From contig DUDT01000002.1 in assembly GCA_005110385.1 (NCBI GenBank), positions 27,854 through 91,853 on the forward strand: a stretch of DNA of 64,000 bases. The letters are read 5' to 3'. This DNA comes from Candidatus Melainabacteria bacterium (GTDB taxonomy: Bacteria; Cyanobacteriota; Vampirovibrionia; LMEP-6097). The translations under genes and the position numbers were made by a program. Position 1 is the stretch's first letter, and each line of letters begins with the position of its first letter. Under the pieces are notes generated by a model, which was not told the origin of the DNA, did not search any database, and worked only from the letters and a program-made list of their open reading frames with translations. This document shows, piece after piece, positions 1-64,000 of this stretch.

Positions 1-1
1 C

Positions 2-526
2 ATTTTAGTAGCTTTTCTATTATTTCTTTTTTTTAAACTTATAGTTCCTAATGATAATTATTTAAATGAAAGAGAAGGTATTACTGTTGTTGATGGCGAT
101 ACCGTTCGTAAAGAAATTCATAAAGATATTAAAAAATCTAAAGTAAATGAGATCCAGCAGATGCCTCTTTCTGAGAGTGATTTAAAAGTTGAAGATATTA
201 AAGTTGCTAGCCCTAAAACTTCTCAGGAAACGCTAAATAAAGTTAAAACCAGTAATGATCCTATTACTCAAATCGAAGCAGAAAGAGCAAAAGAGCTAGA
301 AGCCGCTAAAAAAATTGAAGCTCAGAATTTGCTGAATAAGCAAAATAGCACAAACAATCAAACTGGGACTAACACTTATACAGTACGCCGTGGAGACTCA
401 CTAGCCATCATTGCTCAGAGAGTTTATGGCTCAAGTAGCATAGCCAATATTGAAAAAATTAAAAAAGCTAACAAAATTAGAAATCCTCGCTCTCTTCAGG
501 TAGGGCAGAACTTAGTAACTCCATAG
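2..526 (+). CDS. LysM-domain protein, 5' partial. The frame is open from the window edge, with an N-terminal hydrophobic segment.
   Basis: C-terminal 'YTVRRGDSLAIIAQRVYG...LQVGQNLVTP' is a LysM motif. The reading frame has no stop back to position 2. Confidence 0.55.
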   Translation: MLVAFLLFLFFKLIVPNDNYLNEREGITVVDGDTVRKEIHKDIKKSKVNEIQQMPLSESDLKVEDIKVASPKTSQETLNKVKTSNDPITQIEAERAKELEAAKKIEAQNLLNKQNSTNNQTGTNTYTVRRGDSLAIIAQRVYGSSSIANIEKIKKANKIRNPRSLQVGQNLVTP

Positions 527-540
527 GAATACTGTAGATT

Positions 541-1140
541 TTATCCGTTAGAATTTTTATATGCATCAGCAGTTAACCTCTGCTTTAGGAACTCAAAAAT
601 CTCTTTTTCTAATTCCTTCGGTAATTTCATAGCTTTAATTTCATTAACTATTCTCTGATTATGGTCCGGTTCTTCACCTACTTTCGCTAGTTTAGTTTTT
701 AAAAGATAGCCCGCCCCCACGCCTAAAGCACCGACAGCCATAGCTAATTTTTTCCAACCTAAGCCCAAATAAAGTAGTCCAGCAAAGCCACCTGCGCCCC
801 ACATTAAAGTAGTACCAGCTTTATCCATAGCAGTTCTGCCTCTACCAATCATATTTTCAAAGGCATTTTCACCTGAAGCCTCATTGGGATTTTGATTGAA
901 ATTGGTTTGTGTTTGATTATTGGTAGGATTCGTATCTGCTGAGGGGTTAGTATTAGTGGTTCTGGAAAAACTCCGTCCAGTTTGGCGATTATCATCTGGA
1001 TTTTCAGTGGTAATATTTCTAGCGTTAATCCCTCTAGAGTCGCTAGGATCTAATACCTCGACGACTGAACGAGGCGACTCAACTCCTGGTGTAGAAGCTG
1101 ATGTAGACGAATTTCTTTGAGTAGTGCCTACTCTTGACAT
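541..1140 (-). CDS. Hypothetical membrane protein. The N-terminal half is Asn/Thr/Gln-rich and disordered, and the C-terminal half has Gly-rich TM helices.
   Basis: Low-complexity N-terminus, then 'GAGGFAGLLYLGLGW' and 'AVGALGVGAGYLL' hydrophobic segments. No recognisable family. Confidence 0.4.
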   Translation of the reverse strand: MSRVGTTQRNSSTSASTPGVESPRSVVEVLDPSDSRGINARNITTENPDDNRQTGRSFSRTTNTNPSADTNPTNNQTQTNFNQNPNEASGENAFENMIGRGRTAMDKAGTTLMWGAGGFAGLLYLGLGWKKLAMAVGALGVGAGYLLKTKLAKVGEEPDHNQRIVNEIKAMKLPKELEKEIFEFLKQRLTADAYKNSNG

Positions 1141-1244
1141 GGATAAATCTTATTTTAGCATAAATGTATATACTTATTTATGTTTTTATTATATTTTGTT
1201 TTGAGAAAATTTTAATACGTTTAAAACTGTATTAATCTCTCTCA

Positions 1245-4200
1245 TTATTTCTGCAGAACAGCCTGCCTGAGGTTTGCATTATTGGTTTGAGTTGGGACTA
1301 TATTATTAGCAACATCACGACTAGCTTTAACATGATGAATAACCTCTGATGGTTTATGGTATTTATCCCAATGATCTGTAGTATATCTGCCCGCTTGTCT
1401 CAAAGCATTAATAGCACCCATTTCTAAATCAGCATTTGCCTGCATGCCAACACCCAAGAGGTATGGACCTAATGAAGATGAAACTAATAACTGTCCAATA
1501 GGAGTACCCATAAATAAACTTGATGCTGCCATCATTTGGGCACCAATCTTCTGCCACATACCAGCCTCTTTAGGATTGATTTTCACTTGACGCCCAGCTA
1601 CATCAGTAAACATTTCTGGATAACCTTGTGCTTTTTGCTCTACATGCCTTGCTGCAGTCACCATACCGAATGTAGAAGCCAAAGTCTCTACCGAGTTAAG
1701 TACCATTTCTAATGCTTTAGTATTTGGCTTAATACCATGCAAGAAAACTGAAACGGCACTAAGACCTGTTGCGATCATACCAGAGGCAGCATAAGCATGC
1801 CCAACACTAGCTACATTAGTATAATCCATACCACTAGTCTGTGAAGTCTTAGTCACACCAGTATTTTTAAATAAACTTCCAAGGAAACCATGTCTAAAGC
1901 CTTTCACCTTAAGGAACTGAGCTGCCATCTCAGTCCCTTGTTTTAAATCCGCAACAGCAGTAGCGAAAAACTCACCCATAAATGGTTTGAGTTTCTTCAC
2001 CACATCTGCCCTTTTATTAGTAAGGTCAGCTGCAAGTGGTCTTAAATTACCATATTTTTTAAAATCCTCTTTACCAAAAACCTTCTCCTCAACCTCAGAT
2101 TTTGTACCTTTTTTAAAATCATCTAATATGGTATTTTCGCCTTGAATAGCAGCATTTCCTCTGCCTATCTGCAACATGCCATTTGCAAGAGCAAAAAGCA
2201 CCTTACGATTAAAACTAGTAGAAGGGAAGCGTGAAGCAGCGAAGCAAACTAACTCTCCAAGAGTCTGCAAAGGGTAAAGCATCGGTGATCTTAAACCACG
2301 AGCCACCCCAGAGACTAAATTATTAATACCAAAAATATTAGCTTGGACCCTATCCATTTTTTTGAATAAAGCTTCATTACCCGTTAATTTAGCACCAATA
2401 GCCGCAGCTCCAGATCCCATTAGAGCAATACCAACACCCTTAATGCCCGTAGCAAAAATCGGTCTTGAATTCTCCATCGATACAACTTTTTCAATCAATC
2501 CTCCAAGAATTGGAATCTTGCTAGTAATAGGCTTAAGCTTATCTACTAGCAAAGTTATAGGTGGATTATTTAAGCTATTTACGATACCTAACTCTTGCAT
2601 ACCAGCATCTGGTGTTTGTAAAGTTCTAGTTAAAGCAAAATCACGTACATCTTTTATCCAGTGAGCATTTGGATCAAACTTAAATTCACAACCTGGCTTA
2701 TCTTTAACAATCTCAGATATGACATGAGCGGCAAATGCATTATTCAAATGGATATTATCTATTTGAATAATTTGAGAAGCATATTTCTCCTGAAAAGACT
2801 CTGCCCACTGACTTTTAGACTTCACTTCTGCTGGATTAGAAGCTTTTGCGTATTGATTTTTCCCTAAATCAATAAGCTGATCTGGATGACCTGCATTCTT
2901 GGGCTGAGCTAAAAGCTCTACCATCCTATCTGCAATGTCAGCTGGTCCCATAAGACCTCGTACAATTACGGCAAGGCCACCACTTATAACGGCTTGTGCC
3001 TGTGCTGGAGAATCACTACCAGCACTATCCCCTAAATAAAGAGGATGTAAATTTTTCTGCTTCGCTTCAGAATAATTAGGAACTACATCCCCCTTAGAAT
3101 TAGCTGGGGCTATCTCTAAATAAAACTGCCTGTTATCAATTACATTAATTAACGTGTGTTCTTTTTTCGCAGTTGGACGTTGTTTTAAATCTTGAATAAA
3201 CTCCACGAAGCCAGCTTGAGTTGAGAAGCATGTATCCTCAAAGCTCTTTACGTGGCTAATACTTTTATTATTAATTGAAAATAAATCCTCACCGAGAGGA
3301 ATTCCATATTTTTCATTCGCCCATTTTTGAACTTCTGGATGCCTAGTAGCATTTAAAAGTAAGGTATAAAGTTTTCTCTGAACATCTAATCTTTCAACAT
3401 TTTTCCAATCTATCGCATGAGGGGTAAAACAAGCTGGTGAACCATCTCTTAATAATTCCGTTAATTTATGCTCAGCATATGGGTCACTTGGAATAAGGTT
3501 TTCTCTTAACTTCGATGTAAGCGGCAGATTTAACTTATCTAGCTCGTTAATAAAATTTCCAGTAGACCATTTAGCCTGCCTAGATTTTGTAGCTAAATCC
3601 ATATAAGCGATATATTGATTCAAGGTCAAATCAGGCATTAATGAAAAAGCTGCTGGAACTGACTTAATCTCTGCCGTTCGAATCGGTTCACCGTTATTAT
3701 CACGAATCTCTAAGAATTTCTGAAGAAAACCCTTCTCTAAGCCGGGTAGACTTACTTTATTCAAGAATTTCATTAATTCCATGAACCTACTAGTATCTTC
3801 ACTGATTTTTACTGGCTCACCAGGCTTGCTTGTAATGCCACCACTAAGACCATAGATTGCAATATTATTGGCAATAATCTTATCCTTAGGATTAGTTAAC
3901 GAATAAGGTATTTCTGCATTTTGGCCAACTACAGCAGATATTTCCTCTGAACTATTTAAGCCTGGTTCGCCTTCAGCTGTAACCATGCTGAGACCCGCTG
4001 CAATACCTGGCCTAGCAGTTAACATACCTAATTGAGCACCAAGAAAATATAAAGCTTGAGCTAATAATCTTCTATGATGCTTGTCCGGAAGAGAGGATTG
4101 TGAACTAGTACTTGCGACCATGGTCGGATTCTTATAACAAGCAGTACCGTCACCATCACTCCTATAGTCTATCTGTTTGCCATCTGCAAGAGCAGTTAAA

Positions 4201-4622
4201 ACATTAGTCCAGAGACGATGATGTATACCTAAAAGTCTAGTTTTATCAGCACCCTTCGCACCTAAAAGTGCTTCTGCTGGAACCAAGTCAGCAACTTGCT
4301 CTTTAGTTAATTTAAGAAGTTTTTTCGCCCTGTTCTGAATCTCTTCTCGAGATAATGGCTTCGGCATGCTTCCCAGATTAAGATTTCGATCTTGAACATG
4401 AAAACCCGCTTCCAGTTGCGCCTTCTGAGCCCTTAAATCTGGACTGCCAGCCGTCTTAGAATCTTCCAGAGCTGAAAACTTAGCAGCTCCGCTAGCACTA
4501 TTAGGAACAGTAACTTCTGGCAAACGATCTTGACGACCAGCACTAGGCTGTCCGCTCGACTGGCTATTTGGTTGAGGATTTAAATTTCTATTGGGGGGGT
4601 TGTCGGCACTGACAGGAGGCAT
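1245..4622 (-). CDS. Large hypothetical protein (1125 aa) with a Pro/Ser/Gln/Asn-rich N-terminus. Candidate secreted or surface protein.
   Basis: Long uninterrupted ORF. The first ~80 aa are low-complexity and no catalytic motif was recognised. Confidence 0.5.
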   Translation of the reverse strand: MPPVSADNPPNRNLNPQPNSQSSGQPSAGRQDRLPEVTVPNSASGAAKFSALEDSKTAGSPDLRAQKAQLEAGFHVQDRNLNLGSMPKPLSREEIQNRAKKLLKLTKEQVADLVPAEALLGAKGADKTRLLGIHHRLWTNVLTALADGKQIDYRSDGDGTACYKNPTMVASTSSQSSLPDKHHRRLLAQALYFLGAQLGMLTARPGIAAGLSMVTAEGEPGLNSSEEISAVVGQNAEIPYSLTNPKDKIIANNIAIYGLSGGITSKPGEPVKISEDTSRFMELMKFLNKVSLPGLEKGFLQKFLEIRDNNGEPIRTAEIKSVPAAFSLMPDLTLNQYIAYMDLATKSRQAKWSTGNFINELDKLNLPLTSKLRENLIPSDPYAEHKLTELLRDGSPACFTPHAIDWKNVERLDVQRKLYTLLLNATRHPEVQKWANEKYGIPLGEDLFSINNKSISHVKSFEDTCFSTQAGFVEFIQDLKQRPTAKKEHTLINVIDNRQFYLEIAPANSKGDVVPNYSEAKQKNLHPLYLGDSAGSDSPAQAQAVISGGLAVIVRGLMGPADIADRMVELLAQPKNAGHPDQLIDLGKNQYAKASNPAEVKSKSQWAESFQEKYASQIIQIDNIHLNNAFAAHVISEIVKDKPGCEFKFDPNAHWIKDVRDFALTRTLQTPDAGMQELGIVNSLNNPPITLLVDKLKPITSKIPILGGLIEKVVSMENSRPIFATGIKGVGIALMGSGAAAIGAKLTGNEALFKKMDRVQANIFGINNLVSGVARGLRSPMLYPLQTLGELVCFAASRFPSTSFNRKVLFALANGMLQIGRGNAAIQGENTILDDFKKGTKSEVEEKVFGKEDFKKYGNLRPLAADLTNKRADVVKKLKPFMGEFFATAVADLKQGTEMAAQFLKVKGFRHGFLGSLFKNTGVTKTSQTSGMDYTNVASVGHAYAASGMIATGLSAVSVFLHGIKPNTKALEMVLNSVETLASTFGMVTAARHVEQKAQGYPEMFTDVAGRQVKINPKEAGMWQKIGAQMMAASSLFMGTPIGQLLVSSSLGPYLLGVGMQANADLEMGAINALRQAGRYTTDHWDKYHKPSEVIHHVKASRDVANNIVPTQTNNANLRQAVLQK

Positions 4623-4844
4623 CTGTTTTCAAAACTCCCTTGTTTTGATAGGGTTAAAAGCTAATACGTGATCACGGTGTATTAACTCATTACATTATAA
4701 CTAAAAAAATCACAATTTGTTAATACTAAAAGTTAAAAAATTTTTAGAAAATCTATGGAACAAAGCATTTTTGCACTCAAATAATAAAAAAGTTATAGTT
4801 TTTAGAGGGACTTTAGACTTAATGAGTTCTATTTTCATTCTCAA

Positions 4845-5903
4845 ATGGTAATTTCTGCATCGAAAAAGATATCTATTTTAGGCTCAGGTTCTTGGGGTAA
4901 TACCCTTGCCTGCCACTTTTCTAAGGATTTTGAAGTTTTGCTCTGGGATTATAAACCCGAAAGAGTCGAAATAATGTCTAAATACCGAACGTTTAATAAG
5001 CCACAAGAAGGTATTTATCCTGAAAATATAAATTTCACCGCAGATTTAAGAGTCGCTTTAGAATTTAGTGACTTTATTTTCAGTGTTATACCTCTAAAAG
5101 GCATTAACGATTTAGCTGAAAATATCTCTAAGATCAATAATTTAAAAATTCTGGACCCTGCCAAAGACTCCTATTTAGATTTAAATCTTAAAAATCCCCT
5201 TAAGTTTTCAAAAAAAGTAATTATCAACTGCTCGAAAGGCATTGATCTAGTGAGTTTGAAGACACCTAGTGAAATTTTTACCGAAAAATTAAAGAATTTT
5301 CACATTGCGACTTTATCTGGGCCTAACCTTGCAATAGAGGTTTTAGCAGGTGAGCCAATGATATCGAGCATCGCAAGTTCAGAATTAACTGTAGCTGAGG
5401 GCCTTCAAGAAGTATTTTCCTGTACTCGCTTTCGCCTCTATCCCAGTAATGATATAGTTGGCGTAGAATTTTGTTCGGCCATCAAGAATGTAATCGCTAT
5501 CGCAGCAGGAGCTTCTGATGGACTAGGTTTCAGAGCTAGCACTAAAGCAAGTTTAATAACCCGAGCTTTAAATGAAATGCGTGAATTAATTAAGCTCAAA
5601 GGTGGTCTGGAAGAGACTTTATACTCAGCAGCTGGACTAGGTGATTTAATAGCAACCTGTAGTTCAGAGCTAAGTAGAAACTATCGTGTCGGTTATTTTC
5701 TGTCCCAAAATTACTCACTTGACGAGATTTACAAGAAAATCAATGCCACCGCTGAAGGAGTAAATACTGCCTTCGCTCTAAAAAAATTAGCCCAAACTGA
5801 AAACTTAAGAATTCCAATTTGCCTTGAAGTCGCAGATATGCTCTCTGGAAGCAAGAATCCAGCAGAAGTGGTCAACTCATTAATGTCAAGAAAAATAAAA
5901 TAA
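4845..5903 (+). CDS. gpsA: NAD(P)H-dependent glycerol-3-phosphate dehydrogenase
   Basis: 'KISILGSGSWGNTLA' Rossmann motif and a GpsA-like C-terminal domain ('SAAGLGDLIATCSS'). Confidence 0.85.
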   Translation: MVISASKKISILGSGSWGNTLACHFSKDFEVLLWDYKPERVEIMSKYRTFNKPQEGIYPENINFTADLRVALEFSDFIFSVIPLKGINDLAENISKINNLKILDPAKDSYLDLNLKNPLKFSKKVIINCSKGIDLVSLKTPSEIFTEKLKNFHIATLSGPNLAIEVLAGEPMISSIASSELTVAEGLQEVFSCTRFRLYPSNDIVGVEFCSAIKNVIAIAAGASDGLGFRASTKASLITRALNEMRELIKLKGGLEETLYSAAGLGDLIATCSSELSRNYRVGYFLSQNYSLDEIYKKINATAEGVNTAFALKKLAQTENLRIPICLEVADMLSGSKNPAEVVNSLMSRKIK

Positions 5904-5971
5904 AACTATTGTTTTATATACATATTGTTGTTATTATGAATCCTTACTAAAAGGATAAGTATGATATAGCG

Positions 5972-6430
5972 ATGTTTGGACCACACTTAGTAATGGAAGC
6001 CTATGGCTGCGATAGACGTCTTATGACGGATATAGAATCGATGATTGATCTCCTGGATTCGTTGCCCGAAAAGATGGATATGACGAAGATAATGCCCCCT
6101 TATGCATTTAAATATAAGGGTAAAGTTCCAGAAGAATGGGGCTTAAGCGGTGTGGTACTAATAGCAGAGAGTCATATAGCTCTTCATACTTTTCCAGACC
6201 AGAATGGCTTTCTGACTGTAGATATTTTTAGTTGTAAAGATTTCTGCATAGAGACAGCTATTTCTGAGATTGTTAAAGTTTATAATCCTACTCATTGGGA
6301 TCACCAGTTGTTCATGAGAGGTAGAGAATACCCTAGATCTATTGGTAAGGCTGGCCAGATTATTGAGACTGAAAGACTTCAGCATGCTCAGAATCTTCAC
6401 CAGTTTGGTAAAACTCTAGCTCTTAACTAA
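5972..6430 (+). CDS. speH: S-adenosylmethionine decarboxylase proenzyme, small prokaryotic (class 1B) type
   Basis: 'GVVLIAESHIALHTFPDQNGFLTVDIFSCKDF' matches the self-processing ESH(I/L)S(I)HTWPE region. Length about 150 aa. Confidence 0.7.
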   Translation: MFGPHLVMEAYGCDRRLMTDIESMIDLLDSLPEKMDMTKIMPPYAFKYKGKVPEEWGLSGVVLIAESHIALHTFPDQNGFLTVDIFSCKDFCIETAISEIVKVYNPTHWDHQLFMRGREYPRSIGKAGQIIETERLQHAQNLHQFGKTLALN

Positions 6431-6463
6431 AATGCGTAAGCATTTTTAGCTGGTGCTATTTAA

Positions 6464-7735
6464 GTGAGCTTAACTAATAATCCAAAAGAGTTCTTTCGGT
6501 GGCTAGAAACAGCCACTGAAGGAACTCTTTTTACTTTTATTTCCGAATGGCACACGAAAGGCGAGAGCAGTGAAGAACTAATTAAGTTTATAGAATTTCT
6601 TCGAGAAAAGGCGCCACCATTAAGCCTCAGGGATTTAGTTTACGACGAAAACGCAGGAATTGGAGTTTCGCTACACGCCCATCTTGCCTATGACTGTGCT
6701 GGTACCGGCGGCGATAAATCTCATAGCTTTAATATTTCTACCGGCACGGCCTTTCTTGCTGCTTACGCAGGCTTACCTGTAATTAAAAATGGCGGTCGCT
6801 CTGCTAGTAGTAAAGTAGGTTCAGTAGATGTACTTTATGAGCTAGGTTTAGATTTAGACATTAGTGAGGAAAGAAAACTAGAAGCCTTTCGAAAAGTAGG
6901 TTTAAGTTTTTTTTCTAGTAAAGTGTCTAGTGAATATCTACTGCCCGTAAAAAATTTAGCGAGGAAATATAAAGAATCCTGCTTTATAAATTTAATCGCT
7001 CCATTTCTCTCACCAATTGAGCTTCAGGGGCAGATCATTGGTATCGCTCAAGCTCGTTGGGTTCCAGTAATTAAAGAAATAGCTCAATACTTTATAAAAC
7101 AGGGCTACCGCCAAAAGTTTATCCTAGTACACTCAAACCAAGAGTTTTTAGAAAATTCTCTTAAAGAGCTAAGTGAGGGAAATACAGAGATTAGAGATTC
7201 CGAGCAGTCTCCTAACAGTACTAAGGCTGAGCTTATAAGTTCAATCTTAGATGAGTTTAATACAGCCCTGCCTTCTAAAATTATTTTCATTTCTTATAAT
7301 CCGCATTTTGACTTGTCTACAGAAAATGTACCTGTGAATAACTCTCCAACAGTAAACCTAAACGCTCAGCAAGCATATTATGAACAGGAATTTATACTCA
7401 ACCCAGCGAGCAAATCATTTTCAGAACTGGCATTAACAGCTGCAAAGCTTAAAGACCTAGAAGGCGGGAATACAAAAGAGAATGCTCAGATATTACTCAA
7501 AATCTTTAAAGGAGAGGCTCAAGACCCCAGATTAAGGATTAAAGCTGAGACTCTCGCCCTAAATACAGCCTTAATGCTTATGCTAAAAGAAGACTTTAGT
7601 CTTTTTTACGATGAAAGGAGCTTATTAAAAGAACTTACAGAGAATTACATAAAATTAAAAAAATTTCTTAAGACTCAGAATTTATATGAATTCCTAGAAG
7701 AATTACGCAAGTATTTCACAAAAGAAAAATTATGA
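6464..7735 (+). CDS. Anthranilate phosphoribosyltransferase-like (glycosyltransferase family 3) protein. It has a GTG start and carries an in-frame repeat insertion.
   Basis: 'CAGTGGD' and 'IKNGGRSASSKVGSVDVLYELG' match the TrpD GTGGDG and KHGNR..SS.SGSADVLEALG motifs. The insertion 'DENAGIGVSLHAH' lies immediately before GTGGD. Confidence 0.55.
   Translation: MSLTNNPKEFFRWLETATEGTLFTFISEWHTKGESSEELIKFIEFLREKAPPLSLRDLVYDENAGIGVSLHAHLAYDCAGTGGDKSHSFNISTGTAFLAAYAGLPVIKNGGRSASSKVGSVDVLYELGLDLDISEERKLEAFRKVGLSFFSSKVSSEYLLPVKNLARKYKESCFINLIAPFLSPIELQGQIIGIAQARWVPVIKEIAQYFIKQGYRQKFILVHSNQEFLENSLKELSEGNTEIRDSEQSPNSTKAELISSILDEFNTALPSKIIFISYNPHFDLSTENVPVNNSPTVNLNAQQAYYEQEFILNPASKSFSELALTAAKLKDLEGGNTKENAQILLKIFKGEAQDPRLRIKAETLALNTALMLMLKEDFSLFYDERSLLKELTENYIKLKKFLKTQNLYEFLEELRKYFTKEKL
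6641..6690 (+). repeat. Dispersed in-frame repeat element copy (core GACGAAAACGCAGGAATTGGAGTTTCGCTACACGCCCAT)
   Basis: Differs by about 2 mismatches from the copy at 9356-9410. Confidence 0.8.
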
Positions 7736-7751
7736 ATTAAGATGTATACAT

Positions 7752-8246
7752 ATGTTCTCTAAATTTCGCACTAGTCTATTTATAATTTTCGTATACATTA
7801 GCGTTTTTGCTAGCTCAATGTCCCTTTTAGCTCAAGAAGGAAAAGCACCTCAGGACTATGCCGCTGATAAATTAGCGAACGCTGACGCACAGCTTACTAA
7901 ATTAATCGAACAGAGAAATGCTTTAAATTCTTTAATTAAAGCAGTAAAGAAGGATCTTAAAGCTGCAAAGATAAGAGCCAAGGCAGAAGAAATTCAGATT
8001 AAAGCTAATATAGCCAAGCAAGACGCAGAATTTATGATTGAGCAATCTGGCGTAGCTATTGATCTTCCAGATTTAACAGCTAAAAAACCAATTCCTCGCA
8101 GCCCTCTTCTAGAAGATATTTCAGCAAAAGCACCTTCATCTAGCTTTGCCGAAGACAGTTTCGATAAAGTAGACTCTGTTTTCTTTCCAAGTAATAACAG
8201 TATTAACGTTAAATCTAAAAAAGACCTACCCTACTACATTAAATAG
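7752..8246 (+). CDS. Secreted coiled-coil protein (signal peptide plus Lys/Ala-rich heptads)
   Basis: N-terminal hydrophobic signal 'LFIIFVYISVFASSMSLLA'. No known domain recognised. Confidence 0.4.
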   Translation: MFSKFRTSLFIIFVYISVFASSMSLLAQEGKAPQDYAADKLANADAQLTKLIEQRNALNSLIKAVKKDLKAAKIRAKAEEIQIKANIAKQDAEFMIEQSGVAIDLPDLTAKKPIPRSPLLEDISAKAPSSSFAEDSFDKVDSVFFPSNNSINVKSKKDLPYYIK

Positions 8247-8248
8247 TT

Positions 8249-8701
8249 TTGAGCGACTTTAGAAAATACAGTTTAATCTCTCTCTATGCATTTCTAGTAT
8301 TTGCTTTGCAAATATCTTTTTTTTCTAGATTTACGAATATAGACCTTAACTTCATTCTAGTAAATATCGCTGTCTTCTCGGCTTTATTTAATTTAAAAGA
8401 AAATTTAGTATTCCTGTCTACAGCAACTATATTATTACAAGCTTTTACTTTTGATAAACAGTTTATCTGGTTTCTGCCATTACTATCTGTTCTACTAAAG
8501 CTTTTCTACACTAAAGAACTCAAAGATCCACTCTGGCTTTGTGTTTTTTATTCAGTATTGCTTAGCGTTATCTACTGTTTTATAAACCAAGATACTTACG
8601 GCTATTTTCATAAAATATTACTGAGCCTGCCTTTTAATGCATTATTTGCTGTAATATTATATTTTCTTTTGAAATCTCTGATTATCACTAAGGATAAATA
8701 A
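8249..8701 (+). CDS. Hypothetical integral membrane protein
   Basis: Several hydrophobic helices. The start lies 3 nt after the stop of the previous ORF. Confidence 0.4.
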   Translation: MSDFRKYSLISLYAFLVFALQISFFSRFTNIDLNFILVNIAVFSALFNLKENLVFLSTATILLQAFTFDKQFIWFLPLLSVLLKLFYTKELKDPLWLCVFYSVLLSVIYCFINQDTYGYFHKILLSLPFNALFAVILYFLLKSLIITKDK

Positions 8702-8704
8702 TTT

Positions 8705-9688
8705 ATGTCTTTAGAGACTATTATCAAAAAGTATGGAGCGGAAAATATATCTTTCGCTTTACTGAAAAGGACTGACAGCGAAAACGCAGAGACTGAAGTT
8801 GTACAAGGCTCCCTAGAATTCGAAAATATACTTGAACATAACCTAGACAGCTACTTTCATCCAGCTAGTCTTTTAAAATTATTCATAAGCCTGATGGCAA
8901 GTGAGCTTTTGCTACAAAATAATCAGCCAGAAGTCAAAGAAACTGACTATGAAAAAAATGAATTAAGCAGAGCTATTCAGGAAAGTATCTCTGCATCAGA
9001 TAACGATGCTCTCGCTTTCCTTATCGATTATTTAGCATCTTATCCTTGGGATTATAATCTCATTAATACAGGAAATACCCTAAAATTCACTCCAAATCAG
9101 CAATCCCAAGATGTTTTAAATAAAATACTTAATAGCCGCCTTGAAATTAATAAATTCTTTTTAGAAAAAGGTTTTTCCGAAAAAATAAACCTCGTAAATA
9201 AATGCTTTGGCTTTGATTACTACGGCAAAGAGAAACAGATCTATGAAGCTCTAGACCAGAATCAGATCAATAATCGAGATCTAATAAAACTGTTAATCCT
9301 TATAGAAAAGGACTTTCCCCTTATTTTGAATTCCATGAAACGGACACTTAAAAATAATGAGGATGACGAAAACGCAGAAATTGGAGTTCCGCTACACGCC
9401 CATATTCCTAGTGGCATAATCAATACTGAAGATTATCAAGCTCAAGCCTTCTCAGGAAAAGTGCTTGCTGAGGAATTTAAAGTAAAAAGCATTTATTCTA
9501 AAGCTGGCTGGAATTCTAAAGTTAGGCATGACGCTGTGCTATTTAGCATAAACAAGGATGATGAAAACACAGAAAATGGCGCTGTGCAGCAGTCTCAGTA
9601 TATTTTAACTGTACTAACTAAGAACCTCAGTCATGACGAAGAGATTTTACAAGAAATCGCACGAGAAGTAATCTTGACCTTAAATTAG
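8705..9688 (+). CDS. Serine beta-lactamase-like (class A-like fold) hypothetical protein carrying three in-frame repeat-element copies
   Basis: 'HPASLLK' (SxxK), 'SASDNDA' (SDN) and 'KAGW..VRHDAVLF' (KTG-like) motifs. Repeat peptides 'DSENAETEV', 'DDENAEIGVPLHAH' and 'DDENTENGAVQQ' are also present. Confidence 0.35.
   Translation: MSLETIIKKYGAENISFALLKRTDSENAETEVVQGSLEFENILEHNLDSYFHPASLLKLFISLMASELLLQNNQPEVKETDYEKNELSRAIQESISASDNDALAFLIDYLASYPWDYNLINTGNTLKFTPNQQSQDVLNKILNSRLEINKFFLEKGFSEKINLVNKCFGFDYYGKEKQIYEALDQNQINNRDLIKLLILIEKDFPLILNSMKRTLKNNEDDENAEIGVPLHAHIPSGIINTEDYQAQAFSGKVLAEEFKVKSIYSKAGWNSKVRHDAVLFSINKDDENTENGAVQQSQYILTVLTKNLSHDEEILQEIAREVILTLN
8771..8813 (+). repeat. Degenerate copy of the dispersed repeat (GACAGCGAAAACGCAGAGACTGAAGTTGTACAAGG)
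   Basis: Matches the 54735-54790 variant (GACAGCGACGAAAACGCAGAAA...GTTGTGCAGCGG). Confidence 0.6.
9356..9410 (+). repeat. Dispersed in-frame repeat element copy (AATGAGGATGACGAAAACGCAGAAATTGGAGTTCCGCTACACGCCCATATTCCTA)
   Basis: Best-conserved copy. It shares its 5' 'AATGAGGAT' with the copy at 22001. Confidence 0.85.
9554..9598 (+). repeat. Variant copy of the dispersed repeat (AAGGATGATGAAAACACAGAAAATGGCGCTGTGCAGCAGTC)
   Basis: Matches GAAAACGCAGAAAATGGAGTTGTGCAGCGGTC at 54755-54790. Confidence 0.7.
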
Positions 9689-9704
9689 GACTCTTCTGAA
9701 TTCA

Positions 9705-10203
9705 TCACCCTGCAACAGCTTCATCCAAAGCACTCTGTTTAGCACCAGTCTGCCCTTGATAATTACTCTTCGAATTCTTTTTCTTGCCGTAGGGATGAGT
9801 AACAGGTAAATTACGCATAAATATCATTTGAGCGATAGGCTTGCCCGCTATAAGCTTCAAAGGCGCCTTTCCTTGATTAGTTAACTCAACTACCCCTTCA
9901 CCCTCAAAACCACTGTCAAATAGCCCAGCAGACTCCACGTAGAGTCCTAAACGTGCCCATGAACTTTTCCCTTGAAGATAACCATGTATAGTATTCGGGA
10001 AATAAAAATATTCTCTAGTAGTGCCTAAGACAAAATCACCTGGTGCAAGAATCATTTCATCAGCATCAAACTCCTCAAAACTTCCATCTGAACGCTGCTT
10101 TGCAAAATGTCTACCGATATGTACATCTAGGCTATTAGGCTGTATCGCCTTCTCTTCTAAATTATCTATTCTCAGAAAACCTAATGCTAGATAGAGTCTC
10201 ATC
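9705..10203 (-). CDS. dcd: dCTP deaminase (short Dcd/dUTPase-fold). The true start is likely the internal Met 'MRLYLALGF...'. The ORF track runs on to 10313 with a hydrophobic non-homologous N-terminus.
   Basis: 'SSWARLGLYVES' and the C-terminal '...YQGQTG' are Dcd signatures. E. coli Dcd starts 'MRLCDRDI'. Confidence 0.7.
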
Positions 10204-10317
10204 TGCCAGTCTACTAAATTCCCTGGACTAAGAAACACTAAGTATAAGCCAAAAAGTATTATTGGACTGATTAATAGAGAGATGTAAAGAAGTATTAAAG
10301 GATATATGCTCATAAAA

Positions 10318-11382
10318 TTACGCCTTAAGTGCTGCTCCCACTAAATTTTTCAGTTCGTCTACCTTAGAGCTTCTTGACATAGCATCCTCTAGGCTGATGA
10401 CATCACGGTTATAAAGTTCTGCTAGAGCAGATTCCAAAGTCTGCATGCCAATATTTTTACCAGTCTGAATCGCTGAATAGATCTGCGAGGTTTTAGACTC
10501 TCTAATTAAATTAGCCACACCAGGTGTAACCAACATCGCCTCCATAGCGACTACCCTTCCTTGACCATCACGCCTAGCAAGCAGGGTTTGGCTAAGTACA
10601 GCTTTTAATGAATGACTAAGCTGAGTTCTCACCTGTGCCTGCTGCTCAGCTGGGAACACATCAATAAGCCTATCGATAGTACCCGCTGCTGATGAAGTAT
10701 GCAATGTCGCGAAAACTAAATGCCCCGTTTCAGCAGCACGCACAGCAAGTGAAATAGTCTCTAAATCACGCATCTCACCAATTAGAATAACGTCTGGATC
10801 TTCTCTCAAAGCAGCTCTAAGAGCATTAGAGAAAGAATGCGTATGATTACCTATCTCACGCTGATTAATAATACTCTGCTTAGAGGTGTGGATATACTCT
10901 ATCGGATCTTCGATAGTAAGTATATGTTCAGCACGATTAGTATTAATCCAGTCCACCATCGCCGCTAAGGTAGTAGATTTACCAGAACCAGTAGGACCAG
11001 TAACCAATACTAGACCGCGAGGTAGCATTACTAGTTTTTTTACTATCTCAGGTAATCCAAGTTCCTCTATGGATGGTATCTGATAACTTATCATCCTTAA
11101 AGCCACACTGTAACCGAGCCTATCTTTAAAAACATTTATTCTAAAACGACCCACGCCTTCTATACCATAAGCACAGTCGACTTCCCACTCATTCTCTAAA
11201 ACCTTTAGCTGATCCTGTGAGAGAAAACCATCACAGATACTCTTAATCTGCTCACTGGTCAGCTTCTGCATCTCGGTTCTTCTTAGGACACCATTGATTC
11301 TAAGTATAGGTGGCTCTTGTGGAGTAAGATGTAAGTCACTTGCCTTCGCTTTCTTTACTAAATCTAATAATTTATTAATCAT
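10318..11382 (-). CDS. pilT: Type IV pilus twitching-motility ATPase PilT
   Basis: 'LVLVTGPTGSGKSTTLAAM' Walker A and 'ILIGEMRDLETI' Walker B/Asp box, plus a PilT-type C-terminus. 354 aa. Confidence 0.85.
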   Translation of the reverse strand: MINKLLDLVKKAKASDLHLTPQEPPILRINGVLRRTEMQKLTSEQIKSICDGFLSQDQLKVLENEWEVDCAYGIEGVGRFRINVFKDRLGYSVALRMISYQIPSIEELGLPEIVKKLVMLPRGLVLVTGPTGSGKSTTLAAMVDWINTNRAEHILTIEDPIEYIHTSKQSIINQREIGNHTHSFSNALRAALREDPDVILIGEMRDLETISLAVRAAETGHLVFATLHTSSAAGTIDRLIDVFPAEQQAQVRTQLSHSLKAVLSQTLLARRDGQGRVVAMEAMLVTPGVANLIRESKTSQIYSAIQTGKNIGMQTLESALAELYNRDVISLEDAMSRSSKVDELKNLVGAALKA

Positions 11383-11397
11383 AGAGTACCTTTCATC

Positions 11398-12408
11398 TTA
11401 GCCTAAATGCTTAAACACCTTATATGCAGTATCTAAAAGTGGTGCATAATCTTTAGCTCTAGATTTTAAAAGTAAATAATTACCCTTAAACTCAGCGATT
11501 AAATACCAAACTGCTCCACTACTAATCAATGCCTGACAGACTTTCCCCGTACCAATAGCCTGCGATGCTTGGCTAGAATTTTTAAATACCGAGATAAGCT
11601 CGTCTTTATTACTGTCATCCCAGAAAAAAACAGATTTCTCTAATGAGGTAAAACTATCATCTAAGCACAATGCTGCCGTAATATCTTTATTAATATATTT
11701 AAGTAAAGCCTCTTCTAGACTTGAAAGCTTAACATTTGTATTACTATAACTCTTTGTTGAAAACTGTTCTAAATAAACATCAAAAATTTCACTAACTTCG
11801 TCTTTAAGCTCATTTGCCATTCTGCGAGACTTTAAAGCCTGCTGCTTATTTTTAATCTGTTCTTCTGGAACTTCTGCGATTAAATTAGAGAAATCAGCTT
11901 TTTTAAAACTATTTACCATAGTTTCCGAATCATCGAAAATAGTCTTCCAATGCAGTCTTTCCTTTAGATAAATTATCCCGAATACTAAAAGATTTATGAG
12001 AAGTAATACATAGGCATTCACTAAAACCGCTGTAGGAGACTGTCTTACACTGTTATCAGTAGCTACTTGGTTTACTAAAGGCTCTTTAAATATAAAGGCT
12101 GGCGTTCCCTCGCCAAGTGGGACGAAAACTAAAAGTAAAAAGAAAACAGCTATGATTACTAAAAATTCTGCTGAGAGCTTTATTACCTTTTTATTATCTA
12201 CCGCTGGAAACATAAAGCTAATACTTAAAAAAGCGAAAGCTAATTCACCCATTAGGAGATTTAGTATAGAGATCTCTGTCACCAAGCTGCTAAAAGCCGA
12301 GAGATATGAAAGCACTGTCATTAGAATTAAGACAGCCACAATTAATGAGACTATACGCCTACGCATTAATCCTCTTAAAACCGAATTTAAATCAAAACCT
12401 GAAAGCAA
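11398..12408 (-). CDS. Hypothetical polytopic membrane protein with a cytoplasmic C-terminal domain, located downstream of pilT
   Basis: Four to five hydrophobic helices in the N-terminal half. No recognised motif. Confidence 0.4.
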   Translation of the reverse strand: MLSGFDLNSVLRGLMRRRIVSLIVAVLILMTVLSYLSAFSSLVTEISILNLLMGELAFAFLSISFMFPAVDNKKVIKLSAEFLVIIAVFFLLLVFVPLGEGTPAFIFKEPLVNQVATDNSVRQSPTAVLVNAYVLLLINLLVFGIIYLKERLHWKTIFDDSETMVNSFKKADFSNLIAEVPEEQIKNKQQALKSRRMANELKDEVSEIFDVYLEQFSTKSYSNTNVKLSSLEEALLKYINKDITAALCLDDSFTSLEKSVFFWDDSNKDELISVFKNSSQASQAIGTGKVCQALISSGAVWYLIAEFKGNYLLLKSRAKDYAPLLDTAYKVFKHLG

Positions 12409-14956
12409 CTGATAATTCCTTTATTAAAAACTCTTTTAGCTTTACGACCTCAGCATCTATCTGTTCTCTAGAATACTCTTGCTCAGAATGCCATCTAAGC
12501 CTTAAAGTAAAACTACTCTGATAAAGATCTAATAATTTAATATCCTGCAGGTCTTTAGATTTAAATTTCTTAATACCATTCACGATCCCAGCATAAGTAT
12601 GTCCAGAACCAGCATCTACAGTAATATCCCTTTCTAATGGAGGGTTTTTAATAATCTTGCCGAATTTACTTTTCAGCTTACGTGGCAGTTCAAGCTCAAT
12701 AAAATAGAGCTTCGCTGGTAATTCTAGCTCTTCTACTTTCTGCGGATGAATCTTAGCGATATAGCCTATCTCTTTACCCTGATATATGACCTTAGCAGCG
12801 ATACCAGGATGCATTAAGTCTGTTAAAATACTTTCTGGATCTGAGTTAAGAGCTGTTTTTTTAATAATAGATTCCGCTTCTAAAGTCGTGAAACTTACAT
12901 TCTGATAAAGTCTTTCAATAATCGATTTAAATTCATAAAAATCCTTCTCTCTATGTAAGGGTTTCTGCTCATCAGTCCACGATTTCTCTAGCTTCGCCAT
13001 TACTATAGCGACTTTCTCTATTTCCACTGTGTCGCTTAAATCGTATTCTGCGTTTTTGTCACGCTTGTAAGAGTAAGTTTTACCAAATTCAAACAGCTTA
13101 ATATCAGTAGTTCTGTCATTAGCATAATTTCTGGAAACAGCCTTTATTAAAGAAGGTAATAATGAAGTCCTTAACACGGAATAGTCTTTAGATAATGGAT
13201 TTAACATTTTAATCGCTAACTCAGAAACAGATGTATCACTAACAAGGCTGCTTAAAATCACTTGATTAAAGCCTTCTGCGATTAATAAATTTTCTAACTC
13301 TTCTTTCGCGATGTTATCTTCTTTAGCTTCCAGACTAGCTTGCATAGATGGTAACTGAGCTGGAATATTATCATAGCCATAGATTCGAGCTATCTCTTCG
13401 ATAAGATCTATTTCACGCTGTATATCTTTAGTTCTAAAGCTAGGCACAGAAAATATATACAATAGCTGAGAAGCAATACTCTGATTAGATTCTACACCAT
13501 TACTAACAGCTGAGACCTCGTTTATTTCACCCACATAGCTGATACCCAAAGAAGCTAAAAGCTTCTGCACCTCTATAAGTGATAGATCTATTCCGATAAA
13601 TCTCTTTATCTGAGGTAATCTTAGCGAAACTTCTTTAGTCTCTAAAGTCTCATCTCCAGCCTTCGCTAAGTTACCTAAAACAGTAAGTTCTGTTTCAGTA
13701 GCTAAATTACTTAAAAGATCAAGAGACATTAATATCGCATTTAGGGTATTAAGTTTATCTACACCTCTCTCGAAGCGTTTCTTCGCTTCGCTATCTATAC
13801 CAGCAGCTCTAGCGCTGCGTCTTACTGTCGCTGGGTAAAACACGGCCGACTCGATAACTATATTATTTGTGGCAAGAGTAATCTGTGAATCAAAACCACC
13901 CATCACCCCAGCAATAGCCACTGGACCAGACTCATCAGCGATGACTAAATTAATTTCACTTAATTCATAAGTTTCACCATCTAAGGCTTTCATGCTCTCA
14001 CCTGAATTCGCTCTGCGGGAAACAAGTTTAGAACCCTTTAATTTATCTTTATCGTAAAAATGCAGCGGCTGACCTAAAGTTAACTGAACATAATTACTTA
14101 TATCCACTAAATTATTAATTGATTTCATACCCATCGCATTTAATCTATCTTTCAGCCACTGCGGGGAATCTTTAACTTTAAGCCCTGAAACATTTAAAGT
14201 ATAAAAAAGCGAAGTATCTTTAGTATCAGTTATCTCTGGCTCTATAAAATCTGCATTCTTACTAGAATAAGCCTGAATCCCTTTACTAGTAAGCTGTTTT
14301 AATGGACGCTGCAACAGAACAGATATCTCTCTTGCCTGCCCTTGCACAGAAAGTGCATCACCACGATTACTTCTAGCTCCTATATCTAAAACAGTATCCT
14401 CTTCTATGCCTAAAACCTTTCTGACGGTAGTTCCTAAAGGAAGATCTAAAGCCTTATTCTCTATATCCGCTCGATTCGGATCGAAAAATAAATATATACC
14501 ATCACCCTGTTTCGCTTTAATTTTCTCTACTTCATCTTCACTAAATCCTAGTTCCTCTACGCCGCAGAGCATCCCGAAGCTTTCTACATCACGAATTTTA
14601 CTAGGCTTAATTTGAGTAAAATCACCTTTAACACTTTTTAACTTCGCACCGATAGTCGCGACTGGTACTTTCTGCCCAACAGCTATATTTTTCGCTCCGC
14701 AGACTATTTGTTGAATATTTTTAGTACCATCAGCATTTAAGCCGATAGCCGTTTTAGTAACCTGTAATTTATCAGCATTCGGGTGAGGAGCTATCTCTAG
14801 AATCTCACCTAAAACTATACGCTCATCTATAGAATCATTAAAGGACTCATAGTCCTCAACCTCAAAGGCTCTCATAGTTAATTCGTGCACCAGATCTTTC
14901 AGCGGTACATCTTTAATATCAACGAACTCATTTAAGCAGTTTAAAGATACTCTCAT
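12392..14956 (-). CDS. pheT: Phenylalanine--tRNA ligase beta subunit
   Basis: 854 aa. N-terminal tRNA-binding domain ('GAKNIAVGQKVPVATIGA'), B3/4, B5 and C-terminal anticodon-binding domains are recognisable. Confidence 0.9.
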   Translation of the reverse strand: MRVSLNCLNEFVDIKDVPLKDLVHELTMRAFEVEDYESFNDSIDERIVLGEILEIAPHPNADKLQVTKTAIGLNADGTKNIQQIVCGAKNIAVGQKVPVATIGAKLKSVKGDFTQIKPSKIRDVESFGMLCGVEELGFSEDEVEKIKAKQGDGIYLFFDPNRADIENKALDLPLGTTVRKVLGIEEDTVLDIGARSNRGDALSVQGQAREISVLLQRPLKQLTSKGIQAYSSKNADFIEPEITDTKDTSLFYTLNVSGLKVKDSPQWLKDRLNAMGMKSINNLVDISNYVQLTLGQPLHFYDKDKLKGSKLVSRRANSGESMKALDGETYELSEINLVIADESGPVAIAGVMGGFDSQITLATNNIVIESAVFYPATVRRSARAAGIDSEAKKRFERGVDKLNTLNAILMSLDLLSNLATETELTVLGNLAKAGDETLETKEVSLRLPQIKRFIGIDLSLIEVQKLLASLGISYVGEINEVSAVSNGVESNQSIASQLLYIFSVPSFRTKDIQREIDLIEEIARIYGYDNIPAQLPSMQASLEAKEDNIAKEELENLLIAEGFNQVILSSLVSDTSVSELAIKMLNPLSKDYSVLRTSLLPSLIKAVSRNYANDRTTDIKLFEFGKTYSYKRDKNAEYDLSDTVEIEKVAIVMAKLEKSWTDEQKPLHREKDFYEFKSIIERLYQNVSFTTLEAESIIKKTALNSDPESILTDLMHPGIAAKVIYQGKEIGYIAKIHPQKVEELELPAKLYFIELELPRKLKSKFGKIIKNPPLERDITVDAGSGHTYAGIVNGIKKFKSKDLQDIKLLDLYQSSFTLRLRWHSEQEYSREQIDAEVVKLKEFLIKELSVAFRF

Positions 14957-14977
14957 GCAAGTTACAATATTAGCAAT

Positions 14978-15334
14978 ATGGCGTTTATGAAGAAATCATT
15001 TTCATCTTTTTTGGTTCTAATTAGCTTAATTAGCTACCCTTTAAGCTCCTCGGCCGCAAATAGCCCAGCAGAGCCACATGAATCTCTAGAATGGTTTGAG
15101 CTTATGCAAGACTGGTTAGATAGTAAAGTTGATGAAACTACTATAGAACTTCATGAAGAAATGGATAAAACTTTAGAAACAGCCGAGAAAACTAAAAAAG
15201 AAGTCCGCAAGGATATAGAAAAAACTAAAAAAAAGAATCAAGAAAAAAAGGCTGAGCTAAAAAAGAAAAAAGAAGCTCATAGGGAAAAACTAAAAAAAGA
15301 ACTAAATACTGGCAAAGAGCTTCGTGCCGACTAA
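14978..15334 (+). CDS. Small secreted Lys/Glu-rich coiled-coil protein
   Basis: Signal peptide 'SSFLVLISLISYPLSSSAA', followed by a KKEEK-rich region. Confidence 0.35.
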   Translation: MAFMKKSFSSFLVLISLISYPLSSSAANSPAEPHESLEWFELMQDWLDSKVDETTIELHEEMDKTLETAEKTKKEVRKDIEKTKKKNQEKKAELKKKKEAHREKLKKELNTGKELRAD

Positions 15335-15369
15335 GACAGAGAGTCTATAATTCGTTCGTAATTCCATTA

Positions 15370-16263
15370 TTAAACTTGATGATCTAATAGTGGAATTACT
15401 ATAAGATGGAACATATCTTCTAATGACTTCTGCATGAGATCTTCAATACTTTGATAATTCCTATCTTTCTTATGCTGTTTCCTCTCAGCTGCAGCTATCT
15501 CATTAAAAGCCTCATTTAATTCTAGTGACTGTCCTACAAGCCGTTTATAAATCTGTGAAACCCTTTCCTCTAATCTTGCCTGAAAAATATCGCTCTTAAT
15601 AAATGTTTCAAAATCTTTCTTTAATGGTGAATCACCCCACTTCTGATGATTCTGATTAAGACTCTTTTCTAAATGATTGCTTTGAAAAGCATTCTCTAAT
15701 TGTTTAATAGCGAAATCTTTTAAAATCCTCTCTGCTGGTTCAAAAAAATAAAACCTAAGGTTATCTTCATCCAGCATACTTTTAGAGAACCTCTCTTTAA
15801 TTTCTAAATAGCCATCTTTAAAGCTCTCTGCTCTCTGTAATTGCTCTTGAGCTTTAAGCATAAAATCTTGCTGAGCTTCTATCCCCTTCTCGTCAATGTT
15901 GTGCCTCATAAGCGTCCAAAGACGATGAACCATTGATAAAACACGGGGATGCGTATTAGAAAATTTCGAATAAGCCATTTCTCTAGCTAAATATCTTTTA
16001 ATTTCAGGTGAAGCAGTAGTTAATTCCCCATTCATCATTGAATTAGCTGGACCAACCTCAAACAATGGCTGCCCACCAGCTGCTTGGATACTATTATTAA
16101 ATGCAGTTAAAATCTTTACTGGATAAACTTTCATGCTTATTACCTTAAACTCCTGCAATGCTAGCAACTTTAATTGCCCCATGTAGTTATTATTAAAAAA
16201 GCTTAAAGGAATTTTATCTATCATAAGCAAATTATTGGACTCAGATTCCAAAAATTCTATCAA
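15370..16263 (-). CDS. Hypothetical protein
   Basis: 297-aa ORF with no recognisable family. Confidence 0.4.
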   Translation of the reverse strand: MIEFLESESNNLLMIDKIPLSFFNNNYMGQLKLLALQEFKVISMKVYPVKILTAFNNSIQAAGGQPLFEVGPANSMMNGELTTASPEIKRYLAREMAYSKFSNTHPRVLSMVHRLWTLMRHNIDEKGIEAQQDFMLKAQEQLQRAESFKDGYLEIKERFSKSMLDEDNLRFYFFEPAERILKDFAIKQLENAFQSNHLEKSLNQNHQKWGDSPLKKDFETFIKSDIFQARLEERVSQIYKRLVGQSLELNEAFNEIAAAERKQHKKDRNYQSIEDLMQKSLEDMFHLIVIPLLDHQV

Positions 16264-16336
16264 TTTTTCAGACTAGAACTCCAAAACACCCAAAAACTGG
16301 GTAAAATATTAATATTCAAGAAAGTATTTTAAAACC

Positions 16337-17476
16337 ATGGATATAAAAAGAGAAGTACAAATAGATAAACTTCTAAAAAAAGGCAAAGCCTTACTAATCT
16401 ATGGTGCAAGGCAGGTTGGAAAAACTACTTTAGTTAAAAACTTTCTTCTCAAGAATAAATCTAAATTCAGGCAGCGTACTGGAGAAGACATTCAGCTACA
16501 GATTTTATTTAAAGACCTTTCAATAACTGACTTAGACGAGTTTGTGGAAAATTTAGAAATTCTCATTATAGATGAGGCTCAAATTCTAGAGAATCTCGGC
16601 AGAGGAATTAAATTAATTTTAGATAGAAACCCAAAGCTAGCAATAATATTAACAGGTTCATCTTCATTTGAATTAGCAAATCAGCTCAGTGAGGCACTAA
16701 CTGGTAGGAAAAAAACTCAATCCCTCTTACCTCTTAGTATTAAAGAACTCTCTGAGCATTATGGTCGATATGAAATTAAACATAAACTAGAAGAATTATT
16801 ACTCTATGGCTCATACCCCGAAGTCATTACGACTGAAAATAAACATGAGAAGCGAGAACTGATCCTTGAGATAGCTAATAGCTATTTATTTAAAGATATT
16901 CTGAGTTTTTTAAATCTAAAAAAAGCTGATGTCCTTTATAAATTAACGAAATTACTTGCTTATCAAATCAGCTCAGAAGTGAATGTTAATGAGCTTGCGA
17001 GTAACTTACAAGTCGATAATAAAACTATTACTCATTACCTAGATATATTAGAAAAATCCTTTGTTATAAAAATGATTCCAGCCTTCAATAGTAATCAGAG
17101 AAACGAAATCAAAAAATCTAAAAAGATATATTTCTTAGATCTCGGTATTAGAAATGCTTTAATAAACCAGTTTCAAGACATAGAGTTACGAAATGACAAA
17201 GGAGCATTATGGGAGAATTTCGTTTTTCTGGAACTCTATAAGCGAATCGAATACGACAGAAGTTTTAAAACTATCTATTTTTGGCGAACCCATGAACAGC
17301 AGGAAATAGATTTTATCCTAGAAGCAGATGGTTTACTAGAACTCTATGAAGCTAAGTTTAATGCTAAAAAAAGCGCGAAGATCCCGCCGCAGTGGCTAAA
17401 ACATTATCCAGAATTTCAAGAATTAAAGCTGATTCATACTGGGAATTTTATGGATTATTTTACTAATACAGATTAG
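16337..17476 (+). CDS. AAA+ ATPase, COG1373/DUF4143 family (paralog 1)
   Basis: 'LLIYGARQVGKTTL' P-loop, 'ILIIDEAQ' Walker B and a C-terminal DUF4143-like region ('YFWRTHEQQEIDFIL'). Confidence 0.75.
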   Translation: MDIKREVQIDKLLKKGKALLIYGARQVGKTTLVKNFLLKNKSKFRQRTGEDIQLQILFKDLSITDLDEFVENLEILIIDEAQILENLGRGIKLILDRNPKLAIILTGSSSFELANQLSEALTGRKKTQSLLPLSIKELSEHYGRYEIKHKLEELLLYGSYPEVITTENKHEKRELILEIANSYLFKDILSFLNLKKADVLYKLTKLLAYQISSEVNVNELASNLQVDNKTITHYLDILEKSFVIKMIPAFNSNQRNEIKKSKKIYFLDLGIRNALINQFQDIELRNDKGALWENFVFLELYKRIEYDRSFKTIYFWRTHEQQEIDFILEADGLLELYEAKFNAKKSAKIPPQWLKHYPEFQELKLIHTGNFMDYFTNTD

Positions 17477-17582
17477 ATATTAAATGCATTAAAAATCATT
17501 AAAAGAATTTTATCTATTCGCTAATCTGCCCTTTAATACTGCTAAGATTATGAGCGTCTTATTTTAAACAAAGGAGTTTAAA

Positions 17583-18710
17583 TTGGATAGACGTAAGTTC
17601 CTAACATTAGCAGGAGCAGCAGGAGTTATGGCAGCATACCCCAGAGTAACTGCGGCTTCTGTACCTAAAATATCTGATAATGAAGAAGCCTTTCAAACTT
17701 CTGATAAAAGTGGTGCCAATAATACACCCCAAAAGCACCGCCCAAGAGCTTTACATGAAAAAGCTTTAGAAACATTAAATCCCACTACTACAGAAGCAGC
17801 CACCTCAATCTTTAGCCAGTTTCAAGAAGCTTCTCTATTGATCGAAAAAAATATAAAAGCTAATACAGTTGGTCGTTTAAACAAAGAAGAAACTATTTAC
17901 TCTAATGCTGATAAATGGGCATCTGCCACTATGGCTGCTCCTATATGGGCATTAAGCCTAGCAAGTCGCACACTCGGTGATTCTATTACAGCAGGAATTG
18001 AATTAAGTAAATCCGATAAATCCTCACTCAGCACCATGTTTGCATATAATGCTCAAACTTTTTCTATCACTTATATTAAAAACTTTCTTGTCGAATCATT
18101 ACGAAATTCACTCATAGAGCAGATGAAATTAAATAATGAACTAGACCCTCGTCGTATCAATGCTCAAGCTGTTTTTAAAGATCTAAATCAAAACAGAGAT
18201 TCTCTGAAAATAAAATTCTCAGAGAATCTTCAATCAATATATGAAATTCCTAAATCCTTTAAAGAGACTTCTCTTGATAGAAAAATCTTCGATAGCGGAT
18301 CAATCGTCATAGGTTTTCTACTAAGCCCTATTAATACTGGTCTTGGTAAATTTGCAAGTGCACTAGGTCGCCAAAGAATAGTCGGTGAGAATGCTTTAAG
18401 AAAAGAGCTGGGGTCTGAAAATTATAATAAACAAGCCAAAATAGCTGTGGCTAATGCAATTACTTACCCTTTTTTTAATTTAATTAATGGAATATGCCAA
18501 GAGCTAGTTAAGAAGACTATTACACTTGATAGCAGCTCACAGTTAGCTCAAACTAATTTCAGAGAATTAATCGGTAACCTATCAAGCTTTTTTGGATATA
18601 TGACTCTAAAAGTACCTATTCAAAATGAGCTTGAACATGCGATGCATAAGCAAGAAGAATTCAGGACACCTTTTAGGGAAATTGCTGTATTGATGGAGCC
18701 AAATAAATGA
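17583..18710 (+). CDS. Hypothetical exported protein with a twin-arginine signal peptide
   Basis: 'MDRRKFLTLAGAAGVMAAYP' is an RRxFL Tat motif. Confidence 0.5.
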   Translation: MDRRKFLTLAGAAGVMAAYPRVTAASVPKISDNEEAFQTSDKSGANNTPQKHRPRALHEKALETLNPTTTEAATSIFSQFQEASLLIEKNIKANTVGRLNKEETIYSNADKWASATMAAPIWALSLASRTLGDSITAGIELSKSDKSSLSTMFAYNAQTFSITYIKNFLVESLRNSLIEQMKLNNELDPRRINAQAVFKDLNQNRDSLKIKFSENLQSIYEIPKSFKETSLDRKIFDSGSIVIGFLLSPINTGLGKFASALGRQRIVGENALRKELGSENYNKQAKIAVANAITYPFFNLINGICQELVKKTITLDSSSQLAQTNFRELIGNLSSFFGYMTLKVPIQNELEHAMHKQEEFRTPFREIAVLMEPNK

Positions 18711-18731
18711 AGCTCAGATTTTATAAAACCA

Positions 18732-19853
18732 TTATAAATACAACCCCTCTAAAAACTCTTTTGCAACACAGACCTTAACCCCAGACTCGATTCTAGATTT
18801 ACCCATATTTTTCACGATCTGAAAAGCCTTATAACCATAATGCTCTTTAAAATTTAAAAGACTTTTAGAAATATTTTTATCACTTAATTTCGCTTCTAAA
18901 ATATACTCTAGCTCACCTTTATTAGCCACCGCGAAATCGACTTCCAGCCCATCTTTCGTCCTAAGATAATGTAATTCTTTTTCTTCTGCAAGATAATCAT
19001 TCTCAGCATAAATACTTTTAAGTAAGCTCAAAGCCACAAGATTTTCAAAAGCCGCTCCCTCACTGTGACTTACTAGAGCAGTGTCAAAAAAATAAATCTT
19101 TGGTTCTTTTAAAATACTTCTTGCAATATTTTTAGAATAAGGGGTCACCCTGAAAATAATGTATAGAGCTTCTAATATCTCAATATACTTTTTAACTGTA
19201 TTCGATGAAATTTTTAAATCTTCTGCAAGTGAATTAAATGAAATACTAGAACCAACTCGCAGCCTTAACATATCAAAAAGCAGCCTCATAGCTTTGATAT
19301 TCTGAATCGGCTCTAAATCAAATACATCAGTAGTAAGTAAACCATTAACATATTGCTGCCTCCACCTGCTTGCTTCTAAATCATCATCCGCTAGAAAGGG
19401 TTCAGGGAAACCACTTCTAAGCATTAACTGACCTAAAGAGACGGTCTCATTTATCTTCCTAAACTCCGCTAAGGAAAAAGGCATTAACCTATGCCTAAAA
19501 TACCTACCAGCTAGTGAGTCACCTAACTTATCGAAGACCTCTAACCTTGCACTACCAGTAACCAATATGCGTGTCCCACTTTCTTTAGTATCGAAAACAC
19601 CTTTAATAAAATTTTTCCATTCTGGTTTTTTATGCAGCTCATCAAAAATAATCAAATCTAAATCCCTGTCCCAGATTTGCTTATCAATTATTTCCTTATC
19701 TTCTAAAGAATCGTAATTTAAATAAAGCGAATTGCTATAGGCTTTAGCAATTTTCTTAGCTAGCCATGTTTTACCAGACTGTCTTGGACCTACCAAAAAT
19801 ACCATTTTTTTCTCCAAGTCTTTTTTAATAGGATCTAGCTGAAAGCGTTTCAT
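18732..19853 (-). CDS. AAA+ ATPase, COG1373/DUF4143 family (paralog 2)
   Basis: 'MVFLVGPRQSGKTWLAK' and 'LIIFDELHK', with a DUF4143-like C-terminus. Confidence 0.75.
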   Translation of the reverse strand: MKRFQLDPIKKDLEKKMVFLVGPRQSGKTWLAKKIAKAYSNSLYLNYDSLEDKEIIDKQIWDRDLDLIIFDELHKKPEWKNFIKGVFDTKESGTRILVTGSARLEVFDKLGDSLAGRYFRHRLMPFSLAEFRKINETVSLGQLMLRSGFPEPFLADDDLEASRWRQQYVNGLLTTDVFDLEPIQNIKAMRLLFDMLRLRVGSSISFNSLAEDLKISSNTVKKYIEILEALYIIFRVTPYSKNIARSILKEPKIYFFDTALVSHSEGAAFENLVALSLLKSIYAENDYLAEEKELHYLRTKDGLEVDFAVANKGELEYILEAKLSDKNISKSLLNFKEHYGYKAFQIVKNMGKSRIESGVKVCVAKEFLEGLYL

Positions 19854-19897
19854 TTATTAAATAATTCTACCCAAATTTTGACTTTTTCTCAAGCTAT

Positions 19898-19946
19898 TGC
19901 AAATTAGTCGCGACTTTTTTGCAACTTAATGCAAATTAGTCAGTTC
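19898..19946. promoter_or_regulatory. Direct repeat TGCAAATTAGTC x2 in the divergent promoter region between ATPase paralog 2 and leuC
   Basis: 'ttgcaaattagtcgcgac' and 'atgcaaattagtcagttc' lie about 31 bp apart. Confidence 0.35.
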
Positions 19947-20004
19947 ATTGGCAAAAAAATCACAAGATCATTTCCCATCAAACTTGCTAAAATAGCTTAT
20001 TAAT

Positions 20005-21357
20005 ATGGCTAAAACTCTCTTCGATAAAGTCTGGGATGCACACGTAGTGGAAGCACTTCCTGGAGATAATTACCTGATATTCATGGATAGAATAGTGGCT
20101 CACGAGATCACTACACCGCAGGGTGCGATTCAAATCGATGAAGAGTTCGCGGGCAGAATTTTTGATGCTAATCGTATTTTAGCGATTAATGACCATGTCG
20201 CCCCAGCAAAAGATACAGCGACAGCTATTCAAGCAAGTGTGCTTAGAAAATGGGCTAAAAAGCACGGTATTAGACACTTTGATATCGGTGAAAATGGTAT
20301 CTGCCACGTAGTCGCTCCAGAAAGAGGTTATGTTCAGCCAGGGATGACGCTTTGTTGTGGCGATAGCCACACCTGTACTAATGGAGCTTTCGCCTGTTTC
20401 GCTCTAGGAATCGGTACTACTGCTAATGCTGGAGCTATGCTCTCTCAGTGCCTATTACTGAAAAAGCCTAAAGTTATGCAGATTAACCTTACAGGGAAGC
20501 GTCGTCAAGGAGTTTATGCTAAGGATCTTATTCTAGCTATTATTAATAAAATCACCTTTAAAGGTGGTACTGGCTTCGTTCTAGAATACACTGGTGATGC
20601 TATCGCTGACCTAGACATGGAAGAACGCATGACTATCTGTAATATGGCTATAGAAGCTGGTGCTACTAGTGGCATGATAGCTGCTGATGAAGTGACTTTC
20701 GAGTATTTAAGAGGTAAAGAGCAGATAACTAAAGATTCTGCTGAGTTCGATACACTAAAAGCTAAATGGGCTAAATTCACTCCAGATGCGGGTGCTACTT
20801 ATGATGAAGTTGTGGAAATAGATGTTTCTGCACTAAAACCTACAGTTACTTGGGGAATTAATCCTGGTGAATCTAGCAGTTTCGATGGTGTAGTGCCTGC
20901 TGATGCAGATCCTAAGGCTTTAGAATATATGGGACTTAAAACTGGAGATAAATTAGCTGATCTAGACATAGACCAAGCCTTTATTGGTAGCTGTACTAAC
21001 GCTAGAATTTCCGATCTTAGAATCGCTGCGAGCATTTTAAAAGGTCAGAAAGTTTCTATCCCAACTATTATTACTCCGGGGTCTCAAGAAGTTAAACGCC
21101 AAGCGGAACGTGAAGGTTTACATGAAATATTTCAAGATGCTGGAGCACTCTGGACTCACGCTAGCTGCGGACCTTGCCTCGGAATGAGCATGGGCGTAGT
21201 TGCTCCACAGGAAAGATGCATCTCTAGTACTAACCGTAATTTCCCAGGGCGCATGGGAGCTGGAGCGAGAACACATCTAGCTAGCCCTGCGATAGTGGCT
21301 GCGACAGCAATTAAGGGTAGGATTACTTCGCCTGAGCTTTTGCTCGCTGGAGTATAA
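20005..21357 (+). CDS. leuC: 3-isopropylmalate dehydratase large subunit (aconitase family), with no adjacent leuD
   Basis: 'MAKTLFDKVWDAHVV' is a canonical LeuC start. Fe-S cysteine ligands are present in 'GSCTNAR' and 'SCGPCLG'. Confidence 0.8.
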   Translation: MAKTLFDKVWDAHVVEALPGDNYLIFMDRIVAHEITTPQGAIQIDEEFAGRIFDANRILAINDHVAPAKDTATAIQASVLRKWAKKHGIRHFDIGENGICHVVAPERGYVQPGMTLCCGDSHTCTNGAFACFALGIGTTANAGAMLSQCLLLKKPKVMQINLTGKRRQGVYAKDLILAIINKITFKGGTGFVLEYTGDAIADLDMEERMTICNMAIEAGATSGMIAADEVTFEYLRGKEQITKDSAEFDTLKAKWAKFTPDAGATYDEVVEIDVSALKPTVTWGINPGESSSFDGVVPADADPKALEYMGLKTGDKLADLDIDQAFIGSCTNARISDLRIAASILKGQKVSIPTIITPGSQEVKRQAEREGLHEIFQDAGALWTHASCGPCLGMSMGVVAPQERCISSTNRNFPGRMGAGARTHLASPAIVAATAIKGRITSPELLLAGV

Positions 21358-21407
21358 AAAGCTAAACTTCAACTCAAATATCATTAATAGTAAAAAACTA
21401 AACGAAA

Positions 21408-21461
21408 GTATACTTTAAAATGGTAGAACTAAACTAAAATATACTTTAGAATAGTTCTAAG
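21408..21461. promoter_or_regulatory. Pair of ~24-bp repeats (TATACTTTARAATRGT..ACTAA), containing the inverted half-sites TAGAACT/AGTTCTA, upstream of ATPase paralog 3
   Basis: 'gtatactttaaaatggtagaactaa' and 'atatactttagaatagttctaag'. Confidence 0.35.
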
Positions 21462-21508
21462 TTGTGGAATATATAATTTGGCTCATCCACTAAATAAAAG
21501 ATAAACCT

Positions 21509-22798
21509 ATGTTCCCTAGAGAATTCTGGATCACAAAAATACAAAAAGCTTGGAGACTGAGGTCTATCATCTGGCTAGTCGGCGTAAGGCGTATAGGTAA
21601 AACCACCTTAGTAAAGTCATTATCTGAGGGTGATAAGGCGGGTAAAAACGCAAAAAATGGAATTGCGCATGGGTCTCTTCTGTATTATGACTGTGAGTTA
21701 AAAAGAAACCGTGATCTTATTGAAAGCGATGTAGAAGAATTTTGGCAGGGAAAAGAAAATAAGATCGTAATCCTAGACGAGATTCATCGTTTAGAAAATC
21801 CTTCTGAAGTCCTGAAAATAGCTGCTGATCATTATTCTAATGTTAAGGTGATAGCTACGGGCTCATCTACTCTAGCTGCTAGTAAAAAATTTAAAGACAC
21901 TCTAAGTGGACGAAAAATCGTCATAGAGCTAAGACCATTAATAGAAGCTGATCTTCTTGCTTTTGCTCAGAATAAAAATCCCAAAATAATAGAACCTATA
22001 AATGAGGATAACGAAAACGCAGAAATTGGAGTTCGGCAACAGTGCCATAATACACTTTTAGAAAAACGCTTTCTCTACGGTGGCATGCCCGAGAATTATC
22101 TCAGTGACGAACTGCCTGAATACGCCTTTGAAGAATGGATTGACTCTTACTGGTCTAAAGATATTCAAGAACTTTATGAGCTGCGTAGTAAATTTGCTTT
22201 TCAGAAATTTATGGAATTGCTCTTTATACAGAGTGGCGGAATCTTTGAAGCTAGTAAATTTGCCACTGACTGTAAAGTTAGTAGTCCGACTATTAGTAAT
22301 TTTTTACACGTACTAGAAGAAACCTTTGTTATAGATGTTCTTCGTCCTTATCATAAACGAAAAAATTCTGAAATCGTTTCAGCACCTAAGGTTTATGCTT
22401 TTGACACTGGGCTTGCTTGTTATTTAAAAGGCTGGTCATCACTCAGGAACGAGGATTTAGGTATATTCTGGGAACACTTCGTTTTAAATGAACTAAAAGC
22501 TCAGCTCCAAAACAATGCAGACATACTATACTGGCGAAACAAAAAAAAGCAAGAAGTCGACTTTATAATTAAGAAAAAACGCTCACAGACTGTTATAGCT
22601 ATAGAAACTAAATGGCAAGCTAAAAATTTCAGCCCAGACAATCTACAAGCTTTTCGTGAACTACATCCAGAAGGAGAGAATTTTCTTATCGCCAATGATA
22701 TCCAAGAATCATATACAAAAAACTATACTGACCTGAAAGTAAAATTCATTAGTTTAAGAGAATTTATCTTGCAGATTACTCTTGGCACAGCTCCTTGA
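21509..22798 (+). CDS. AAA+ ATPase, COG1373/DUF4143 family (paralog 3), carrying an in-frame repeat-element insertion
   Basis: 'WLVGVRRIGKTTLVK' and 'IVILDEIHR'. The inserted peptide is 'NEDNENAEIGVRQQCHN'. Confidence 0.75.
   Translation: MFPREFWITKIQKAWRLRSIIWLVGVRRIGKTTLVKSLSEGDKAGKNAKNGIAHGSLLYYDCELKRNRDLIESDVEEFWQGKENKIVILDEIHRLENPSEVLKIAADHYSNVKVIATGSSTLAASKKFKDTLSGRKIVIELRPLIEADLLAFAQNKNPKIIEPINEDNENAEIGVRQQCHNTLLEKRFLYGGMPENYLSDELPEYAFEEWIDSYWSKDIQELYELRSKFAFQKFMELLFIQSGGIFEASKFATDCKVSSPTISNFLHVLEETFVIDVLRPYHKRKNSEIVSAPKVYAFDTGLACYLKGWSSLRNEDLGIFWEHFVLNELKAQLQNNADILYWRNKKKQEVDFIIKKKRSQTVIAIETKWQAKNFSPDNLQAFRELHPEGENFLIANDIQESYTKNYTDLKVKFISLREFILQITLGTAP
22001..22051 (+). repeat. Dispersed in-frame repeat element copy (AATGAGGATAACGAAAACGCAGAAATTGGAGTTCGGCAACAGTGCCATAAT)
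   Basis: Shares 'AATGAGGAT.ACGAAAACGCAGAAATTGGAGTT' with 9356-9410, and 'EIGV.(Q/E)QC' with the guaA copy. Confidence 0.8.
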
Positions 22799-22870
22799 TT
22801 TATCCTAGATAAGCGAATAAAACTTGCCAGGAGACATTTTAGAATATAGCGAGAAGCCAGAAGATCCAAA

Positions 22871-22972
22871 AAATTAGCTCTTATTTAGTCTATCTATAAT
22901 AGAGTAAATAAGGGTATAATTCTATTATCAATAGAGTAAATAAAAAATTAGCTCTATTACCAATAGAATAAA
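22871..22972. promoter_or_regulatory. Array of three palindromic operator-like sites, TCTATT-N3-4-AATAGAGTAAATA, immediately upstream of ATPase paralog 4
   Basis: 'tctataatagagtaaata', 'tctattatcaatagagtaaata' and 'tctattaccaatagaataaat', spaced about 30 bp apart and ending at the ATG. Confidence 0.45.
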
Positions 22973-22973
22973 T

Positions 22974-24278
22974 ATGGTCTTCAAAGTCAACGATATCAAA
23001 GAATTATTAGTATTGCAGATGAAGAGATTCTGCTCAGCAGAACTAAACGTCATCAGAGAAGATGCATTAAAACTAGTAGAAAAACACGTGAAAGCCCCTC
23101 AAGCAGTGGTTATTAGTGGCTTAAGAAGAGCTGGAAAATCTACATTTCTGCATCAAATCGCTCATAAATACTATGAAAAAAATGCTTACTACTATATTAA
23201 TTTTGATGATGATAGATTTTCAGACTTCACAGCTAGTGACTTTAACGCATTACTTGAAATTCTAATCGAACTATTTTCAGAAAGAAAAGTAATCTTTTTC
23301 GACGAAATCCAAAACATTGATAAGTGGGAAACCTTCTGTAGAAGGCTTATAGATAATGGTTTTAAACTTTACATCACTGGATCTAACGCTTCATTACTGA
23401 GTAAAGAGCTTGGTACTAGGCTTACAGGGCGTTATTTTCCATTAGAGCTTTTTCCTTTTAGCTTCGAGGAGTTTTTACGTTATCGAAAAATCGATATTAA
23501 AGAGATAATGAAAGAGAGCCGAAACGTTTTAGACACTAAGACACGAGCCTTATTAAAAAACAAGCTTAAAGAATATATTTTAAAAGGCTCTATCCCAGAG
23601 GCTTTAAGATATCCAGAGCTACCTGTATTAAAAAGCCTCTACCGAGATATTCTCTACCGAGATATAGCTACACGTTACAGAATAGAAGCTGATAGAACCC
23701 TGCGTGAGCTTTCTCTGCGAGTTTTCACTGATATTACTAGCCCTATACAGTTTTCTAAAATTAAACAGCAGCTCGGCATCGGTAATGTAACTACTGTCAC
23801 TAATTACATTTCATATTTAGAAAACTCTTGGTTAATTTTTGCTATAAATATCTTCGATATTTCGATTAAAAGGCAGCAAATCGCCCCTAAAAAAATCTAC
23901 GCCATAGATACAGGTCTAATACATGAGATAACTTTTAAATTTAAAGAAAAACAGGGAGTCCTATTAGAGAATCTAGTTTTTTTACATCTACGTAAAAAAT
24001 ATCAAGAGGTTTTTTACTATAAAACTAAATCTAACTATGAAGTAGATTTTTTCATTCCCGAAGCAGCTTTGCTAGTGCAGGTTTCTTACGACATTTCAGA
24101 TTTAGAAACCAAGGAAAGAGAAATTAGATCACTTATAGAAGCTAAATCTGAATTAGAGATGGATAAAAAATTTAAAATTAAAAAACTCCTAATAATAAAC
24201 TTCGAGCTTAAAGATCAGGAAAAAATCCAAAAAAATACTATAGAAATTATTCCAGCTTACGAGTTTTTACTTTCTTGA
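22974..24278 (+). CDS. AAA+ ATPase, COG1373/DUF4143 family (paralog 4)
   Basis: 'VVISGLRRAGKSTFL' and 'VIFFDEIQN', with a DUF4143-like C-terminus. Confidence 0.75.
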   Translation: MVFKVNDIKELLVLQMKRFCSAELNVIREDALKLVEKHVKAPQAVVISGLRRAGKSTFLHQIAHKYYEKNAYYYINFDDDRFSDFTASDFNALLEILIELFSERKVIFFDEIQNIDKWETFCRRLIDNGFKLYITGSNASLLSKELGTRLTGRYFPLELFPFSFEEFLRYRKIDIKEIMKESRNVLDTKTRALLKNKLKEYILKGSIPEALRYPELPVLKSLYRDILYRDIATRYRIEADRTLRELSLRVFTDITSPIQFSKIKQQLGIGNVTTVTNYISYLENSWLIFAINIFDISIKRQQIAPKKIYAIDTGLIHEITFKFKEKQGVLLENLVFLHLRKKYQEVFYYKTKSNYEVDFFIPEAALLVQVSYDISDLETKEREIRSLIEAKSELEMDKKFKIKKLLIINFELKDQEKIQKNTIEIIPAYEFLLS

Positions 24279-24337
24279 AATATGCTAAAGTTTTCCATGT
24301 AATACACGATAGACTTTCTAACTACTAATTAACAAAG

Positions 24338-25651
24338 ATGTTAAATATATCTCCAGAGCATCCAAGGATGGGCACAACAGCTCCAATAAATGATAATACT
24401 GCGACTGCCGTAAATAGGCAGACTCCGCTAGCAAAAGATATTCCGCCTACTACTCAACAACGCAACTCTTCACCAGATACCCGCAGTACTGAAACCCAGT
24501 CCCTATCAAAACCACAAGAAGACTTTAGCTGGCAAACTGTTAATTTAGAAAATTTAAAAACTGCTGGAATGCTCTCCACTGAAACTAAAAAAGTCGCAGG
24601 TAAAGATATCACTATACAAAGTTTCTCCCTGAGGGATCAATCAGCCAAAGTAAGTATCAGCCCTGAATTAGGAGCAAATGTATTAAATCTGGAATTAGCA
24701 GGTGAAAAAATTATCAGCTCGCCAGTCTTAGAAAGTAAAGCAGGAGGAAATAAAGTCCATGAAATGGAAGGCATGCCTTTAATTAGCCCGCCTAACAGAA
24801 CTAATAAAAGCAAGATTTATTATTCTGATGCTAAAGGTAAAACACGAGAAATTAAACTAGCTAAGCCAAAGCAAGATGAGGGAAATGGAAACTTTGAGTT
24901 TAATGAAGGAAATATGATTCATGGCAGAATGCATAAAGAACTATGGTCATTGCAAAAAGCCGAAACCAATAACACTGGTGATCTTAGACTTACTTATAAC
25001 TTTAATACTCAAGATGACCTCATTTTAAGTAGGAAACTCGGCTCTGCCAAGTTCTCTATGACCTATACTTTAAGTAAAAATCCTGAAACAGGCGTACCGA
25101 GCTTAAAGACAGAAGTCACTGTAACTAATACTGGTGATGAAAGATCTCCTAATGGTGGACTGTATCCATTAGTAGGTCTAGGTTTCCATCCATATTTCAA
25201 TGTCGATGAAGCAGCTAGCTTCACTGCAGCAGTAGGCAAAGAATTAAAACTAGGTGAAAAGGGTATACCTACTGGTAAATTAGAAAATCCTAGTAACGAT
25301 TTAACTACTGGCAGAAAAGCTTCTAAGGCAGATGGGCAGATAGACGCTACTTATACCGTTAAACCTAATGCACAAGGTGAAGTAAGATCGACTATCACCC
25401 AAGGAAACGGTACTAAAATACATATAGACCAAAGCCGTGAAATGGGCTTTATAACTATCTATAACGGCGAAACAGATAAGCGAGCTGGTCAGAATAAGCT
25501 CTGCATAGAACCACTTACCTGCCCGCCTAATGCTAGTGAATTACAGTTTAATAATAAAGGCACAGACGCAGCATTAACACCTAATGCCATAACTTTAAAA
25601 CCAAAAGAAAGCCAGCGAGCTAGCTTCATTATTAGCGTAGAAAAAACTTAA
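24338..25651 (+). CDS. Aldose 1-epimerase (galactose mutarotase-like) family protein with an ~80-aa disordered N-terminal extension
   Basis: 'GLGFHPYFNV' and the C-terminal 'LCIEPLTCPPNA' match the mutarotase HPYFN and catalytic-Glu motifs. Confidence 0.55.
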   Translation: MLNISPEHPRMGTTAPINDNTATAVNRQTPLAKDIPPTTQQRNSSPDTRSTETQSLSKPQEDFSWQTVNLENLKTAGMLSTETKKVAGKDITIQSFSLRDQSAKVSISPELGANVLNLELAGEKIISSPVLESKAGGNKVHEMEGMPLISPPNRTNKSKIYYSDAKGKTREIKLAKPKQDEGNGNFEFNEGNMIHGRMHKELWSLQKAETNNTGDLRLTYNFNTQDDLILSRKLGSAKFSMTYTLSKNPETGVPSLKTEVTVTNTGDERSPNGGLYPLVGLGFHPYFNVDEAASFTAAVGKELKLGEKGIPTGKLENPSNDLTTGRKASKADGQIDATYTVKPNAQGEVRSTITQGNGTKIHIDQSREMGFITIYNGETDKRAGQNKLCIEPLTCPPNASELQFNNKGTDAALTPNAITLKPKESQRASFIISVEKT

Positions 25652-25891
25652 CTTAACACATTTATTAATTTAAGATAATCAGAACATCTATGTTTCTAAG
25701 TACCCCTGCGACGCCCATGTCAAACTATAGACGACCGATAATTACTGAGGCAAAAGCCGCTTTAGTAACCACTGGCGGCACCATCGGCTCAAGCCGAGAA
25801 AAAAAGGTGGTTCAATAGATGTAATCGAGGGAGGGAAAGATTTTTTTATAAGTAGAAACCAGTCGACTTTTTCTGTGCATAAAATATAGGC

Positions 25892-27388
25892 ATGGATATT
25901 TTTAAATTCACTAAAAAAATACAAGAGAATATTTTTTTTAGCAATGGTCAGAAAGAAAGTGACAAAGATGGACCTATCAAATTTCCAGCTAACTTCACTT
26001 GGGGGACAGCTACAGCAGCCTTTCAGATAGAAGGTCACCCCGATGAATATCGTGAAAAGCTCTCTGATTGGGCAGAGTGGCTAGATAAACCAGAGAAAGT
26101 AAAATCTCCGAATGGTGCTGGGCTAGCAGTTAAGCATTATGAAAAATTAGAAGAAGATTTAACTCTAATAAATGACTTGGGAGCTGATGCTTACAGATTC
26201 TCCTTTAACTGGGCAGCTTTACATAGGGGGCCTGATGATTTTCATGAAGAGACTTTAGCTTTCTATGAAAGACTTTTAGATGAGTTAAAGGTTAAACCAT
26301 TTGCGACACTGGTTCATTTCGTTCTGCCTAACTGGCTAGCTAAAGAAGGTGGCTGGGAAAATCCTAACACTGCCTGTGAGTTTAATAACTTCGTAAAATT
26401 CTTATTAGAAAATTTCGGTGAGAAAATCCAATACTGGATTACCTTTAATGAGCCTAATATTTTTCTTGGTTTCGGTTATGAAAGCGGCATCTGGCCGCCT
26501 GGTAAAACGAATGATCTAAATGGTTATTTTAAAGCCTATCAAGGTATGCTCACGGCTCATGAACTAGCTTATAAAAGCATAAAAGAGTTTAACCCGAGTC
26601 ACCAAGTAGGTTTTTCGCAAAATATGTACTATTTTCAGTCATATCAAGAATCCCAAGAAGGAGAAGCTGAAGATACTAACAAGCCTAAGATAAAGCTAGG
26701 AACTACATCAGATACATCTCATATCAGCCCTTATAAACGAAGAGTCGATTTAGACCTGATTCCAGCCGTAATTAGAGATCAATTACATAACTACAGCTTT
26801 ATAGAATCATGTTTAGATATGGGCAGTCTAGATTTTTTAGGTGTGAATTACTACACTAGATTCATTTATAAATTTTCGACGCAAGCTAAAGATCCAGCTA
26901 ACCCTGACCTAGATTCACTTCTATGGGGACAGTTACAAAGTACACTTAAGGGGTTGAAGAACGAAGAAAGTCCTGTAACTAGAGTTCGTGAACAGTCACA
27001 TAATTCACTTGGCTGGGAAATATACCCTGAAGGTCTATATAAAGTCCTAAGCAGCGAAAAATTTAAAAAGCTATTAGGGAATAAACCTGTATTTATCACT
27101 GAGAACGGCTATTCACATATAGAGACTAATCCTGAAAACAAAGATTTAGAAGATAAATATCGCATAGATTTTATTAAAGGCCATCTAGAGGCCATTCATA
27201 AAGCGATTCAAGAAAATGTAAATATTCAAGGTTATTTCTATTGGAGTTTAATAGATAATTTCGAGTGGGCATTAGGCATGGAGCCAAGATTTGGGCTTAT
27301 CCATGTAGATCATGAAACTTATAATAGAACTCCGAAAGCGAGTTATTACTATTATTCAGATATCTGCAAAACTAATCAAGTTATTTAA
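25892..27388 (+). CDS. Glycoside hydrolase family 1 beta-glucosidase
   Basis: 'FTWGTATAAFQIEGH', 'ITFNEPN' (acid/base Glu) and 'FITENGYS' (nucleophile Glu). Confidence 0.85.
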   Translation: MDIFKFTKKIQENIFFSNGQKESDKDGPIKFPANFTWGTATAAFQIEGHPDEYREKLSDWAEWLDKPEKVKSPNGAGLAVKHYEKLEEDLTLINDLGADAYRFSFNWAALHRGPDDFHEETLAFYERLLDELKVKPFATLVHFVLPNWLAKEGGWENPNTACEFNNFVKFLLENFGEKIQYWITFNEPNIFLGFGYESGIWPPGKTNDLNGYFKAYQGMLTAHELAYKSIKEFNPSHQVGFSQNMYYFQSYQESQEGEAEDTNKPKIKLGTTSDTSHISPYKRRVDLDLIPAVIRDQLHNYSFIESCLDMGSLDFLGVNYYTRFIYKFSTQAKDPANPDLDSLLWGQLQSTLKGLKNEESPVTRVREQSHNSLGWEIYPEGLYKVLSSEKFKKLLGNKPVFITENGYSHIETNPENKDLEDKYRIDFIKGHLEAIHKAIQENVNIQGYFYWSLIDNFEWALGMEPRFGLIHVDHETYNRTPKASYYYYSDICKTNQVI

Positions 27389-27626
27389 AACTATCTCAAA
27401 AATTTCCCAAGCCCGCTTCATAGAAATTGATCCTTATAATCTCGATAATTTCAAGTGAAAATTTCCTTACTAAGATTATTATTTTTTCATCAAGAAAGTT
27501 TGCTTTGCCTGTCTCGGAGAATAACTTTGATGATATATTAGAAGGACACGAGAATTTTAGCGTTTTTCAAATAACTAAGAGTGGTAAAACCACTATATAT
27601 GGTTTTTTGAGCTATAAAAGGAACAC

Positions 27627-28673
27627 ATGACGACTACAACTACTACGGAGAACTCAATTAAAGTGAATGAAATTAGTAAACTCGATGAGACTAGTAAAAT
27701 CAGTGAGATGGCTAAAAGCAATCAAAGAAGCATGCTAACGCCAAGAGATCATTACAAGCCCTTTGAATATCCTCAGTTTTTTGAATATTTTAAATTACAG
27801 CAGCAGGCACACTGGCTACCAACAGAAGTTCCCATGGCTGATGACTTAGTCGACTTTAAAACTAAACTTACTCCCCAAGAATCTAATTTAATTATCCAAG
27901 TACTTAGATTTTTTACTCAAGGAGATATAGAGGTACAGAATAACTATAATAGTCATCTAATACCAGTCTTCCCTAAACCTGAAATAGCTATGATGCTTAC
28001 AGCTTTTGCTTCTATGGAAACAGTGCATGTGTGGGCCTACTCTCATTTAAACGATACGCTAGGCTTGCCAGAAGTAGAATACAGCGCCTTCCGTGAATAT
28101 GAAGCGATGAAGAATAAATATGAATATCTTCAAAACTTTAAAACGGAAAATAAATACGAGATAGCTAAAAACTTAGCTGTATTTGGTGGATTTATGGAAG
28201 GAATAGCATTATTTGCGAGCTTCGCTATCCTTATGAATTTCCCAAGACGTGGGTTATTGAAGAATGTTGGACAGATCATTACTTGGTCTATTCGTGATGA
28301 ATCTCTGCATTCAGAAGGTGTCTGTGCTTTATTTAGACAGTTCATTAAAGAAAATCCTGATATCTGGACTCCTGAATTTAAAGATGAAATTTATAAAGCC
28401 TGCGATGAAATGATTCGCTTAGAGAATAATTTCGTCGATACCTGCTTTACTTTAGGATCAGTCGAAGGCTTACAGCCAGAGGATGTTAAGAAGTATTTAA
28501 AATATATAGCGAATAAAAGACTCTCAGACCTAGGACTAGAAGGACTTTATGATATTAAAGAAAATCCTCTACCTTGGATGAACCTTATGGTTAACGGAAA
28601 AGAACACGCTAATTTCTTTGAAACCCGCGCGACTGACTACGCTAAGGGCGTAATCGTTGATGACTGGGAATAG
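27627..28673 (+). CDS. nrdB: Ribonucleoside-diphosphate reductase beta (R2) subunit, class I. No nrdA is adjacent.
   Basis: Di-iron ligand pairs 'SMETVHVWAYSH' and 'SIRDESLHSEG', plus an R2-type C-terminus 'ETRATDYAKG..DDWE'. Confidence 0.8.
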   Translation: MTTTTTTENSIKVNEISKLDETSKISEMAKSNQRSMLTPRDHYKPFEYPQFFEYFKLQQQAHWLPTEVPMADDLVDFKTKLTPQESNLIIQVLRFFTQGDIEVQNNYNSHLIPVFPKPEIAMMLTAFASMETVHVWAYSHLNDTLGLPEVEYSAFREYEAMKNKYEYLQNFKTENKYEIAKNLAVFGGFMEGIALFASFAILMNFPRRGLLKNVGQIITWSIRDESLHSEGVCALFRQFIKENPDIWTPEFKDEIYKACDEMIRLENNFVDTCFTLGSVEGLQPEDVKKYLKYIANKRLSDLGLEGLYDIKENPLPWMNLMVNGKEHANFFETRATDYAKGVIVDDWE

Positions 28674-28710
28674 CCGCCTACTAATTGCCACGCTGGCCAA
28701 ACGTGCAAGT

Positions 28711-29562
28711 TCAAGGCTTTGGCAACAGAGTGCTAACAGCTAGACTCTTTTTCCTAGCTAAGACTCCCCCGTTACGACGATTTAGTTTAGGTCCTTCAAA
28801 CAGCTCACAGCCAGCCTTGCTGAAACTATCTTTGGCTATACGTGCTGAACTGTAGGTAGAGATATAAGCTTTAGGCTTAGCTTTACTAACTACAGCTGCG
28901 ATAAATTCTTCTGTCCATAATACTGGACAGGTTTTAGGACTAAAGGGATCAAAAAAAATCGCATCAAAATAGTCATCTTCGATCTCAGTAACTGCATTTC
29001 GAGCATCATTTATTAAAATCCTCATATTAAGATTTTCTGTAAGTAAATTTAACTCACCGATGGTAGACGGCTGTAATACTTCACTTTCTACTTTTTCGTC
29101 ATCCTGATGTACAGCGCCACGACCAGAAGCAACTAATAATTTCTTTGCTTGCTCTGCAAGCGGCTTCATAATTGAGTCTCTAATAAATAGATAATCCTCA
29201 GGTACTTCTATATTCGGCAGTTCTGCGATAATCGCCGCATCATTTTCTAAACCTATTATCTCTATTCTCTGAGCTGGATTAATTTCCCATATTTTTTGAA
29301 TAGCGACGCCTGAATTATAAGCAAGACCGAAGCAGACATCTAGAATTCTTATTACTGGAAAACTTAAAATTGCAGGTTCCACAGAGGTCTCCGCAAGGGA
29401 AGAATTCGCAAGCTCATCTAATTTACAAGCCAGCACATGCTTATATAAGGCTTCCGTGTATGCCCCTATACTAGAGTGATAAGTCTCATTATATTCAAGA
29501 TTTTTATAAGTAGAACTACCATCTAGAGTAGTTTCCCTCACGAAAGGAGAATTAATATCCAT
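28711..29562 (-). CDS. MnmC/DUF752-type SAM-dependent methyltransferase (tRNA mnm5s2U methyltransferase-like)
   Basis: The 'AIFFDPFSPKTCPVLWTEEF' motif is characteristic of the MnmC methyltransferase domain. Confidence 0.5.
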   Translation of the reverse strand: MDINSPFVRETTLDGSSTYKNLEYNETYHSSIGAYTEALYKHVLACKLDELANSSLAETSVEPAILSFPVIRILDVCFGLAYNSGVAIQKIWEINPAQRIEIIGLENDAAIIAELPNIEVPEDYLFIRDSIMKPLAEQAKKLLVASGRGAVHQDDEKVESEVLQPSTIGELNLLTENLNMRILINDARNAVTEIEDDYFDAIFFDPFSPKTCPVLWTEEFIAAVVSKAKPKAYISTYSSARIAKDSFSKAGCELFEGPKLNRRNGGVLARKKSLAVSTLLPKP

Positions 29563-29563
29563 C

Positions 29564-29980
29564 TTAAAGCGGGTTTATAACTGAATCGCCTGTTATAAAA
29601 TAAAGAACTATATTACTAAAAGCAGTTATCAGAACGACTATTATAGTAAGAGCCGTGGCGAGCATTCTTAGTTTCGTGGTATTTAAAATCTTCTCCACGA
29701 AAAGTAAACTAATAGAATGCAAAATCCTTGATATACAGAGCAATCCAGCAAGAACATTAAAATAAATCATGTTCGGCTCCTGCATTTCAAGAAGAATTAA
29801 AAGAATTAAAGGGAGTGGAACATATTCAGAAAAATTAGCATGTGCTTTAACAGCGTAAGCTAAATTTTTACTTTCAGGTCCCTGAACCTTCCCCTTAATA
29901 CCCATGCGCACTCTAATAACTTGAGAGACGAGAAAAATATACCAGAAACCAAGGAGGGCGGCGTATACCGTAATAACCAT
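29564..29980 (-). CDS. Small 4-TM membrane protein, possibly MAPEG-like
   Basis: 138 aa with four hydrophobic helices. 'RAHANFSEYVPLPL' resembles the MAPEG loop. Confidence 0.3.
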   Translation of the reverse strand: MVITVYAALLGFWYIFLVSQVIRVRMGIKGKVQGPESKNLAYAVKAHANFSEYVPLPLILLILLEMQEPNMIYFNVLAGLLCISRILHSISLLFVEKILNTTKLRMLATALTIIVVLITAFSNIVLYFITGDSVINPL

Positions 29981-30003
29981 GCTTGCATTTTAACATGAGG
30001 GGG

Positions 30004-30160
30004 ACTGCTCGCAAACTTCAATTTCTGCGTTTTCGTCGTCCTCATGATCCTCATGTACCTTGAGTACACTGCGGTCATTCGTCCTCCTCAGCCTTGAACT
30101 TGTACGTTTGCAAGCAGCCCACGTGAATTGCTCGCAAACTTCAATTTCTGCACCACTCTC
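30004..30160 (-). repeat. Long intergenic copy of the dispersed repeat. It is palindromic and flanked by a direct duplication of GCAGAAATTGAAGTTTGCGAGCA.
   Basis: On the minus strand it reads ...GAGGACGACGAAAACGCAGAAATTGAAGTTTGCGAGCAG.... It contains an internal hairpin, GTTTGCGAGCA-N12-TGCTTGCAAAC. Confidence 0.75.
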
Positions 30161-31493
30161 ACTCTACTGGCACAGTATCAGTTTTTTTTTGGCTAATTTT
30201 AACTTTCAGTACCCTATTATCACGGCATTCTAATACTTCTAAAATAAAACCATTCGCCTCTAACTGAGCACCGATTACTGGGTCAGTACCTAAAAGACCA
30301 TAAATGAAACCACCGATAGTATCATAATGCTCAGACTCAAACTCAGAACCCAGTTCCTCATTAATTTCTCTCAGAGTCAGCTTACCATCTACTTTATAAA
30401 CACCTTTCGTGAGTTCCAGTAAAGGAACCTGTGAATGATCCTCAAACTCATTACTAATTTCACCGAAGACCTCTTCAACTATATCTTCAATAGTAACTAA
30501 TCCACTAGTACCACCATACTCATCAATAAGAATCGCTATCTGTTTTTTCTTCTGCTGCATCATCGACATTAAATCTATAATGTACATTCCATCAGGGACT
30601 TTTAAAACTTCTTTCACTATCGATTCTATAGGATCGTGCACCCCACCTCGTTCATAGGCACGCAACATCTCTTTAATGCTCACATAGCCGATGATCTTAT
30701 CTAATCTTTTCTGGAATACGGGAAATTTAGAAAAGGGATGCTTATTAGTAATCTTCATCGCCTCTTCGATACTAATACCAGCCTCAATACAGATCATATC
30801 TGTTCTCGGGTGCATTATATCTCTTGCGATAGTATCGTTAAACTGAAACACGTTCTGAATAAGCTTCTCTTCCTCTTCTTCGATAATCCCCTCTTCTTGA
30901 GAGGTACTCAGAATCAGCTTCAGCTCATCTTCAGAATGAATCGCATCAGTGGAATCCATATCTATTCCTATTAGCTTAAGAATAGAGTTAGAACAGAAAT
31001 TTAAAAGCATCACTGGTAATTTAAAAATCGTATGAATAAACTCTAAAAAGAAAGCTAATCTCAGACCAGTCTTCTCTGGATTAATTAAAGCTAAATTTTT
31101 AGGAATTAATTCACCAATTATGACATGAATAAACGTTACTAAAGCTATCGCACAGGCTAGAGAAATAGCATGAGGATCTATACCTAGATCTTGAATTTGA
31201 GAAATATAAGGAAGGAGTATCTCCTCTAATTTAGATTCAGCTAATGCACCAAGCACTAAACTCGCTACTGTAATACCTACTTGGCAGGCAGAGATATAAT
31301 CATTTATATTCTCTAATATTTTTTGTAAAATTTTTGCTGCCGCTAATTTTGGCAGATTCTTAGGGTTTCGAGAGTTTACGATGTGGTCTACTTGTGACTT
31401 TCTGAGTCTAGCTATCGCAAATTCTGCTGCAACGAATGTACCATTGAGAAGAATAATCCCGAAGATTAAAAGTAAAGACGAATAGTCTTCCAT
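30159..31493 (-). CDS. CNNM/DUF21-CBS-CorC_HlyC family transporter (hemolysin C / CorC-like)
   Basis: N-terminal DUF21 TM domain, a tandem CBS pair and a C-terminal 'transporter-associated' domain. Confidence 0.75.
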   Translation of the reverse strand: MEDYSSLLLIFGIILLNGTFVAAEFAIARLRKSQVDHIVNSRNPKNLPKLAAAKILQKILENINDYISACQVGITVASLVLGALAESKLEEILLPYISQIQDLGIDPHAISLACAIALVTFIHVIIGELIPKNLALINPEKTGLRLAFFLEFIHTIFKLPVMLLNFCSNSILKLIGIDMDSTDAIHSEDELKLILSTSQEEGIIEEEEEKLIQNVFQFNDTIARDIMHPRTDMICIEAGISIEEAMKITNKHPFSKFPVFQKRLDKIIGYVSIKEMLRAYERGGVHDPIESIVKEVLKVPDGMYIIDLMSMMQQKKKQIAILIDEYGGTSGLVTIEDIVEEVFGEISNEFEDHSQVPLLELTKGVYKVDGKLTLREINEELGSEFESEHYDTIGGFIYGLLGTDPVIGAQLEANGFILEVLECRDNRVLKVKISQKKTDTVPVE

Positions 31494-31630
31494 TTTGAGT
31501 ATAAGTGTAATATACCACGTTTAAAGCTCTGTTAAGTAAATTCACTTTCAAACTCAGCGATTACACCTAAGAAATAGCTCATTTACTCTATAAAAACAGA
31601 CTGTAATTAAGGAATAAAAATCCTATATAA

Positions 31631-32476
31631 ATGTTTAAATACAGAGCAAAGCACGAAAGAAAACTTGTATCAATAGTTTTGATACTGAGTCTTACGTGCT
31701 TGCAAAGCTCTGTATGTTTTGCCGCCAAGCCCAAAGGAAATCCAACGGTGGACCCGAATAAGCTTTCTGGCGGTCTTATAAAAACTAATGGTTATTATTT
31801 ACCGCGAGGTTTAAAAATCCCTGTAGAGCTTAGAACTCCCGTCGATACTCGTATGAGCCAGCAGGGAGATCAAGTCACAGTCCAAGTAATGCAGGATGTA
31901 GTTATTAATGATTATGTGATAATTCCGACTAATAGCTTTATGCATGGCTTTATTTCTAAATTAGATAAACCAGGAAAATTCTATAAAAATCCGACTCTCG
32001 AAATTAATTTCGATCGCATAGCGATACCACAGACTAATTTAAATCGTGAACTCAGCATAAAAGGTCTAATTCGCCAAAAAGAGCTGATGGCTCATACTGA
32101 GAAAGTAAATTTCGGCGACAGTTATAAAAAACGAGCAGCGTTAGCTGCTGGTATAGGTGGAACAGTAGCTGGCAGTGGTGCCTATGCCTTTTTAGCCTTA
32201 GCTAACCCCTACGATACTTTCGGGATAGCTAAAATTTTAGATTTTATTACCTTTGGCAGTGTCGTAGCTGGTGGAGCAGTATTAGGAGCAGCACTAGTAA
32301 CCCGTGATGATGTAAGAATGGAGCCGGGCACTAAACTAGATGTACTATTAGAAGAATCCACTTATGATAACTTCACTCCAGAACATGCTTTATCGCAGCA
32401 TAAGCTTGAGGATAAACCTATGAGTTTAAGTGAAGAGTACGATAGGCTTTCGACTATGCAGGCTGAGAAATTATAG
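31631..32476 (+). CDS. Hypothetical secreted protein
   Basis: Signal peptide 'LVSIVLILSLTCLQSSVCFAA'. No recognised domain. Confidence 0.4.
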   Translation: MFKYRAKHERKLVSIVLILSLTCLQSSVCFAAKPKGNPTVDPNKLSGGLIKTNGYYLPRGLKIPVELRTPVDTRMSQQGDQVTVQVMQDVVINDYVIIPTNSFMHGFISKLDKPGKFYKNPTLEINFDRIAIPQTNLNRELSIKGLIRQKELMAHTEKVNFGDSYKKRAALAAGIGGTVAGSGAYAFLALANPYDTFGIAKILDFITFGSVVAGGAVLGAALVTRDDVRMEPGTKLDVLLEESTYDNFTPEHALSQHKLEDKPMSLSEEYDRLSTMQAEKL

Positions 32477-32584
32477 ATCTAATTTTCAATAAATCTCTGA
32501 GTATTAACTCAAGTTAATGCACTTATCGTTAATCTAAGAGTAATTTTAATTTCTGTGATGGGAATTAGATTAGGATGTTAGTTT

Positions 32585-33106
32585 ATGAATTTATCATTAG
32601 ATACTACTACATCACCTGCTTTAACCTCTTCTCAGATAATCAATGATATTGGGCAAGGTACACAAGCAGCAATCACAGGAACTAGAACTGCTGACCCAAG
32701 AACAGAAGGAGTTCAATTAGCCCAAGCACCTTTTAATATAAATCAGGCTGCAGTTTTAATATCGAGCCTCTCTCAAAATAATGGAAAAGTAGAAGGCTTG
32801 CAGATAACTAAAAAAGATACTCAGCGAGATTTAACACAAAACAATAATGGAAAAGAAACTGATATTTTTAACGCTACATTTCAAGGAACCCCTATAACTA
32901 TACGCATAGAGAAATATTTAATAAATACTGCCTATGGTAGTAACGATGAGAAAATCGGCATTCCAAATAGCATAACTATTGAATCAGCTTCTGGCAATGT
33001 AACCCGTAGCAGTGAAGATCTTGGTACGTCTGCCTATATCGGTGAAGGCAAGCTTAATACCATAAATTTCAATTTAAATAAATTAGTACCCAAAGAAACT
33101 AAATAA
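32585..33106 (+). CDS. Hypothetical protein
   Basis: 173-aa ORF followed by a strong terminator. Confidence 0.35.
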   Translation: MNLSLDTTTSPALTSSQIINDIGQGTQAAITGTRTADPRTEGVQLAQAPFNINQAAVLISSLSQNNGKVEGLQITKKDTQRDLTQNNNGKETDIFNATFQGTPITIRIEKYLINTAYGSNDEKIGIPNSITIESASGNVTRSSEDLGTSAYIGEGKLNTINFNLNKLVPKETK

Positions 33107-33147
33107 AACTATCAAGCCAAGAGCTTCCTCGCAATCACAAAAATAAA

Positions 33148-33190
33148 AAAGCCCCGTCAAAATATTTCTGACGGGGCTTTTTTATTTTAA
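33148..33190. terminator. Bidirectional rho-independent terminator (AGCCCCGTC-loop-GACGGGGCT flanked by A/T runs)
   Basis: 'aaaaaagccccgtcaaaatatttctgacggggcttttttatttt' between convergent genes. Confidence 0.8.
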
Positions 33191-33205
33191 ATCTTCAAGC
33201 GCTAT

Positions 33206-33775
33206 TTACTTCTTAGCCTTAGCAGCATCAAGATCAGCTTGAGTAAGAACTTTAGTTCTATCATCGAAAGGCTTAACATCGACTACTTTAACTTTAAACT
33301 TTAATTCCTCGCCGGCAAGCGGGTGATTATAATCGATAGTCACTTTAGAATCAGTAAAACTAACTATTTTTAGTGGAGTAGAAACATTATTACCTTTAGC
33401 ATCTTTATTTACAGCATAGATAGTAGAACCATTTTTAAGTTCCACACCCGTAAATCTTTTATCTCTATCAATTTCTACAACTTTTTTAGGGTCACGAGCG
33501 CCATAAGCCTCTTCTGGCTTAAGCACAAAAGACTTACTAGAACCTTTACGCATACCTAATAATTTATCTTCAAACGCTTTTAATAACTGTTTATTACCGA
33601 TAACGATCTCAAGCGGTTTTTTACCTTTAGTCGTATCAAACTCTTCACCAGACTTCTTGAAAGTACCAGTATAGTCAAAAGTAACTATGGAACCTAAATC
33701 CGCTTTAGGACCAGTACAAGCAAAACTCGTAAACATTACGAACGCTAAGACTAAAAAACTTATTCTTTTTGACAT
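33206..33775 (-). CDS. FKBP-type peptidyl-prolyl cis-trans isomerase lipoprotein (SlyD/FkpA-like, with an IF-domain insert)
   Basis: Lipoprotein signal 'FVMFTSFAC'. 'DYTGTF..GEEFD' and 'DYNHPLAGEELKFKVKVVDV' are FKBP motifs. Confidence 0.75.
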   Translation of the reverse strand: MSKRISFLVLAFVMFTSFACTGPKADLGSIVTFDYTGTFKKSGEEFDTTKGKKPLEIVIGNKQLLKAFEDKLLGMRKGSSKSFVLKPEEAYGARDPKKVVEIDRDKRFTGVELKNGSTIYAVNKDAKGNNVSTPLKIVSFTDSKVTIDYNHPLAGEELKFKVKVVDVKPFDDRTKVLTQADLDAAKAKK

Positions 33776-33798
33776 CAGAAACTAAATTGTAGCCAATT

Positions 33799-34506
33799 TC
33801 AACCTGTCAAATCAATGTTTTCGTAACCATTTTCACGTTTTAAGTAATCTTTCATAATGGTACTGACATAATTTTTAGTTTCACTGTAAGGTGGAATGCC
33901 TTTATATTTCGCCACTGCTTCTGGCCCTGCATTATAAGCCGCTAGTGCCTTCTGAACATTTCCATCGAAACGACTTAACATCTGAGCTAAATATTTAACA
34001 CCACCTTTAACATTCTGATAAGGATTCCAACTATTAAAAACACCCATATCACGTGCAGTTCCTGGCATAAGCTGCATCAGCCCTTCAGCCCCCACCGCAC
34101 TTTTCGCATTAGGATCGAAACCTGATTCCTGTTTAATAACACTTTTCACTAAATTGGGCGAAAGATCTACCTTATAGTAAGTCGCAAGCTCAGCGGTCGT
34201 CGTATTAATGTAATCCTCGAAGCCCTCAGGGAGCTGACTGTAAGCATCTGCATTTTTTACAGCTTGCCGAATATTAAGATCACTCTGGCTTACAGCATTA
34301 ACACTGTTACCTACAAACTGATGACCCTCTGTTTTAGAAGTCACTGGCTTACTCGGGTCTATAAATTTATTTAAAACATTAGCGAAGCTAGCTCTCTCAC
34401 CGAACTTTTGATCTAAAATTCTAGTCTTAGCCTCAACCTGAGACTCTAGCCCCTTTAAGTAGCTGTTCATCTGGGCTATACGCTGTTCTATGAATGATAA
34501 AGCCAT
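33799..34506 (-). CDS. Lytic transglycosylase (SLT domain)
   Basis: 'ESGFDPNAKSAVGAEGLMQLMPGTA' is the SLT catalytic motif. Confidence 0.75.
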   Translation of the reverse strand: MALSFIEQRIAQMNSYLKGLESQVEAKTRILDQKFGERASFANVLNKFIDPSKPVTSKTEGHQFVGNSVNAVSQSDLNIRQAVKNADAYSQLPEGFEDYINTTTAELATYYKVDLSPNLVKSVIKQESGFDPNAKSAVGAEGLMQLMPGTARDMGVFNSWNPYQNVKGGVKYLAQMLSRFDGNVQKALAAYNAGPEAVAKYKGIPPYSETKNYVSTIMKDYLKRENGYENIDLTG

Positions 34507-34573
34507 GACCCCTACTTTATCCCACGTATAAAGCCTAAGCTCTATCGTGTTAATGTAGTATATTTAGTCTTGT

Positions 34574-34795
34574 ATGCTACCTTTTGGTCTAGGTCTTCCA
34601 GAGTTAATAGTCATCCTTTTCGTGGCTTTAATTATATTTGGCCCTAAGAAGCTCCCCGAATTAGGTAAAAACCTAGGTAAAGGGCTTAAAAGCTTTAAAA
34701 AAGGCATAGAAGAGGCTGGCGAAGAGTTTAAAAAAGCTACTGATTCTGAAATAGAGAATCCTATGAAGCCTAATGATGATAAGGCTCAGCCATAA
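34574..34795 (+). CDS. tatA: Twin-arginine translocase subunit TatA/E
   Basis: '[27 protein letters not shown]' is a typical TatA TM plus amphipathic helix. 73 aa. Confidence 0.75.
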
Positions 34796-34826
34796 CTAAA
34801 GTCTGACATTAGATTTAGCTGCTAAT

Positions 34827-35894
34827 CTAGACCCCAGCAGCCTGAGACTCTTCAGTAACAGTCCAAGTATCACTAGAATAAATAAGTTTTTTAAGAATAC
34901 CAACACCTCTCTGCGCCTTAGCTTGAGCTTCTTGTTCATAAAGAACCTCATCATAGGTAGGCTTTCTAACCGCTCTTAAAACACCCATCGCAGTAGGAGT
35001 GCCTTCTAGGCTAACACCTAACTGACTGATTAAATAAGAAAGTGTGTGGTCTTCGTTTTTCGGATCATGGACTAGGAATTTTTTTCCAGTTATTGACACA
35101 GAAGTATCAGTAGCATTAACTTCTTCTACTATCAGCCTTGGATGAGAACCTTCTAAGCTCATAACTATACCCTGAGTATCGTTATTAAATAATAGTGGCT
35201 TACCCTCTTCTAAAATGAGATTCTCTTCTGCCTTAGTTTCTTTATCTAAATACTTAGCGAAAGCACCATCATTAAAGATATTACAGTTCTGAAGTATCTC
35301 TACGAAAGCAGTGCCTTTATGATCAGCAGCAGCTTTTAGGATCTCTTGCATGTGCTTAGGATTAGCAGCATTAGTTCTAGCAGCGAATGTCGCACCAGAA
35401 GCGATAGCGAAAGCTACAGGGTTTAAAGGATTATCAATAGAACCATAGACAGAAGTTTTAGTTACCTTACCCTTCTCAGATGTCGGTGAATACTGACCTT
35501 TAGTAAGACCATAAATTCTGTTATTAAACAGTAGAACTTTAAGATCCATATTTCTTCTGATCATATGCACTGTATGATTAGCACCAATGCTAAGGCCATC
35601 TCCATCACCAGTAACTACCCAGACTGATAAATCTGGATTAGCCATTTTAACACCAGAAGCTACTGTAGGAGCGCGTCCATGAATAGTATGAAAACCATAA
35701 GTATCCATGTAATATGGAAAACGGCTAGAGCAGCCTATACCAGAAACGAAACAGAATTTTTCTTTAGGTATACCTAGAGTAGGAAGCACTGTCTGAACTG
35801 AAGATAGAATCGCATAGTCTCCACAACCTGGACACCATTTAACATCACCTTCACTAACGAAATCCGCTTTAGTTAACTCTTGAGTCTGAGTCAT
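34827..35894 (-). CDS. korB: 2-oxoglutarate/2-oxoacid:ferredoxin oxidoreductase beta subunit (TPP-binding)
   Basis: 'WCPGCGDY' and the TPP motif 'VTGDGDGLSIGANH'. Confidence 0.8.
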   Translation of the reverse strand: MTQTQELTKADFVSEGDVKWCPGCGDYAILSSVQTVLPTLGIPKEKFCFVSGIGCSSRFPYYMDTYGFHTIHGRAPTVASGVKMANPDLSVWVVTGDGDGLSIGANHTVHMIRRNMDLKVLLFNNRIYGLTKGQYSPTSEKGKVTKTSVYGSIDNPLNPVAFAIASGATFAARTNAANPKHMQEILKAAADHKGTAFVEILQNCNIFNDGAFAKYLDKETKAEENLILEEGKPLLFNNDTQGIVMSLEGSHPRLIVEEVNATDTSVSITGKKFLVHDPKNEDHTLSYLISQLGVSLEGTPTAMGVLRAVRKPTYDEVLYEQEAQAKAQRGVGILKKLIYSSDTWTVTEESQAAGV

Positions 35895-35895
35895 C

Positions 35896-37746
35896 TTATT
35901 TATCTCCTATAAGCTCTTTAGCTCTACTAACTAGATCTGAAACCGCAAACGGCTTAGTATTAACCTGATTAATACCCTTAATATCTATCAAGAATTTAGC
36001 TCTTAATATCATTAAAAGCTGACCTGAATTCAGCTCTGGAACTACTATATGTTTAAATCTGCTGAAAATCTCTCCTAAATCATTAGGTAAAGGATTGATA
36101 TGTCTTAAATGCACTTGCCCAACTTTATAACCACTTGCAAGGAGCTCATCTGCAGCGGTTCTTATAGCACCGTAAGTACTACCCCAACCTAAAAATAATA
36201 AATCTCCAGACTGCTCACCATAAACCTCTAATGGCGGAAGTTTATCAGCGATACCTTTAACCTTCGCCGCTCTGATTTTAACCATCTCTTCATGAACTTC
36301 AGCACTAAGATTTACTTTACCAGTAATATTTTCTTTCTCTAGACCACCTATAGTATGCTCACAACCCGGTGTTCCAGGAATAGCCCACTGCCTAGCTAAA
36401 TCATCATTACGCCTGTAAGGAGCGAATGTGTCTATATCTTCATGAATTCTAGTATGAATTGGTTTAAGAGTCTCTAAATCTGGTAACTTCCACGGTTCTG
36501 AACCGATAGCTATCTGTGTATCACTCAATATCACTACTGGTGTCATATACTCCATAGCTATTCTACAAGCCTCAATAGCAGCTAAGAAGCAGTCAGATGG
36601 ACTACGAGCAGCCACCACTGGAATAGGGCTTTCACCATTTCTTCCATAGAGGACTTGAAGTAAATCAGTCTGTTCAGTTTTCGTAGGTAAGCCAGTAGAA
36701 GGGCCACCACGCTGAATATCAGCAATAACTACTGGAAGCTCTGTTATAACCGCTAAATTCATAAACTCAGATTTAAGAGCGATACCAGGACCAGAAGTCG
36801 TAGTAATAGCTAACTGTCCAGCGAAAGCAGCTCCTATAGCAGATCCTATCCCTGCGATTTCATCTTCAGCTTGGAAAGTTTTAACTCCGAAATTTTTATA
36901 CATAGAAAGCTCTTGAAGTATTTCCGTAGCTGGCGTTATAGGGTAAGAACCAATAAACAAAGGCTTACCAACAAGCTCACTTGCTGCGACGAAACCCAAG
37001 GAAATAGCTTGGTTACCAGTAATATTACGGTAAACACCAGGAACTATTTTAGCTTTCGGCACCTCATAAGTATTCTGGAATATCTCAGTGGTATTACCAT
37101 AGTTATAACCAGCTTTTAAAGCTCTTACATTAGATTCGAATAAATCTGGTTTCTTGCCAAACTTACTCTCTAACCACTCTAGGGTAGGGTCTAAAGATCT
37201 AGAATAAATCCAGTAAGTAAGACCTAAAGCAAACATATTCTTACAACGCTCTTTAGCCTTAGCCATCATATCTAAGCCGTCTAAAGCTCCTAGGGTCATT
37301 TTCGTAATAGGTACTTTATATATTCTGAATTTATTCAAATATTTAGAAAAAACGTCTTCGTCTTCTTTAAAACCAGCTTTCTTTAGATTACTTGCGCTGA
37401 AAGCATCTTCATTAATAATCAAAATACCGTTCTGCCTTAGATCATTTATATTCGTTTTAAAAGCAGCTGGATTCATCGCTACAAGAACATCTAGATGATC
37501 ACCTGCAGTGTGAATATTATTCGAGCTAAAGTGAATCTGAAAACCAGAAACCCCAGCTAGCGTACCTTGTGGGGCTCTAATCTCAGCAGGGAAATTAGGA
37601 TAGGTACTGGTATCATTTCCAAAAAGAGCACTGGTATTCGTAAACTGAGTACCTGTAAGCTGCATTCCATCACCACTATCTCCGACAAATCTTATCGTAA
37701 CGGAAGATAGAGTTTCTTTAGGCTTTTCTTGTGTGACCATTTGCAA
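35896..37746 (-). CDS. korA: 2-oxoglutarate/2-oxoacid:ferredoxin oxidoreductase alpha subunit (fused gamma-alpha)
   Basis: 'GDSGDGMQLTG' gamma-domain motif and a pyruvate-flavodoxin-oxidoreductase-type core. Adjacent to korB. Confidence 0.8.
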   Translation of the reverse strand: MQMVTQEKPKETLSSVTIRFVGDSGDGMQLTGTQFTNTSALFGNDTSTYPNFPAEIRAPQGTLAGVSGFQIHFSSNNIHTAGDHLDVLVAMNPAAFKTNINDLRQNGILIINEDAFSASNLKKAGFKEDEDVFSKYLNKFRIYKVPITKMTLGALDGLDMMAKAKERCKNMFALGLTYWIYSRSLDPTLEWLESKFGKKPDLFESNVRALKAGYNYGNTTEIFQNTYEVPKAKIVPGVYRNITGNQAISLGFVAASELVGKPLFIGSYPITPATEILQELSMYKNFGVKTFQAEDEIAGIGSAIGAAFAGQLAITTTSGPGIALKSEFMNLAVITELPVVIADIQRGGPSTGLPTKTEQTDLLQVLYGRNGESPIPVVAARSPSDCFLAAIEACRIAMEYMTPVVILSDTQIAIGSEPWKLPDLETLKPIHTRIHEDIDTFAPYRRNDDLARQWAIPGTPGCEHTIGGLEKENITGKVNLSAEVHEEMVKIRAAKVKGIADKLPPLEVYGEQSGDLLFLGWGSTYGAIRTAADELLASGYKVGQVHLRHINPLPNDLGEIFSRFKHIVVPELNSGQLLMILRAKFLIDIKGINQVNTKPFAVSDLVSRAKELIGDK

Positions 37747-37799
37747 TAATTATATCCCAATAGAAGGCTTATACCCAAGGTTAAAACTTTATAAGAACT

Positions 37800-40700
37800 T
37801 TAAGTAATACTCGAATGTGAGCTTAACTGATTTAAAATCTTCTCCATCTCGGCATCAGGGTTTTTAACCCAATCTCTAGACCAGACTTTACAAACATTCC
37901 ACCCTAAAGACTGCATAACCTGCTTTCTAAGACGCTCTCTATCTCTAATACTTTTAGCGGATTTATAGAAGTAACCGTCAAGTTCTATGCCTAAACTGTA
38001 GTGTTCAGGGTTTTCTCTGTCCCTGACTGCCAAATCCACCTTATATGCTGAAGAGCCTAGGAATTGGTCTACTATAAAGCCCTTCGCCTCAAGTGCCTTC
38101 GCAATTATCTTATGTATATCACCACTTTCATTTAGTGAGGTTTTTAAATAAGCTTTCGCTGTACTTAAAAATTGCGTTTCAGCATATTTTAAATACTCCT
38201 TAAGCATTCGCACTCCTCTAGCGTTAGATCTGCTTAAATCTATATCTGCTGAATTAATTGAGCTAAAGATTTTAATTTTATTTCTCGCACGAGTAATAGC
38301 TACATTCAGCCTTCTATGACCACCTTCACGATTTAAAGGTCCGAAATTATGAGAAAGATTCCCTTTTTTATCACGAGCGTAGCCTACGCTAAAGAAAATA
38401 AAGTCTCTTTCATCACCCTGAACATTTTCCAAGTTCTTTATAAATAAATCATTTGCGATAATAGCTTCACTAATTTCAGCATCTTTTCTAAGAACATTTA
38501 ATAATTCTCTCTCTATGGCCATCTGCTGCGCTTCAGAAAAGGCGATAACTCCTAAAGTGTAATTTCTATATGGGCCAGAATAGTGATTAACAATAGCTTC
38601 AGCCACCGTCCTAGCTTCTTTCTTATTAAACCTAGCCCCCTTCTCAAATTTGCCATCTGGAACCAATTCAAAGTGAACCCCAAACTCCTCACTCTGCTTA
38701 ACTGGCGAAGGAAAAGTAATTAATTGACCATCGTAAATATAATGATTTGAAAATTGAATTAAATCCTCATGTTTACTTCTGTAATGCCAGACTAAATCCT
38801 TTTTCGGTAAAAATACTGCACACTCATCAAGTACACTTTCAAAATTTCTTTTCTCAGTATCATCGTCATCATCTTCTTCATTCGCAAAAGAATTAAAGAA
38901 ATTAGTCGGTGGTAACTGATTAGTATCTCCAGCTAAAATAAGCTGCTTGCCTCGATAAATAGCAGGTATCGCATCCTCAGTACGGATCTGCGAAGCCTCA
39001 TCAAATATAATTAAATCAAATCTAAAAGTCTTATCAATAAGCTCATTATCTATCTCTCCTTCAGTATTTAAAAGCTGACTTACTGAAAGAGGACTCATCA
39101 TCCAACAAGGCTTTAAAGTTTGTAAAAGATTAGGAATCTCACGAATTAAGACTCTAACTGGCTTATGTCTTTTCTTTTTATTAATTTCTAAATTAAAAAT
39201 ATCTAAAGCACGTTGGTTAATAGGATTAGCATAATATTCAAGCCAATTTAAAGCTAATCTCTCACAGAGTTTTCGTCTAACATTCTCTATCTGATCTTTA
39301 TCTAATTTTATAAACTTCTCAGTAAGCAGTGCCTGAGCAGAACCACTAAACTTACGAATATTCGGATTCTCTATCTCTATCTTATCTATCCATGACTGAT
39401 AGAACTTACTTAAGAAAATCTTTTCTAAAATCTCGCTACTAAAGTTATTTACACCTAGATCAGCACTATAAACCCCGTTGTATAAAGCTTCGCCATCGGT
39501 ATTAGAATTTACTATAGCTTCAAAAAGCTGACCTAAACCTAAATCTATAGCTCTATTTTTTAAATTTCTAAATTCCAGCCAGTCCTCTATCTGCACTATG
39601 TTTTTAATCAGATCATCAAAATGCTCATCAAATTCTTTAAAAGAAAGGTTTTCTATATCGACGTTAGGTACGGGAAAAAGCTTATAGTAAAAATCCACAT
39701 GCCCTTTAAATAATTCAAAAGCTTTCAGGAACTCATAAGCAGCTGTTTGAAAATTTTTAAAAGCTTCTTCATTATCACTCTCAGCTAAAATTTCAGCTAA
39801 ATTCTTAGGTAATTCATCTAACTCTAATTTTCCAATAATTTTCTTAACCCAGTTAATTGCTGTTAAAGTCTCTTGCCAGTTAGTATTATATTTTTTGTAA
39901 AAATTTCCCAGATTATAAGAGAGATCTGTATCCTGCTTCGCGAGCTGATCCTGCTTCTTATCTAATTCAGCAGCTTGCTCTAGATCTCTAATTAAAGAAT
40001 GTAAACCTTTAACTTGGTCATACAGGGCGAGTTCTTTAATACGCTTCATATCTTTCCAGTAATTTATATTTAAAAACCTGAAAATATTATCATCACTGTA
40101 ATCAGACCTAAATTTAGCTAAAAGATCAAAATGATCTAGATTTAAGAATTCACTACTATACTGACTGAGTAGATTTTCTTTTATAGAATAATATTCTTCA
40201 TATTTATCTTTAGCCTTAAGAGTAGCTGACTCTATTTCTTTAATCTTAGTCTTAGATAACCAGCTCTCCTGCGGGAATGGTGAATCTATAGCTAAGCGTG
40301 TCGCCTCAGCTAACCATTTAAGCTCATTTAAAGAATTTATTTTTCTATTGAAATACCTTTCAGCTATAGGACCAGCTAATTGAAATAGTTTCTGAGCAAG
40401 GCTTCTAGCTTCTATAAGATTAGATCTAATCTCATTTTCCAGTTCATAATTAATCTGTTCTATACGAACGTTACGCCAGATAAATTTATGATAATTATTT
40501 ATGATAAAAGACTTTCTACCGAAATCTTCAAAGAAAAATCTAAGATCATAAAGCTCTTTCTCGCCGATTCTTTCGATATTTCTAATAGTAAATTCAAGCT
40601 GCGGATAAGCTCTTAAATCCCAATTAATTAAACTTACTTTAGAATACAGCTGATAAAGAGAAAGATTAACGGGATATCTAACCTTATGAAACTCATTAAG

Positions 40701-42011
40701 GTTCTGGTCTAATTCCTCTTTTAGCCTATCTAATGGTTCTACATAAAGCTCTGGATCAGCTTTTAAAGCTAATTTTTTAACTTCCTCATTAGAGCTAGCC
40801 AGCTTCTGCATAATACTAGCTTTGCTCTGCTGTGAACCATGAAGATCTAAACAGAACTGATCGAGATTAGCTAATTTAAGCCTTTCATAGACTACATCTA
40901 GAGCTGCTTTCTTTTCACTAACGAATAATATTTTCTTGCCTTGGGCTAATGACTCAGAGATTATATTTGCGATAGTCTGTGATTTACCAGTACCAGGCGG
41001 TCCTTGCAAAACAAAGCTCTGCCCTTCCCTAGCACTATAAATCGCAGCCTGCTGGCTGCTGTCAGCATCTAGAATCTGAAAAGACTCTAGAGATTTATAT
41101 TTCTGATCTATATTTTCTGGCTTAACATCTGCATAATTCTGCGTCAGACTAAATGAGGTAGAGCTTAATCCATGCCCCGAAACCCTTTTAACAATCGGAT
41201 GCTCTTCTATAAGCTTCTGATTAGTCTCTAAATCCTGATACATAGAGAGCTTCGCAAAAGAAAAAAGACTTAGATAATTCTCGTCGACTAGTTTCCATGA
41301 TTTGGTAAGATCACCATACACATCTAATATTTTCTGTAACTCACTAAATAGCTCAGTTATTGGAAGATTTTCACTAATAATCTCTTCTAACTTATCTTCT
41401 AAAGGACTTAAATCAATAGCAAAATCTCTTTTAAATTTATAAGCGAGCGTAGGATTCACTCTGAGCTCATCTTGCAAAATTTCTAATCGATAAGAACCAC
41501 TGAGTCCCTTACGTGTCAAACAAGCTGGTACTAACAATACTGGTGATTCAAAGACCGAATCTTCATCCGAGGATTTATCCTGCCAGTGTAAAAAATTTAA
41601 AGCAACAAAAAGTATATTCACGCCCTGATCGCTAAGACTATCTCTAGAACGAGAACGCAGCCTAGATAACACTAGCTCAAGCTCTCTATCATCTTTATCT
41701 GTAAGTAAAATATTTGCCGTATCCTCATCTAATATCGTAGTAATACTCGACATATCGAAGATGCTCTCATCGAAAGCCATTTCATCTTCAGCTTCTAGCC
41801 CAAGTCCATCATCTAAGCTCTCTATCGGAGCTGCCTGCGGCTTAGATTTAAAACCTAAGTCCTTCTGTTCAAGAACAAATTTTCTGAAAACTTCTTCAGC
41901 TGATTCTATAAGATTTACAGAGGGGCCTAAATTTTTCTTAAAGTGCAGAAGTTTATTTCTGCGACTAAAATCTATTAGACTGTTTTTCCATCTGTCAAAA
42001 GAAATTGACAT
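37800..42011 (-). CDS. DUF4011-like N-terminal region, Upf1/DNA2-like SF1 helicase and C-terminal Vsr/DUF559-like PD-(D/E)xK nuclease-like domain (1403 aa)
   Basis: 'LQGPPGTGKSQTIANII' Walker A, 'LIIFDEASQI' Walker B, 'VAITRARNKIKIFSS' motif VI. The C-terminal end 'DLAV..E....LGIELDGYFYKS...DRERLRKQVMQSLGWNV' resembles a DUF559/Vsr fold. Confidence 0.7.
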   Translation of the reverse strand: MSISFDRWKNSLIDFSRRNKLLHFKKNLGPSVNLIESAEEVFRKFVLEQKDLGFKSKPQAAPIESLDDGLGLEAEDEMAFDESIFDMSSITTILDEDTANILLTDKDDRELELVLSRLRSRSRDSLSDQGVNILFVALNFLHWQDKSSDEDSVFESPVLLVPACLTRKGLSGSYRLEILQDELRVNPTLAYKFKRDFAIDLSPLEDKLEEIISENLPITELFSELQKILDVYGDLTKSWKLVDENYLSLFSFAKLSMYQDLETNQKLIEEHPIVKRVSGHGLSSTSFSLTQNYADVKPENIDQKYKSLESFQILDADSSQQAAIYSAREGQSFVLQGPPGTGKSQTIANIISESLAQGKKILFVSEKKAALDVVYERLKLANLDQFCLDLHGSQQSKASIMQKLASSNEEVKKLALKADPELYVEPLDRLKEELDQNLNEFHKVRYPVNLSLYQLYSKVSLINWDLRAYPQLEFTIRNIERIGEKELYDLRFFFEDFGRKSFIINNYHKFIWRNVRIEQINYELENEIRSNLIEARSLAQKLFQLAGPIAERYFNRKINSLNELKWLAEATRLAIDSPFPQESWLSKTKIKEIESATLKAKDKYEEYYSIKENLLSQYSSEFLNLDHFDLLAKFRSDYSDDNIFRFLNINYWKDMKRIKELALYDQVKGLHSLIRDLEQAAELDKKQDQLAKQDTDLSYNLGNFYKKYNTNWQETLTAINWVKKIIGKLELDELPKNLAEILAESDNEEAFKNFQTAAYEFLKAFELFKGHVDFYYKLFPVPNVDIENLSFKEFDEHFDDLIKNIVQIEDWLEFRNLKNRAIDLGLGQLFEAIVNSNTDGEALYNGVYSADLGVNNFSSEILEKIFLSKFYQSWIDKIEIENPNIRKFSGSAQALLTEKFIKLDKDQIENVRRKLCERLALNWLEYYANPINQRALDIFNLEINKKKRHKPVRVLIREIPNLLQTLKPCWMMSPLSVSQLLNTEGEIDNELIDKTFRFDLIIFDEASQIRTEDAIPAIYRGKQLILAGDTNQLPPTNFFNSFANEEDDDDDTEKRNFESVLDECAVFLPKKDLVWHYRSKHEDLIQFSNHYIYDGQLITFPSPVKQSEEFGVHFELVPDGKFEKGARFNKKEARTVAEAIVNHYSGPYRNYTLGVIAFSEAQQMAIERELLNVLRKDAEISEAIIANDLFIKNLENVQGDERDFIFFSVGYARDKKGNLSHNFGPLNREGGHRRLNVAITRARNKIKIFSSINSADIDLSRSNARGVRMLKEYLKYAETQFLSTAKAYLKTSLNESGDIHKIIAKALEAKGFIVDQFLGSSAYKVDLAVRDRENPEHYSLGIELDGYFYKSAKSIRDRERLRKQVMQSLGWNVCKVWSRDWVKNPDAEMEKILNQLSSHSSIT

Positions 42012-42060
42012 AAGTAGATTATATAGGTCTTATGGCGTGCATTCAATGGGGTAAATCGAA

Positions 42061-42450
42061 TTATTCAGCTTTAATAGCCGCAGCAGCTTCTGCTTCTTTC
42101 TCTTTACGCTTTTTCTCAGCCTTGCCTATTTTAGTATTCTTCTCTTTAAGCTTAGCTTTCTTTTCTAATTTAGCTGCTTTAGTTTCAGCGATAAACTTAA
42201 ATGGCCCTTCAGCTAAGTTATGAGTAATTTCCTTAGTCATAAGCTTAGAGAGCGTTTCAGACATCTGAGCACCTACTTTAATCCAGTGTTCAAACTTTTC
42301 TTTATTAACTACTAACTCTTTAGTATGTGGGTTATAAAAGCCTATTCTGTCAACGGGCTTACCGTCTCTCTTAACAGTACTGTGCATGACAGATATTCTG
42401 TATATTGGGAATTTTTTCTTACCGAATCTTTGAAGCCTAATTTTAAGCAT
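42061..42450 (-). CDS. rpsP: 30S ribosomal protein S16 with a Lys/Ala-rich C-terminal extension
   Basis: 'MLKIRLQRFGKKKFPIYRI' is the canonical S16 N-terminus. Confidence 0.85.
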   Translation of the reverse strand: MLKIRLQRFGKKKFPIYRISVMHSTVKRDGKPVDRIGFYNPHTKELVVNKEKFEHWIKVGAQMSETLSKLMTKEITHNLAEGPFKFIAETKAAKLEKKAKLKEKNTKIGKAEKKRKEKEAEAAAAIKAE

Positions 42451-42518
42451 AGGGAACTTATTTTACATTACTTAGGATAATTCTGCAAGGGAGAATTTCA
42501 ATTAACTATTAATTAAAA

Positions 42519-42989
42519 CTAAACAGTAGCTTTAATTAAATTCTCAGCTTCAGCACTAGGACTTACAATCACAGAAAACTTCGCCTCTGGGAAATGAAGC
42601 TTAATTTCATTTTCAGCTGTTTCGGGAGCATCACTACCATGAATAGCGTTATCACCGATGCTCTTTGCAAAAGCTTTACGGATAGTACCTTCAGCAGCTT
42701 GCTCTGGATTAGTCGCTCCCATTAACTCACGAGCTTTCTCTATAACATTTTCACCTTCCCAAACCATACCAAGAATAGGGCCGGAAGTGAAAGATGAAAT
42801 AAGCTCACCGAAGAAAGGTCTTTCTTTATGCACAGCATAATGAGCTGCTGCTAATTCTTTAGAAGGAGTGTAAGCCTTCATCGCTAAACACTTAGCATCT
42901 AATTTTTCTTCAAGCATTTTAACGATGCCCACTGTATCGTGACGTTTAAAAGATTCTGGTTTAACTGCTAAAAAAGTTTTTTGTGACAT
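42519..42989 (-). CDS. ndk: Nucleoside diphosphate kinase. The true start is at the internal Met 'MSQKTFLAVKP'. The ORF track runs on to 43187 without homology.
   Basis: 'ERTFLAVKPD' and the 'NAIHGSD' active-site His motif. Confidence 0.85.
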   Translation of the reverse strand: MSQKTFLAVKPESFKRHDTVGIVKMLEEKLDAKCLAMKAYTPSKELAAAHYAVHKERPFFGELISSFTSGPILGMVWEGENVIEKARELMGATNPEQAAEGTIRKAFAKSIGDNAIHGSDAPETAENEIKLHFPEAKFSVIVSPSAEAENLIKATV

Positions 42990-43027
42990 AGATACTGAGT
43001 ATAGCAAAAAATATTTACTGAGGCTTT

Positions 43028-43062
43028 TGGACAAATCAAGGATTATATCCCTGATTTGTCCA
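43028..43062. promoter_or_regulatory. Near-perfect 15-bp inverted repeat, TTGGACAAATCAAGG-N8-CCCTGATTTGTCCAA, between the divergent ndk and ATPase paralog 5
   Basis: Read directly: 'tttggacaaatcaaggattatatccctgatttgtccaaaa'. Confidence 0.5.
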
Positions 43063-43083
43063 AAACTGTGGTATAAGATTAAC

Positions 43084-44280
43084 GTGATCAAAAGAGAAAT
43101 AGAAGGACATTTAGAAAGAATTTCCTCCCAATATCCCGTAATCACCCTAACTGGACCAAGACAGACGGGGAAAACTTTTCTTGCCAAAAATTATTTTAAA
43201 AATAAACCCTACTTTAATTTAGAAGATTTAGAGTTACGTGAATTCGCATTAAATGATCCAAAAGGATTTCTCGGTCAAATGAAAGATGGTGGCATCATAG
43301 ATGAAATACAGCATGTACCCGAATTAATATCCTACATCCAAGTCATAGTCGATAAACATAGAGATAAAAAAGCTCAATTTATTCTCACTGGCTCACAACA
43401 ATTCGCTTTAATGAAAAGCATTAGCCAATCTTTAGCAGGTAGAACCAGCGTTATAAACCTTTTACCATGTAGTATTCAAGAAATATATAATTCAAAACGT
43501 ACTAATGAAATAAAAGACTTTAAAACAGAAATCAATGATAAAAATTTCTTTATTTACTATGGCTTTTACCCTGCTATCTACAAAGATAAAATCAACCCTA
43601 GTCATTTCTATGCTGACTACGTAAAAACTTACCTCGAAAGAGACTTAAACCAGTTACAGCAAATTCAAAACATCAGCCTATTTAGAAAATTTCTACGCGC
43701 CTGTGCAAGCAGAATAGGGCAGGTTTTAAATAAAGAGAGCCTTGGTAATGATATAGGCATCGATGCTAGTACCGTAGAGAGATGGCTTACTGTTCTAGAA
43801 ACCAGTTACATACTGTTTCGTCTAGAGCCTTATTTCGCTAATATTAATAAGCGCCTGATTAAATCACCCAAATTATATTTTTATGACGTCGGCTTAGCCA
43901 CTTATCTACTAAATATCAAAAGCCAATCACAGATTGATACACACCCCCTAAAAGGGTATCTTTTTGAAAATATGATAGTTATGGAGTTTTTAAAATCTAG
44001 ATTCAATCAAGGAAAAAATAATAATCTGAATTTTTATCGCGATAAAACTAAAGAAGTGGATCTCATAATGCGTGAGTCAGCTCATTTTACAGCTGTGGAG
44101 ATTAAATATGCAGAAACCATAAAAAATAATCTCTGGGAATCTTTAGACTATGTTTCTAAACTCTTCCCGAAAGAGTGTAATAAAAGAATCTTAGTTTATG
44201 GTGGAGCTGAAGAGCAGAATAGGACTGGGTTAAGAGTGATTCCATTTAATGAAGTTGGCAATCAAAATTCTGACAGCTAA
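43084..44280 (+). CDS. AAA+ ATPase, COG1373/DUF4143 family (paralog 5). The likely GTG start aligns with paralog 1 ('IKREIEGHL' vs 'IKREVQIDKL'). The ORF track starts at a TTG at 43027.
   Basis: 'ITLTGPRQTGKTFLAK' and 'GGIIDEIQH', with a DUF4143-like C-terminus. Confidence 0.7.
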   Translation: MIKREIEGHLERISSQYPVITLTGPRQTGKTFLAKNYFKNKPYFNLEDLELREFALNDPKGFLGQMKDGGIIDEIQHVPELISYIQVIVDKHRDKKAQFILTGSQQFALMKSISQSLAGRTSVINLLPCSIQEIYNSKRTNEIKDFKTEINDKNFFIYYGFYPAIYKDKINPSHFYADYVKTYLERDLNQLQQIQNISLFRKFLRACASRIGQVLNKESLGNDIGIDASTVERWLTVLETSYILFRLEPYFANINKRLIKSPKLYFYDVGLATYLLNIKSQSQIDTHPLKGYLFENMIVMEFLKSRFNQGKNNNLNFYRDKTKEVDLIMRESAHFTAVEIKYAETIKNNLWESLDYVSKLFPKECNKRILVYGGAEEQNRTGLRVIPFNEVGNQNSDS

Positions 44281-44295
44281 TGCCTAATTTATACT

Positions 44296-45531
44296 TTACC
44301 TAGCCATGCCTATCTTCTGAGCACGCTGATAAACCTTACCTTCAGTAAGTATCCCAGGAGCTACTATAACTTCAACTTCCTGCATCTCTTTTATAGTATG
44401 GGCTCCAAGCGTCGCCATAGAAGTTTTTAAAGCTCCTACTAAATTTTGACTGCCATCATCATATATAGCTGGACCGTGTAAAAGCTCTTTAGTAGTGCAT
44501 TCTGTGCCTACTTGGATTCTAGTACCACGTGGCAGTACTGGACTAGGTGTCGCCATACCCCAATGAAAACCTCTACCCGGTGCTTCTTTAGTCCTAGCAA
44601 AAGGTGAACCAATCATAACGCCATCAGCACCACAGGCTATCGCCTTACAGATATCACCACCAACAGCCATACCACCATCAGCGATAACTGGAATATATTT
44701 ACCAGTCTGTTTAAAATACTCTATCTGAGCAGCTTTACAGTCAGCTATAGAAGTAGCCATCGGTACACCAATACCAAGTACCCCCCTCGACGTACAGGCT
44801 GCACCAGGTCCTATTCCTATAAGCAAACCTGAAATCCCTGTGTCCATAAGCTTTAAAGCCACATTATAATCAGTGCAGTTTCCTAATATGACTGGTACAG
44901 ATCTTTCACTACAAAACTTCTTAATATCAAGAATGGTTTCAGGATTCGCATTAGCTTTAGATTCTAGAGAATGATGTTCTAAACCTACCACCGTTACCTG
45001 CATAAATATCATGTCTACGCCAGCTTCCTCTAGAATAGGGGCATATCTATTAGCATTAAATGGGGCTAAAGCTACGGCTGCGACAGCACCAGAAGCTTTT
45101 ATTTTTTTAACAGCTGCATAAATCAGCTCATCTTTAATCGGCTCTTGATATATCTTTCGCATTAAAGACACGTATTCTTCTCTAGAAGAAGCTGCTATCT
45201 GATCTAAAATCGCATTATAATTTTCATAACGAGTGTATATCCCTTGTAGATTTAAAACGGCAAGAGCATGATTCTCAGAAATCACTCCTGCATTATCAGG
45301 GCTGACTACACTATCCATAGCACTTGCGATAATAGGCGTACTTAAATTTAACCCACCTATCTGCCAGCTAGTATCACAAAGCTCTATGTCCAAAGTATTT
45401 CCGTTAGGTACTAAAGAAATCTCATCGAAACCATATGTCCTTCTTGCCTTCTTGGCTCTGCCTATACTGACATAATCATATTCAAATCCAGTCTCTGTAT
45501 ATATTTCGTTCATACCTATTCCTCTAATCAT
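44296..45531 (-). CDS. IMP dehydrogenase / GMP reductase family protein lacking the CBS subdomain
   Basis: '[24 protein letters not shown]' (catalytic Cys loop) and '[28 protein letters not shown]'. Confidence 0.75.
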
Positions 45532-45589
45532 TTTCCCTATTTCCTTAATTCCCTAATTAATCTATTCAACTAACTTATTTTAATTAAAA

Positions 45590-47308
45590 CTACTCCCACT
45601 CTATAGTCGCTGGTGGCTTACTGGTTATGTCATAGACCACTCTATTGACGCCATCTACTTCATTAATAATGCGATTACTAATTTTCGCTAAAAGTTCATA
45701 AGGCATTCTTGCCCAATCTGCGGTCATAGCATCTTCACTGGTAACGGCTCTTAAGACTATCGGATGTGCGTAAGTTCTTTTATCACCCATCACACCGACG
45801 GATTTAACTGGTAAAACCGCTGTAAATATCTGCCAAACAAAATCATAGGCATTAGCTTTTATTAACTCTTCACGCACTATAAAATCTGAATCAGCGACCA
45901 TCTTAAGTTTATCTTCAGTAAGTTCACCTAGAACTCTTATAGCTAAACCTGGTCCAGGAAAAGGATGTCTGCGTACGATATATTCTGGGACGCCTAAAGC
46001 TTTAGCTAACTCTCTAACCTCATCTTTAAAGAGAGTCTTTAAAGGCTCTATGAGAGTGAATTTCAGGTCATCAGGCAAACCACCTACATTGTGGTGTGAC
46101 TTAATACTTGCAGCCACTCTTTTACCAGTTTTACTGTCTATGCGAACCCCTGAAGATTCTATTAAGTCAGAATAGAGAGTACCCTGTGCTAAAAATTTTA
46201 TTTCCATTTCACTGCACTGCTTATGCATAACAAGCTCTGCTTTTTCGCTATCACTACTAATAGATGCAGCTGAAAGAGCAAGGGTTGGGGCTTTCAATTT
46301 CGTAACTTCTTCCTGAAAAGTATAGATAAACTCTCTACCAATAATTTTCCGCTTCTGCTCAGGATCAGAAACACCAGCTAAAGCATTCATAAATTTTTCT
46401 TTAGCATTTATATACAATATCTGAATGCCAAAATCCTGCTTAAAGCTCTGCATTAGCTCCTCTGGCTCATTTTTACGCATAAAACCATGATCGATAAACA
46501 TGCAGATTAACTGATCGCCTACAGCTTCTTTCAGAAGAAAAGCCAGCGTAGAACTATCTACACCACCTGAAAGAGCCAGTAAGACTTTCTGTTCCCCCAC
46601 TGTATTTCTAATACTCTCTATTTGATCATTTATAAAAGACTGCATATCCCAGTCCTGAGAACATTTACAGATATTTAAAATAAAATTACTGATAATCTCA
46701 GTCCCGAATTCACTATGAGTAACCTCTGGGTGGAACTGTACTCCATAAAGCTTTCTAGCCGTATCTTCAAAAGCTGCTATCGCTGTATTGGCTGTTCTAG
46801 CAGAAATTTTAAAATGGCACTGCTCTGAGACATAATCACAGTGGCTCATCCACACAGAAATAGCTACTTCATCGCACTGCTCATGAACTCCAATTTCTAC
46901 GTTTTCGTCGTCCTCATACTTAATGCCATAAAACAATGAATTTTTATCGCCTTGAAAGCCAGTATTAATAAACAACTCAGCCTTACCATATTCTCTTGTA
47001 TCACTGCGCAGAACTTTAGCACCAAAATGATCTGCTAGAAGCTGCATCCCGTAACAGATTCCTAAAATAGGCACTGGTAAATCTAAAATAACTAAATCAC
47101 AGAGCAAAGCTTCTGAATCATAAATACTATTAGGACCACCCGAAAGAATAATCCCTTTTAAAATACCAGCCTCATAATCTTTCTTGATAAACTCAAATGA
47201 ATAATCAAAAGGTTTAACTTCACTATAAACTCGCAGCTGCCTTATTCGCTTAGCGATTAGCTCTGTATATTGAGACCCAAAGTCTAGAATAAGAATTTTT
47301 TCTTGCAT
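45590..47308 (-). CDS. guaA: GMP synthase (glutamine-hydrolysing), with a repeat-element insertion in the GATase domain
   Basis: GATase '[11 protein letters not shown]', PP-loop 'LSGGVDSST' and the C-terminal 'KPPATIEWE'. Inserted peptide '[17 protein letters not shown]'. Confidence 0.9.
46871..46917 (-). repeat. Dispersed in-frame repeat element copy inside guaA (minus strand: ATGAGGACGACGAAAACGTAGAAATTGGAGTTCATGAGCAGTGCGAT)
   Basis: Same orientation as the host gene. Shares 'ATGAGGA.GACGAAAACG.AGAAATTGGAGTT' with the other copies. Confidence 0.8.
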
Positions 47309-47505
47309 TTATTTTAGATTTAGCTTTACTTCTGCTAAATTTTCAAGATCTCAAAGATAGGAGTAACCCCTTCTCCAAATCAGTGTTCTATGAATTTAAG
47401 TAAAATATTTTTTTAATTTATAAAAAAATATTGGATAGAAGTATAGCTAAAATTAAATAAAAAGTAAAGTCTTTCTAAACTATTTAATTTAAAGTAATCT
47501 CTACG

Positions 47506-48813
47506 TTAAACCAAAATTTGACTCAAAAATAAAATAGAATCCTTATGTGCTTCTATAGTCCTATCTAAATCTTCATAACTATGAGCAGCGCTCATAAAGA
47601 AAGCTTCAAAAGCCGATGGTGCTAAATAAATACCACGCTGAAGCATTTCCATATAATACTTTTTAAAAAACTCTACATTAGAGGCTTTCGCCTCATCGAA
47701 ATTTTTAACCACAGTCTTCGAGAAGAACATACCGAACATACCAGCAGCTTCCACGAACTGAACTGGAATATCTCCACTAGCCATTTTTAAACCTTTAATT
47801 AAATACTGCGTCTTAGCAGTTAAATCATCATAAAAACCAACTCTCTGTAATTTTTTAAGAGCAGTAAGCCCAGCTGCCATAGCTACAGGATTACCAGAAA
47901 GAGTACCAGCTTGATACATAGCTCCTGCTGGAGCGACTAATTCCATGATCTCACGGCGTGCACCATAAGCACCTACAGGAAAGCCACCACCAATAACCTT
48001 ACCAAGTGTAGTAATGTCTGGCATTACAGAATATTTCTCCTGTGCTCCGCCTAAAGCAACTCTAAAACCAGTCATTACCTCATCAAAGATTAATAGAGAT
48101 TCATATTTATCACAAACAGTTCTTAAAGCCTCTAGGAAACCAGCCTCTGGCAGTATACAACCACCATTACCAATAATAGGCTCAACGATAATCGCGGAAA
48201 TCAATTCGCCTTCTTTTTTGAAAACCTCTTTTAATCCGAGAAAATCATTAAAATTAAGCACTATAGTATCTTGAGTTACATTACTATTAACCCCTAAACT
48301 ATCTGGTAAACCTAATGTCGCCACACCAGAACCAGCTTGCACTAAAAGTGCATCTACATGCCCGTGGTAACAGCCTTTAAATTTAATAATTTTATTTTTC
48401 TTAGGATTTAGCTTACTGGTAAAAGCTCTCGCTAACCTAATAGCTGAAAGCACTGCTTCAGTACCAGAATTCACCATACGTACCATCTCTATAGATGGCA
48501 CTAATTTAATAACTTCTGCCGCCATTAAATTCTCAAGCTCAGTAGGCGCCCCGAAACTGGAGCTACTCTTTAAAGCCTCAATAGCAGCAGCTTCTATCTC
48601 TGAATCTGCATGACCATGTATCATCGGTCCCCAAGAACCTATATAATCTATATATTCATTTCCATCAACATCATAAAGCTTCGAGCCTTTCGCTGATTTA
48701 AAAAAAACAGGGTGTGCTGCACCTACAGACCTAAAAGCCCTAACGGGTGAATTTACTCCACCTGGCATTAGGGCTTTTGCGGTATTAAATAATTCCTCGG
48801 ATCTTAAGAACAC
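47506..48813 (-). CDS. hemL: Glutamate-1-semialdehyde 2,1-aminomutase
   Basis: 'ALMPGGVNSPVRAF' and the PLP lysine region 'DITTLGKVIGGGFPVGAYG'. Confidence 0.9.
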   Translation of the reverse strand: MFLRSEELFNTAKALMPGGVNSPVRAFRSVGAAHPVFFKSAKGSKLYDVDGNEYIDYIGSWGPMIHGHADSEIEAAAIEALKSSSSFGAPTELENLMAAEVIKLVPSIEMVRMVNSGTEAVLSAIRLARAFTSKLNPKKNKIIKFKGCYHGHVDALLVQAGSGVATLGLPDSLGVNSNVTQDTIVLNFNDFLGLKEVFKKEGELISAIIVEPIIGNGGCILPEAGFLEALRTVCDKYESLLIFDEVMTGFRVALGGAQEKYSVMPDITTLGKVIGGGFPVGAYGARREIMELVAPAGAMYQAGTLSGNPVAMAAGLTALKKLQRVGFYDDLTAKTQYLIKGLKMASGDIPVQFVEAAGMFGMFFSKTVVKNFDEAKASNVEFFKKYYMEMLQRGIYLAPSAFEAFFMSAAHSYEDLDRTIEAHKDSILFLSQILV

Positions 48814-48817
48814 GAAA

Positions 48818-49069
48818 TTAGTTAGCAGCTGTAGCTTTACCTACTACATAGTCTACGGCAGCAGCTACAGTAGTGATTTTCTCTGCATCTTCATCTGGGA
48901 TTTCTACACCAAACTCATCTTCAAACGCCATAACTAATTCAACTGTATCTAAAGAATCAGCACCCAAATCAGCTGTGAAACTTGAAGATTCCTGAATCTC
49001 ACCCTCGTCTAAGCTTAGCTGACCAGCCACAACCTTAGATATTCTCTTTAACGCTTCGTCTCTATTCAT
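48818..49069 (-). CDS. acpP: Acyl carrier protein
   Basis: '[16 protein letters not shown]' phosphopantetheine attachment site. 83 aa. Confidence 0.85.
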
Positions 49070-49136
49070 TTTACTTTTATTCCTTTTTAACTCAACAAAA
49101 AATTCTACTTAAAAATAGTAACAAGAATCAAGGATA

Positions 49137-49928
49137 CTACATAAATAAGCCACCATCAACCTGTATTACCTGTCCTGTGATGTAATTAGCAGAAGCTGCT
49201 AAAAATAAGGCTGTTTCTGCGATATCTCTAGCCATTCCCATATCACCTAATGGAATATTTTCTTTATATTTAGCCTGTACATCTTCAGGAAGTTCTGCTG
49301 TCATATCAGTCTTAATAAAACCAGGAGCTATACAGTTAGCTCTAATACCACGACGCCCATATTCCTTAGCTAAAGCTTTTGTAAAAGCTATCATCCCACC
49401 CTTACTAGCTGAATAATTACACTGAGCTGGATTGCCATGTAGACCTACTACAGAAGTCATATTAATAACCACACCTGATTTCTGTTTAGACATAACTTTA
49501 ATCGCAGACTGGCAGATATAAAATAAACTATTTAAGTTCGTGTCTATAACATCGTTCCACTCTTCTTCTTTCATACGAATAAAAAGATTATCCTTAGTGA
49601 TACCGGCATTATTAACTAAAACGTCTAACCTTTGATGCTCAGAAACCACAGTCTCAATTAAGCTCTTTACCTGCTCTTTATTAGACATTTCACATGACTT
49701 ATAAAAAGCTTCACCCAAACTCATCTCAGCAGCAGCACTCTGAGCTGCTTTCTGAATATTTAAATTAATTTCTACAGCAGCAGTACTCTCTACTGAGCGT
49801 CCAGTAATTATAACCTTAGCTCCTTCACTGACGAAAAGCTCTGCTATAGCCTTTCCTATGCCTCTAGTTCCACCTGTAATTATCGCTACTTTATTTTTCA
49901 GCGAACCTGTAAATTTAAAATCCTGCAT
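49137..49928 (-). CDS. fabG: 3-oxoacyl-[ACP] reductase (SDR). The likely start is the internal Met 'MQDFKF'. The ORF track runs on to 49988.
   Basis: 'ITGGTRGIGKAIA', 'NNAGI' and 'YSASKGGMIAFTKALA'. Adjacent to acpP. Confidence 0.8.
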   Translation of the reverse strand: MQDFKFTGSLKNKVAIITGGTRGIGKAIAELFVSEGAKVIITGRSVESTAAVEINLNIQKAAQSAAAEMSLGEAFYKSCEMSNKEQVKSLIETVVSEHQRLDVLVNNAGITKDNLFIRMKEEEWNDVIDTNLNSLFYICQSAIKVMSKQKSGVVINMTSVVGLHGNPAQCNYSASKGGMIAFTKALAKEYGRRGIRANCIAPGFIKTDMTAELPEDVQAKYKENIPLGDMGMARDIAETALFLAASANYITGQVIQVDGGLFM

Positions 49929-50042
49929 CGTGCTTATTTCCAGACTGTTTTTCTCTAATATTTCTAGCATAGAAAGGTATTTTAGCAAACCAACTCTTCA
50001 TGACTAGAAAAATTATAAGGATTTTTCAATTAAAGACTATAG

Positions 50043-50534
50043 CTAAGCCCAATTACTAGCATCTCTAGCAAGCTCACGCTGCATATCTTTCTTCTTGATA
50101 GCCTCACGCTTATCGCCCTTCTGCTTACCTTCGGCTAAATGGAGAAGAACCTTCGCATAATTTCTTTTAAAGAAGATTTTACTAGCGACAAGTGTCTGAT
50201 TATTTAATTTTATTTTCTGCTCTAATTTAGAAATTTCGTCTTTATTTAAAAGCAGCTTTTTCGCTCTAAGTGGCTCATGGTTATATCTATTACCGAAAGC
50301 ATACTCAGCTATATGACAATTAAATAAAAACACCTCCCCGTCTATAACCTTGGCGTAAGCGCCTTTAAGCTGCACCTGACCATTCCGTACGGATTTAACT
50401 TCAGTTCCCTGAAGCACTATACCAGCTACGAACTCTTTACCTAAATGAAAATCAAAACTAGCCTTACGGTTTCTAGCTACAGTAGCCGAACCTGGTAAAT
50501 TATCTTTTTTCTTTTTTTTAGATTTTTTAGACAT
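50043..50534 (-). CDS. smpB: SsrA-binding protein, with a poly-Lys N-terminal extension
   Basis: 'ARNRKASFDFHLGKEFVAGIVLQGTEVKSVR' and 'FFKRNYAKVLLHLAEGKQKGDKRE'. Confidence 0.85.
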   Translation of the reverse strand: MSKKSKKKKKDNLPGSATVARNRKASFDFHLGKEFVAGIVLQGTEVKSVRNGQVQLKGAYAKVIDGEVFLFNCHIAEYAFGNRYNHEPLRAKKLLLNKDEISKLEQKIKLNNQTLVASKIFFKRNYAKVLLHLAEGKQKGDKREAIKKKDMQRELARDASNWA

Positions 50535-50594
50535 TCTTTATCTATTCACGAAATTTTTTAATCTATAAAATGATTATGGAGAACTATTCGTAAA

Positions 50595-52943
50595 TTATGG
50601 TAGCAAGTCGACAGCTTTTCGGGGATTAGCAATCTGTATATTAATATTACTAGCGTTAAAATAACCACCCAAATTTAAATCAACAGCTGATTTTCTATCT
50701 TTTAAGATATTCATCTTATCGTCAATTCTACCTAAAGAGTTCGAAACTCTCTTGACCATGGACTTAAGACTGGCTTCCATGCGTATTAGATTAGATTCTA
50801 TTTGATCAATATCCACTAAAGACTGGTCATTAACTAAACCTGTCGAACCTCCTAGGGATGCGACATTAGTTGATACTGTGAGATTATTTAATGCACTAGA
50901 AGATTTAGCTCCGAGAGTCGCGGATTTAGTAGCGCCAGTATTTATATCTAAACCGTTAGTAGGTGCGCCTAAAATAGAAGAAAAATCATATTCTTGAATC
51001 GTAGTACCTGAAACTCCTTGATAGAGCTTCTCACCAGCCGCAGCATGATAATTAATACCATCAGCCTTAGTCACAAACTCACCAGTAGTAATATCAAAAA
51101 CATAAGTAGCACCTCCATTCACTGCAGTAGAATCATCATAACGAGCGTGAATAATAGCATTAGTTCCATCTAACTTAACTTTATAGCCAAAATCATCTTG
51201 CCTATCAAGATCCAATCCCTGAGCTGCTAATGTAGCCTTATCAAAACTTCTAATATAACCTTCTGAACTTGTAGAACTAATCGCATTAGTCGCAGTAGTT
51301 TCTGCTTGACTAACAGTCTGCCCAGCTGTAATAGCAGCGTTATAAACGGCGTCATACTCTGTCATCAGTTTATCTATATCATAAACATGTACTGCTCCAC
51401 CGAAACCTTCAATTCCTCCGCCATTATTCTGAATAGTATTCCAAGTAGCGGCATCCACGTATCCGTCTGCTGTAGATACACCAATCATAGTAAGACCCGA
51501 GTGAACAGCAGCCACGTACCCACCTGATTCACCAACAATTAGCTGATTACCCTGAGCATAAACACTGTGCCCAAAAGACTTAAAAGAAGCTTGATTTGAC
51601 GATTTAAGGGTTCTTACAGTTTCAGTATTCCTGTCAATAAGCGTAACTCTACCATCACGGGTAAAACCTGGGTTACCGCTCCAACCAGTCCCTACTATTA
51701 TGTAATCATCAGTGACCTGAAAAGCATCTGTTGACCAGATATCTATATCAATACCAGTAGAATCATACTGCTTAACGAAAGTGCCGTCTAAAGTAAATTC
51801 CTGTATTCCTCCTACAGCTAAGGCCCCCTGTCCGCCAGGACGGTTATCCTGTCCAAGATTTCCAGCTCGGTTCTGTTGAGCAATAAATACGCTATTACCC
51901 TTAATTTTCACAGCTTCACCAAAGGAGCTATATTTATTTACACTACTAAGATTAGTGCTAACATCATTTTCACTTCTCAGACCAAGATCAACTAAAGGAT
52001 TTTTAGCAGCTAAAGCATCCTTCGTAAAAGAAGTAATTAAATTTCCAGAAGGAATATCATAAAGGAAAGCTCCCCCCGAAAAATCCCTATCATACTCAGG
52101 CCAATCATTATTCCCGTCTCCATTGGGATCCCAGTAACCTTGAATTCTCGTCCCGATCAAAATATTATCTCCATCTACACTTACCGCATAACCGAATCTT
52201 TCATTATCTATGCTTGTAAGCGGAGATTTAATCTCTCGAATTAAATTTTTAGTTACTGCATCATAAATCTGCACACTGCCGTTATTACCGAAATCTATAG
52301 GATTGGCCTCTCCATTAGCATCATTCTGAGTAGAAGCCACTATATATTTAGAATCAGAATAAAGCACTTGAAGGCTATTTTCATGATCATTAATAGGCGT
52401 CAAGGAAGCTGTAACCGCAAGTGGTCGACTAATGTCAGAGGCTCTAGTGAAATCTACAGTTAAGGTCGAATTACCAGATAAGTCTTCTTGTAGCTGCTGT
52501 TTAAAAGCTCCATCAAAAATTTTCTTTCCACCTACAGTAGTGGTACTCACGAGTCTATTTATCCCAGCGACTAATTCATTAATCTCTTCCTGTGCGTCAT
52601 CTAAGGCCGTACCAGTTAAAGTACCATCATGAGCAGACTTTAGTAAAGACTTAATTTCTCCAACTTTACCCTTAATACTATTAAAATTATCTTGGGCTGC
52701 TTGATATTCAACTAAATCATTACTCACAGATTCCCTGATACTAGAATAATTTTTATATTGATAAGCTGCATTTTTACTTGCTATGACATTCGAAATATTG
52801 TAATCATCATTAGTATACTGCTGCACAAAACCACTAATAGTGGTTTTTAAAACAGACTGCTTGACCTTAGAATCCAGATTGTTTATAAGTCCAGTCTGAT
52901 CTATGACGTGAATGTTGCGCCCATTAAGACGTGCATATCGCAT
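50595..52943 (-). CDS. Flagellin/FlgL-family protein (N- and C-terminal helical domains) with a central FG-GAP beta-propeller-like repeat region. 782 aa.
   Basis: N-terminal 'DGTLTGTALDDAQEEINELVAGINRLVSTTTVGGKKIFDG' resembles the FlgL/flagellin D1 region ending '..FNG/FAG'. C-terminal '...RMEASLKSMVKRVSNSLGRIDDK' is flagellin_C-like. The middle carries repeated 'FGYAVSVDGDNILIG', 'FGEAVKIKGNSVFIA', 'FGHSVYAQGNQLIVG' and 'DPNGDGNND'. Confidence 0.5.
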   Translation of the reverse strand: MRYARLNGRNIHVIDQTGLINNLDSKVKQSVLKTTISGFVQQYTNDDYNISNVIASKNAAYQYKNYSSIRESVSNDLVEYQAAQDNFNSIKGKVGEIKSLLKSAHDGTLTGTALDDAQEEINELVAGINRLVSTTTVGGKKIFDGAFKQQLQEDLSGNSTLTVDFTRASDISRPLAVTASLTPINDHENSLQVLYSDSKYIVASTQNDANGEANPIDFGNNGSVQIYDAVTKNLIREIKSPLTSIDNERFGYAVSVDGDNILIGTRIQGYWDPNGDGNNDWPEYDRDFSGGAFLYDIPSGNLITSFTKDALAAKNPLVDLGLRSENDVSTNLSSVNKYSSFGEAVKIKGNSVFIAQQNRAGNLGQDNRPGGQGALAVGGIQEFTLDGTFVKQYDSTGIDIDIWSTDAFQVTDDYIIVGTGWSGNPGFTRDGRVTLIDRNTETVRTLKSSNQASFKSFGHSVYAQGNQLIVGESGGYVAAVHSGLTMIGVSTADGYVDAATWNTIQNNGGGIEGFGGAVHVYDIDKLMTEYDAVYNAAITAGQTVSQAETTATNAISSTSSEGYIRSFDKATLAAQGLDLDRQDDFGYKVKLDGTNAIIHARYDDSTAVNGGATYVFDITTGEFVTKADGINYHAAAGEKLYQGVSGTTIQEYDFSSILGAPTNGLDINTGATKSATLGAKSSSALNNLTVSTNVASLGGSTGLVNDQSLVDIDQIESNLIRMEASLKSMVKRVSNSLGRIDDKMNILKDRKSAVDLNLGGYFNASNINIQIANPRKAVDLLP

Positions 52944-53165
52944 AAATTACTCCCCCAGAGGCTCATAATGCTATTCAAGCTCACAATACTGATCCATTAG
53001 TAGTACCTTTCTCAGATAATATTATCCTTTAGTTAAAAAACTGATATTCAAGTCCATTTTCTTCAAAAGTACTAAAAAATTATTAAAGTAGCTTAGTACT
53101 GAATGTTAAAATCTTTAGTATAAAGTGGTCTAATTAAATTAAGATCATATTTTCTATAAACTTCT

Positions 53166-53918
53166 ATGAGTAAAACAGTTAAATTCTCAGTAAAAAGACA
53201 GGACGAACCGAGTTCTAAGCCATACTTAGATGAGTTCGAAGTTCCATATGAGGAGGGCATGAACGTCACGACCTTGTTAATGGCGACTAGGCAGTTTCCT
53301 ACCACTTGTGATGGTAAAGCTACTACACCAGTGTCATTTGAAAGTGCTTGTTTAGAGGAAGTCTGCGGTTCTTGTACTATGATAGTTAACGGAAAAGTAA
53401 GACAGGCTTGTACCGCTCTTGTAGACAAGCTTTCTCAGCCGATTAAATTAGAACCTATGACTAAATTCCCAGTCAGAAGAGACCTAGTCGTCGATAGATC
53501 GCAGATGTTTAAGGCTCTTAAAAAAGTAAAAGCCTGGATAGAAATAGACGGTGTCTATGACTTAGGCGAAGGACCTAAAGTCTACCCTCATGAACAAGAA
53601 AAGAATTACGTGCTTAGTAGATGTATGACCTGTGGCTGCTGCTTAGAAGCCTGTCCGCAGTGGACTAATGATTTAGAGTTTATCGGCCCTCAAGCGATTT
53701 CTCAAGCTGTATTATTTAACAGCCACCCTAACGGCGTTAGCACTAAAGGTGACAGAATAGAAGCCTTAGTAGATAATGGTTTAAATAACTGTGGTAACGC
53801 ACAGAACTGTGTAAAAGCCTGCCCTAAAGAGATTCCTCTTACTGATAGTATCGCTAGAGCGAATAGGGAAGCCACTGTTTATACGGTTGAAAAATGGTTA
53901 ATCGACGCAGTAAGCTAG
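53166..53918 (+). CDS. sdhB: Succinate dehydrogenase / fumarate reductase iron-sulfur subunit. No sdhA/C/D are adjacent.
   Basis: 2Fe-2S 'CLEEVCGSCTMIVNG', 4Fe-4S 'CMTCGCCLEACP' and 3Fe-4S 'CGNAQNCVKACP'. Confidence 0.8.
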   Translation: MSKTVKFSVKRQDEPSSKPYLDEFEVPYEEGMNVTTLLMATRQFPTTCDGKATTPVSFESACLEEVCGSCTMIVNGKVRQACTALVDKLSQPIKLEPMTKFPVRRDLVVDRSQMFKALKKVKAWIEIDGVYDLGEGPKVYPHEQEKNYVLSRCMTCGCCLEACPQWTNDLEFIGPQAISQAVLFNSHPNGVSTKGDRIEALVDNGLNNCGNAQNCVKACPKEIPLTDSIARANREATVYTVEKWLIDAVS

Positions 53919-54733
53919 ATAAATTTCAGACTTCGCTGTTCTTTATATTTCCATGGTTTTTTGGGTTTCTCTGTTTTTTCCTAGGGCCTTTACTCGCGAG
54001 TCTCTGCCTATCTTTCACTAATTATGATGGCTTAAATATTCCCGACTTTATCGGGCTTACGAATTATTCTAGGCTTCTTAGCGATGATAGCCTTTATACC
54101 TCTTTACGAGTGACTCTCAGTTTCGCTATCATGAATCTCTCTCTAGGAACTATAGTTGCTATCGCTCTAGCTATACTCTTAAATCAAGAAGATATAAAAG
54201 GCTCTAGCTTTTTCCGCACACTATTCTATATTCCGACTATCATTCCTATTGTCGCTTCTAGTGTTACCTGGATATGGTTATTTAAAAAAATTCACACTCC
54301 TAGCCTTCTCTCAGATGAAAACTTAGCGCTGCCAGCTTTAGTTATAATTAGCCTCTGGTCATTAGGAAACCCTATGCTGATCTACTTAGCAGGGCTTAAA
54401 AATATCCCGACCTATCTTTATGAATCTGCTGAAATCGACTCTGCAAGCGAATGGCAGAAATTCTGGCATATCACCTTACCTTCACTGAGCCCAGTCATAC
54501 TATTTAATGTCGTTATAGGTATCATCCAAGTCTTTCAATATTTCGTCCCAGCTTATGTTATGACCTCTGGTGGACCTAAAAATGCGACTCTTTTCTATTC
54601 ATTGTACATATATCAAAAAGCCTTCGAGGATTTCGAAATGGGCTATGCGAGTGCCTTAGCGTGGGTTTTATTTTTAATTATTACGGGTTTTACTTATCTC
54701 GCTTTTCGAGTTTTACCAAAATCGGAGCATTAA
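53894..54733 (+). CDS. Carbohydrate ABC transporter permease (MalF/UgpA type) with no partner ABC genes nearby
   Basis: EAA motif region 'YESAEIDSASEWQKFWHITLPSLSPVI'. Six TM helices. Confidence 0.7.
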   Translation: MVNRRSKLDKFQTSLFFIFPWFFGFLCFFLGPLLASLCLSFTNYDGLNIPDFIGLTNYSRLLSDDSLYTSLRVTLSFAIMNLSLGTIVAIALAILLNQEDIKGSSFFRTLFYIPTIIPIVASSVTWIWLFKKIHTPSLLSDENLALPALVIISLWSLGNPMLIYLAGLKNIPTYLYESAEIDSASEWQKFWHITLPSLSPVILFNVVIGIIQVFQYFVPAYVMTSGGPKNATLFYSLYIYQKAFEDFEMGYASALAWVLFLIITGFTYLAFRVLPKSEH

Positions 54734-54734
54734 G

Positions 54735-54790
54735 ACAGCGACGAAAACGCAGAAAGACGAAAACGCAGAAAATGGAGTTGTGCAGCGGTC
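54735..54790 (+). repeat. Intergenic copy of the dispersed repeat with an internal tandem duplication (GACGAAAACGCAGAAA x2), then ...AATGGAGTTGTGCAGCGGTC
   Basis: 'gacagcgacgaaaacgcagaaagacgaaaacgcagaaaatggagttgtgcagcggtc'. It overlaps the last codon of the permease gene. Confidence 0.75.
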
Positions 54791-54793
54791 TTA

Positions 54794-55996
54794 CTAAACC
54801 TGCAAAGCAAGTGGGTGGCTCTTACAAAAAGCTTCTATACCATCACAAGCTCTCTCCAATGCCTGCACGTCCTGTACCATCGCTATACGAATATGACCTT
54901 CACCATTAGCTCCAAAAGTCACTCCGGGAACCACGGAGACACCAGTCTCTTTTAAGAGTTTAGTTGCAAACTCCAGTGAAGTTACGTTAATCGGCACCCA
55001 AACATACATAGCACCTTTCGGATTCATAGGTTTAAAACCAATATTTCTTAAGCGTGGGACTAAATAATCTCGCCTTCTTTCATACTCTAAACGAATTTCT
55101 TCTCTGTAATCATCACCTAGATTGAGTGCTGCGATACCAGCTTCCTGAATACCCATACAGACGCCATAATCTAAATTAGTCTTAAGTTTATAAAGAGTAT
55201 GAATTATCTCTGGGTTACCACAAGCAAACCCCAACCTCATTCCAGCCATATTATAAGTTTTAGAAAAAGTATGAAACTCTATCGCTACATCCATAGCTCC
55301 CTCGACTTCTAAAATTGAACATGATTTATGCTCATCGAACCAAATCTCAGAATAAGCTAAATCATTAAGCAAGATGATGTTATATTTCTTACAAAGATCC
55401 ACAGCTTTCTTAAGGTAAGCCTTATTCACAGAGGCTCCTGTAGGATTATGCGGATAGCTAAGAATCAGAATCTTAGCTCTAATTAAAACATCTTCTGGAA
55501 TAGCGTCTAAATCACCGACATACTGGTTTTCTGGCTTTAAAGGTAATTCATAGACATGCCCGCCAGATAAAACTGTCGCACGCATATGTACTGGATAGTA
55601 AGGACTTGGTGTAATAGTTATATCACCTTCCTGAATATAGGCGAAGGCTAGGTGCCCGATCCCTTCCTTAGAACCTATTAACGGTAAAACATGAGTAGCT
55701 GGATCAAGCGTAACTGCAAAACGGCTGGAAAACCACTCACAGATACGTTCTTTAAAAGCAGGTAAACCACTGAAAATAGGATACTGCTGATTACGCAGCT
55801 TATGCATACCATCGTATAAAGCTTTAAGTACAGTCGGATGCGTAGGACGATCTGGCGAACCTAAACTTAAATCTATAAGCTCTTTACCCTCGGCAGCGAC
55901 TTCCATTTTTAGCTCATCTAACTGTCCAAACGCGTATGGAGGCATGTCTACGAGCCTTAAAGATGGGAGTACCCTATAATCCGAGTAAAGTTTCAT
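54794..55996 (-). CDS. PLP-dependent aminotransferase, class I/II (AspAT/LL-DAP-AT-like)
   Basis: PLP-lysine region 'FHTFSKTYNMAGMRLGF'. About 400 aa, fold-type I. Confidence 0.75.
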   Translation of the reverse strand: MKLYSDYRVLPSLRLVDMPPYAFGQLDELKMEVAAEGKELIDLSLGSPDRPTHPTVLKALYDGMHKLRNQQYPIFSGLPAFKERICEWFSSRFAVTLDPATHVLPLIGSKEGIGHLAFAYIQEGDITITPSPYYPVHMRATVLSGGHVYELPLKPENQYVGDLDAIPEDVLIRAKILILSYPHNPTGASVNKAYLKKAVDLCKKYNIILLNDLAYSEIWFDEHKSCSILEVEGAMDVAIEFHTFSKTYNMAGMRLGFACGNPEIIHTLYKLKTNLDYGVCMGIQEAGIAALNLGDDYREEIRLEYERRRDYLVPRLRNIGFKPMNPKGAMYVWVPINVTSLEFATKLLKETGVSVVPGVTFGANGEGHIRIAMVQDVQALERACDGIEAFCKSHPLALQV

Positions 55997-56328
55997 TATT
56001 AAGATAATTATAGAGCTAGAAGCTTGAACAAGTTTTTAAAAAATTCTGTGAAAGACCGATTTTATCTGTAAGTCTCTGTTTTCATTTTAGAATAAAGGTT
56101 AAACCATAGAGCAGCTTTCTCAGCACTCGCATTAAGAGAAATAGATTTAGACGAAAGATTCTCAGACTCTTTATTTTGTTTATAAACTGGTCTTATTAAT
56201 CCTAAATTCATTTTTCTATTCCCTTTGCTTAATCTCTCTGAATATATAAAGAAAACTCTTTGATATTTTTGATATTTATTTTGAAAATTTTTTAATTTAA
56301 ATAAAATATCAGTAAATTCCTGAAAAAT

Positions 56329-56625
56329 CTAAACTAACTGAGACATAAAGGATACAGATTTTACGAACTCTTTACTAGTTCTTTCATTTAAAGACTTATA
56401 AGTCCCAGCTGCTCCGCGATCATAATTACCCCAGAAACGATTCCCTTGCTTTAACCAAGCATCATTTCTACGTTTTTGATAAGACTTGTTTTGTATTTTT
56501 AAAAATGAATTAAACCAGAGAGCGAATTTTTCAAATTCTGGATTTCTTTCAAAGGATTTAACGCCTCTATCTCTGCTATCTTCTTCTAGCTGGTGATAAA
56601 CTGGTCTTAATAATCCTAGTGACAT
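56329..56625 (-). CDS. Small hypothetical protein (98 aa). A truncated paralog lies just downstream on the same strand, at about 56064-56213.
   Basis: 'MSLGLLRPVYHQ...FEKFALWFNSF' versus the downstream 'MNLGLIRPVYKQ...AEKAALWFNLY'. The 5' DNA is also similar ('ataaactggtcttaataatcctag' versus 'ataaactggtcttattaatcctaa'). Confidence 0.4.
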   Translation of the reverse strand: MSLGLLRPVYHQLEEDSRDRGVKSFERNPEFEKFALWFNSFLKIQNKSYQKRRNDAWLKQGNRFWGNYDRGAAGTYKSLNERTSKEFVKSVSFMSQLV

Positions 56626-56705
56626 CTTGAATCTCCCTAATTCATAGCATTTTAGCTTTGACTATATAAAGTAATAGCCTGCTATAATTTGATAGGAAGT
56701 ATTCC

Positions 56706-56855
56706 ATGACTGACACAGATTACTTAATTTACGGTTCTGTAGTTACTTTTATAGTGTTAATACTGAATTTTGCGGCCTTCTTTTTACTACCGCTGGTGTT
56801 AAGACAAGTTATGCAATACAAATTATTTGATAATAAAAATTTAGAGAAAGCTTAG
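56706..56855 (+). CDS. Possible small single-TM membrane protein (49 aa), upstream of etfB
   Basis: Hand-translated 'MTDTDYLIYGSVVTFIVLILNFAAFFLLPLVLRQV...'. Below the ORF-track size cutoff. Confidence 0.25.
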   Translation: MTDTDYLIYGSVVTFIVLILNFAAFFLLPLVLRQVMQYKLFDNKNLEKA

Positions 56856-56877
56856 TTTTGGGTATATCCTAAATAAT

Positions 56878-57621
56878 ATGAAAATAGCTGTAATCGTTAG
56901 CCAAGTACCAGACACTACAACTAAAATAGAGATCGGAGCAGACGGAAAATCTATCAGTGAAACAGGTATAGAATGGATTTTAAATCCTTATGCTGAATTC
57001 GCTGTAGAAAAGGCTTTAAAGCTTAAAGAAGCTAATGATGCGGTCTCTGAAATTATATTAATAGCCTTAGGTCCAGAGAGAACCGTCTCTGCCATTCGTT
57101 CAGGATTAGCGATGGGAGCAGATCAGGGAGTTTTACTTAAATCAGATAAATTAAATGCTAAACCTTTAGCCGAAAAAATAAAAGAACTAGGTGTAGATCT
57201 TATTCTCGCTGGCAAAAAAAATATAGATATAGAAGCAGTATGGCTAGAAGCTGGAGTAGCAGCGCATTTAGATATACCTATGCTAGCTAATGTAAATAAA
57301 ATCGAATGGGAAAATGGGAAATTAATCGCTGAAAGAGAAGTGCCTAGTGGCGTAGAGAAATTCGAATTAAGCCTGCCAGCCTTAATAACCTGCGATAAAG
57401 GTAAAGATGAACCAAGATACGCATCGGTAATGGGTTTAATGAAAGCTAAGAAAAAACCCTTAGAAGAAATAGATGTGAGCATAGAAAGTGCTACTGGGCT
57501 AACTCCAGTGGAAGCTAAGCTGCCAGCAGCTCGTACTGGTGTGAAGATTTTTGAGGGACCTGCTCAAGAGACGGCTAAGCAGCTTTTAGAAGCTCTGAAA
57601 AATGAAGCTAAGGTGCTTTAA
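56878..57621 (+). CDS. etfB: Electron transfer flavoprotein beta subunit, with no adjacent etfA
   Basis: 'MKIAVIVSQVPDTTTKIEI' and 'NPYAEFAVEKALKLKE' are typical EtfB/FixA. Confidence 0.8.
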   Translation: MKIAVIVSQVPDTTTKIEIGADGKSISETGIEWILNPYAEFAVEKALKLKEANDAVSEIILIALGPERTVSAIRSGLAMGADQGVLLKSDKLNAKPLAEKIKELGVDLILAGKKNIDIEAVWLEAGVAAHLDIPMLANVNKIEWENGKLIAEREVPSGVEKFELSLPALITCDKGKDEPRYASVMGLMKAKKKPLEEIDVSIESATGLTPVEAKLPAARTGVKIFEGPAQETAKQLLEALKNEAKVL

Positions 57622-57638
57622 GTTGCATCGTTAGCAGT

Positions 57639-59090
57639 TTACATATTAGTCGCTGTAGAAATTTCTGAATTAGTTGTCTGTGAATTAGTTGTCGCAGCTA
57701 ATTCAGAAATTAAAAACCTTAAACTTGCTGAGTCCTTAAGCTTATAATTTATCCCTTCACCGGAAACAGCGTTTCCGACTAAAACGAAATTACTCTGATG
57801 ATTAACATTATCCATAGCTCTAGCAGCTTCGTATTCTACAGGCTGATCCCCAAAAATATAAATATCTTGTTCCTTCGCTTTACCCTTTTCATGGTTCTCC
57901 ATAAGAATTTGAGCTAATGGTTTAAATTTATCTGCATTAAAGCTTTGATGGCGCAATTCTATAAAACGACCGTATTGTTTTACTTTCCAGTCACGGTTAG
58001 CAGAAGTAAAATTCTCAAGATCCTTGATTAGAGACTCTTTTAACCCAGTATAATCATTAGCTTTAATACCAAAGCAGACTGAACCAGGAAGGGTAAATAT
58101 ATCCGTAATTGGAGACTCTGCTGCTTGTTTATTAGATGATTTCTGAGAATTAGAAGTTGTATAATTCAATCTTATATATTTCTCTATAGATGCTTTCATG
58201 CTCGCTGTCGCCCGAGATAAGCTTAAATTTGCATCCTGCACAATTTTCTCTGTTGCACCTCTTTCATTAATCTTCACACGCCCATTTTCACAGAAAACTG
58301 GAATCCCAGCCCCTGGAACATTTGATTTTCTTATTTCGCTTGCTGGACGAGTAGTAACGAAATATATTTGATAACGAGTATCTTTTTTAAGTTCCTTTAA
58401 GTCTGCTATTAGCTTGTCATCTAAATTAGGGGTGATATGCCCTGCGCTACCAGCCTCCGATGGGCGCAAAGTGCCGTCTATGTCAAAAATCAATATCTTA
58501 GGCTTAGCTGAATTTAATCTATCAAAGAGAATCTCCGTCTCATTAGCTCTTTCTTGATTACTAATCGCTTTACTAATTTCTGGTAATTTCTGTAATGCCC
58601 AGCCCTGAGCAGTATTAAACAATTTACTTGCAATATTCTTAACCTCCTCTAATACTGGTGAAATAAAAAACTTACTTCGCGATAAAGGTTGAAAACGACT
58701 AGTAATCGACTCCCTTGAGTCAATTACAGAATCTAAATGCTTAGCTAAATTTAGAGGATTTTGAATATTTTCCTTAGACGCTTGGTAATCTTGATCAGCA
58801 GCGGCTTCAAAAGTCTTCTGCAAATCTTCATCACTTGAATAAGCAGCATCTTTCATCTGGTGACTGTGCAGTAGGTTTATAAAGTCTACTGAATTATCGG
58901 TGGAAAGCTTATGTTTACGACCTTTTACAGCAAGACCGATGAATGTATCTAAATAATGAAAAAGTGCTTTTAACTGTTTATCTTTGTCTGTAACCGCACC
59001 CATTGCATGCGTGAAAACTGATGAATTTAATGCTGATAGCGCCAAAGACATACTTAAAATAATAGCAAGAAAGTTGTTATCAAAAATCAA
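57639..59090 (-). CDS. Secreted HAD-superfamily-like hydrolase (hypothetical)
   Basis: Signal peptide 'FLAIILSMSLALSALNSSVFTHA', a HAD motif I-like 'ILIFDIDGTL' and a late 'IYIFGDQ' (motif IV-like). Confidence 0.3.
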   Translation of the reverse strand: MIFDNNFLAIILSMSLALSALNSSVFTHAMGAVTDKDKQLKALFHYLDTFIGLAVKGRKHKLSTDNSVDFINLLHSHQMKDAAYSSDEDLQKTFEAAADQDYQASKENIQNPLNLAKHLDSVIDSRESITSRFQPLSRSKFFISPVLEEVKNIASKLFNTAQGWALQKLPEISKAISNQERANETEILFDRLNSAKPKILIFDIDGTLRPSEAGSAGHITPNLDDKLIADLKELKKDTRYQIYFVTTRPASEIRKSNVPGAGIPVFCENGRVKINERGATEKIVQDANLSLSRATASMKASIEKYIRLNYTTSNSQKSSNKQAAESPITDIFTLPGSVCFGIKANDYTGLKESLIKDLENFTSANRDWKVKQYGRFIELRHQSFNADKFKPLAQILMENHEKGKAKEQDIYIFGDQPVEYEAARAMDNVNHQSNFVLVGNAVSGEGINYKLKDSASLRFLISELAATTNSQTTNSEISTATNM

Positions 59091-59160
59091 GATGATTGAG
59101 ATTTAATCTCCAGATAAAGCCCGACTTCAACAGTTAACAATAATTGATATTATCTAATAT

Positions 59161-60204
59161 ATGTCCTTCTTTAAAAAGATTTTAAGTAAGATACCTTTTC
59201 TAAAAGGCAATGAGAAAACTGAAAGCAAAGAACAACTCAATTTAGCTGAAAGCGGAATCTTAGCTAATATATCGGAAACAGATTCAATACCAAGTAATTC
59301 TTTAAATGCAGTACTAGAGAGAGTTTTAATCAAAAAAGCAGAGCTAGATGATCTAGAAGAAGAACTTATTCGCTCTGATTTAGGTGTAGATTTAGCTATG
59401 GATTTCACCGAGCTTTTACGTAAAGAGCTTAAAGCCCAAAAAGAAATTTATAAAGATGACTTACAAGACAAGCTCAAAGAATTTCTGCTAGGAGCTTTTA
59501 CGGAAGTTAAAATCCATAGAAATAGAGCACAGCTAAGCCCAGTTAGCGAAAAATTAGACCCCTTTAAATTTAGCTGTCCTGAAAATGTACTTACTGTAGT
59601 TATGATACTTGGCATTAATGGTGTCGGAAAAACTACTAGCATAGCTAAACTTGCCTATAAATACAGAAACTTAGAGAATAAAAGAGTATTAATCGCAGCT
59701 GGAGATACTTTCAGGGCAGCAGCAGAAGACCAACTGCGTACTTGGGCAGAGAGAACTGGTGCTGATCTAATCGAGATGCCGCATGGCTCTAAATCTAGTG
59801 CTGTCGTCTATAAAGCGATAGAGAAGGCTAAGAATGAAAATTATGATCTTGTACTTATAGATACCGCTGGTAGATTACATAACAAGAAAAATTTAATGGA
59901 AGAATTATCTAAAATTCAAGAAGTAGTGAAAAAAAATCTAAATGGTCAAGCTTACCATTTGGAAACCATGCTGGTTTTAGATGCCTCTATGGGGCAGAAT
60001 TCTCTGATACAAGCTCAAACTTTTAATGAGCTTTGTGAAGTGGACTCTATCATTCTGACTAAGTTTGATGGCTCTTCTAAGGCTGGGACTGTCTTTTCTA
60101 TCGCCCATAAACTTAAAATCCCAGTCAAGTTCTTAGGTGTGGGAGAAAAGATGGAAGATCTAGAAGAGTTTAGTCCAGAGGCTTTTACTAAGAAGTATTT
60201 TTAG
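59161..60204 (+). CDS. ftsY: Signal recognition particle receptor FtsY
   Basis: 'ILGINGVGKTTSIAKLA', 'DTAGR' and an SRP-GTPase NG domain. Confidence 0.85.
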   Translation: MSFFKKILSKIPFLKGNEKTESKEQLNLAESGILANISETDSIPSNSLNAVLERVLIKKAELDDLEEELIRSDLGVDLAMDFTELLRKELKAQKEIYKDDLQDKLKEFLLGAFTEVKIHRNRAQLSPVSEKLDPFKFSCPENVLTVVMILGINGVGKTTSIAKLAYKYRNLENKRVLIAAGDTFRAAAEDQLRTWAERTGADLIEMPHGSKSSAVVYKAIEKAKNENYDLVLIDTAGRLHNKKNLMEELSKIQEVVKKNLNGQAYHLETMLVLDASMGQNSLIQAQTFNELCEVDSIILTKFDGSSKAGTVFSIAHKLKIPVKFLGVGEKMEDLEEFSPEAFTKKYF

Positions 60205-60238
60205 AATTCTTAAACGACGAGAAGCAGTTAATAAGACC

Positions 60239-60337
60239 TATACCCAACAGGGTATAAAGTAGGCTAAAGTAGTGATATTTATACCCTATCAGGTGTAAAT
60301 ATCACTTAAGTGAAGGGATTATACCCAATGTGGTATA
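60239..60337. promoter_or_regulatory. Array of three TATACC-N6-GGTATA palindromic operators (plus a fourth half-site near 60372) upstream of the hipB-like gene, spaced about 40 bp apart
   Basis: 'tatacccaacagggtata', 'tataccctatcaggtgta' and 'tatacccaatgtggtata'. Comparable to the E. coli HipB operators (TATCC-N8-GGATA). Confidence 0.55.
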
Positions 60338-60380
60338 ATTTTGCTATAAAACACTTAAATTAGACCCGAAAAGGTATAAA

Positions 60381-60587
60381 ATGCTGTTATCTATTTTCAT
60401 AAAACAAAAAAGAAAAATCGCTAAACTCACGCAAATAGAACTCGCGGAGAAAGCTGGAGTGGGCTTAAGATTTCTTAGAGATTTAGAGCAGGGTAAAGAA
60501 ACTTTAAGGTTAGATAAGGTAAATCAAGTACTGAGTTTATTTGGTTATGAAATGGGACCAGTTAAGTCTCAGCTAGGTGATAGTTAG
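60381..60587 (+). CDS. hipB: XRE-family HTH protein (HipB-like)
   Basis: 'LTQIELAEKAGVGLRFLRDLEQGK' is an HTH_XRE motif. First gene of the three-gene operon. Confidence 0.55.
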   Translation: MLLSIFIKQKRKIAKLTQIELAEKAGVGLRFLRDLEQGKETLRLDKVNQVLSLFGYEMGPVKSQLGDS

Positions 60588-60915
60588 AATGAGAAAAGCT
60601 GAGGTCTTAATGCACGAGGAACTTGCAGGCTGGCTAAGTCAAGATGAGCTGGGATATCACTTTCAGTATGCAGAAGAGTACCTTAAGTCAGAAAACCCTG
60701 TACCAATAAGCTTTACACTACCGATTAAAAAAGAAGCCTTTAACAGCTCTGTGTTATTTCCTTTTTTTGATGGGTTGATACCCGAAGGTTGGCTTTTAAA
60801 TATAGCTGAAAAAAACTGGAAACTTAAGCCTAGAGATCGCATGGGCTTGTTAATGGCTTGCTGCCTGGATTGTATTGGGGCGGTGAGTATTAATCCATTA
60901 ATAGAAGAATCATGA
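60577..60915 (+). CDS. hipS: HipA N-terminal subdomain-like protein (HipS-like)
   Basis: 'LPIKKEAFNSSVLFPFFDGLIPEGW' matches the HipA_N motif (..FF.NLLPEG). Its stop overlaps the next start (ATGA). Confidence 0.55.
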   Translation: MIVRMRKAEVLMHEELAGWLSQDELGYHFQYAEEYLKSENPVPISFTLPIKKEAFNSSVLFPFFDGLIPEGWLLNIAEKNWKLKPRDRMGLLMACCLDCIGAVSINPLIEES

Positions 60916-61859
60916 GTAATCGCTGCTTATACTGCTATTTAGCTTTAGCTGACGGTGAAATTGATTTTCATCCGAGCTGTAGTAAAAAAATATTTGGAAC
61001 TGCTGTTCCGCCTCTAATGCCTTATTCAGAAGAGAATCTAGATGAACTAGCTGAGCAAATTATCCAGTCACAGACCACTGTAACTGGAGTTCAGCCGAAA
61101 CTATCTCTACATTTAGCCTCGGCAGAAAATCCAAATCAAGTCAAACGTTTTACTATAGTAGGAATGTGGGGAAATTATATTTTAAAACCAGCATCACCAC
61201 ACTATCCTGAATTAGCAGAGATAGAGGATTTGACTATGCACCTCGCTGAGATCGCTAAGATTAAAACAGTACCTCATAGCTTAATTCGCTTATCCTCAGG
61301 TAATCTTGCGTATATTACTAAAAGAATTGATAGATGGAAAGGGGGGAAGCTCCATATGGAAGATATGTGTCAGCTCACTGAAAGGCTTACAGAAGATAAA
61401 TACCAAGGTTCTTACGAGCAGATCGCTAAAGCAATTTTAAAATATTCTGTAAATCCAGGACTTGATTTAGTTAATTTCGCGGAATTGATTTTATTTTCAT
61501 TTATAACTGGAAACGCTGATATGCACCTGAAAAATTTCTCTTTAATTTACCAAAGAGATACGGGGCCTGTGTTTTCACCTGCTTATGATTTACTCTCTAC
61601 AGTCTTAGTAAATCCTAATGATGACGAAGACTTAGCTTTAACTCTTAGTGGCAAAAAGAAAAAAATTAATTGTGATGATTTTAATAAAGCTTTTAATACC
61701 ATGGGCTTAGAGGGAAAACAGCAGAAAAATATTTTTAAGAAAATGGAGAAAGCTCTACCTAAATGGTGTGAATTTATAGAGCTGAGTTTTTTAAGTAGGG
61801 AGATGAAAGGTGCTTATGTAAAGCTGTTGGAGGAGAGGTTTGGGCGTTTGGGGTGTTGA
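60912..61859 (+). CDS. hipT: HipA C-terminal-like Ser/Thr kinase (HipT-like toxin)
   Basis: 'VTGVQPKLSL' and 'GNADMHLKNFSL' are the HipA signature motifs (GVQPKFS and DDHLKNFS). Confidence 0.7.
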   Translation: MSNRCLYCYLALADGEIDFHPSCSKKIFGTAVPPLMPYSEENLDELAEQIIQSQTTVTGVQPKLSLHLASAENPNQVKRFTIVGMWGNYILKPASPHYPELAEIEDLTMHLAEIAKIKTVPHSLIRLSSGNLAYITKRIDRWKGGKLHMEDMCQLTERLTEDKYQGSYEQIAKAILKYSVNPGLDLVNFAELILFSFITGNADMHLKNFSLIYQRDTGPVFSPAYDLLSTVLVNPNDDEDLALTLSGKKKKINCDDFNKAFNTMGLEGKQQKNIFKKMEKALPKWCEFIELSFLSREMKGAYVKLLEERFGRLGC

Positions 61860-61901
61860 AGTTATAAATTCAAGCTAGGGATCAAGCTGACCTACTAGTA
61901 A

Positions 61902-61941
61902 AGAGATGCCCAAAAGCTTGAGCCTTTGGGCATCTCTTTTT
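61902..61941. terminator. Bidirectional rho-independent terminator between hipT and rpoC
   Basis: 'agagatgcccaaaagcttgagcctttgggcatctcttttt'. Confidence 0.8.
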
Positions 61942-61960
61942 AATCTTTACACTTATTAAC

Positions 61961-64000
61961 TTAAGCTACTGAAAGCCCAGCCATAAGCTGCTCTTTCTCT
62001 GGGTGAGCAGCAATAAGACTTTCTTCACTATCCACCACAGCATCAAAGCCTGAACCAGATGGGATAAGACGTCCGATAATAACGTTCTCTTTAAGACCGT
62101 GTAACCAATCCGTTTTACCTTTAATCGAAGCTTCTGCAAGAATTCTAGTAGTCTCTTGGAAAGAAGCTGCTGATATAAAGCTCTCCGTATTTAAGCTAGC
62201 CTTAGTTAAACCAAGTAGAACGTGTTTGTATTGAGCAGTAATCTTACCTTCTTCCTCAGCTGCTTTATTAATAGTTCTTACATAATTAATATCATGTAAT
62301 TCACCTTGAAGAAGCTCAGTATCACCGGGATCATCGATTCTTACTTTACGAGTCATCTGTCTAACTATAGTCTCAATGTGTTTGTTTGCAATTTCAACAC
62401 CTTGAGAGACATATACTGACTGAACTTCATCGACTAAGAACTGTTGTAAATGCTCTACACCCTTATACTCAAGAAGATCATGCGGATTAGGCTGACCATC
62501 TGTAAGAAGGTCTCCTACGTTAATCTTATCACCATCATTAACGACGATGTTCTGACCAACAGGAATAACGAACTCTTTACGCTCATCCGCAGTTTTAATA
62601 AATATAGTCTCAGCACCATCTTCATTAAGAACTTCAGCGACACCAGATACATCAGAAATAATCGCTGGCTCTTTAGGCTTTCTACCTTCAAGTAATTCTT
62701 CTACTTTCGGAAGACCCTGAACTATGTCACCAGTCTTAACTTTCTCATAAATAATAGTAGCGAGCTGATCACCCTGCTGAACTAAAGAATGGTTATCGAC
62801 GTGTAATCTAGTACCAGAGCTTACAAGGAAAGGACGCGCCTTTCTAATCACGACTGTGTTTCCTTTCACTTCCGTTACTATACCTGGCTCCTCAAGCGGC
62901 TCTGAATTACCTATCGAATCACCTTTAAGAACGTAGTCCCCTGCTTTAACTTTAGGAGCGACCTTAGAAGTAACAGTAAAACTAGAAGCATCATCTAGAA
63001 TTAGGATTCTAGATTTATCTACTTGATTTACGAAAACCTCACCAGAAGTCTGTGCAATAGACTGAACTTTTGCTACAGCTTGATTAGCTTCAACAAAGTC
63101 ACCTGGCTGAACAAGAATCTCAGTAATAGTAGATGATGTTCTCTCAGACCTTAGAATAATATTTTCTTGGAAAATAATATTTAATGTCTCAGCTTCAGTA
63201 TCGAATTCTACGATTCCCTTAGAATCTTGGTATTGATCTTCACAAGACAGTATCAAACTAGTCTTAGTGAGTGCTCCACCATTAAAGTTACGAACTTTAT
63301 CACCGTCTCTGTAATGCATTTGCGTTACAGGGTAAATATTAATCGCAGCATCAGTAGTTTCAGCGGTAAACTCGACTTCACGTGGCTTAATATCATACAG
63401 CTGAACATCTCTAAGCAGGAGCTTAGTTTCACCAGTTTCTTCATGACTAAAGAGAGTAATCATACTTGGCTTAGTAGTCTTAACCTTAGGCATAATCTCT
63501 ACACCTTCTTTAACGATGTCTCCATCAGCATACTTAAGAAGCTCTGGATCTTCTATGTCGAAAAGCTGTCCAGGAGTCACTGTTACTTCATGAATAATAT
63601 TATTTTCAATAGTAACTCTAACTATACCGTCAATATTCGCATAAACGTCTTTAACAACTTCCGTTCCAGCTTTAACGTGAGTACCAGTCTCAATTATCGC
63701 AAGACTTGCATCTTTAGAAAGAGAATGAATCTCCTCTGGAATAAAAATTACTCTTCCATGCTTAGTAACAATCTTTCTATCATCTATTTCTAGATCATCG
63801 TATCTGATTTCACCCGAGCAAGGTAAGTGTAGTGAAAGCTCGTCATCAACAAGCTCTGCTAATATCTTACCATTCTCAATGGTCTCACCATTTACCATCT
63901 TAAGAACATACTTTTCATTAGCAAGAACCCAAAGATTACCTTGTTGATTCTGCTGTAATTTAGCATTAGAAGAACCTATCGAAGCGTTAATTACATTAAG
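61961..64000 (-). CDS. rpoC: DNA-directed RNA polymerase beta' subunit, C-terminal part. The gene continues beyond the window end.
   Basis: 'GLKENVIIGRLIPSGSG' near the C-terminus. The frame remains open from 63898 to 64000. Confidence 0.85.
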   Translation of the reverse strand, partial: LNVINASIGSSNAKLQQNQQGNLWVLANEKYVLKMVNGETIENGKILAELVDDELSLHLPCSGEIRYDDLEIDDRKIVTKHGRVIFIPEEIHSLSKDASLAIIETGTHVKAGTEVVKDVYANIDGIVRVTIENNIIHEVTVTPGQLFDIEDPELLKYADGDIVKEGVEIMPKVKTTKPSMITLFSHEETGETKLLLRDVQLYDIKPREVEFTAETTDAAINIYPVTQMHYRDGDKVRNFNGGALTKTSLILSCEDQYQDSKGIVEFDTEAETLNIIFQENIILRSERTSSTITEILVQPGDFVEANQAVAKVQSIAQTSGEVFVNQVDKSRILILDDASSFTVTSKVAPKVKAGDYVLKGDSIGNSEPLEEPGIVTEVKGNTVVIRKARPFLVSSGTRLHVDNHSLVQQGDQLATIIYEKVKTGDIVQGLPKVEELLEGRKPKEPAIISDVSGVAEVLNEDGAETIFIKTADERKEFVIPVGQNIVVNDGDKINVGDLLTDGQPNPHDLLEYKGVEHLQQFLVDEVQSVYVSQGVEIANKHIETIVRQMTRKVRIDDPGDTELLQGELHDINYVRTINKAAEEEGKITAQYKHVLLGLTKASLNTESFISAASFQETTRILAEASIKGKTDWLHGLKENVIIGRLIPSGSGFDAVVDSEESLIAAHPEKEQLMAGLSVA

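Follow-up and report, generated by a model that had tools for sequence, protein, structure and literature searches.

A flagellin-superfamily protein with a predicted FG-GAP propeller insert from a low-GC lineage of Vampirovibrionia

Examination of a 64,000-nucleotide stretch of a Candidatus Melainabacteria contig (DUDT01000002.1, positions 27,854 to 91,853; hereafter the window) revealed a complete coding sequence for a protein of 782 amino acids and a stop codon on the minus strand. An earlier note, made from the window alone, had placed it at exactly this position and described a flagellin/FlgL-family protein with a central array of propeller-like repeats, flanked by smpB, fabG and sdhB. The neighbours are indeed smpB, fabG and a gene for an sdhB-like Fer2_3/Fer4 protein. 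HMM searches, a profile search against the PDB, two AlphaFold models and Foldseek agree on an architecture made of a flagellin-type N-terminus, an FG-GAP propeller and a C-terminal helix in the flagellin position. The features, in window coordinates, are as follows.

50595..52943, minus strand: whole coding sequence of the flagellin-superfamily protein with propeller insert (ORF list)
52797..52943, minus strand: ND0-like N-terminal segment, residues 1-49 (profile alignments to solved flagellins begin at position 4-7)
52419..52796, minus strand: ND1 flagellin helical domain, residues 50-175 (Pfam Flagellin_N, PDB profile, hhalign, DSSP of both models)
50979..52418, minus strand: predicted seven-bladed FG-GAP beta-propeller, residues 176-655 (FG-GAP_2, two models, Foldseek)
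52104..52130, minus strand: calcium-type loop DPNGDGNND in blade 2, residues 272-280 (regex scan, one occurrence)
51225..51452, minus strand: predicted blade 5 insertion, residues 498-573, with a helical hairpin at 523-556 (both models)
50829..50978, minus strand: linker from propeller to C-terminal helix, residues 656-705 (conserved, low-confidence in the models)
50670..50828, minus strand: long C-terminal helix at the flagellin CD1 position, residues 706-758 (DSSP, both models)
50598..50669, minus strand: short CD0-like tail ending in LLP, residues 759-782 (L781 and P782 invariant)
52944..53165, unstranded: intergenic region between this gene and the divergently oriented sdhB-like gene, with no convincing sigma-28 promoter (upstream comparison of six family genes)

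The host is a low-GC Vampirovibrionia lineage (Melainabacteria, Caenarcaniphilales-like), as identified from the NCBI labels of proteins identical or nearly identical to those of the neighbouring genes, and belongs to a group of abundant, uncultured freshwater bacteria. An identical protein was found on at least nine metagenome contigs, and intact copies of the gene occur on dozens of independent contigs (JGI, ENA, Logan and NCBI). MAGs with the gene include those that contain MEB3315709.1 (Candidatus Melainabacteria bacterium), MBU6196024.1 (Cyanobacteria bacterium REEB446) and MCH2227558.1 (Candidatus Caenarcaniphilales bacterium). Two subfamilies sharing the same architecture can be distinguished, with 30-36% identity between them; proteins of the distant one are 669-687 amino acids long and were recovered only by an exhaustive representative search, a word-indexed search with the wide alignment having missed them. 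In one relative the gene is present as a tandem duplicate. The propeller-flagellin family was found to be restricted to this lineage. Searches of GTDB genomes with the single protein and with the family alignment returned no relative, and the wide-family alignment retrieved no family loci from JGI metagenome or IMG/VR contigs, collections evidently without relevant samples. The 782-residue protein has a pI of 4.7 and an acidic surface, and its maximum 19-residue hydropathy of 1.0 is too low for either a signal peptide or a transmembrane segment. Across 18 family members the number of cysteines ranges from 0 to 2. An insert lying between ND1 and a C-terminal helix, the lack of a signal peptide and the scarcity of cysteines are all flagellin-like traits.

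Residues 1-175 are homologous to filament flagellin according to Pfam, the PDB profile search and hhalign. Flagellin_N scored 27.5 bits in the 782-residue protein against a cutoff of 26.6, covering only profile positions 72-137, and 29-44 bits in seven relatives. A family profile matched 48 distinct solved flagellins (best E=1e-12), with several alignments running colinearly between about residues 6 and 165, D1 beta-hairpin included. Both models show helices at 50-105 and 112-134 followed by a beta-hairpin at 136-141 (DSSP). The D0 segments have a pLDDT below 50 in both AlphaFold monomer models, and ND0 is the least conserved region of the protein (identity 0.60 inside the family, 0.20 from one subfamily to the other). 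The narrow margin over the Flagellin_N cutoff, with only half of the profile covered, would suit a coiled-coil and propeller protein without flagellin kinship, its N-terminal likeness being convergent, or else a product of fusion or misassembly. The E-value of the family profile and the colinearity over some 160 residues make such an origin extremely improbable; an assembly or fusion artefact was rejected given the intact gene, with the same architecture, on dozens of independent contigs in both subfamilies.

The FlgL part of the earlier description did not hold. With the N-terminal profile, hhalign gave a probability of 90.7% for E. coli FliC (residues 64-167 on FliC 59-162) against 21% for FlgL and 3% for FlgK; all 48 PDB matches are filament flagellins, with no FlgL or FlgK among them, and the weak matches in an NCBIfam scan of the 782-residue protein were to flagellin models only. 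The automatic JGI name, "flagellin-like hook-associated protein FlgL", would agree with a protein of the hook-filament junction, FlgL (HAP3), that has gained a domain, and FlgL shares the Flagellin_N fold; some FlgL proteins also bear insertions. The JGI name, however, is the generic label of orthologous group COG1344, no flgK adjoins the family genes in any context examined, and the tandem duplication seen in one relative is typical of flagellins and not of FlgL. An FlgL identity is very unlikely on these grounds and was rejected. NCBI labels one family member "hypothetical protein".

For residues 176-655 the predicted fold is an FG-GAP propeller with seven blades, similar to that of integrin alpha. 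Pfam FG-GAP_2 (PF14312) reached 47.7 bits against a cutoff of 23, across three stretches, and no WD40 family was matched by Pfam in the 782-residue protein. The two independent AlphaFold models (pLDDT 67.8 and 68.6) agree on seven four-stranded blades, at about residues 192-239, 248-307, 339-394, 408-447, 455-567, 585-628 and 634-653, with strand 176-181 predicted to close the last blade in a velcro closure. In Foldseek, the best matches of the two models were integrin alpha heads (E=2.6e-8 and 7.6e-10), which fill the top 14 places for model 2; the solved flagellar filaments 9au6, 9n59 and 7sn4 were matched as well. The propeller proposed in the earlier note is supported, as is its placement between a flagellin-type N-terminus and a C-terminal helix, but its count of at least five FGxxV...DxNGDGxxD repeats had to be corrected. 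Four blades are detectable by sequence, starting near residues 248, 337, 455 and 580, and the other three are visible in the structure prediction alone. A blade HMM gave three further matches of at least 4 bits, and in 50 shuffles no match reached 5 bits. There is a single DxNGDG motif, DPNGDGNND, instead of one per blade; it is absent from the distant subfamily and not conserved in P0083, P0096 or P0142. Integrin-like calcium binding at multiple sites was rejected. The insertion in blade 5 is limited to the close subfamily and absent from the 669-687-residue one; its residues 520-570 have a pLDDT of 90-97.

Beyond the propeller, the linker is conserved (mean pairwise identity 0.77) and has a pLDDT of about 30-50. 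It leads to a helix of 53 residues, in which R721, M722, R732 and R739 do not vary between the subfamilies, and to a CD0-like tail with an identity of 0.83 within the family, which contains G, N and P residues and is about 13 residues shorter than the CD0 of E. coli FliC in a manual alignment by eye. The earlier note had taken both termini to match flagellin, and counted the lack of a Flagellin_N or Flagellin_C hit against that identity. The HMM scan placed Flagellin_N and FG-GAP_2 above their cutoffs, so the claim stands for the N-terminus only; Flagellin_C (PF00700) was undetected at thresholds up to E<=10, in eight full-length members as in five C-terminal fragments taken by themselves, in a search that gave 110.8 bits for E. 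coli FliC. The family C-terminus likewise received an hhalign probability of 1% against FliC. Divergent flagellin homology of the C-terminal helix and LLP end is possible.

These results bear on a serious rival to a filament-forming protein, namely a repurposed flagellin in a non-motility role. Motility flagella would have been lost or the export apparatus reduced, the protein would serve as an adhesin or fibre, secreted or anchored to the surface, with no rotating filament, and the C-terminal D1/D0 would have been reshaped to assemble in a new way. The failure of Flagellin_C in five out of five C-terminal fragments, with the control working, and the truncated CD0-like tail speak for such a role. 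On the other hand, the invariant LLP end resembles the ends of flagellins, and the flagellin-type N-terminus, ND0 included, keeps its colinearity between subfamilies with an identity of only 30-36%, which points to selection still acting on export or assembly.

The gene lies in synteny among housekeeping genes. In agreement with the earlier note, no flagellar genes were found in the 64-kb window, nor in about 10 kb past either end, that is, in about 84 kb of the contig. None adjoins the family members in four distinct types of genomic context, and an NCBIfam scan of ten unannotated neighbours revealed no cryptic flagellar components. A 645-residue ORF at the window edge, at first sight of the size of rpoC1, is rpoC2 cut short by the end of the window. 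Upstream of the propeller-flagellin gene, on the minus strand, lies a strong Shine-Dalgarno sequence, GGGGGAG (~52950-52956). A conserved sigma-28 promoter was not found upstream of six family genes: one of the six has a TCAA-N13-GCGATAA-like site, and in the rest this position reads GGATAA, GAATAA or AAATAA, although the sigma-28 consensus of the host class may differ. A sigma-70 scan of the upstream region performed at chance level, as did a terminator scan, which found no terminator before smpB; the gene may be co-transcribed with smpB. A housekeeping setting without a conserved sigma-28 promoter, possible co-transcription with smpB and the constant separation from flagellar genes in the contexts examined all fit a repurposed flagellin. 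Such context is nevertheless weak evidence, because flagellin genes often sit far from other flagellar genes in many bacteria.

The flagellar history of the class can be read both ways. Flagella have been inferred to be ancestral in Melainabacteria (PMC4040986), and to have been lost repeatedly in Vampirovibrionia, the Caenarcaniphilales type genome being tabulated as flagella-negative (PMC9029806). For Caenarcaniphilales, published accounts contradict each other (PMC4040986; PMC9029806). Many Vampirovibrionia retain only a subset of flagellar genes, for which a role in secretion has been suggested (bioRxiv 10.64898/2026.04.24.720558; PMC4040986), as would suit a repurposed flagellin. The "jumbo phage" PhiMa05 (MW495066.1) proved to be a misclassified Vampirovibrionales fragment carrying fliA, cheB, motAB and fliLMY. 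It has no propeller-flagellin gene, has a GC content of 54% and shares with the window only a 39%-identical speH, and is thus uninformative on this lineage. The FliM homologues found through it belong to higher-GC Vampirovibrionales and not to the host lineage; when they were screened by amino-acid composition for a low-GC origin, the best candidate contig had 48% GC.

The propeller-flagellin gene evolves faster than any other in its neighbourhood, with a dN/dS of 0.31-0.38 against 0-0.16 for nine neighbour genes in the same genome pairs, and at 4-15 times the rate of its neighbours. This fast evolution suggests a surface protein. The propeller is not hypervariable and is conserved as much as D1. 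For ND1 the dN/dS is 0.27-0.45, which, with ND0 being the least conserved region, is unlike a tightly packed filament core; this relaxed constraint on ND0 and ND1 is a further point for a repurposed flagellin.

Our preferred explanation, to which we give roughly even odds (a probability of about 0.5), is a divergent flagellin with a ligand-binding propeller as its outer domain, exposed at the cell surface. The variable outer domain between ND1 and CD1 would have been replaced by the predicted propeller of ~480 residues. Since the protein has no Sec signal, its flagellin-like N-terminus may serve to take it out of the cell through a flagellar type III export gate. The terminal helices would then build the core of a filament, or at the least a coiled coil anchored to the surface, from which the acidic propeller would face outside and bind a ligand in the manner of a lectin or adhesin. 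Plausible targets are algal or cyanobacterial cells, or particles, and a role in attachment would suit the epibiotic lifestyle of cultured Vampirovibrio. In favour of the displayed propeller are the N-terminal homology, the predicted fold of the insert, the flagellin-like traits, the strong Shine-Dalgarno sequence, the tandem paralogs and the surface-protein-like evolution, together with the precedent of other flagellin outer domains, among them a predicted propeller, and the inferred ancestral flagella of Melainabacteria. Counting against it are the undetected Flagellin_C, the short CD0-like tail with its G, N and P residues, the weak conservation of ND0 and the dN/dS of ND1, the propeller conserved as much as D1, the lack of flagellar neighbours, of a conserved sigma-28 promoter and of a terminator before smpB, the "hypothetical protein" label and the flagellar losses in the class. 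The repurposed flagellin set out above, with no rotating filament, is a less probable but credible explanation. Tentatively, one may also imagine a flagellin fold turned into a non-motility surface organelle, that is, an integrin-like propeller adhesin which would have kept its N-terminus for export via a reduced flagellar type III gate, would have had its canonical polymerisation domain at the C-terminus replaced, and would evolve rapidly under prey, host or phage pressure; we regard this scenario as less likely than not.

Flagellin outer domains are now regarded as a large, mostly unexplored reservoir of surface functions such as adhesion, enzymatic activity and filament mechanics. Display on a filament would give each flagellum a potential lectin in thousands of copies, and for bacteria with algae-preying relatives in culture this would be an evident means of attachment. 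Should the lineage have no flagella, the gene would offer a clean case of a flagellin recruited to a new role, and would bear on the purpose of the "remnant" flagellar genes of many Vampirovibrionia. On either reading, its position as the fastest-evolving gene of the neighbourhood marks it as an interaction surface worth study in the host group.

We found no description of an FG-GAP integrin-type propeller fused into a flagellin in the searchable literature, and we know of no experimental structure for a propeller outer domain. The nearest structural relative of residues 176-655 is the integrin alpha head (PDB 8oxz_P, 4wk0_A, 5ffg_A; E down to 7.6e-10, TM up to 0.53 when normalised to the 449-residue target), which has FG-GAP repeats and seven blades in common with the predicted propeller. 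The two differ in sequence (~12-13% identity) and in their DxNGDG loops, of which integrin has several and our protein a single non-conserved one; unlike integrin alpha, the latter has a helical hairpin in blade 5, no beta-subunit partner and a fusion between flagellin helices. For the N-terminal domain, the closest solved sequence match is the flagellin homologue p5 of Sphingomonas sp. A1 (PDB 3k8w, 3k8v, 2zbi; E=1e-4 with a single sequence, 1e-12 with the profile). This protein has been described as a flagellin homologue that takes part in binding alginate at the cell surface, and is a precedent for a ligand-binding flagellin, but it has a canonical C-terminal domain, a small outer domain and no propeller.

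Precedents for unusual outer domains are found among the 682 structural clusters of flagellin outer domains, which include a predicted WD40 propeller, cluster #55 (Fields et al. 2024, PMC11532411). This is a predicted precedent for a beta-propeller outer domain, set apart by its description as WD40 from the FG-GAP/integrin-alpha type found here. Enzymatic flagellins of the flagellinolysin type, as cited there (Eckhard et al. 2017, in PMC11532411), similarly display on the filament a conserved functional domain in the flagellin variable region; their insert is a metallopeptidase, whereas Pfam and NCBIfam scans revealed no recognisable catalytic family in our propeller. Flagellins with large outer domains differ from the present protein in that the latter fails Flagellin_C, has an outer domain conserved like D1 instead of hypervariable, is encoded among housekeeping genes without a conserved sigma-28 promoter, and is known from sequence and models. 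They share with it an acidic surface, a near-absence of cysteine, the lack of a signal peptide and the Foldseek matches of our models to their solved filaments. The giant flagellins, and that of Geovibrio thiophilus in particular (PDB 9au6; 792 residues against 782 here), have the same succession of ND0-ND1, globular insert and C-terminal helix.

The target gene occupies window 50595..52943 on the minus strand, opens with ATG and encodes 782 aa, its coordinates in the ORF list being exactly those first read from the sequence. At least nine metagenome contigs of independent origin (JGI, ENA, Logan) encode an identical protein, which rules out an assembly artefact as the source of this ORF. Its domain layout is firm: flagellin sequence at the N-terminus, then a seven-bladed FG-GAP propeller of the integrin type, then a C-terminus that is helical and divergent. 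Our reading, with a probability of about 0.5, is that the protein truly belongs to the flagellar filament and carries an outer domain for adhesion, a function inferred from the features described below.

The Pfam scan proposed in the earlier note returned Flagellin_N (27.5 bits against a cutoff of 26.6, profile positions 72-137 only) and FG-GAP_2 (47.7 bits against a cutoff of 23, in three stretches) but not Flagellin_C, and NCBIfam gave only hits far below threshold, to two flagellin models. At E<=0.01 a profile of six diverse members matched 48 distinct PDB sequences, every one a filament flagellin and none an FlgL or FlgK. The best was a Sphingomonas A1 flagellin homologue (E=1e-12), and several alignments ran colinearly from profile position 4-7 to ~160-165, spanning the N-terminal D0 and D1 segments (ND0 and ND1). 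With local hhalign, the N-terminal family profile reached 90.7% against E. coli FliC (aa 64-167 vs 59-162), as against 21% for FlgL, 3% for FlgK and 0.3% for FliD. Both AlphaFold models predict helices 50-105 and 112-134 followed by a beta-hairpin (136-141), which we take to be the flagellin D1 topology. The N-terminus is therefore a true flagellin D0/D1, of flagellin rather than FlgL type; FlgL identity and non-homology to flagellin share what probability our two other readings leave.

Both termini had been thought to match flagellin/FlgL, which is true of the first but not of the second. Flagellin_C was not detected by Pfam in eight full-length family members, nor, even at E<=10, in five isolated C-terminal fragments, in a run where the positive control, E. 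coli FliC, reached 110.8 bits; hhalign of the C-terminal family profile against FliC gave 1%. By sequence, the C-terminal feature that defines flagellins is therefore missing from these proteins. Both models predict a 53-residue helix (706-758) at the position of the C-terminal D1 segment and a short terminal helix. A weak by-eye alignment to FliC, with no statistical support, pairs 'SL..R' with 'SLGAVQNR' and IANPRKAVDLLP with AKANQVPQQVLSLLQG; aligned in this way, the C-terminal D0 segment (CD0) may be ~13 residues shorter than in FliC.

Structure prediction bore out the propeller. Two AlphaFold models (alignments of 13 and 18 sequences; mean pLDDT 67.8 and 68.6; pTM 0.61 and 0.64) share one strand pattern of seven four-stranded blades.

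Predicted blades of the 782-aa protein, both models (approximate positions)
aa ~192-239, blade 1
aa 248-307, blade 2
aa 339-394, blade 3
aa 408-447, blade 4
aa 455-567, blade 5
aa 585-628, blade 6
aa 634-653, blade 7

In both models the last blade is completed by strand 176-181. Blade 5 carries a confidently predicted helical hairpin (523-556), an insertion missing in the shorter subfamily. The top Foldseek matches in the PDB were integrin alpha heads (5ffg_A, E=2.6e-8, for model 1; 8oxz_P, E=7.6e-10, for model 2), as were the best 14 matches of model 2, all integrins; the flagellar filament structures 9au6, 9n59 and 7sn4 were matched as well. By sequence, only four blades are recognisable (starts near aa 248, 337, 455 and 580; none in shuffled controls), and there is a single DxNGDG calcium-type loop, at aa 272-280, which the distant subfamily does not conserve. 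By counting at least five FG...DxNGDG repeats, the earlier note therefore overstated a propeller that is real.

Features of the window and of adjoining same-contig DNA (L009, past its left end; L007, past its right end)
L009 16517-17350: N_methyl (type IV pilin-like) gene, ~6 kb past the left window end
1245-4622, minus: large gene of unclear function, 1125-aa ORF with no Pfam or NCBIfam match
10318-11382, minus: PilT-like T2SSE ATPase (Pfam)
16337-17476 (plus), 18732-19853 (minus), 21509-22798 (plus), 22974-24278 (plus), 43084-44280 (plus): five paralogous AAA_14/DUF4143 ATPase genes (Pfam)
37800-42011, minus: large gene of unclear function, 1403-aa DUF4011/AAA_11/AAA_12/MTES_1575 helicase-like protein
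53166-54733, plus: sdhB-like Fer2_3/Fer4 gene, then an overlapping lone ABC-type permease (BPD_transp_1)
~60470-61859, plus: hipBA-type toxin-antitoxin module (HTH, Couple_hipA, HipA_C)
61961-64000 (minus) and L007 11050-20130: rpoB, followed by a beta-prime subunit split into rpoC1 (645 aa) and rpoC2 (1232 aa)

Throughout the close subfamily the gene is flanked by the divergent sdhB-like gene on one side and, on its own strand, by smpB-fabG-acpP-hemL-guaA-guaB on the other, an order retained down to 54% protein identity; smpB, fabG and sdhB were the neighbours first named. The name 'sdhB' may be a misnomer, because the lone permease follows it rather than other succinate dehydrogenase genes. 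Gene callers differ on the start of that permease (200 vs 279 aa). One relative has two tandem paralogs of the target. Distant-subfamily genes lie after rplY-DUF327-putA or beside phoD and a transposase. As first noticed, no flagellar genes lie nearby: none was found in any family context, in the 64-kb window or within ~10 kb of either end, and NCBIfam detected no cryptic flagellar components among ten unannotated neighbours. Neither a conserved sigma-28 site upstream of the six family genes compared nor a terminator between the target and smpB was found. The hipBA module, shared with the related lineage of locus L027 and missing from the otherwise syntenic lineage of L011, is a strain-level indel. 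With five paralogs in 28 kb, the AAA_14/DUF4143 family, whose role is unknown, is unusually expanded at this locus.

The window has 37% GC, with no tRNA genes or Rfam features found in it. Just past its right edge come rpoB, rpoC1 and rpoC2, the split of beta-prime being characteristic of Cyanobacteriota; the 645-aa ORF at the window edge is only a truncated rpoC2. The adjacent SmpB is identical to NCBI MEB3315709.1 ('MAG: Candidatus Melainabacteria bacterium'), and the 90% clusters concerned include members labelled 'Vampirovibrionia bacterium' and 'Cyanobacteria bacterium REEB446'. Genome scans found no relatives of the target among GTDB species representatives, and a word-indexed search yielded only 13 clusters (at least 54% identity), all from metagenomes or MAGs and either unnamed or generically called 'flagellin-like hook-associated protein FlgL' by JGI. 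An exhaustive profile search with the central domain alone returned mostly generic multi-repeat FG-GAP proteins, one blade matching repeatedly, and five proteins colinear from their own residue ~175. Three of these, members of the distant subfamily, are full length (P0083, 669 aa; P0096, 671 aa; P0142, 687 aa), with 30-36% identity to the target, Flagellin_N at 38-44 bits, FG-GAP_2 and a terminal ...LLP. P0096 corresponds to NCBI MCH2227558.1, annotated as 'hypothetical protein' in a Candidatus Caenarcaniphilales MAG. GC is 34-38% across all family loci, and the family is therefore an invention of low-GC Vampirovibrionia, in two subfamilies. In the relative P0003 the start was called too late: upstream DNA (L011 7310-7550) encodes in frame MGYIGRIHTVDQAALM, matching the N-terminal extension of the target, and gene calling has therefore cut short the N-terminus of several family entries of 760-762 aa.

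Flagella are inferred to have been ancestral in Melainabacteria and to have been lost repeatedly, flagellar genes being common to Gastranaerophilales and Caenarcaniphilales (PMC4040986); in a later review the Caenarcaniphilales type genome is listed as lacking flagella (PMC9029806), and most Gastranaerophilales are reported to keep only a subset (flhB, fliI, flgG), possibly for secretion (2026 preprint, bioRxiv 10.64898/2026.04.24.720558). The 'jumbo phage' PhiMa05 has been argued to be bacterial (2026 ISME J comment, PMC13623518). Its record MW495066.1 ('Microcystis phage MaAM05/PhiMa05') carries fliA, cheB, motAB and fliLMY together with ribosomal-protein operons and aminoacyl-tRNA synthetases at 54% GC, and its FliM shares 99% identity with a protein from a contig of 2.87 Mb; it is a bacterial chromosome fragment, in support of that comment. 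It is distant from the target's lineage, its FliM relatives coming from higher-GC Vampirovibrionales, and the target gene was not found in it. Whatever its flagellar status, the host probably has type IV pili, because a PilT-like ATPase and an N_methyl gene are present.

In comparisons among three congeneric genomes, identity is 91-100% for nine neighbouring genes (dN/dS 0-0.16) and 76-88% for the target (dN/dS 0.31-0.38), whose dN is 4-15x theirs. Broken down by region, dN/dS ranges over 0.27-0.45 (N-terminus), 0.36-0.46 (propeller) and 0.15-0.32 (C-terminus). Fast evolution extends over the whole protein, the supposed filament-core helices included, which is consistent with an exposed surface protein and sits poorly with a filament core under tight constraint. 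Conservation is lowest in ND0 (identity 0.60 within the close subfamily, 0.20 between subfamilies), and the propeller equals ND1 in this respect (0.71 vs 0.79 within, 0.33 vs 0.34 between). This domain-wise pattern is unlike the one generally expected of an ordinary flagellin. A less likely alternative is a flagellin derivative repurposed for a non-motility role; the loss of the Flagellin_C signature, a shortened CD0, relaxed constraint on the N-terminus and housekeeping genes as neighbours speak for it.

The filament-protein reading draws on other properties. No signal peptide or membrane segment was found in the protein (maximum 19-residue hydropathy 1.0); the missing Sec signal and a flagellin-type N-terminus retained across deep divergence point to export, which would proceed through a type III gate of flagellar kind. 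The whole protein has a pI of 4.7 and the propeller one of 4.4; the propeller, being acidic, rapidly evolving and structurally conserved, could serve as an exposed binding module. Each of 18 family members has 0-2 cysteines, and every family gene is preceded by a strong, G-rich Shine-Dalgarno sequence, unusual for such AT-rich DNA.

The literature search turned up no paper that joins flagellin and an FG-GAP domain in such a fusion. Propeller outer domains do have a precedent in flagellins, from predictions only: a WD40 propeller is cluster #55 among 682 predicted flagellin outer-domain clusters (PMC11532411). The closest solved fold to the propeller predicted here is the integrin alpha head, with E down to 7.6e-10.

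Follow-up and report, generated by a model that had tools for sequence, protein, structure and literature searches.

Results

The 64-kb stretch of DNA analyzed here, which we refer to as the window, carries three tightly coupled genes that run in one direction on the plus strand in the order hipB-hipS-hipT. The original prediction placed three codirectional, overlapping open reading frames (ORFs) at 60381 to 61859, and all three were found there: 60381 to 60587 (68 amino acids [aa]), 60577 to 60915 (112 aa when read from a GTG), and 60912 to 61859 (315 aa). The overlap of the second and third ORFs is borne out by the sequence, with an ATGA at 60912 to 60915 that supplies both the hipS stop and the hipT start. 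The overlap of the first and second is not. The GTG at 60577 falls within a Shine-Dalgarno element, AGGTG (60575 to 60579), that precedes an ATG at 60589, and all homologous HipS proteins begin with MR(K/R)A, as does the window protein when read from that ATG (MRKAEV). We therefore place the start of hipS at ATG 60589, so that its product is almost certainly 108 aa rather than 112 aa and 1 nucleotide (nt) separates the gene from the hipB stop (TAG, 60585 to 60587). The same order and coupling were found in an independent Candidatus Caenarcaniphilales MAG (L001) and in homologous loci. All three genes are under purifying selection, with dN/dS ratios between the window and L001 of 0.19 for hipB, 0.28 for hipS, and 0.14 for hipT. 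The operon ends at an intrinsic terminator (61900 to 61945, plus strand) that is shared with the convergent rpoC2 gene. This strong, bidirectional hairpin has a 15-bp stem (AAAGAGATGCCCAAA/TTTGGGCATCTCTTT) followed by TTTTAATC, and the region from 61860 to 61960 has a minimum free energy of -31.5 kcal/mol (z score, -3.5).

The 176-nt spacer between ftsY and hipB contains four 18/19-nt palindromes of the form TATACC(C)-N5/6-GGTATA(A). A repeat search placed these on the plus strand as O1 (60239 to 60257), O2 (60280 to 60298), O3 (60320 to 60338), and O4 (60361 to 60379), with start-to-start spacings of 41, 40, and 41 nt. At no more than one mismatch, TATACC-N6-GGTATA occurs at four sites in the 64-kb window, compared to 0.09 expected (0 of 100 shuffles). 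The motif is also present in four Bacteroidota loci (L083, L084, L086, and L087) at about -21, -62, and -102 from the hipB ATG, indicating that the cassette travels with its operators. An Rfam scan of 59000 to 62200 returned one chance match below threshold (23 bits versus a gathering score of 128 bits); thus, no known RNA explains the intergenic palindromes. In EMSA experiments, the Legionella repressor HipB(Lp) bound to three operators, each 18 nt long with inverted arms of 6 nt (Lin et al. 2023, PMC10653801), and by analogy the array at 60239 to 60379 is predicted to be bound by HipB.

A candidate extended -10 element, TGGTATAAT (60331 to 60339, plus strand), can be read directly from the sequence inside operator O3. 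It is invariant in L001 and in two loci from independent samples (L081 and L082), and GGTATAA(T/A) occurs at the matching offset in the four Bacteroidota loci. The -35 region is weak, and a strict sigma-70 scan for -35/-10 pairs found no full site and no canonical -35, so our promoter call is made from the extended -10 element, and TGGTATAAT is best described as a putative promoter. The ribosome-binding site of hipB is covered by O4, whose end is 2 nt ahead of the hipB ATG.

The product of hipB (60381 to 60587) is, as predicted, a 68-aa XRE/Cro-type helix-turn-helix (HTH) protein, and it belongs to the Y4mF/couple_hipB family of repressors. It matches Pfam HTH_3 (E = 3e-8) and scores 80 bits against NCBIfam TIGR03070 ("couple_hipB"; cutoff, 71.65 bits), and its best match in the PDB is HipB(Lp) (8ezt; E = 7e-6). 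The product of hipS (60589 to 60915) is a putative antitoxin homologous to N-subdomain 1 of HipA, in agreement with the assignment first made for the second ORF (Couple_hipA PF13657, 1.7e-25; TIGR03071, 3e-30). It matches the HipS proteins of solved structure about equally well (HI_0666 of Haemophilus influenzae, 3e-14; Escherichia coli O127, 2e-13; and HipS(Lp), 3e-13) and also matches the N terminus of HipA (2e-8). Residues Glu66 and Trp68 correspond to Glu63 and Trp65 of O127 HipS, the latter being the Trp wedge, and the P-E66-G-W68 motif in which they lie is invariant in the clade. By analogy to these systems, HipS would neutralize HipT.

The product of hipT (60912 to 61859) is a 315-aa Hip-family Ser/Thr kinase and putative toxin. 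It matches HipA_C at 5e-44 and carries the two motifs by which the third ORF was first recognized as a HipA C-terminal kinase, GVQPKLS (residues 59 to 65) and DMHLKNFS (residues 203 to 210). In the alignments that the original prediction had called for, HipT matched O127 HipT at 6e-18 and, weakly, the kinase part of E. coli HipA at about 4e-4; HipT(Lp) (7vkb, 8ezr, and 7wcf) was matched over residues 44 to 313 at about 4e-50. The catalytic residues Asp203, His205, and Asn208 and the Mg-binding Asp226 are all present. Asp203, in the motif D203-x-H205-x-K207-N208, is equivalent to D210 of O127 HipT and D197 of HipT(Lp), and D226 is equivalent to O127 D233. The ATP-binding Lys is present, and K63 and K92 are invariant. 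Five of the six HipT(Lp) residues that abolish or weaken HipS binding when mutated are conserved (D140, R141, E150, K163, and K207), and the sixth, R154, is replaced by T160. The activation-loop region aligns to HipT(Lp) free of gaps. Roles of individual residues were taken from published work on both systems (eLife 2023, PMC10627512; Nat Commun 2022, PMC9325769).

The Gly-rich loop (residues 55 to 65) reads T55-T56-V57-T58-G-V-Q-P-K63. The serines sought there as autophosphorylation sites are threonines in the window protein: Thr56-Val57-Thr58 aligns with Ser57-Ile58-Ser59 of O127 HipT, and T56 aligns with Ser54 of HipT(Lp). Judging from this alignment, T58 and also T56 are likely autophosphorylation sites. 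The T[IV][TP] loop group, to which T-V-T belongs, has been described previously (eLife 2023, PMC10627512). Among 42 close HipT homologues, T58 is invariant and position 56 is T, A, V, or S, which is the opposite of the conservation trend reported for the phospho-sites of the E. coli-type clade.

A second feature of the clade lies at the N terminus of HipT, where a C5-x2-C8...H20-x2-C23 motif is invariant in the same 42 homologues. Across 88 diverse members of the family, C5 never varies, and conservation of C8, H20, and C23 is at least 90%; the motif also occurs in fused HipA relatives. It is absent from Legionella and O127 HipT in our alignment, and neither Legionella HipT paper mentions zinc or cysteine ligands. 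Judging from the motif itself, this region presumably binds zinc. An AF2 model of HipT built from the 88 diverse members had a pLDDT of 94.3 and a pTM of 0.93, with the N-terminal CCHC region at a pLDDT of 91 to 97 and only residues 55 to 58, in the mobile Gly-rich loop, below 50. (An earlier model built from the shallow alignment of 42 close homologues had a pLDDT of 51.5; this was unusable and was discarded.) Foldseek comparison of the model returned HipT(Lp) at TM scores of 0.88 to 0.90, O127 HipT at 0.82, and HipA with partial coverage.

The host genome belongs to the Caenarcaniphilales (Melainabacteria), an uncultured, nonphotosynthetic relative of the cyanobacteria. FtsY from the window shares 95% identity with its counterpart in a Candidatus Caenarcaniphilales MAG; its remaining matches are at most 47% identical, apart from two partial matches at 53%. 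HipB, HipS, and HipT, on the other hand, are each about 63 to 76% identical to proteins of Saprospiraceae, Chitinophagia, and other Bacteroidota. Because the cassette is this similar to Bacteroidota sequences while FtsY diverges outside its own lineage, sequence comparison suggests that hipBST and its operators were probably acquired across phyla, from Bacteroidota. The GC content of hipBST (37.1%) now equals the host value (36.7%). For hipBST, dS between the window and L001 is 0.08 to 0.145, below the 0.30 of the adjacent ftsY, which would be in line with subsequent exchange between strains.

The genes that flank the operon had been named as ftsY and rpoC, a location thought to be unusual. 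The neighbors are as described, except that "rpoC" belongs to a split rpoC2 of the cyanobacterial type, of which it is the 3' portion; the location itself is not particularly unusual, as the ftsY-rpoC2 gap serves as a slot whose contents vary among close relatives. The gap holds hipBST alone in the window. In L001, hipBST is followed by a 1,130-aa orphan Cas13b-like ORF and a six-repeat CRISPR array before rpoC2 is reached; searches with that ORF against Pfam, NCBIfam, PADLOC, the PDB, and homologues returned nothing. In L081 and L082, hipS has lost 97 nt out of frame and now encodes MRKAEVL and then a stop, while hipT remains open. A second deletion in both removes the terminator and the last two hipT codons, so that the last residues of HipT are rewritten. 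An FtsY scan of metagenome contigs for an empty ftsY-rpoC2 site yielded distant relatives alone (at most 54% identity). An in-frame stop suspected in rpoC2 was dismissed upon translation, as the frame is open to the edge of the window. RpoC was among the phosphoproteome candidates reported for HipT(Lp) (Lin et al. 2023, PMC10653801). A functional link between HipT and the adjacent rpoC2 was nonetheless set aside as coincidence, because the two genes converge and are 4 kb apart in L001, with other DNA in between.

Elsewhere, homologous cassettes lie inside a BREX locus and beside type I restriction-modification (R-M) genes, and homologues of up to 55% identity are carried on Bacteroidota plasmids. 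A HipA-family kinase has been validated in phage defense in another system, HipAD (PMC13092281). PADLOC returned weak matches of the window system to the candidate system PDC-M03, and a search of phage genomes found no HipT homologue. Since the PADLOC matches are weak and phage-borne copies were not found, the case for a defense role of the window operon is circumstantial. The CCHC mini-domain, a control that appears to be centered on the invariant Thr58 and not on the first phospho-site, the variants with hipS deleted and hipT intact, and the recurrence of these cassettes in defense slots (BREX, type I R-M, and, in a sister genome, a CRISPR locus) together raise the idea that the Bacteroidota/Caenarcaniphilales HipBST clade is functionally distinct, with an abortive-infection kinase, a new target or trigger, and regulation unlike that of E. 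coli or Legionella. We hold this idea tentatively and regard it as rather unlikely.

The relatives of the window operon also allow us to ask whether its HipT has lost toxicity and the locus survives as a decaying or domesticated remnant, such as a module that serves as a regulator only or that carries a pseudokinase. The loss of hipS beside an open hipT in L081 and L082 would fit a remnant, as would the rise of hipT dN/dS to 0.33 in the comparison with these two loci and the presence of Asn at the catalytic Asp position in the Bacteroidota homologue L086. The window copy, however, shows none of this decay: its genes are all intact, every catalytic and ATP-binding residue of HipT is present, purifying selection is evident in the comparison with L001, and the operators and promoter are conserved. 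Moreover, the second deletion in L081 and L082 alters the C terminus of HipT and may itself inactivate that copy. We consider a remnant improbable and treat the window operon as an intact HipBST module.

A further question is whether the split between hipS and hipT is genuine. The original prediction had offered, as an alternative, a frameshifted hipA. Under this reading, the locus would be a canonical hipBA whose hipA was broken recently by a frameshift or sequencing error, with hipS and hipT as two accidental ORFs of a pseudogene. The two ORFs occupy separate frames, the stop codon of one being coupled to the start codon of the other, and the locus contains no single HipA of ~440 aa. L001, an independent MAG, has the identical ATGA junction, and a 4-nt overlap recurs in homologues of 72 to 76% identity and in Legionella. 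An HTH gene, a HipS of 102 to 109 aa, and a HipT joined to it by a 4-nt overlap make up each of the four homologue loci that were sampled, as well as a locus on a Legionella plasmid. The best 120 database homologues of HipT are all HipA_C-only proteins of 306 to 329 aa, and both halves of the supposed hipA evolve at dN/dS ratios of 0.14 to 0.28. What speaks for a broken gene is that fused HipA-type relatives, composed of a HipS-like domain, a linker, and a kinase, do exist in the clade: an exhaustive search of 1.84 billion representatives returned 338 clusters at an E value of ≤1e-30, a minority of which are fused (427 to 457 aa). These relatives are only about 44 to 52% identical to the window proteins, however. 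In one of them (P0146, 450 aa), window HipS aligns to residues 6 to 105 (52%) and HipT aligns to residues 134 to 448 (44%), and the linker of about 28 residues that parts the two portions is not present here. This alignment, with the linker falling between the halves, indicates that the split sits at a natural linker and is old. A recently broken hipA is thus highly improbable, and we reject it in favor of a HipBST operon with separate hipS and hipT genes.

Discussion

Taken together, these data support the HipBST architecture first proposed for this locus at the levels of sequence, motif, fold, and operon. We conclude, with a probability of about 0.88, that this operon, together with its own regulatory region, forms a tripartite type II toxin-antitoxin system of the HipBST kind, that it is complete and probably functional, and that it falls in the Legionella-type (FCB-wide) subclade.

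The closest characterized system is that of Legionella (Lpg2368-Lpg2369-Lpg2370; PDB codes 7vkb, 7vkc, 7wcf, 8ezr, 8ezs, and 8ezt), whose subclade has been reported to occur widely across the FCB superphylum (Lin et al. 2023, PMC10653801). The window operon shares its three-gene order and coupling, HipT and HipB have their best PDB matches there, and in both systems hipB is preceded by several operators of 18 nt whose inverted arms are 6 nt long. The proteins are just 35 to 45% identical, however, and several features differ. The window has four TATACC-N6-GGTATA operators spaced 40 to 41 nt apart, whereas Legionella has three, about 71 nt apart from start to start, which in the Legionella adelaidensis locus read as TTACYGC.ATAACAGTAA. 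The Gly-rich loop of the window HipT carries T-V-T where Legionella HipT carries S-V-Q, the wedge position of HipS is Trp rather than Ile, and HipT of the window clade has the N-terminal CCHC motif that Legionella HipT lacks. HipBST from enteropathogenic E. coli O127:H6 (PDB codes 7ab3, 7ab4, and 7ab5) has the same architecture and neutralization logic and the equivalent HipS (E66/W68 for Glu63/Trp65) and HipT (T56/T58 for Ser57/Ser59) residues, but its HipT is just about 24% identical to that of the window. In addition, TrpS is the target of E. coli-type HipT and is not established as that of the Legionella-type clade. Canonical HipBA, as found in E. coli K-12 and Shewanella oneidensis, and the fused relatives have the kinase core and catalytic motifs in common with the window system, and canonical HipBA likewise has an HTH repressor that acts on several palindromic operators with an 18-bp span. 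In the window, by contrast, the N-subdomain is a separate protein and putative antitoxin, and HipB alone is not expected to neutralize the toxin.

Comparison with Legionella also raises the idea, first proposed for Lpg2370, that HipT is not a bacterial toxin but is secreted and acts, as an effector kinase, on a eukaryotic host. We find this scarcely credible for the window protein. Lpg2370 was reported as a Dot/Icm substrate (Zhen et al. 2022, PMC9325769) and the RefSeq name of the L. adelaidensis homologue is "lpg2370 family Dot/Icm T4SS effector," but a later study (Lin et al. 2023, PMC10653801) reported a canonical toxin role and no translocation above control. Members of the clade occur widely in free-living Bacteroidota and adjoin restriction and BREX genes, and tight coupling to HipB and HipS, together with an array suited to autorepression, is in keeping with a toxin-antitoxin module.

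For a HipBST toxin-antitoxin module, the features described above suggest the following model. A dimer of HipB would bind the four TATACC-N6-GGTATA operators, with O3 lying over the extended -10 element and O4 over the hipB 5' leader and ribosome-binding site. Because bound operators would cover the promoter, the leader, and the ribosome-binding site, the operon would repress itself. The three genes would be expressed from one mRNA, on which hipS begins 1 nt past the hipB stop and hipT is coupled to hipS through the ATGA. HipS, the detached equivalent of HipA N-subdomain 1, would be seated on the N-lobe of HipT and place Glu66 and Trp68 at the Gly-rich loop, locking the loop in a state that is unable to bind ATP. 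Autophosphorylation of Thr58, and also of Thr56, would likely tune the HipS-HipT interaction. Upon loss or displacement of HipS, HipT would phosphorylate an essential protein and thereby arrest growth. This protein would most likely belong to the translation apparatus, as an aminoacyl-tRNA synthetase does. Neither TrpS nor GltX gave rescue from HipT(Lp), the closest characterized relative (Lin et al. 2023, PMC10653801), and so TrpS cannot simply be taken as the target. The deletion of hipS beside an open hipT, as seen in L081 and L082, would be unexpected if full-length HipS were strictly required to survive HipT. Based on the neighborhood of the module, its role is most likely to stabilize a variable island, to provide abortive-infection defense, or both.

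The window operon belongs to an already known HipBST subclade, the Legionella type, which is common in Bacteroidota. It is a well-supported but ordinary member, and the current understanding of HipBST is unchanged. The survey by Lin et al. (2023, PMC10653801) makes no mention of the host lineage (Caenarcaniphilales/Melainabacteria), and the subclade now extends to a genome from this group. Three further aspects are new. First, the operator consensus TATACC-N6-GGTATA, which occurs in three to four copies about 40 nt apart and over an extended -10 element, is testable and serves a large, uncharacterized branch of the family. Second, the conserved CCHC motif and the reversed phospho-site pattern fall outside published work on the E. 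coli and Legionella systems. Third, hipBST is placed in the context of a variable slot. The main use of these findings lies in annotation and in hypotheses on the kinase target of Legionella-type HipT.

Results

Natural variants of the window's hipBST cassette (HipB, the HTH repressor; HipS, the antitoxin; HipT, the kinase toxin) occur in independent samples of two close relatives, L081 (3243-3474) and L082 (2435-2666), both of which carry it in the ftsY-rpoC2 gap. In both, 97 nt of hipS are deleted out of frame, and the product reads MRKAEVL and then stops. All that is left of HipS is a 54-aa C-terminal fragment, which keeps the Trp wedge (Trp68 of the window HipS) and starts with GTG, lacking a good Shine-Dalgarno sequence. 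The hipT frame is open, with every catalytic residue present; such a gene beside a deleted hipS would not be expected were HipS indispensable. A further deletion gives HipT different final residues; the terminator is lost with it, which leaves hipT directly adjoining rpoC2. The altered HipT C terminus may inactivate the kinase, or the wedge-bearing HipS fragment may suffice.

HipT of the window carries near its N terminus a Cys-x2-Cys...His-x2-Cys motif (residues 5 to 23; window 60924-60983) that is common to the split and the fused, single-chain HipA-type members of its kinase clade, whereas the experimentally studied HipT proteins, from Legionella and E. coli O127, lack it. Judged by its ligand pattern, this is presumably a small zinc-binding element; the two Legionella papers searched for zinc and cysteine ligands mention neither.

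Upstream of hipB, a 36-nt palindrome, AGTGATATTTATACC...GGTGTAAATATCACT (window 60271-60306), encloses O2, the second of four predicted HipB operators. It is kept in L082 and in L001, a Candidatus Caenarcaniphilales MAG, where, of 15 predicted pairs in the three sequences compared, two have changed in a compensatory way and three show changes of the G-U type. The extension beyond O2 is absent in the Bacteroidota homologues. From these three sequences, the palindrome could be an RNA hairpin layered on the operator, for example an ftsY 3'-end or stability element.

Among those homologues, the cassette of L083 (GCA_038251405.1), whose HipT is 75% identical to that of the window, lies inside a BREX locus (L083:230-12981) between brxC and the pglX methyltransferase gene. 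Directly after it comes a 309-aa gene that is unannotated and matches nothing in Pfam. Type I R-M genes lie just downstream of the cassette in L086 and L087. The L086 HipT (6001-6951) has Asn at the catalytic Asp position (GNANMHLKNF). Among 42 aligned sequences this substitution is unique, which suggests that a copy is occasionally inactivated while the rest of its cassette stays intact.

Outside the window, the sister genome L001 (contig CANHDW010000010.1) carries a 1130-aa ORF and a CRISPR array between hipT and rpoC2 (L001:7585-11389). In the ORF, RxxxxH motifs occur at positions 156 and 1090, an arrangement like that of Cas13b. Searches of Pfam, NCBIfam, PADLOC and PDB sequences gave no match to it; its relatives among 5.8 billion proteins form just one other cluster (89% identical). 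The array, directly after the ORF, comprises six identical copies of a 36-nt repeat, GGTAAAACGGCACTGCAAGTGCGGTGTAGTTAGAAC, and spacers of 30 to 31 nt, all unique; zero copies of the repeat were found in the window. Together, ORF and array are a candidate for a highly divergent single-effector type VI system, as read from sequence.

On the other side of ftsY, the window has a 483-aa ORF on the minus strand (57639-59090), between ftsY and an etfB-like gene, with only a sub-threshold haloacid-dehalogenase-like match. This ORF is absent from L001, where etfB directly adjoins ftsY; in L081 its place is taken by a 461-aa gene of opposite orientation. Thus, the ftsY flanks are variable on both sides among close relatives.
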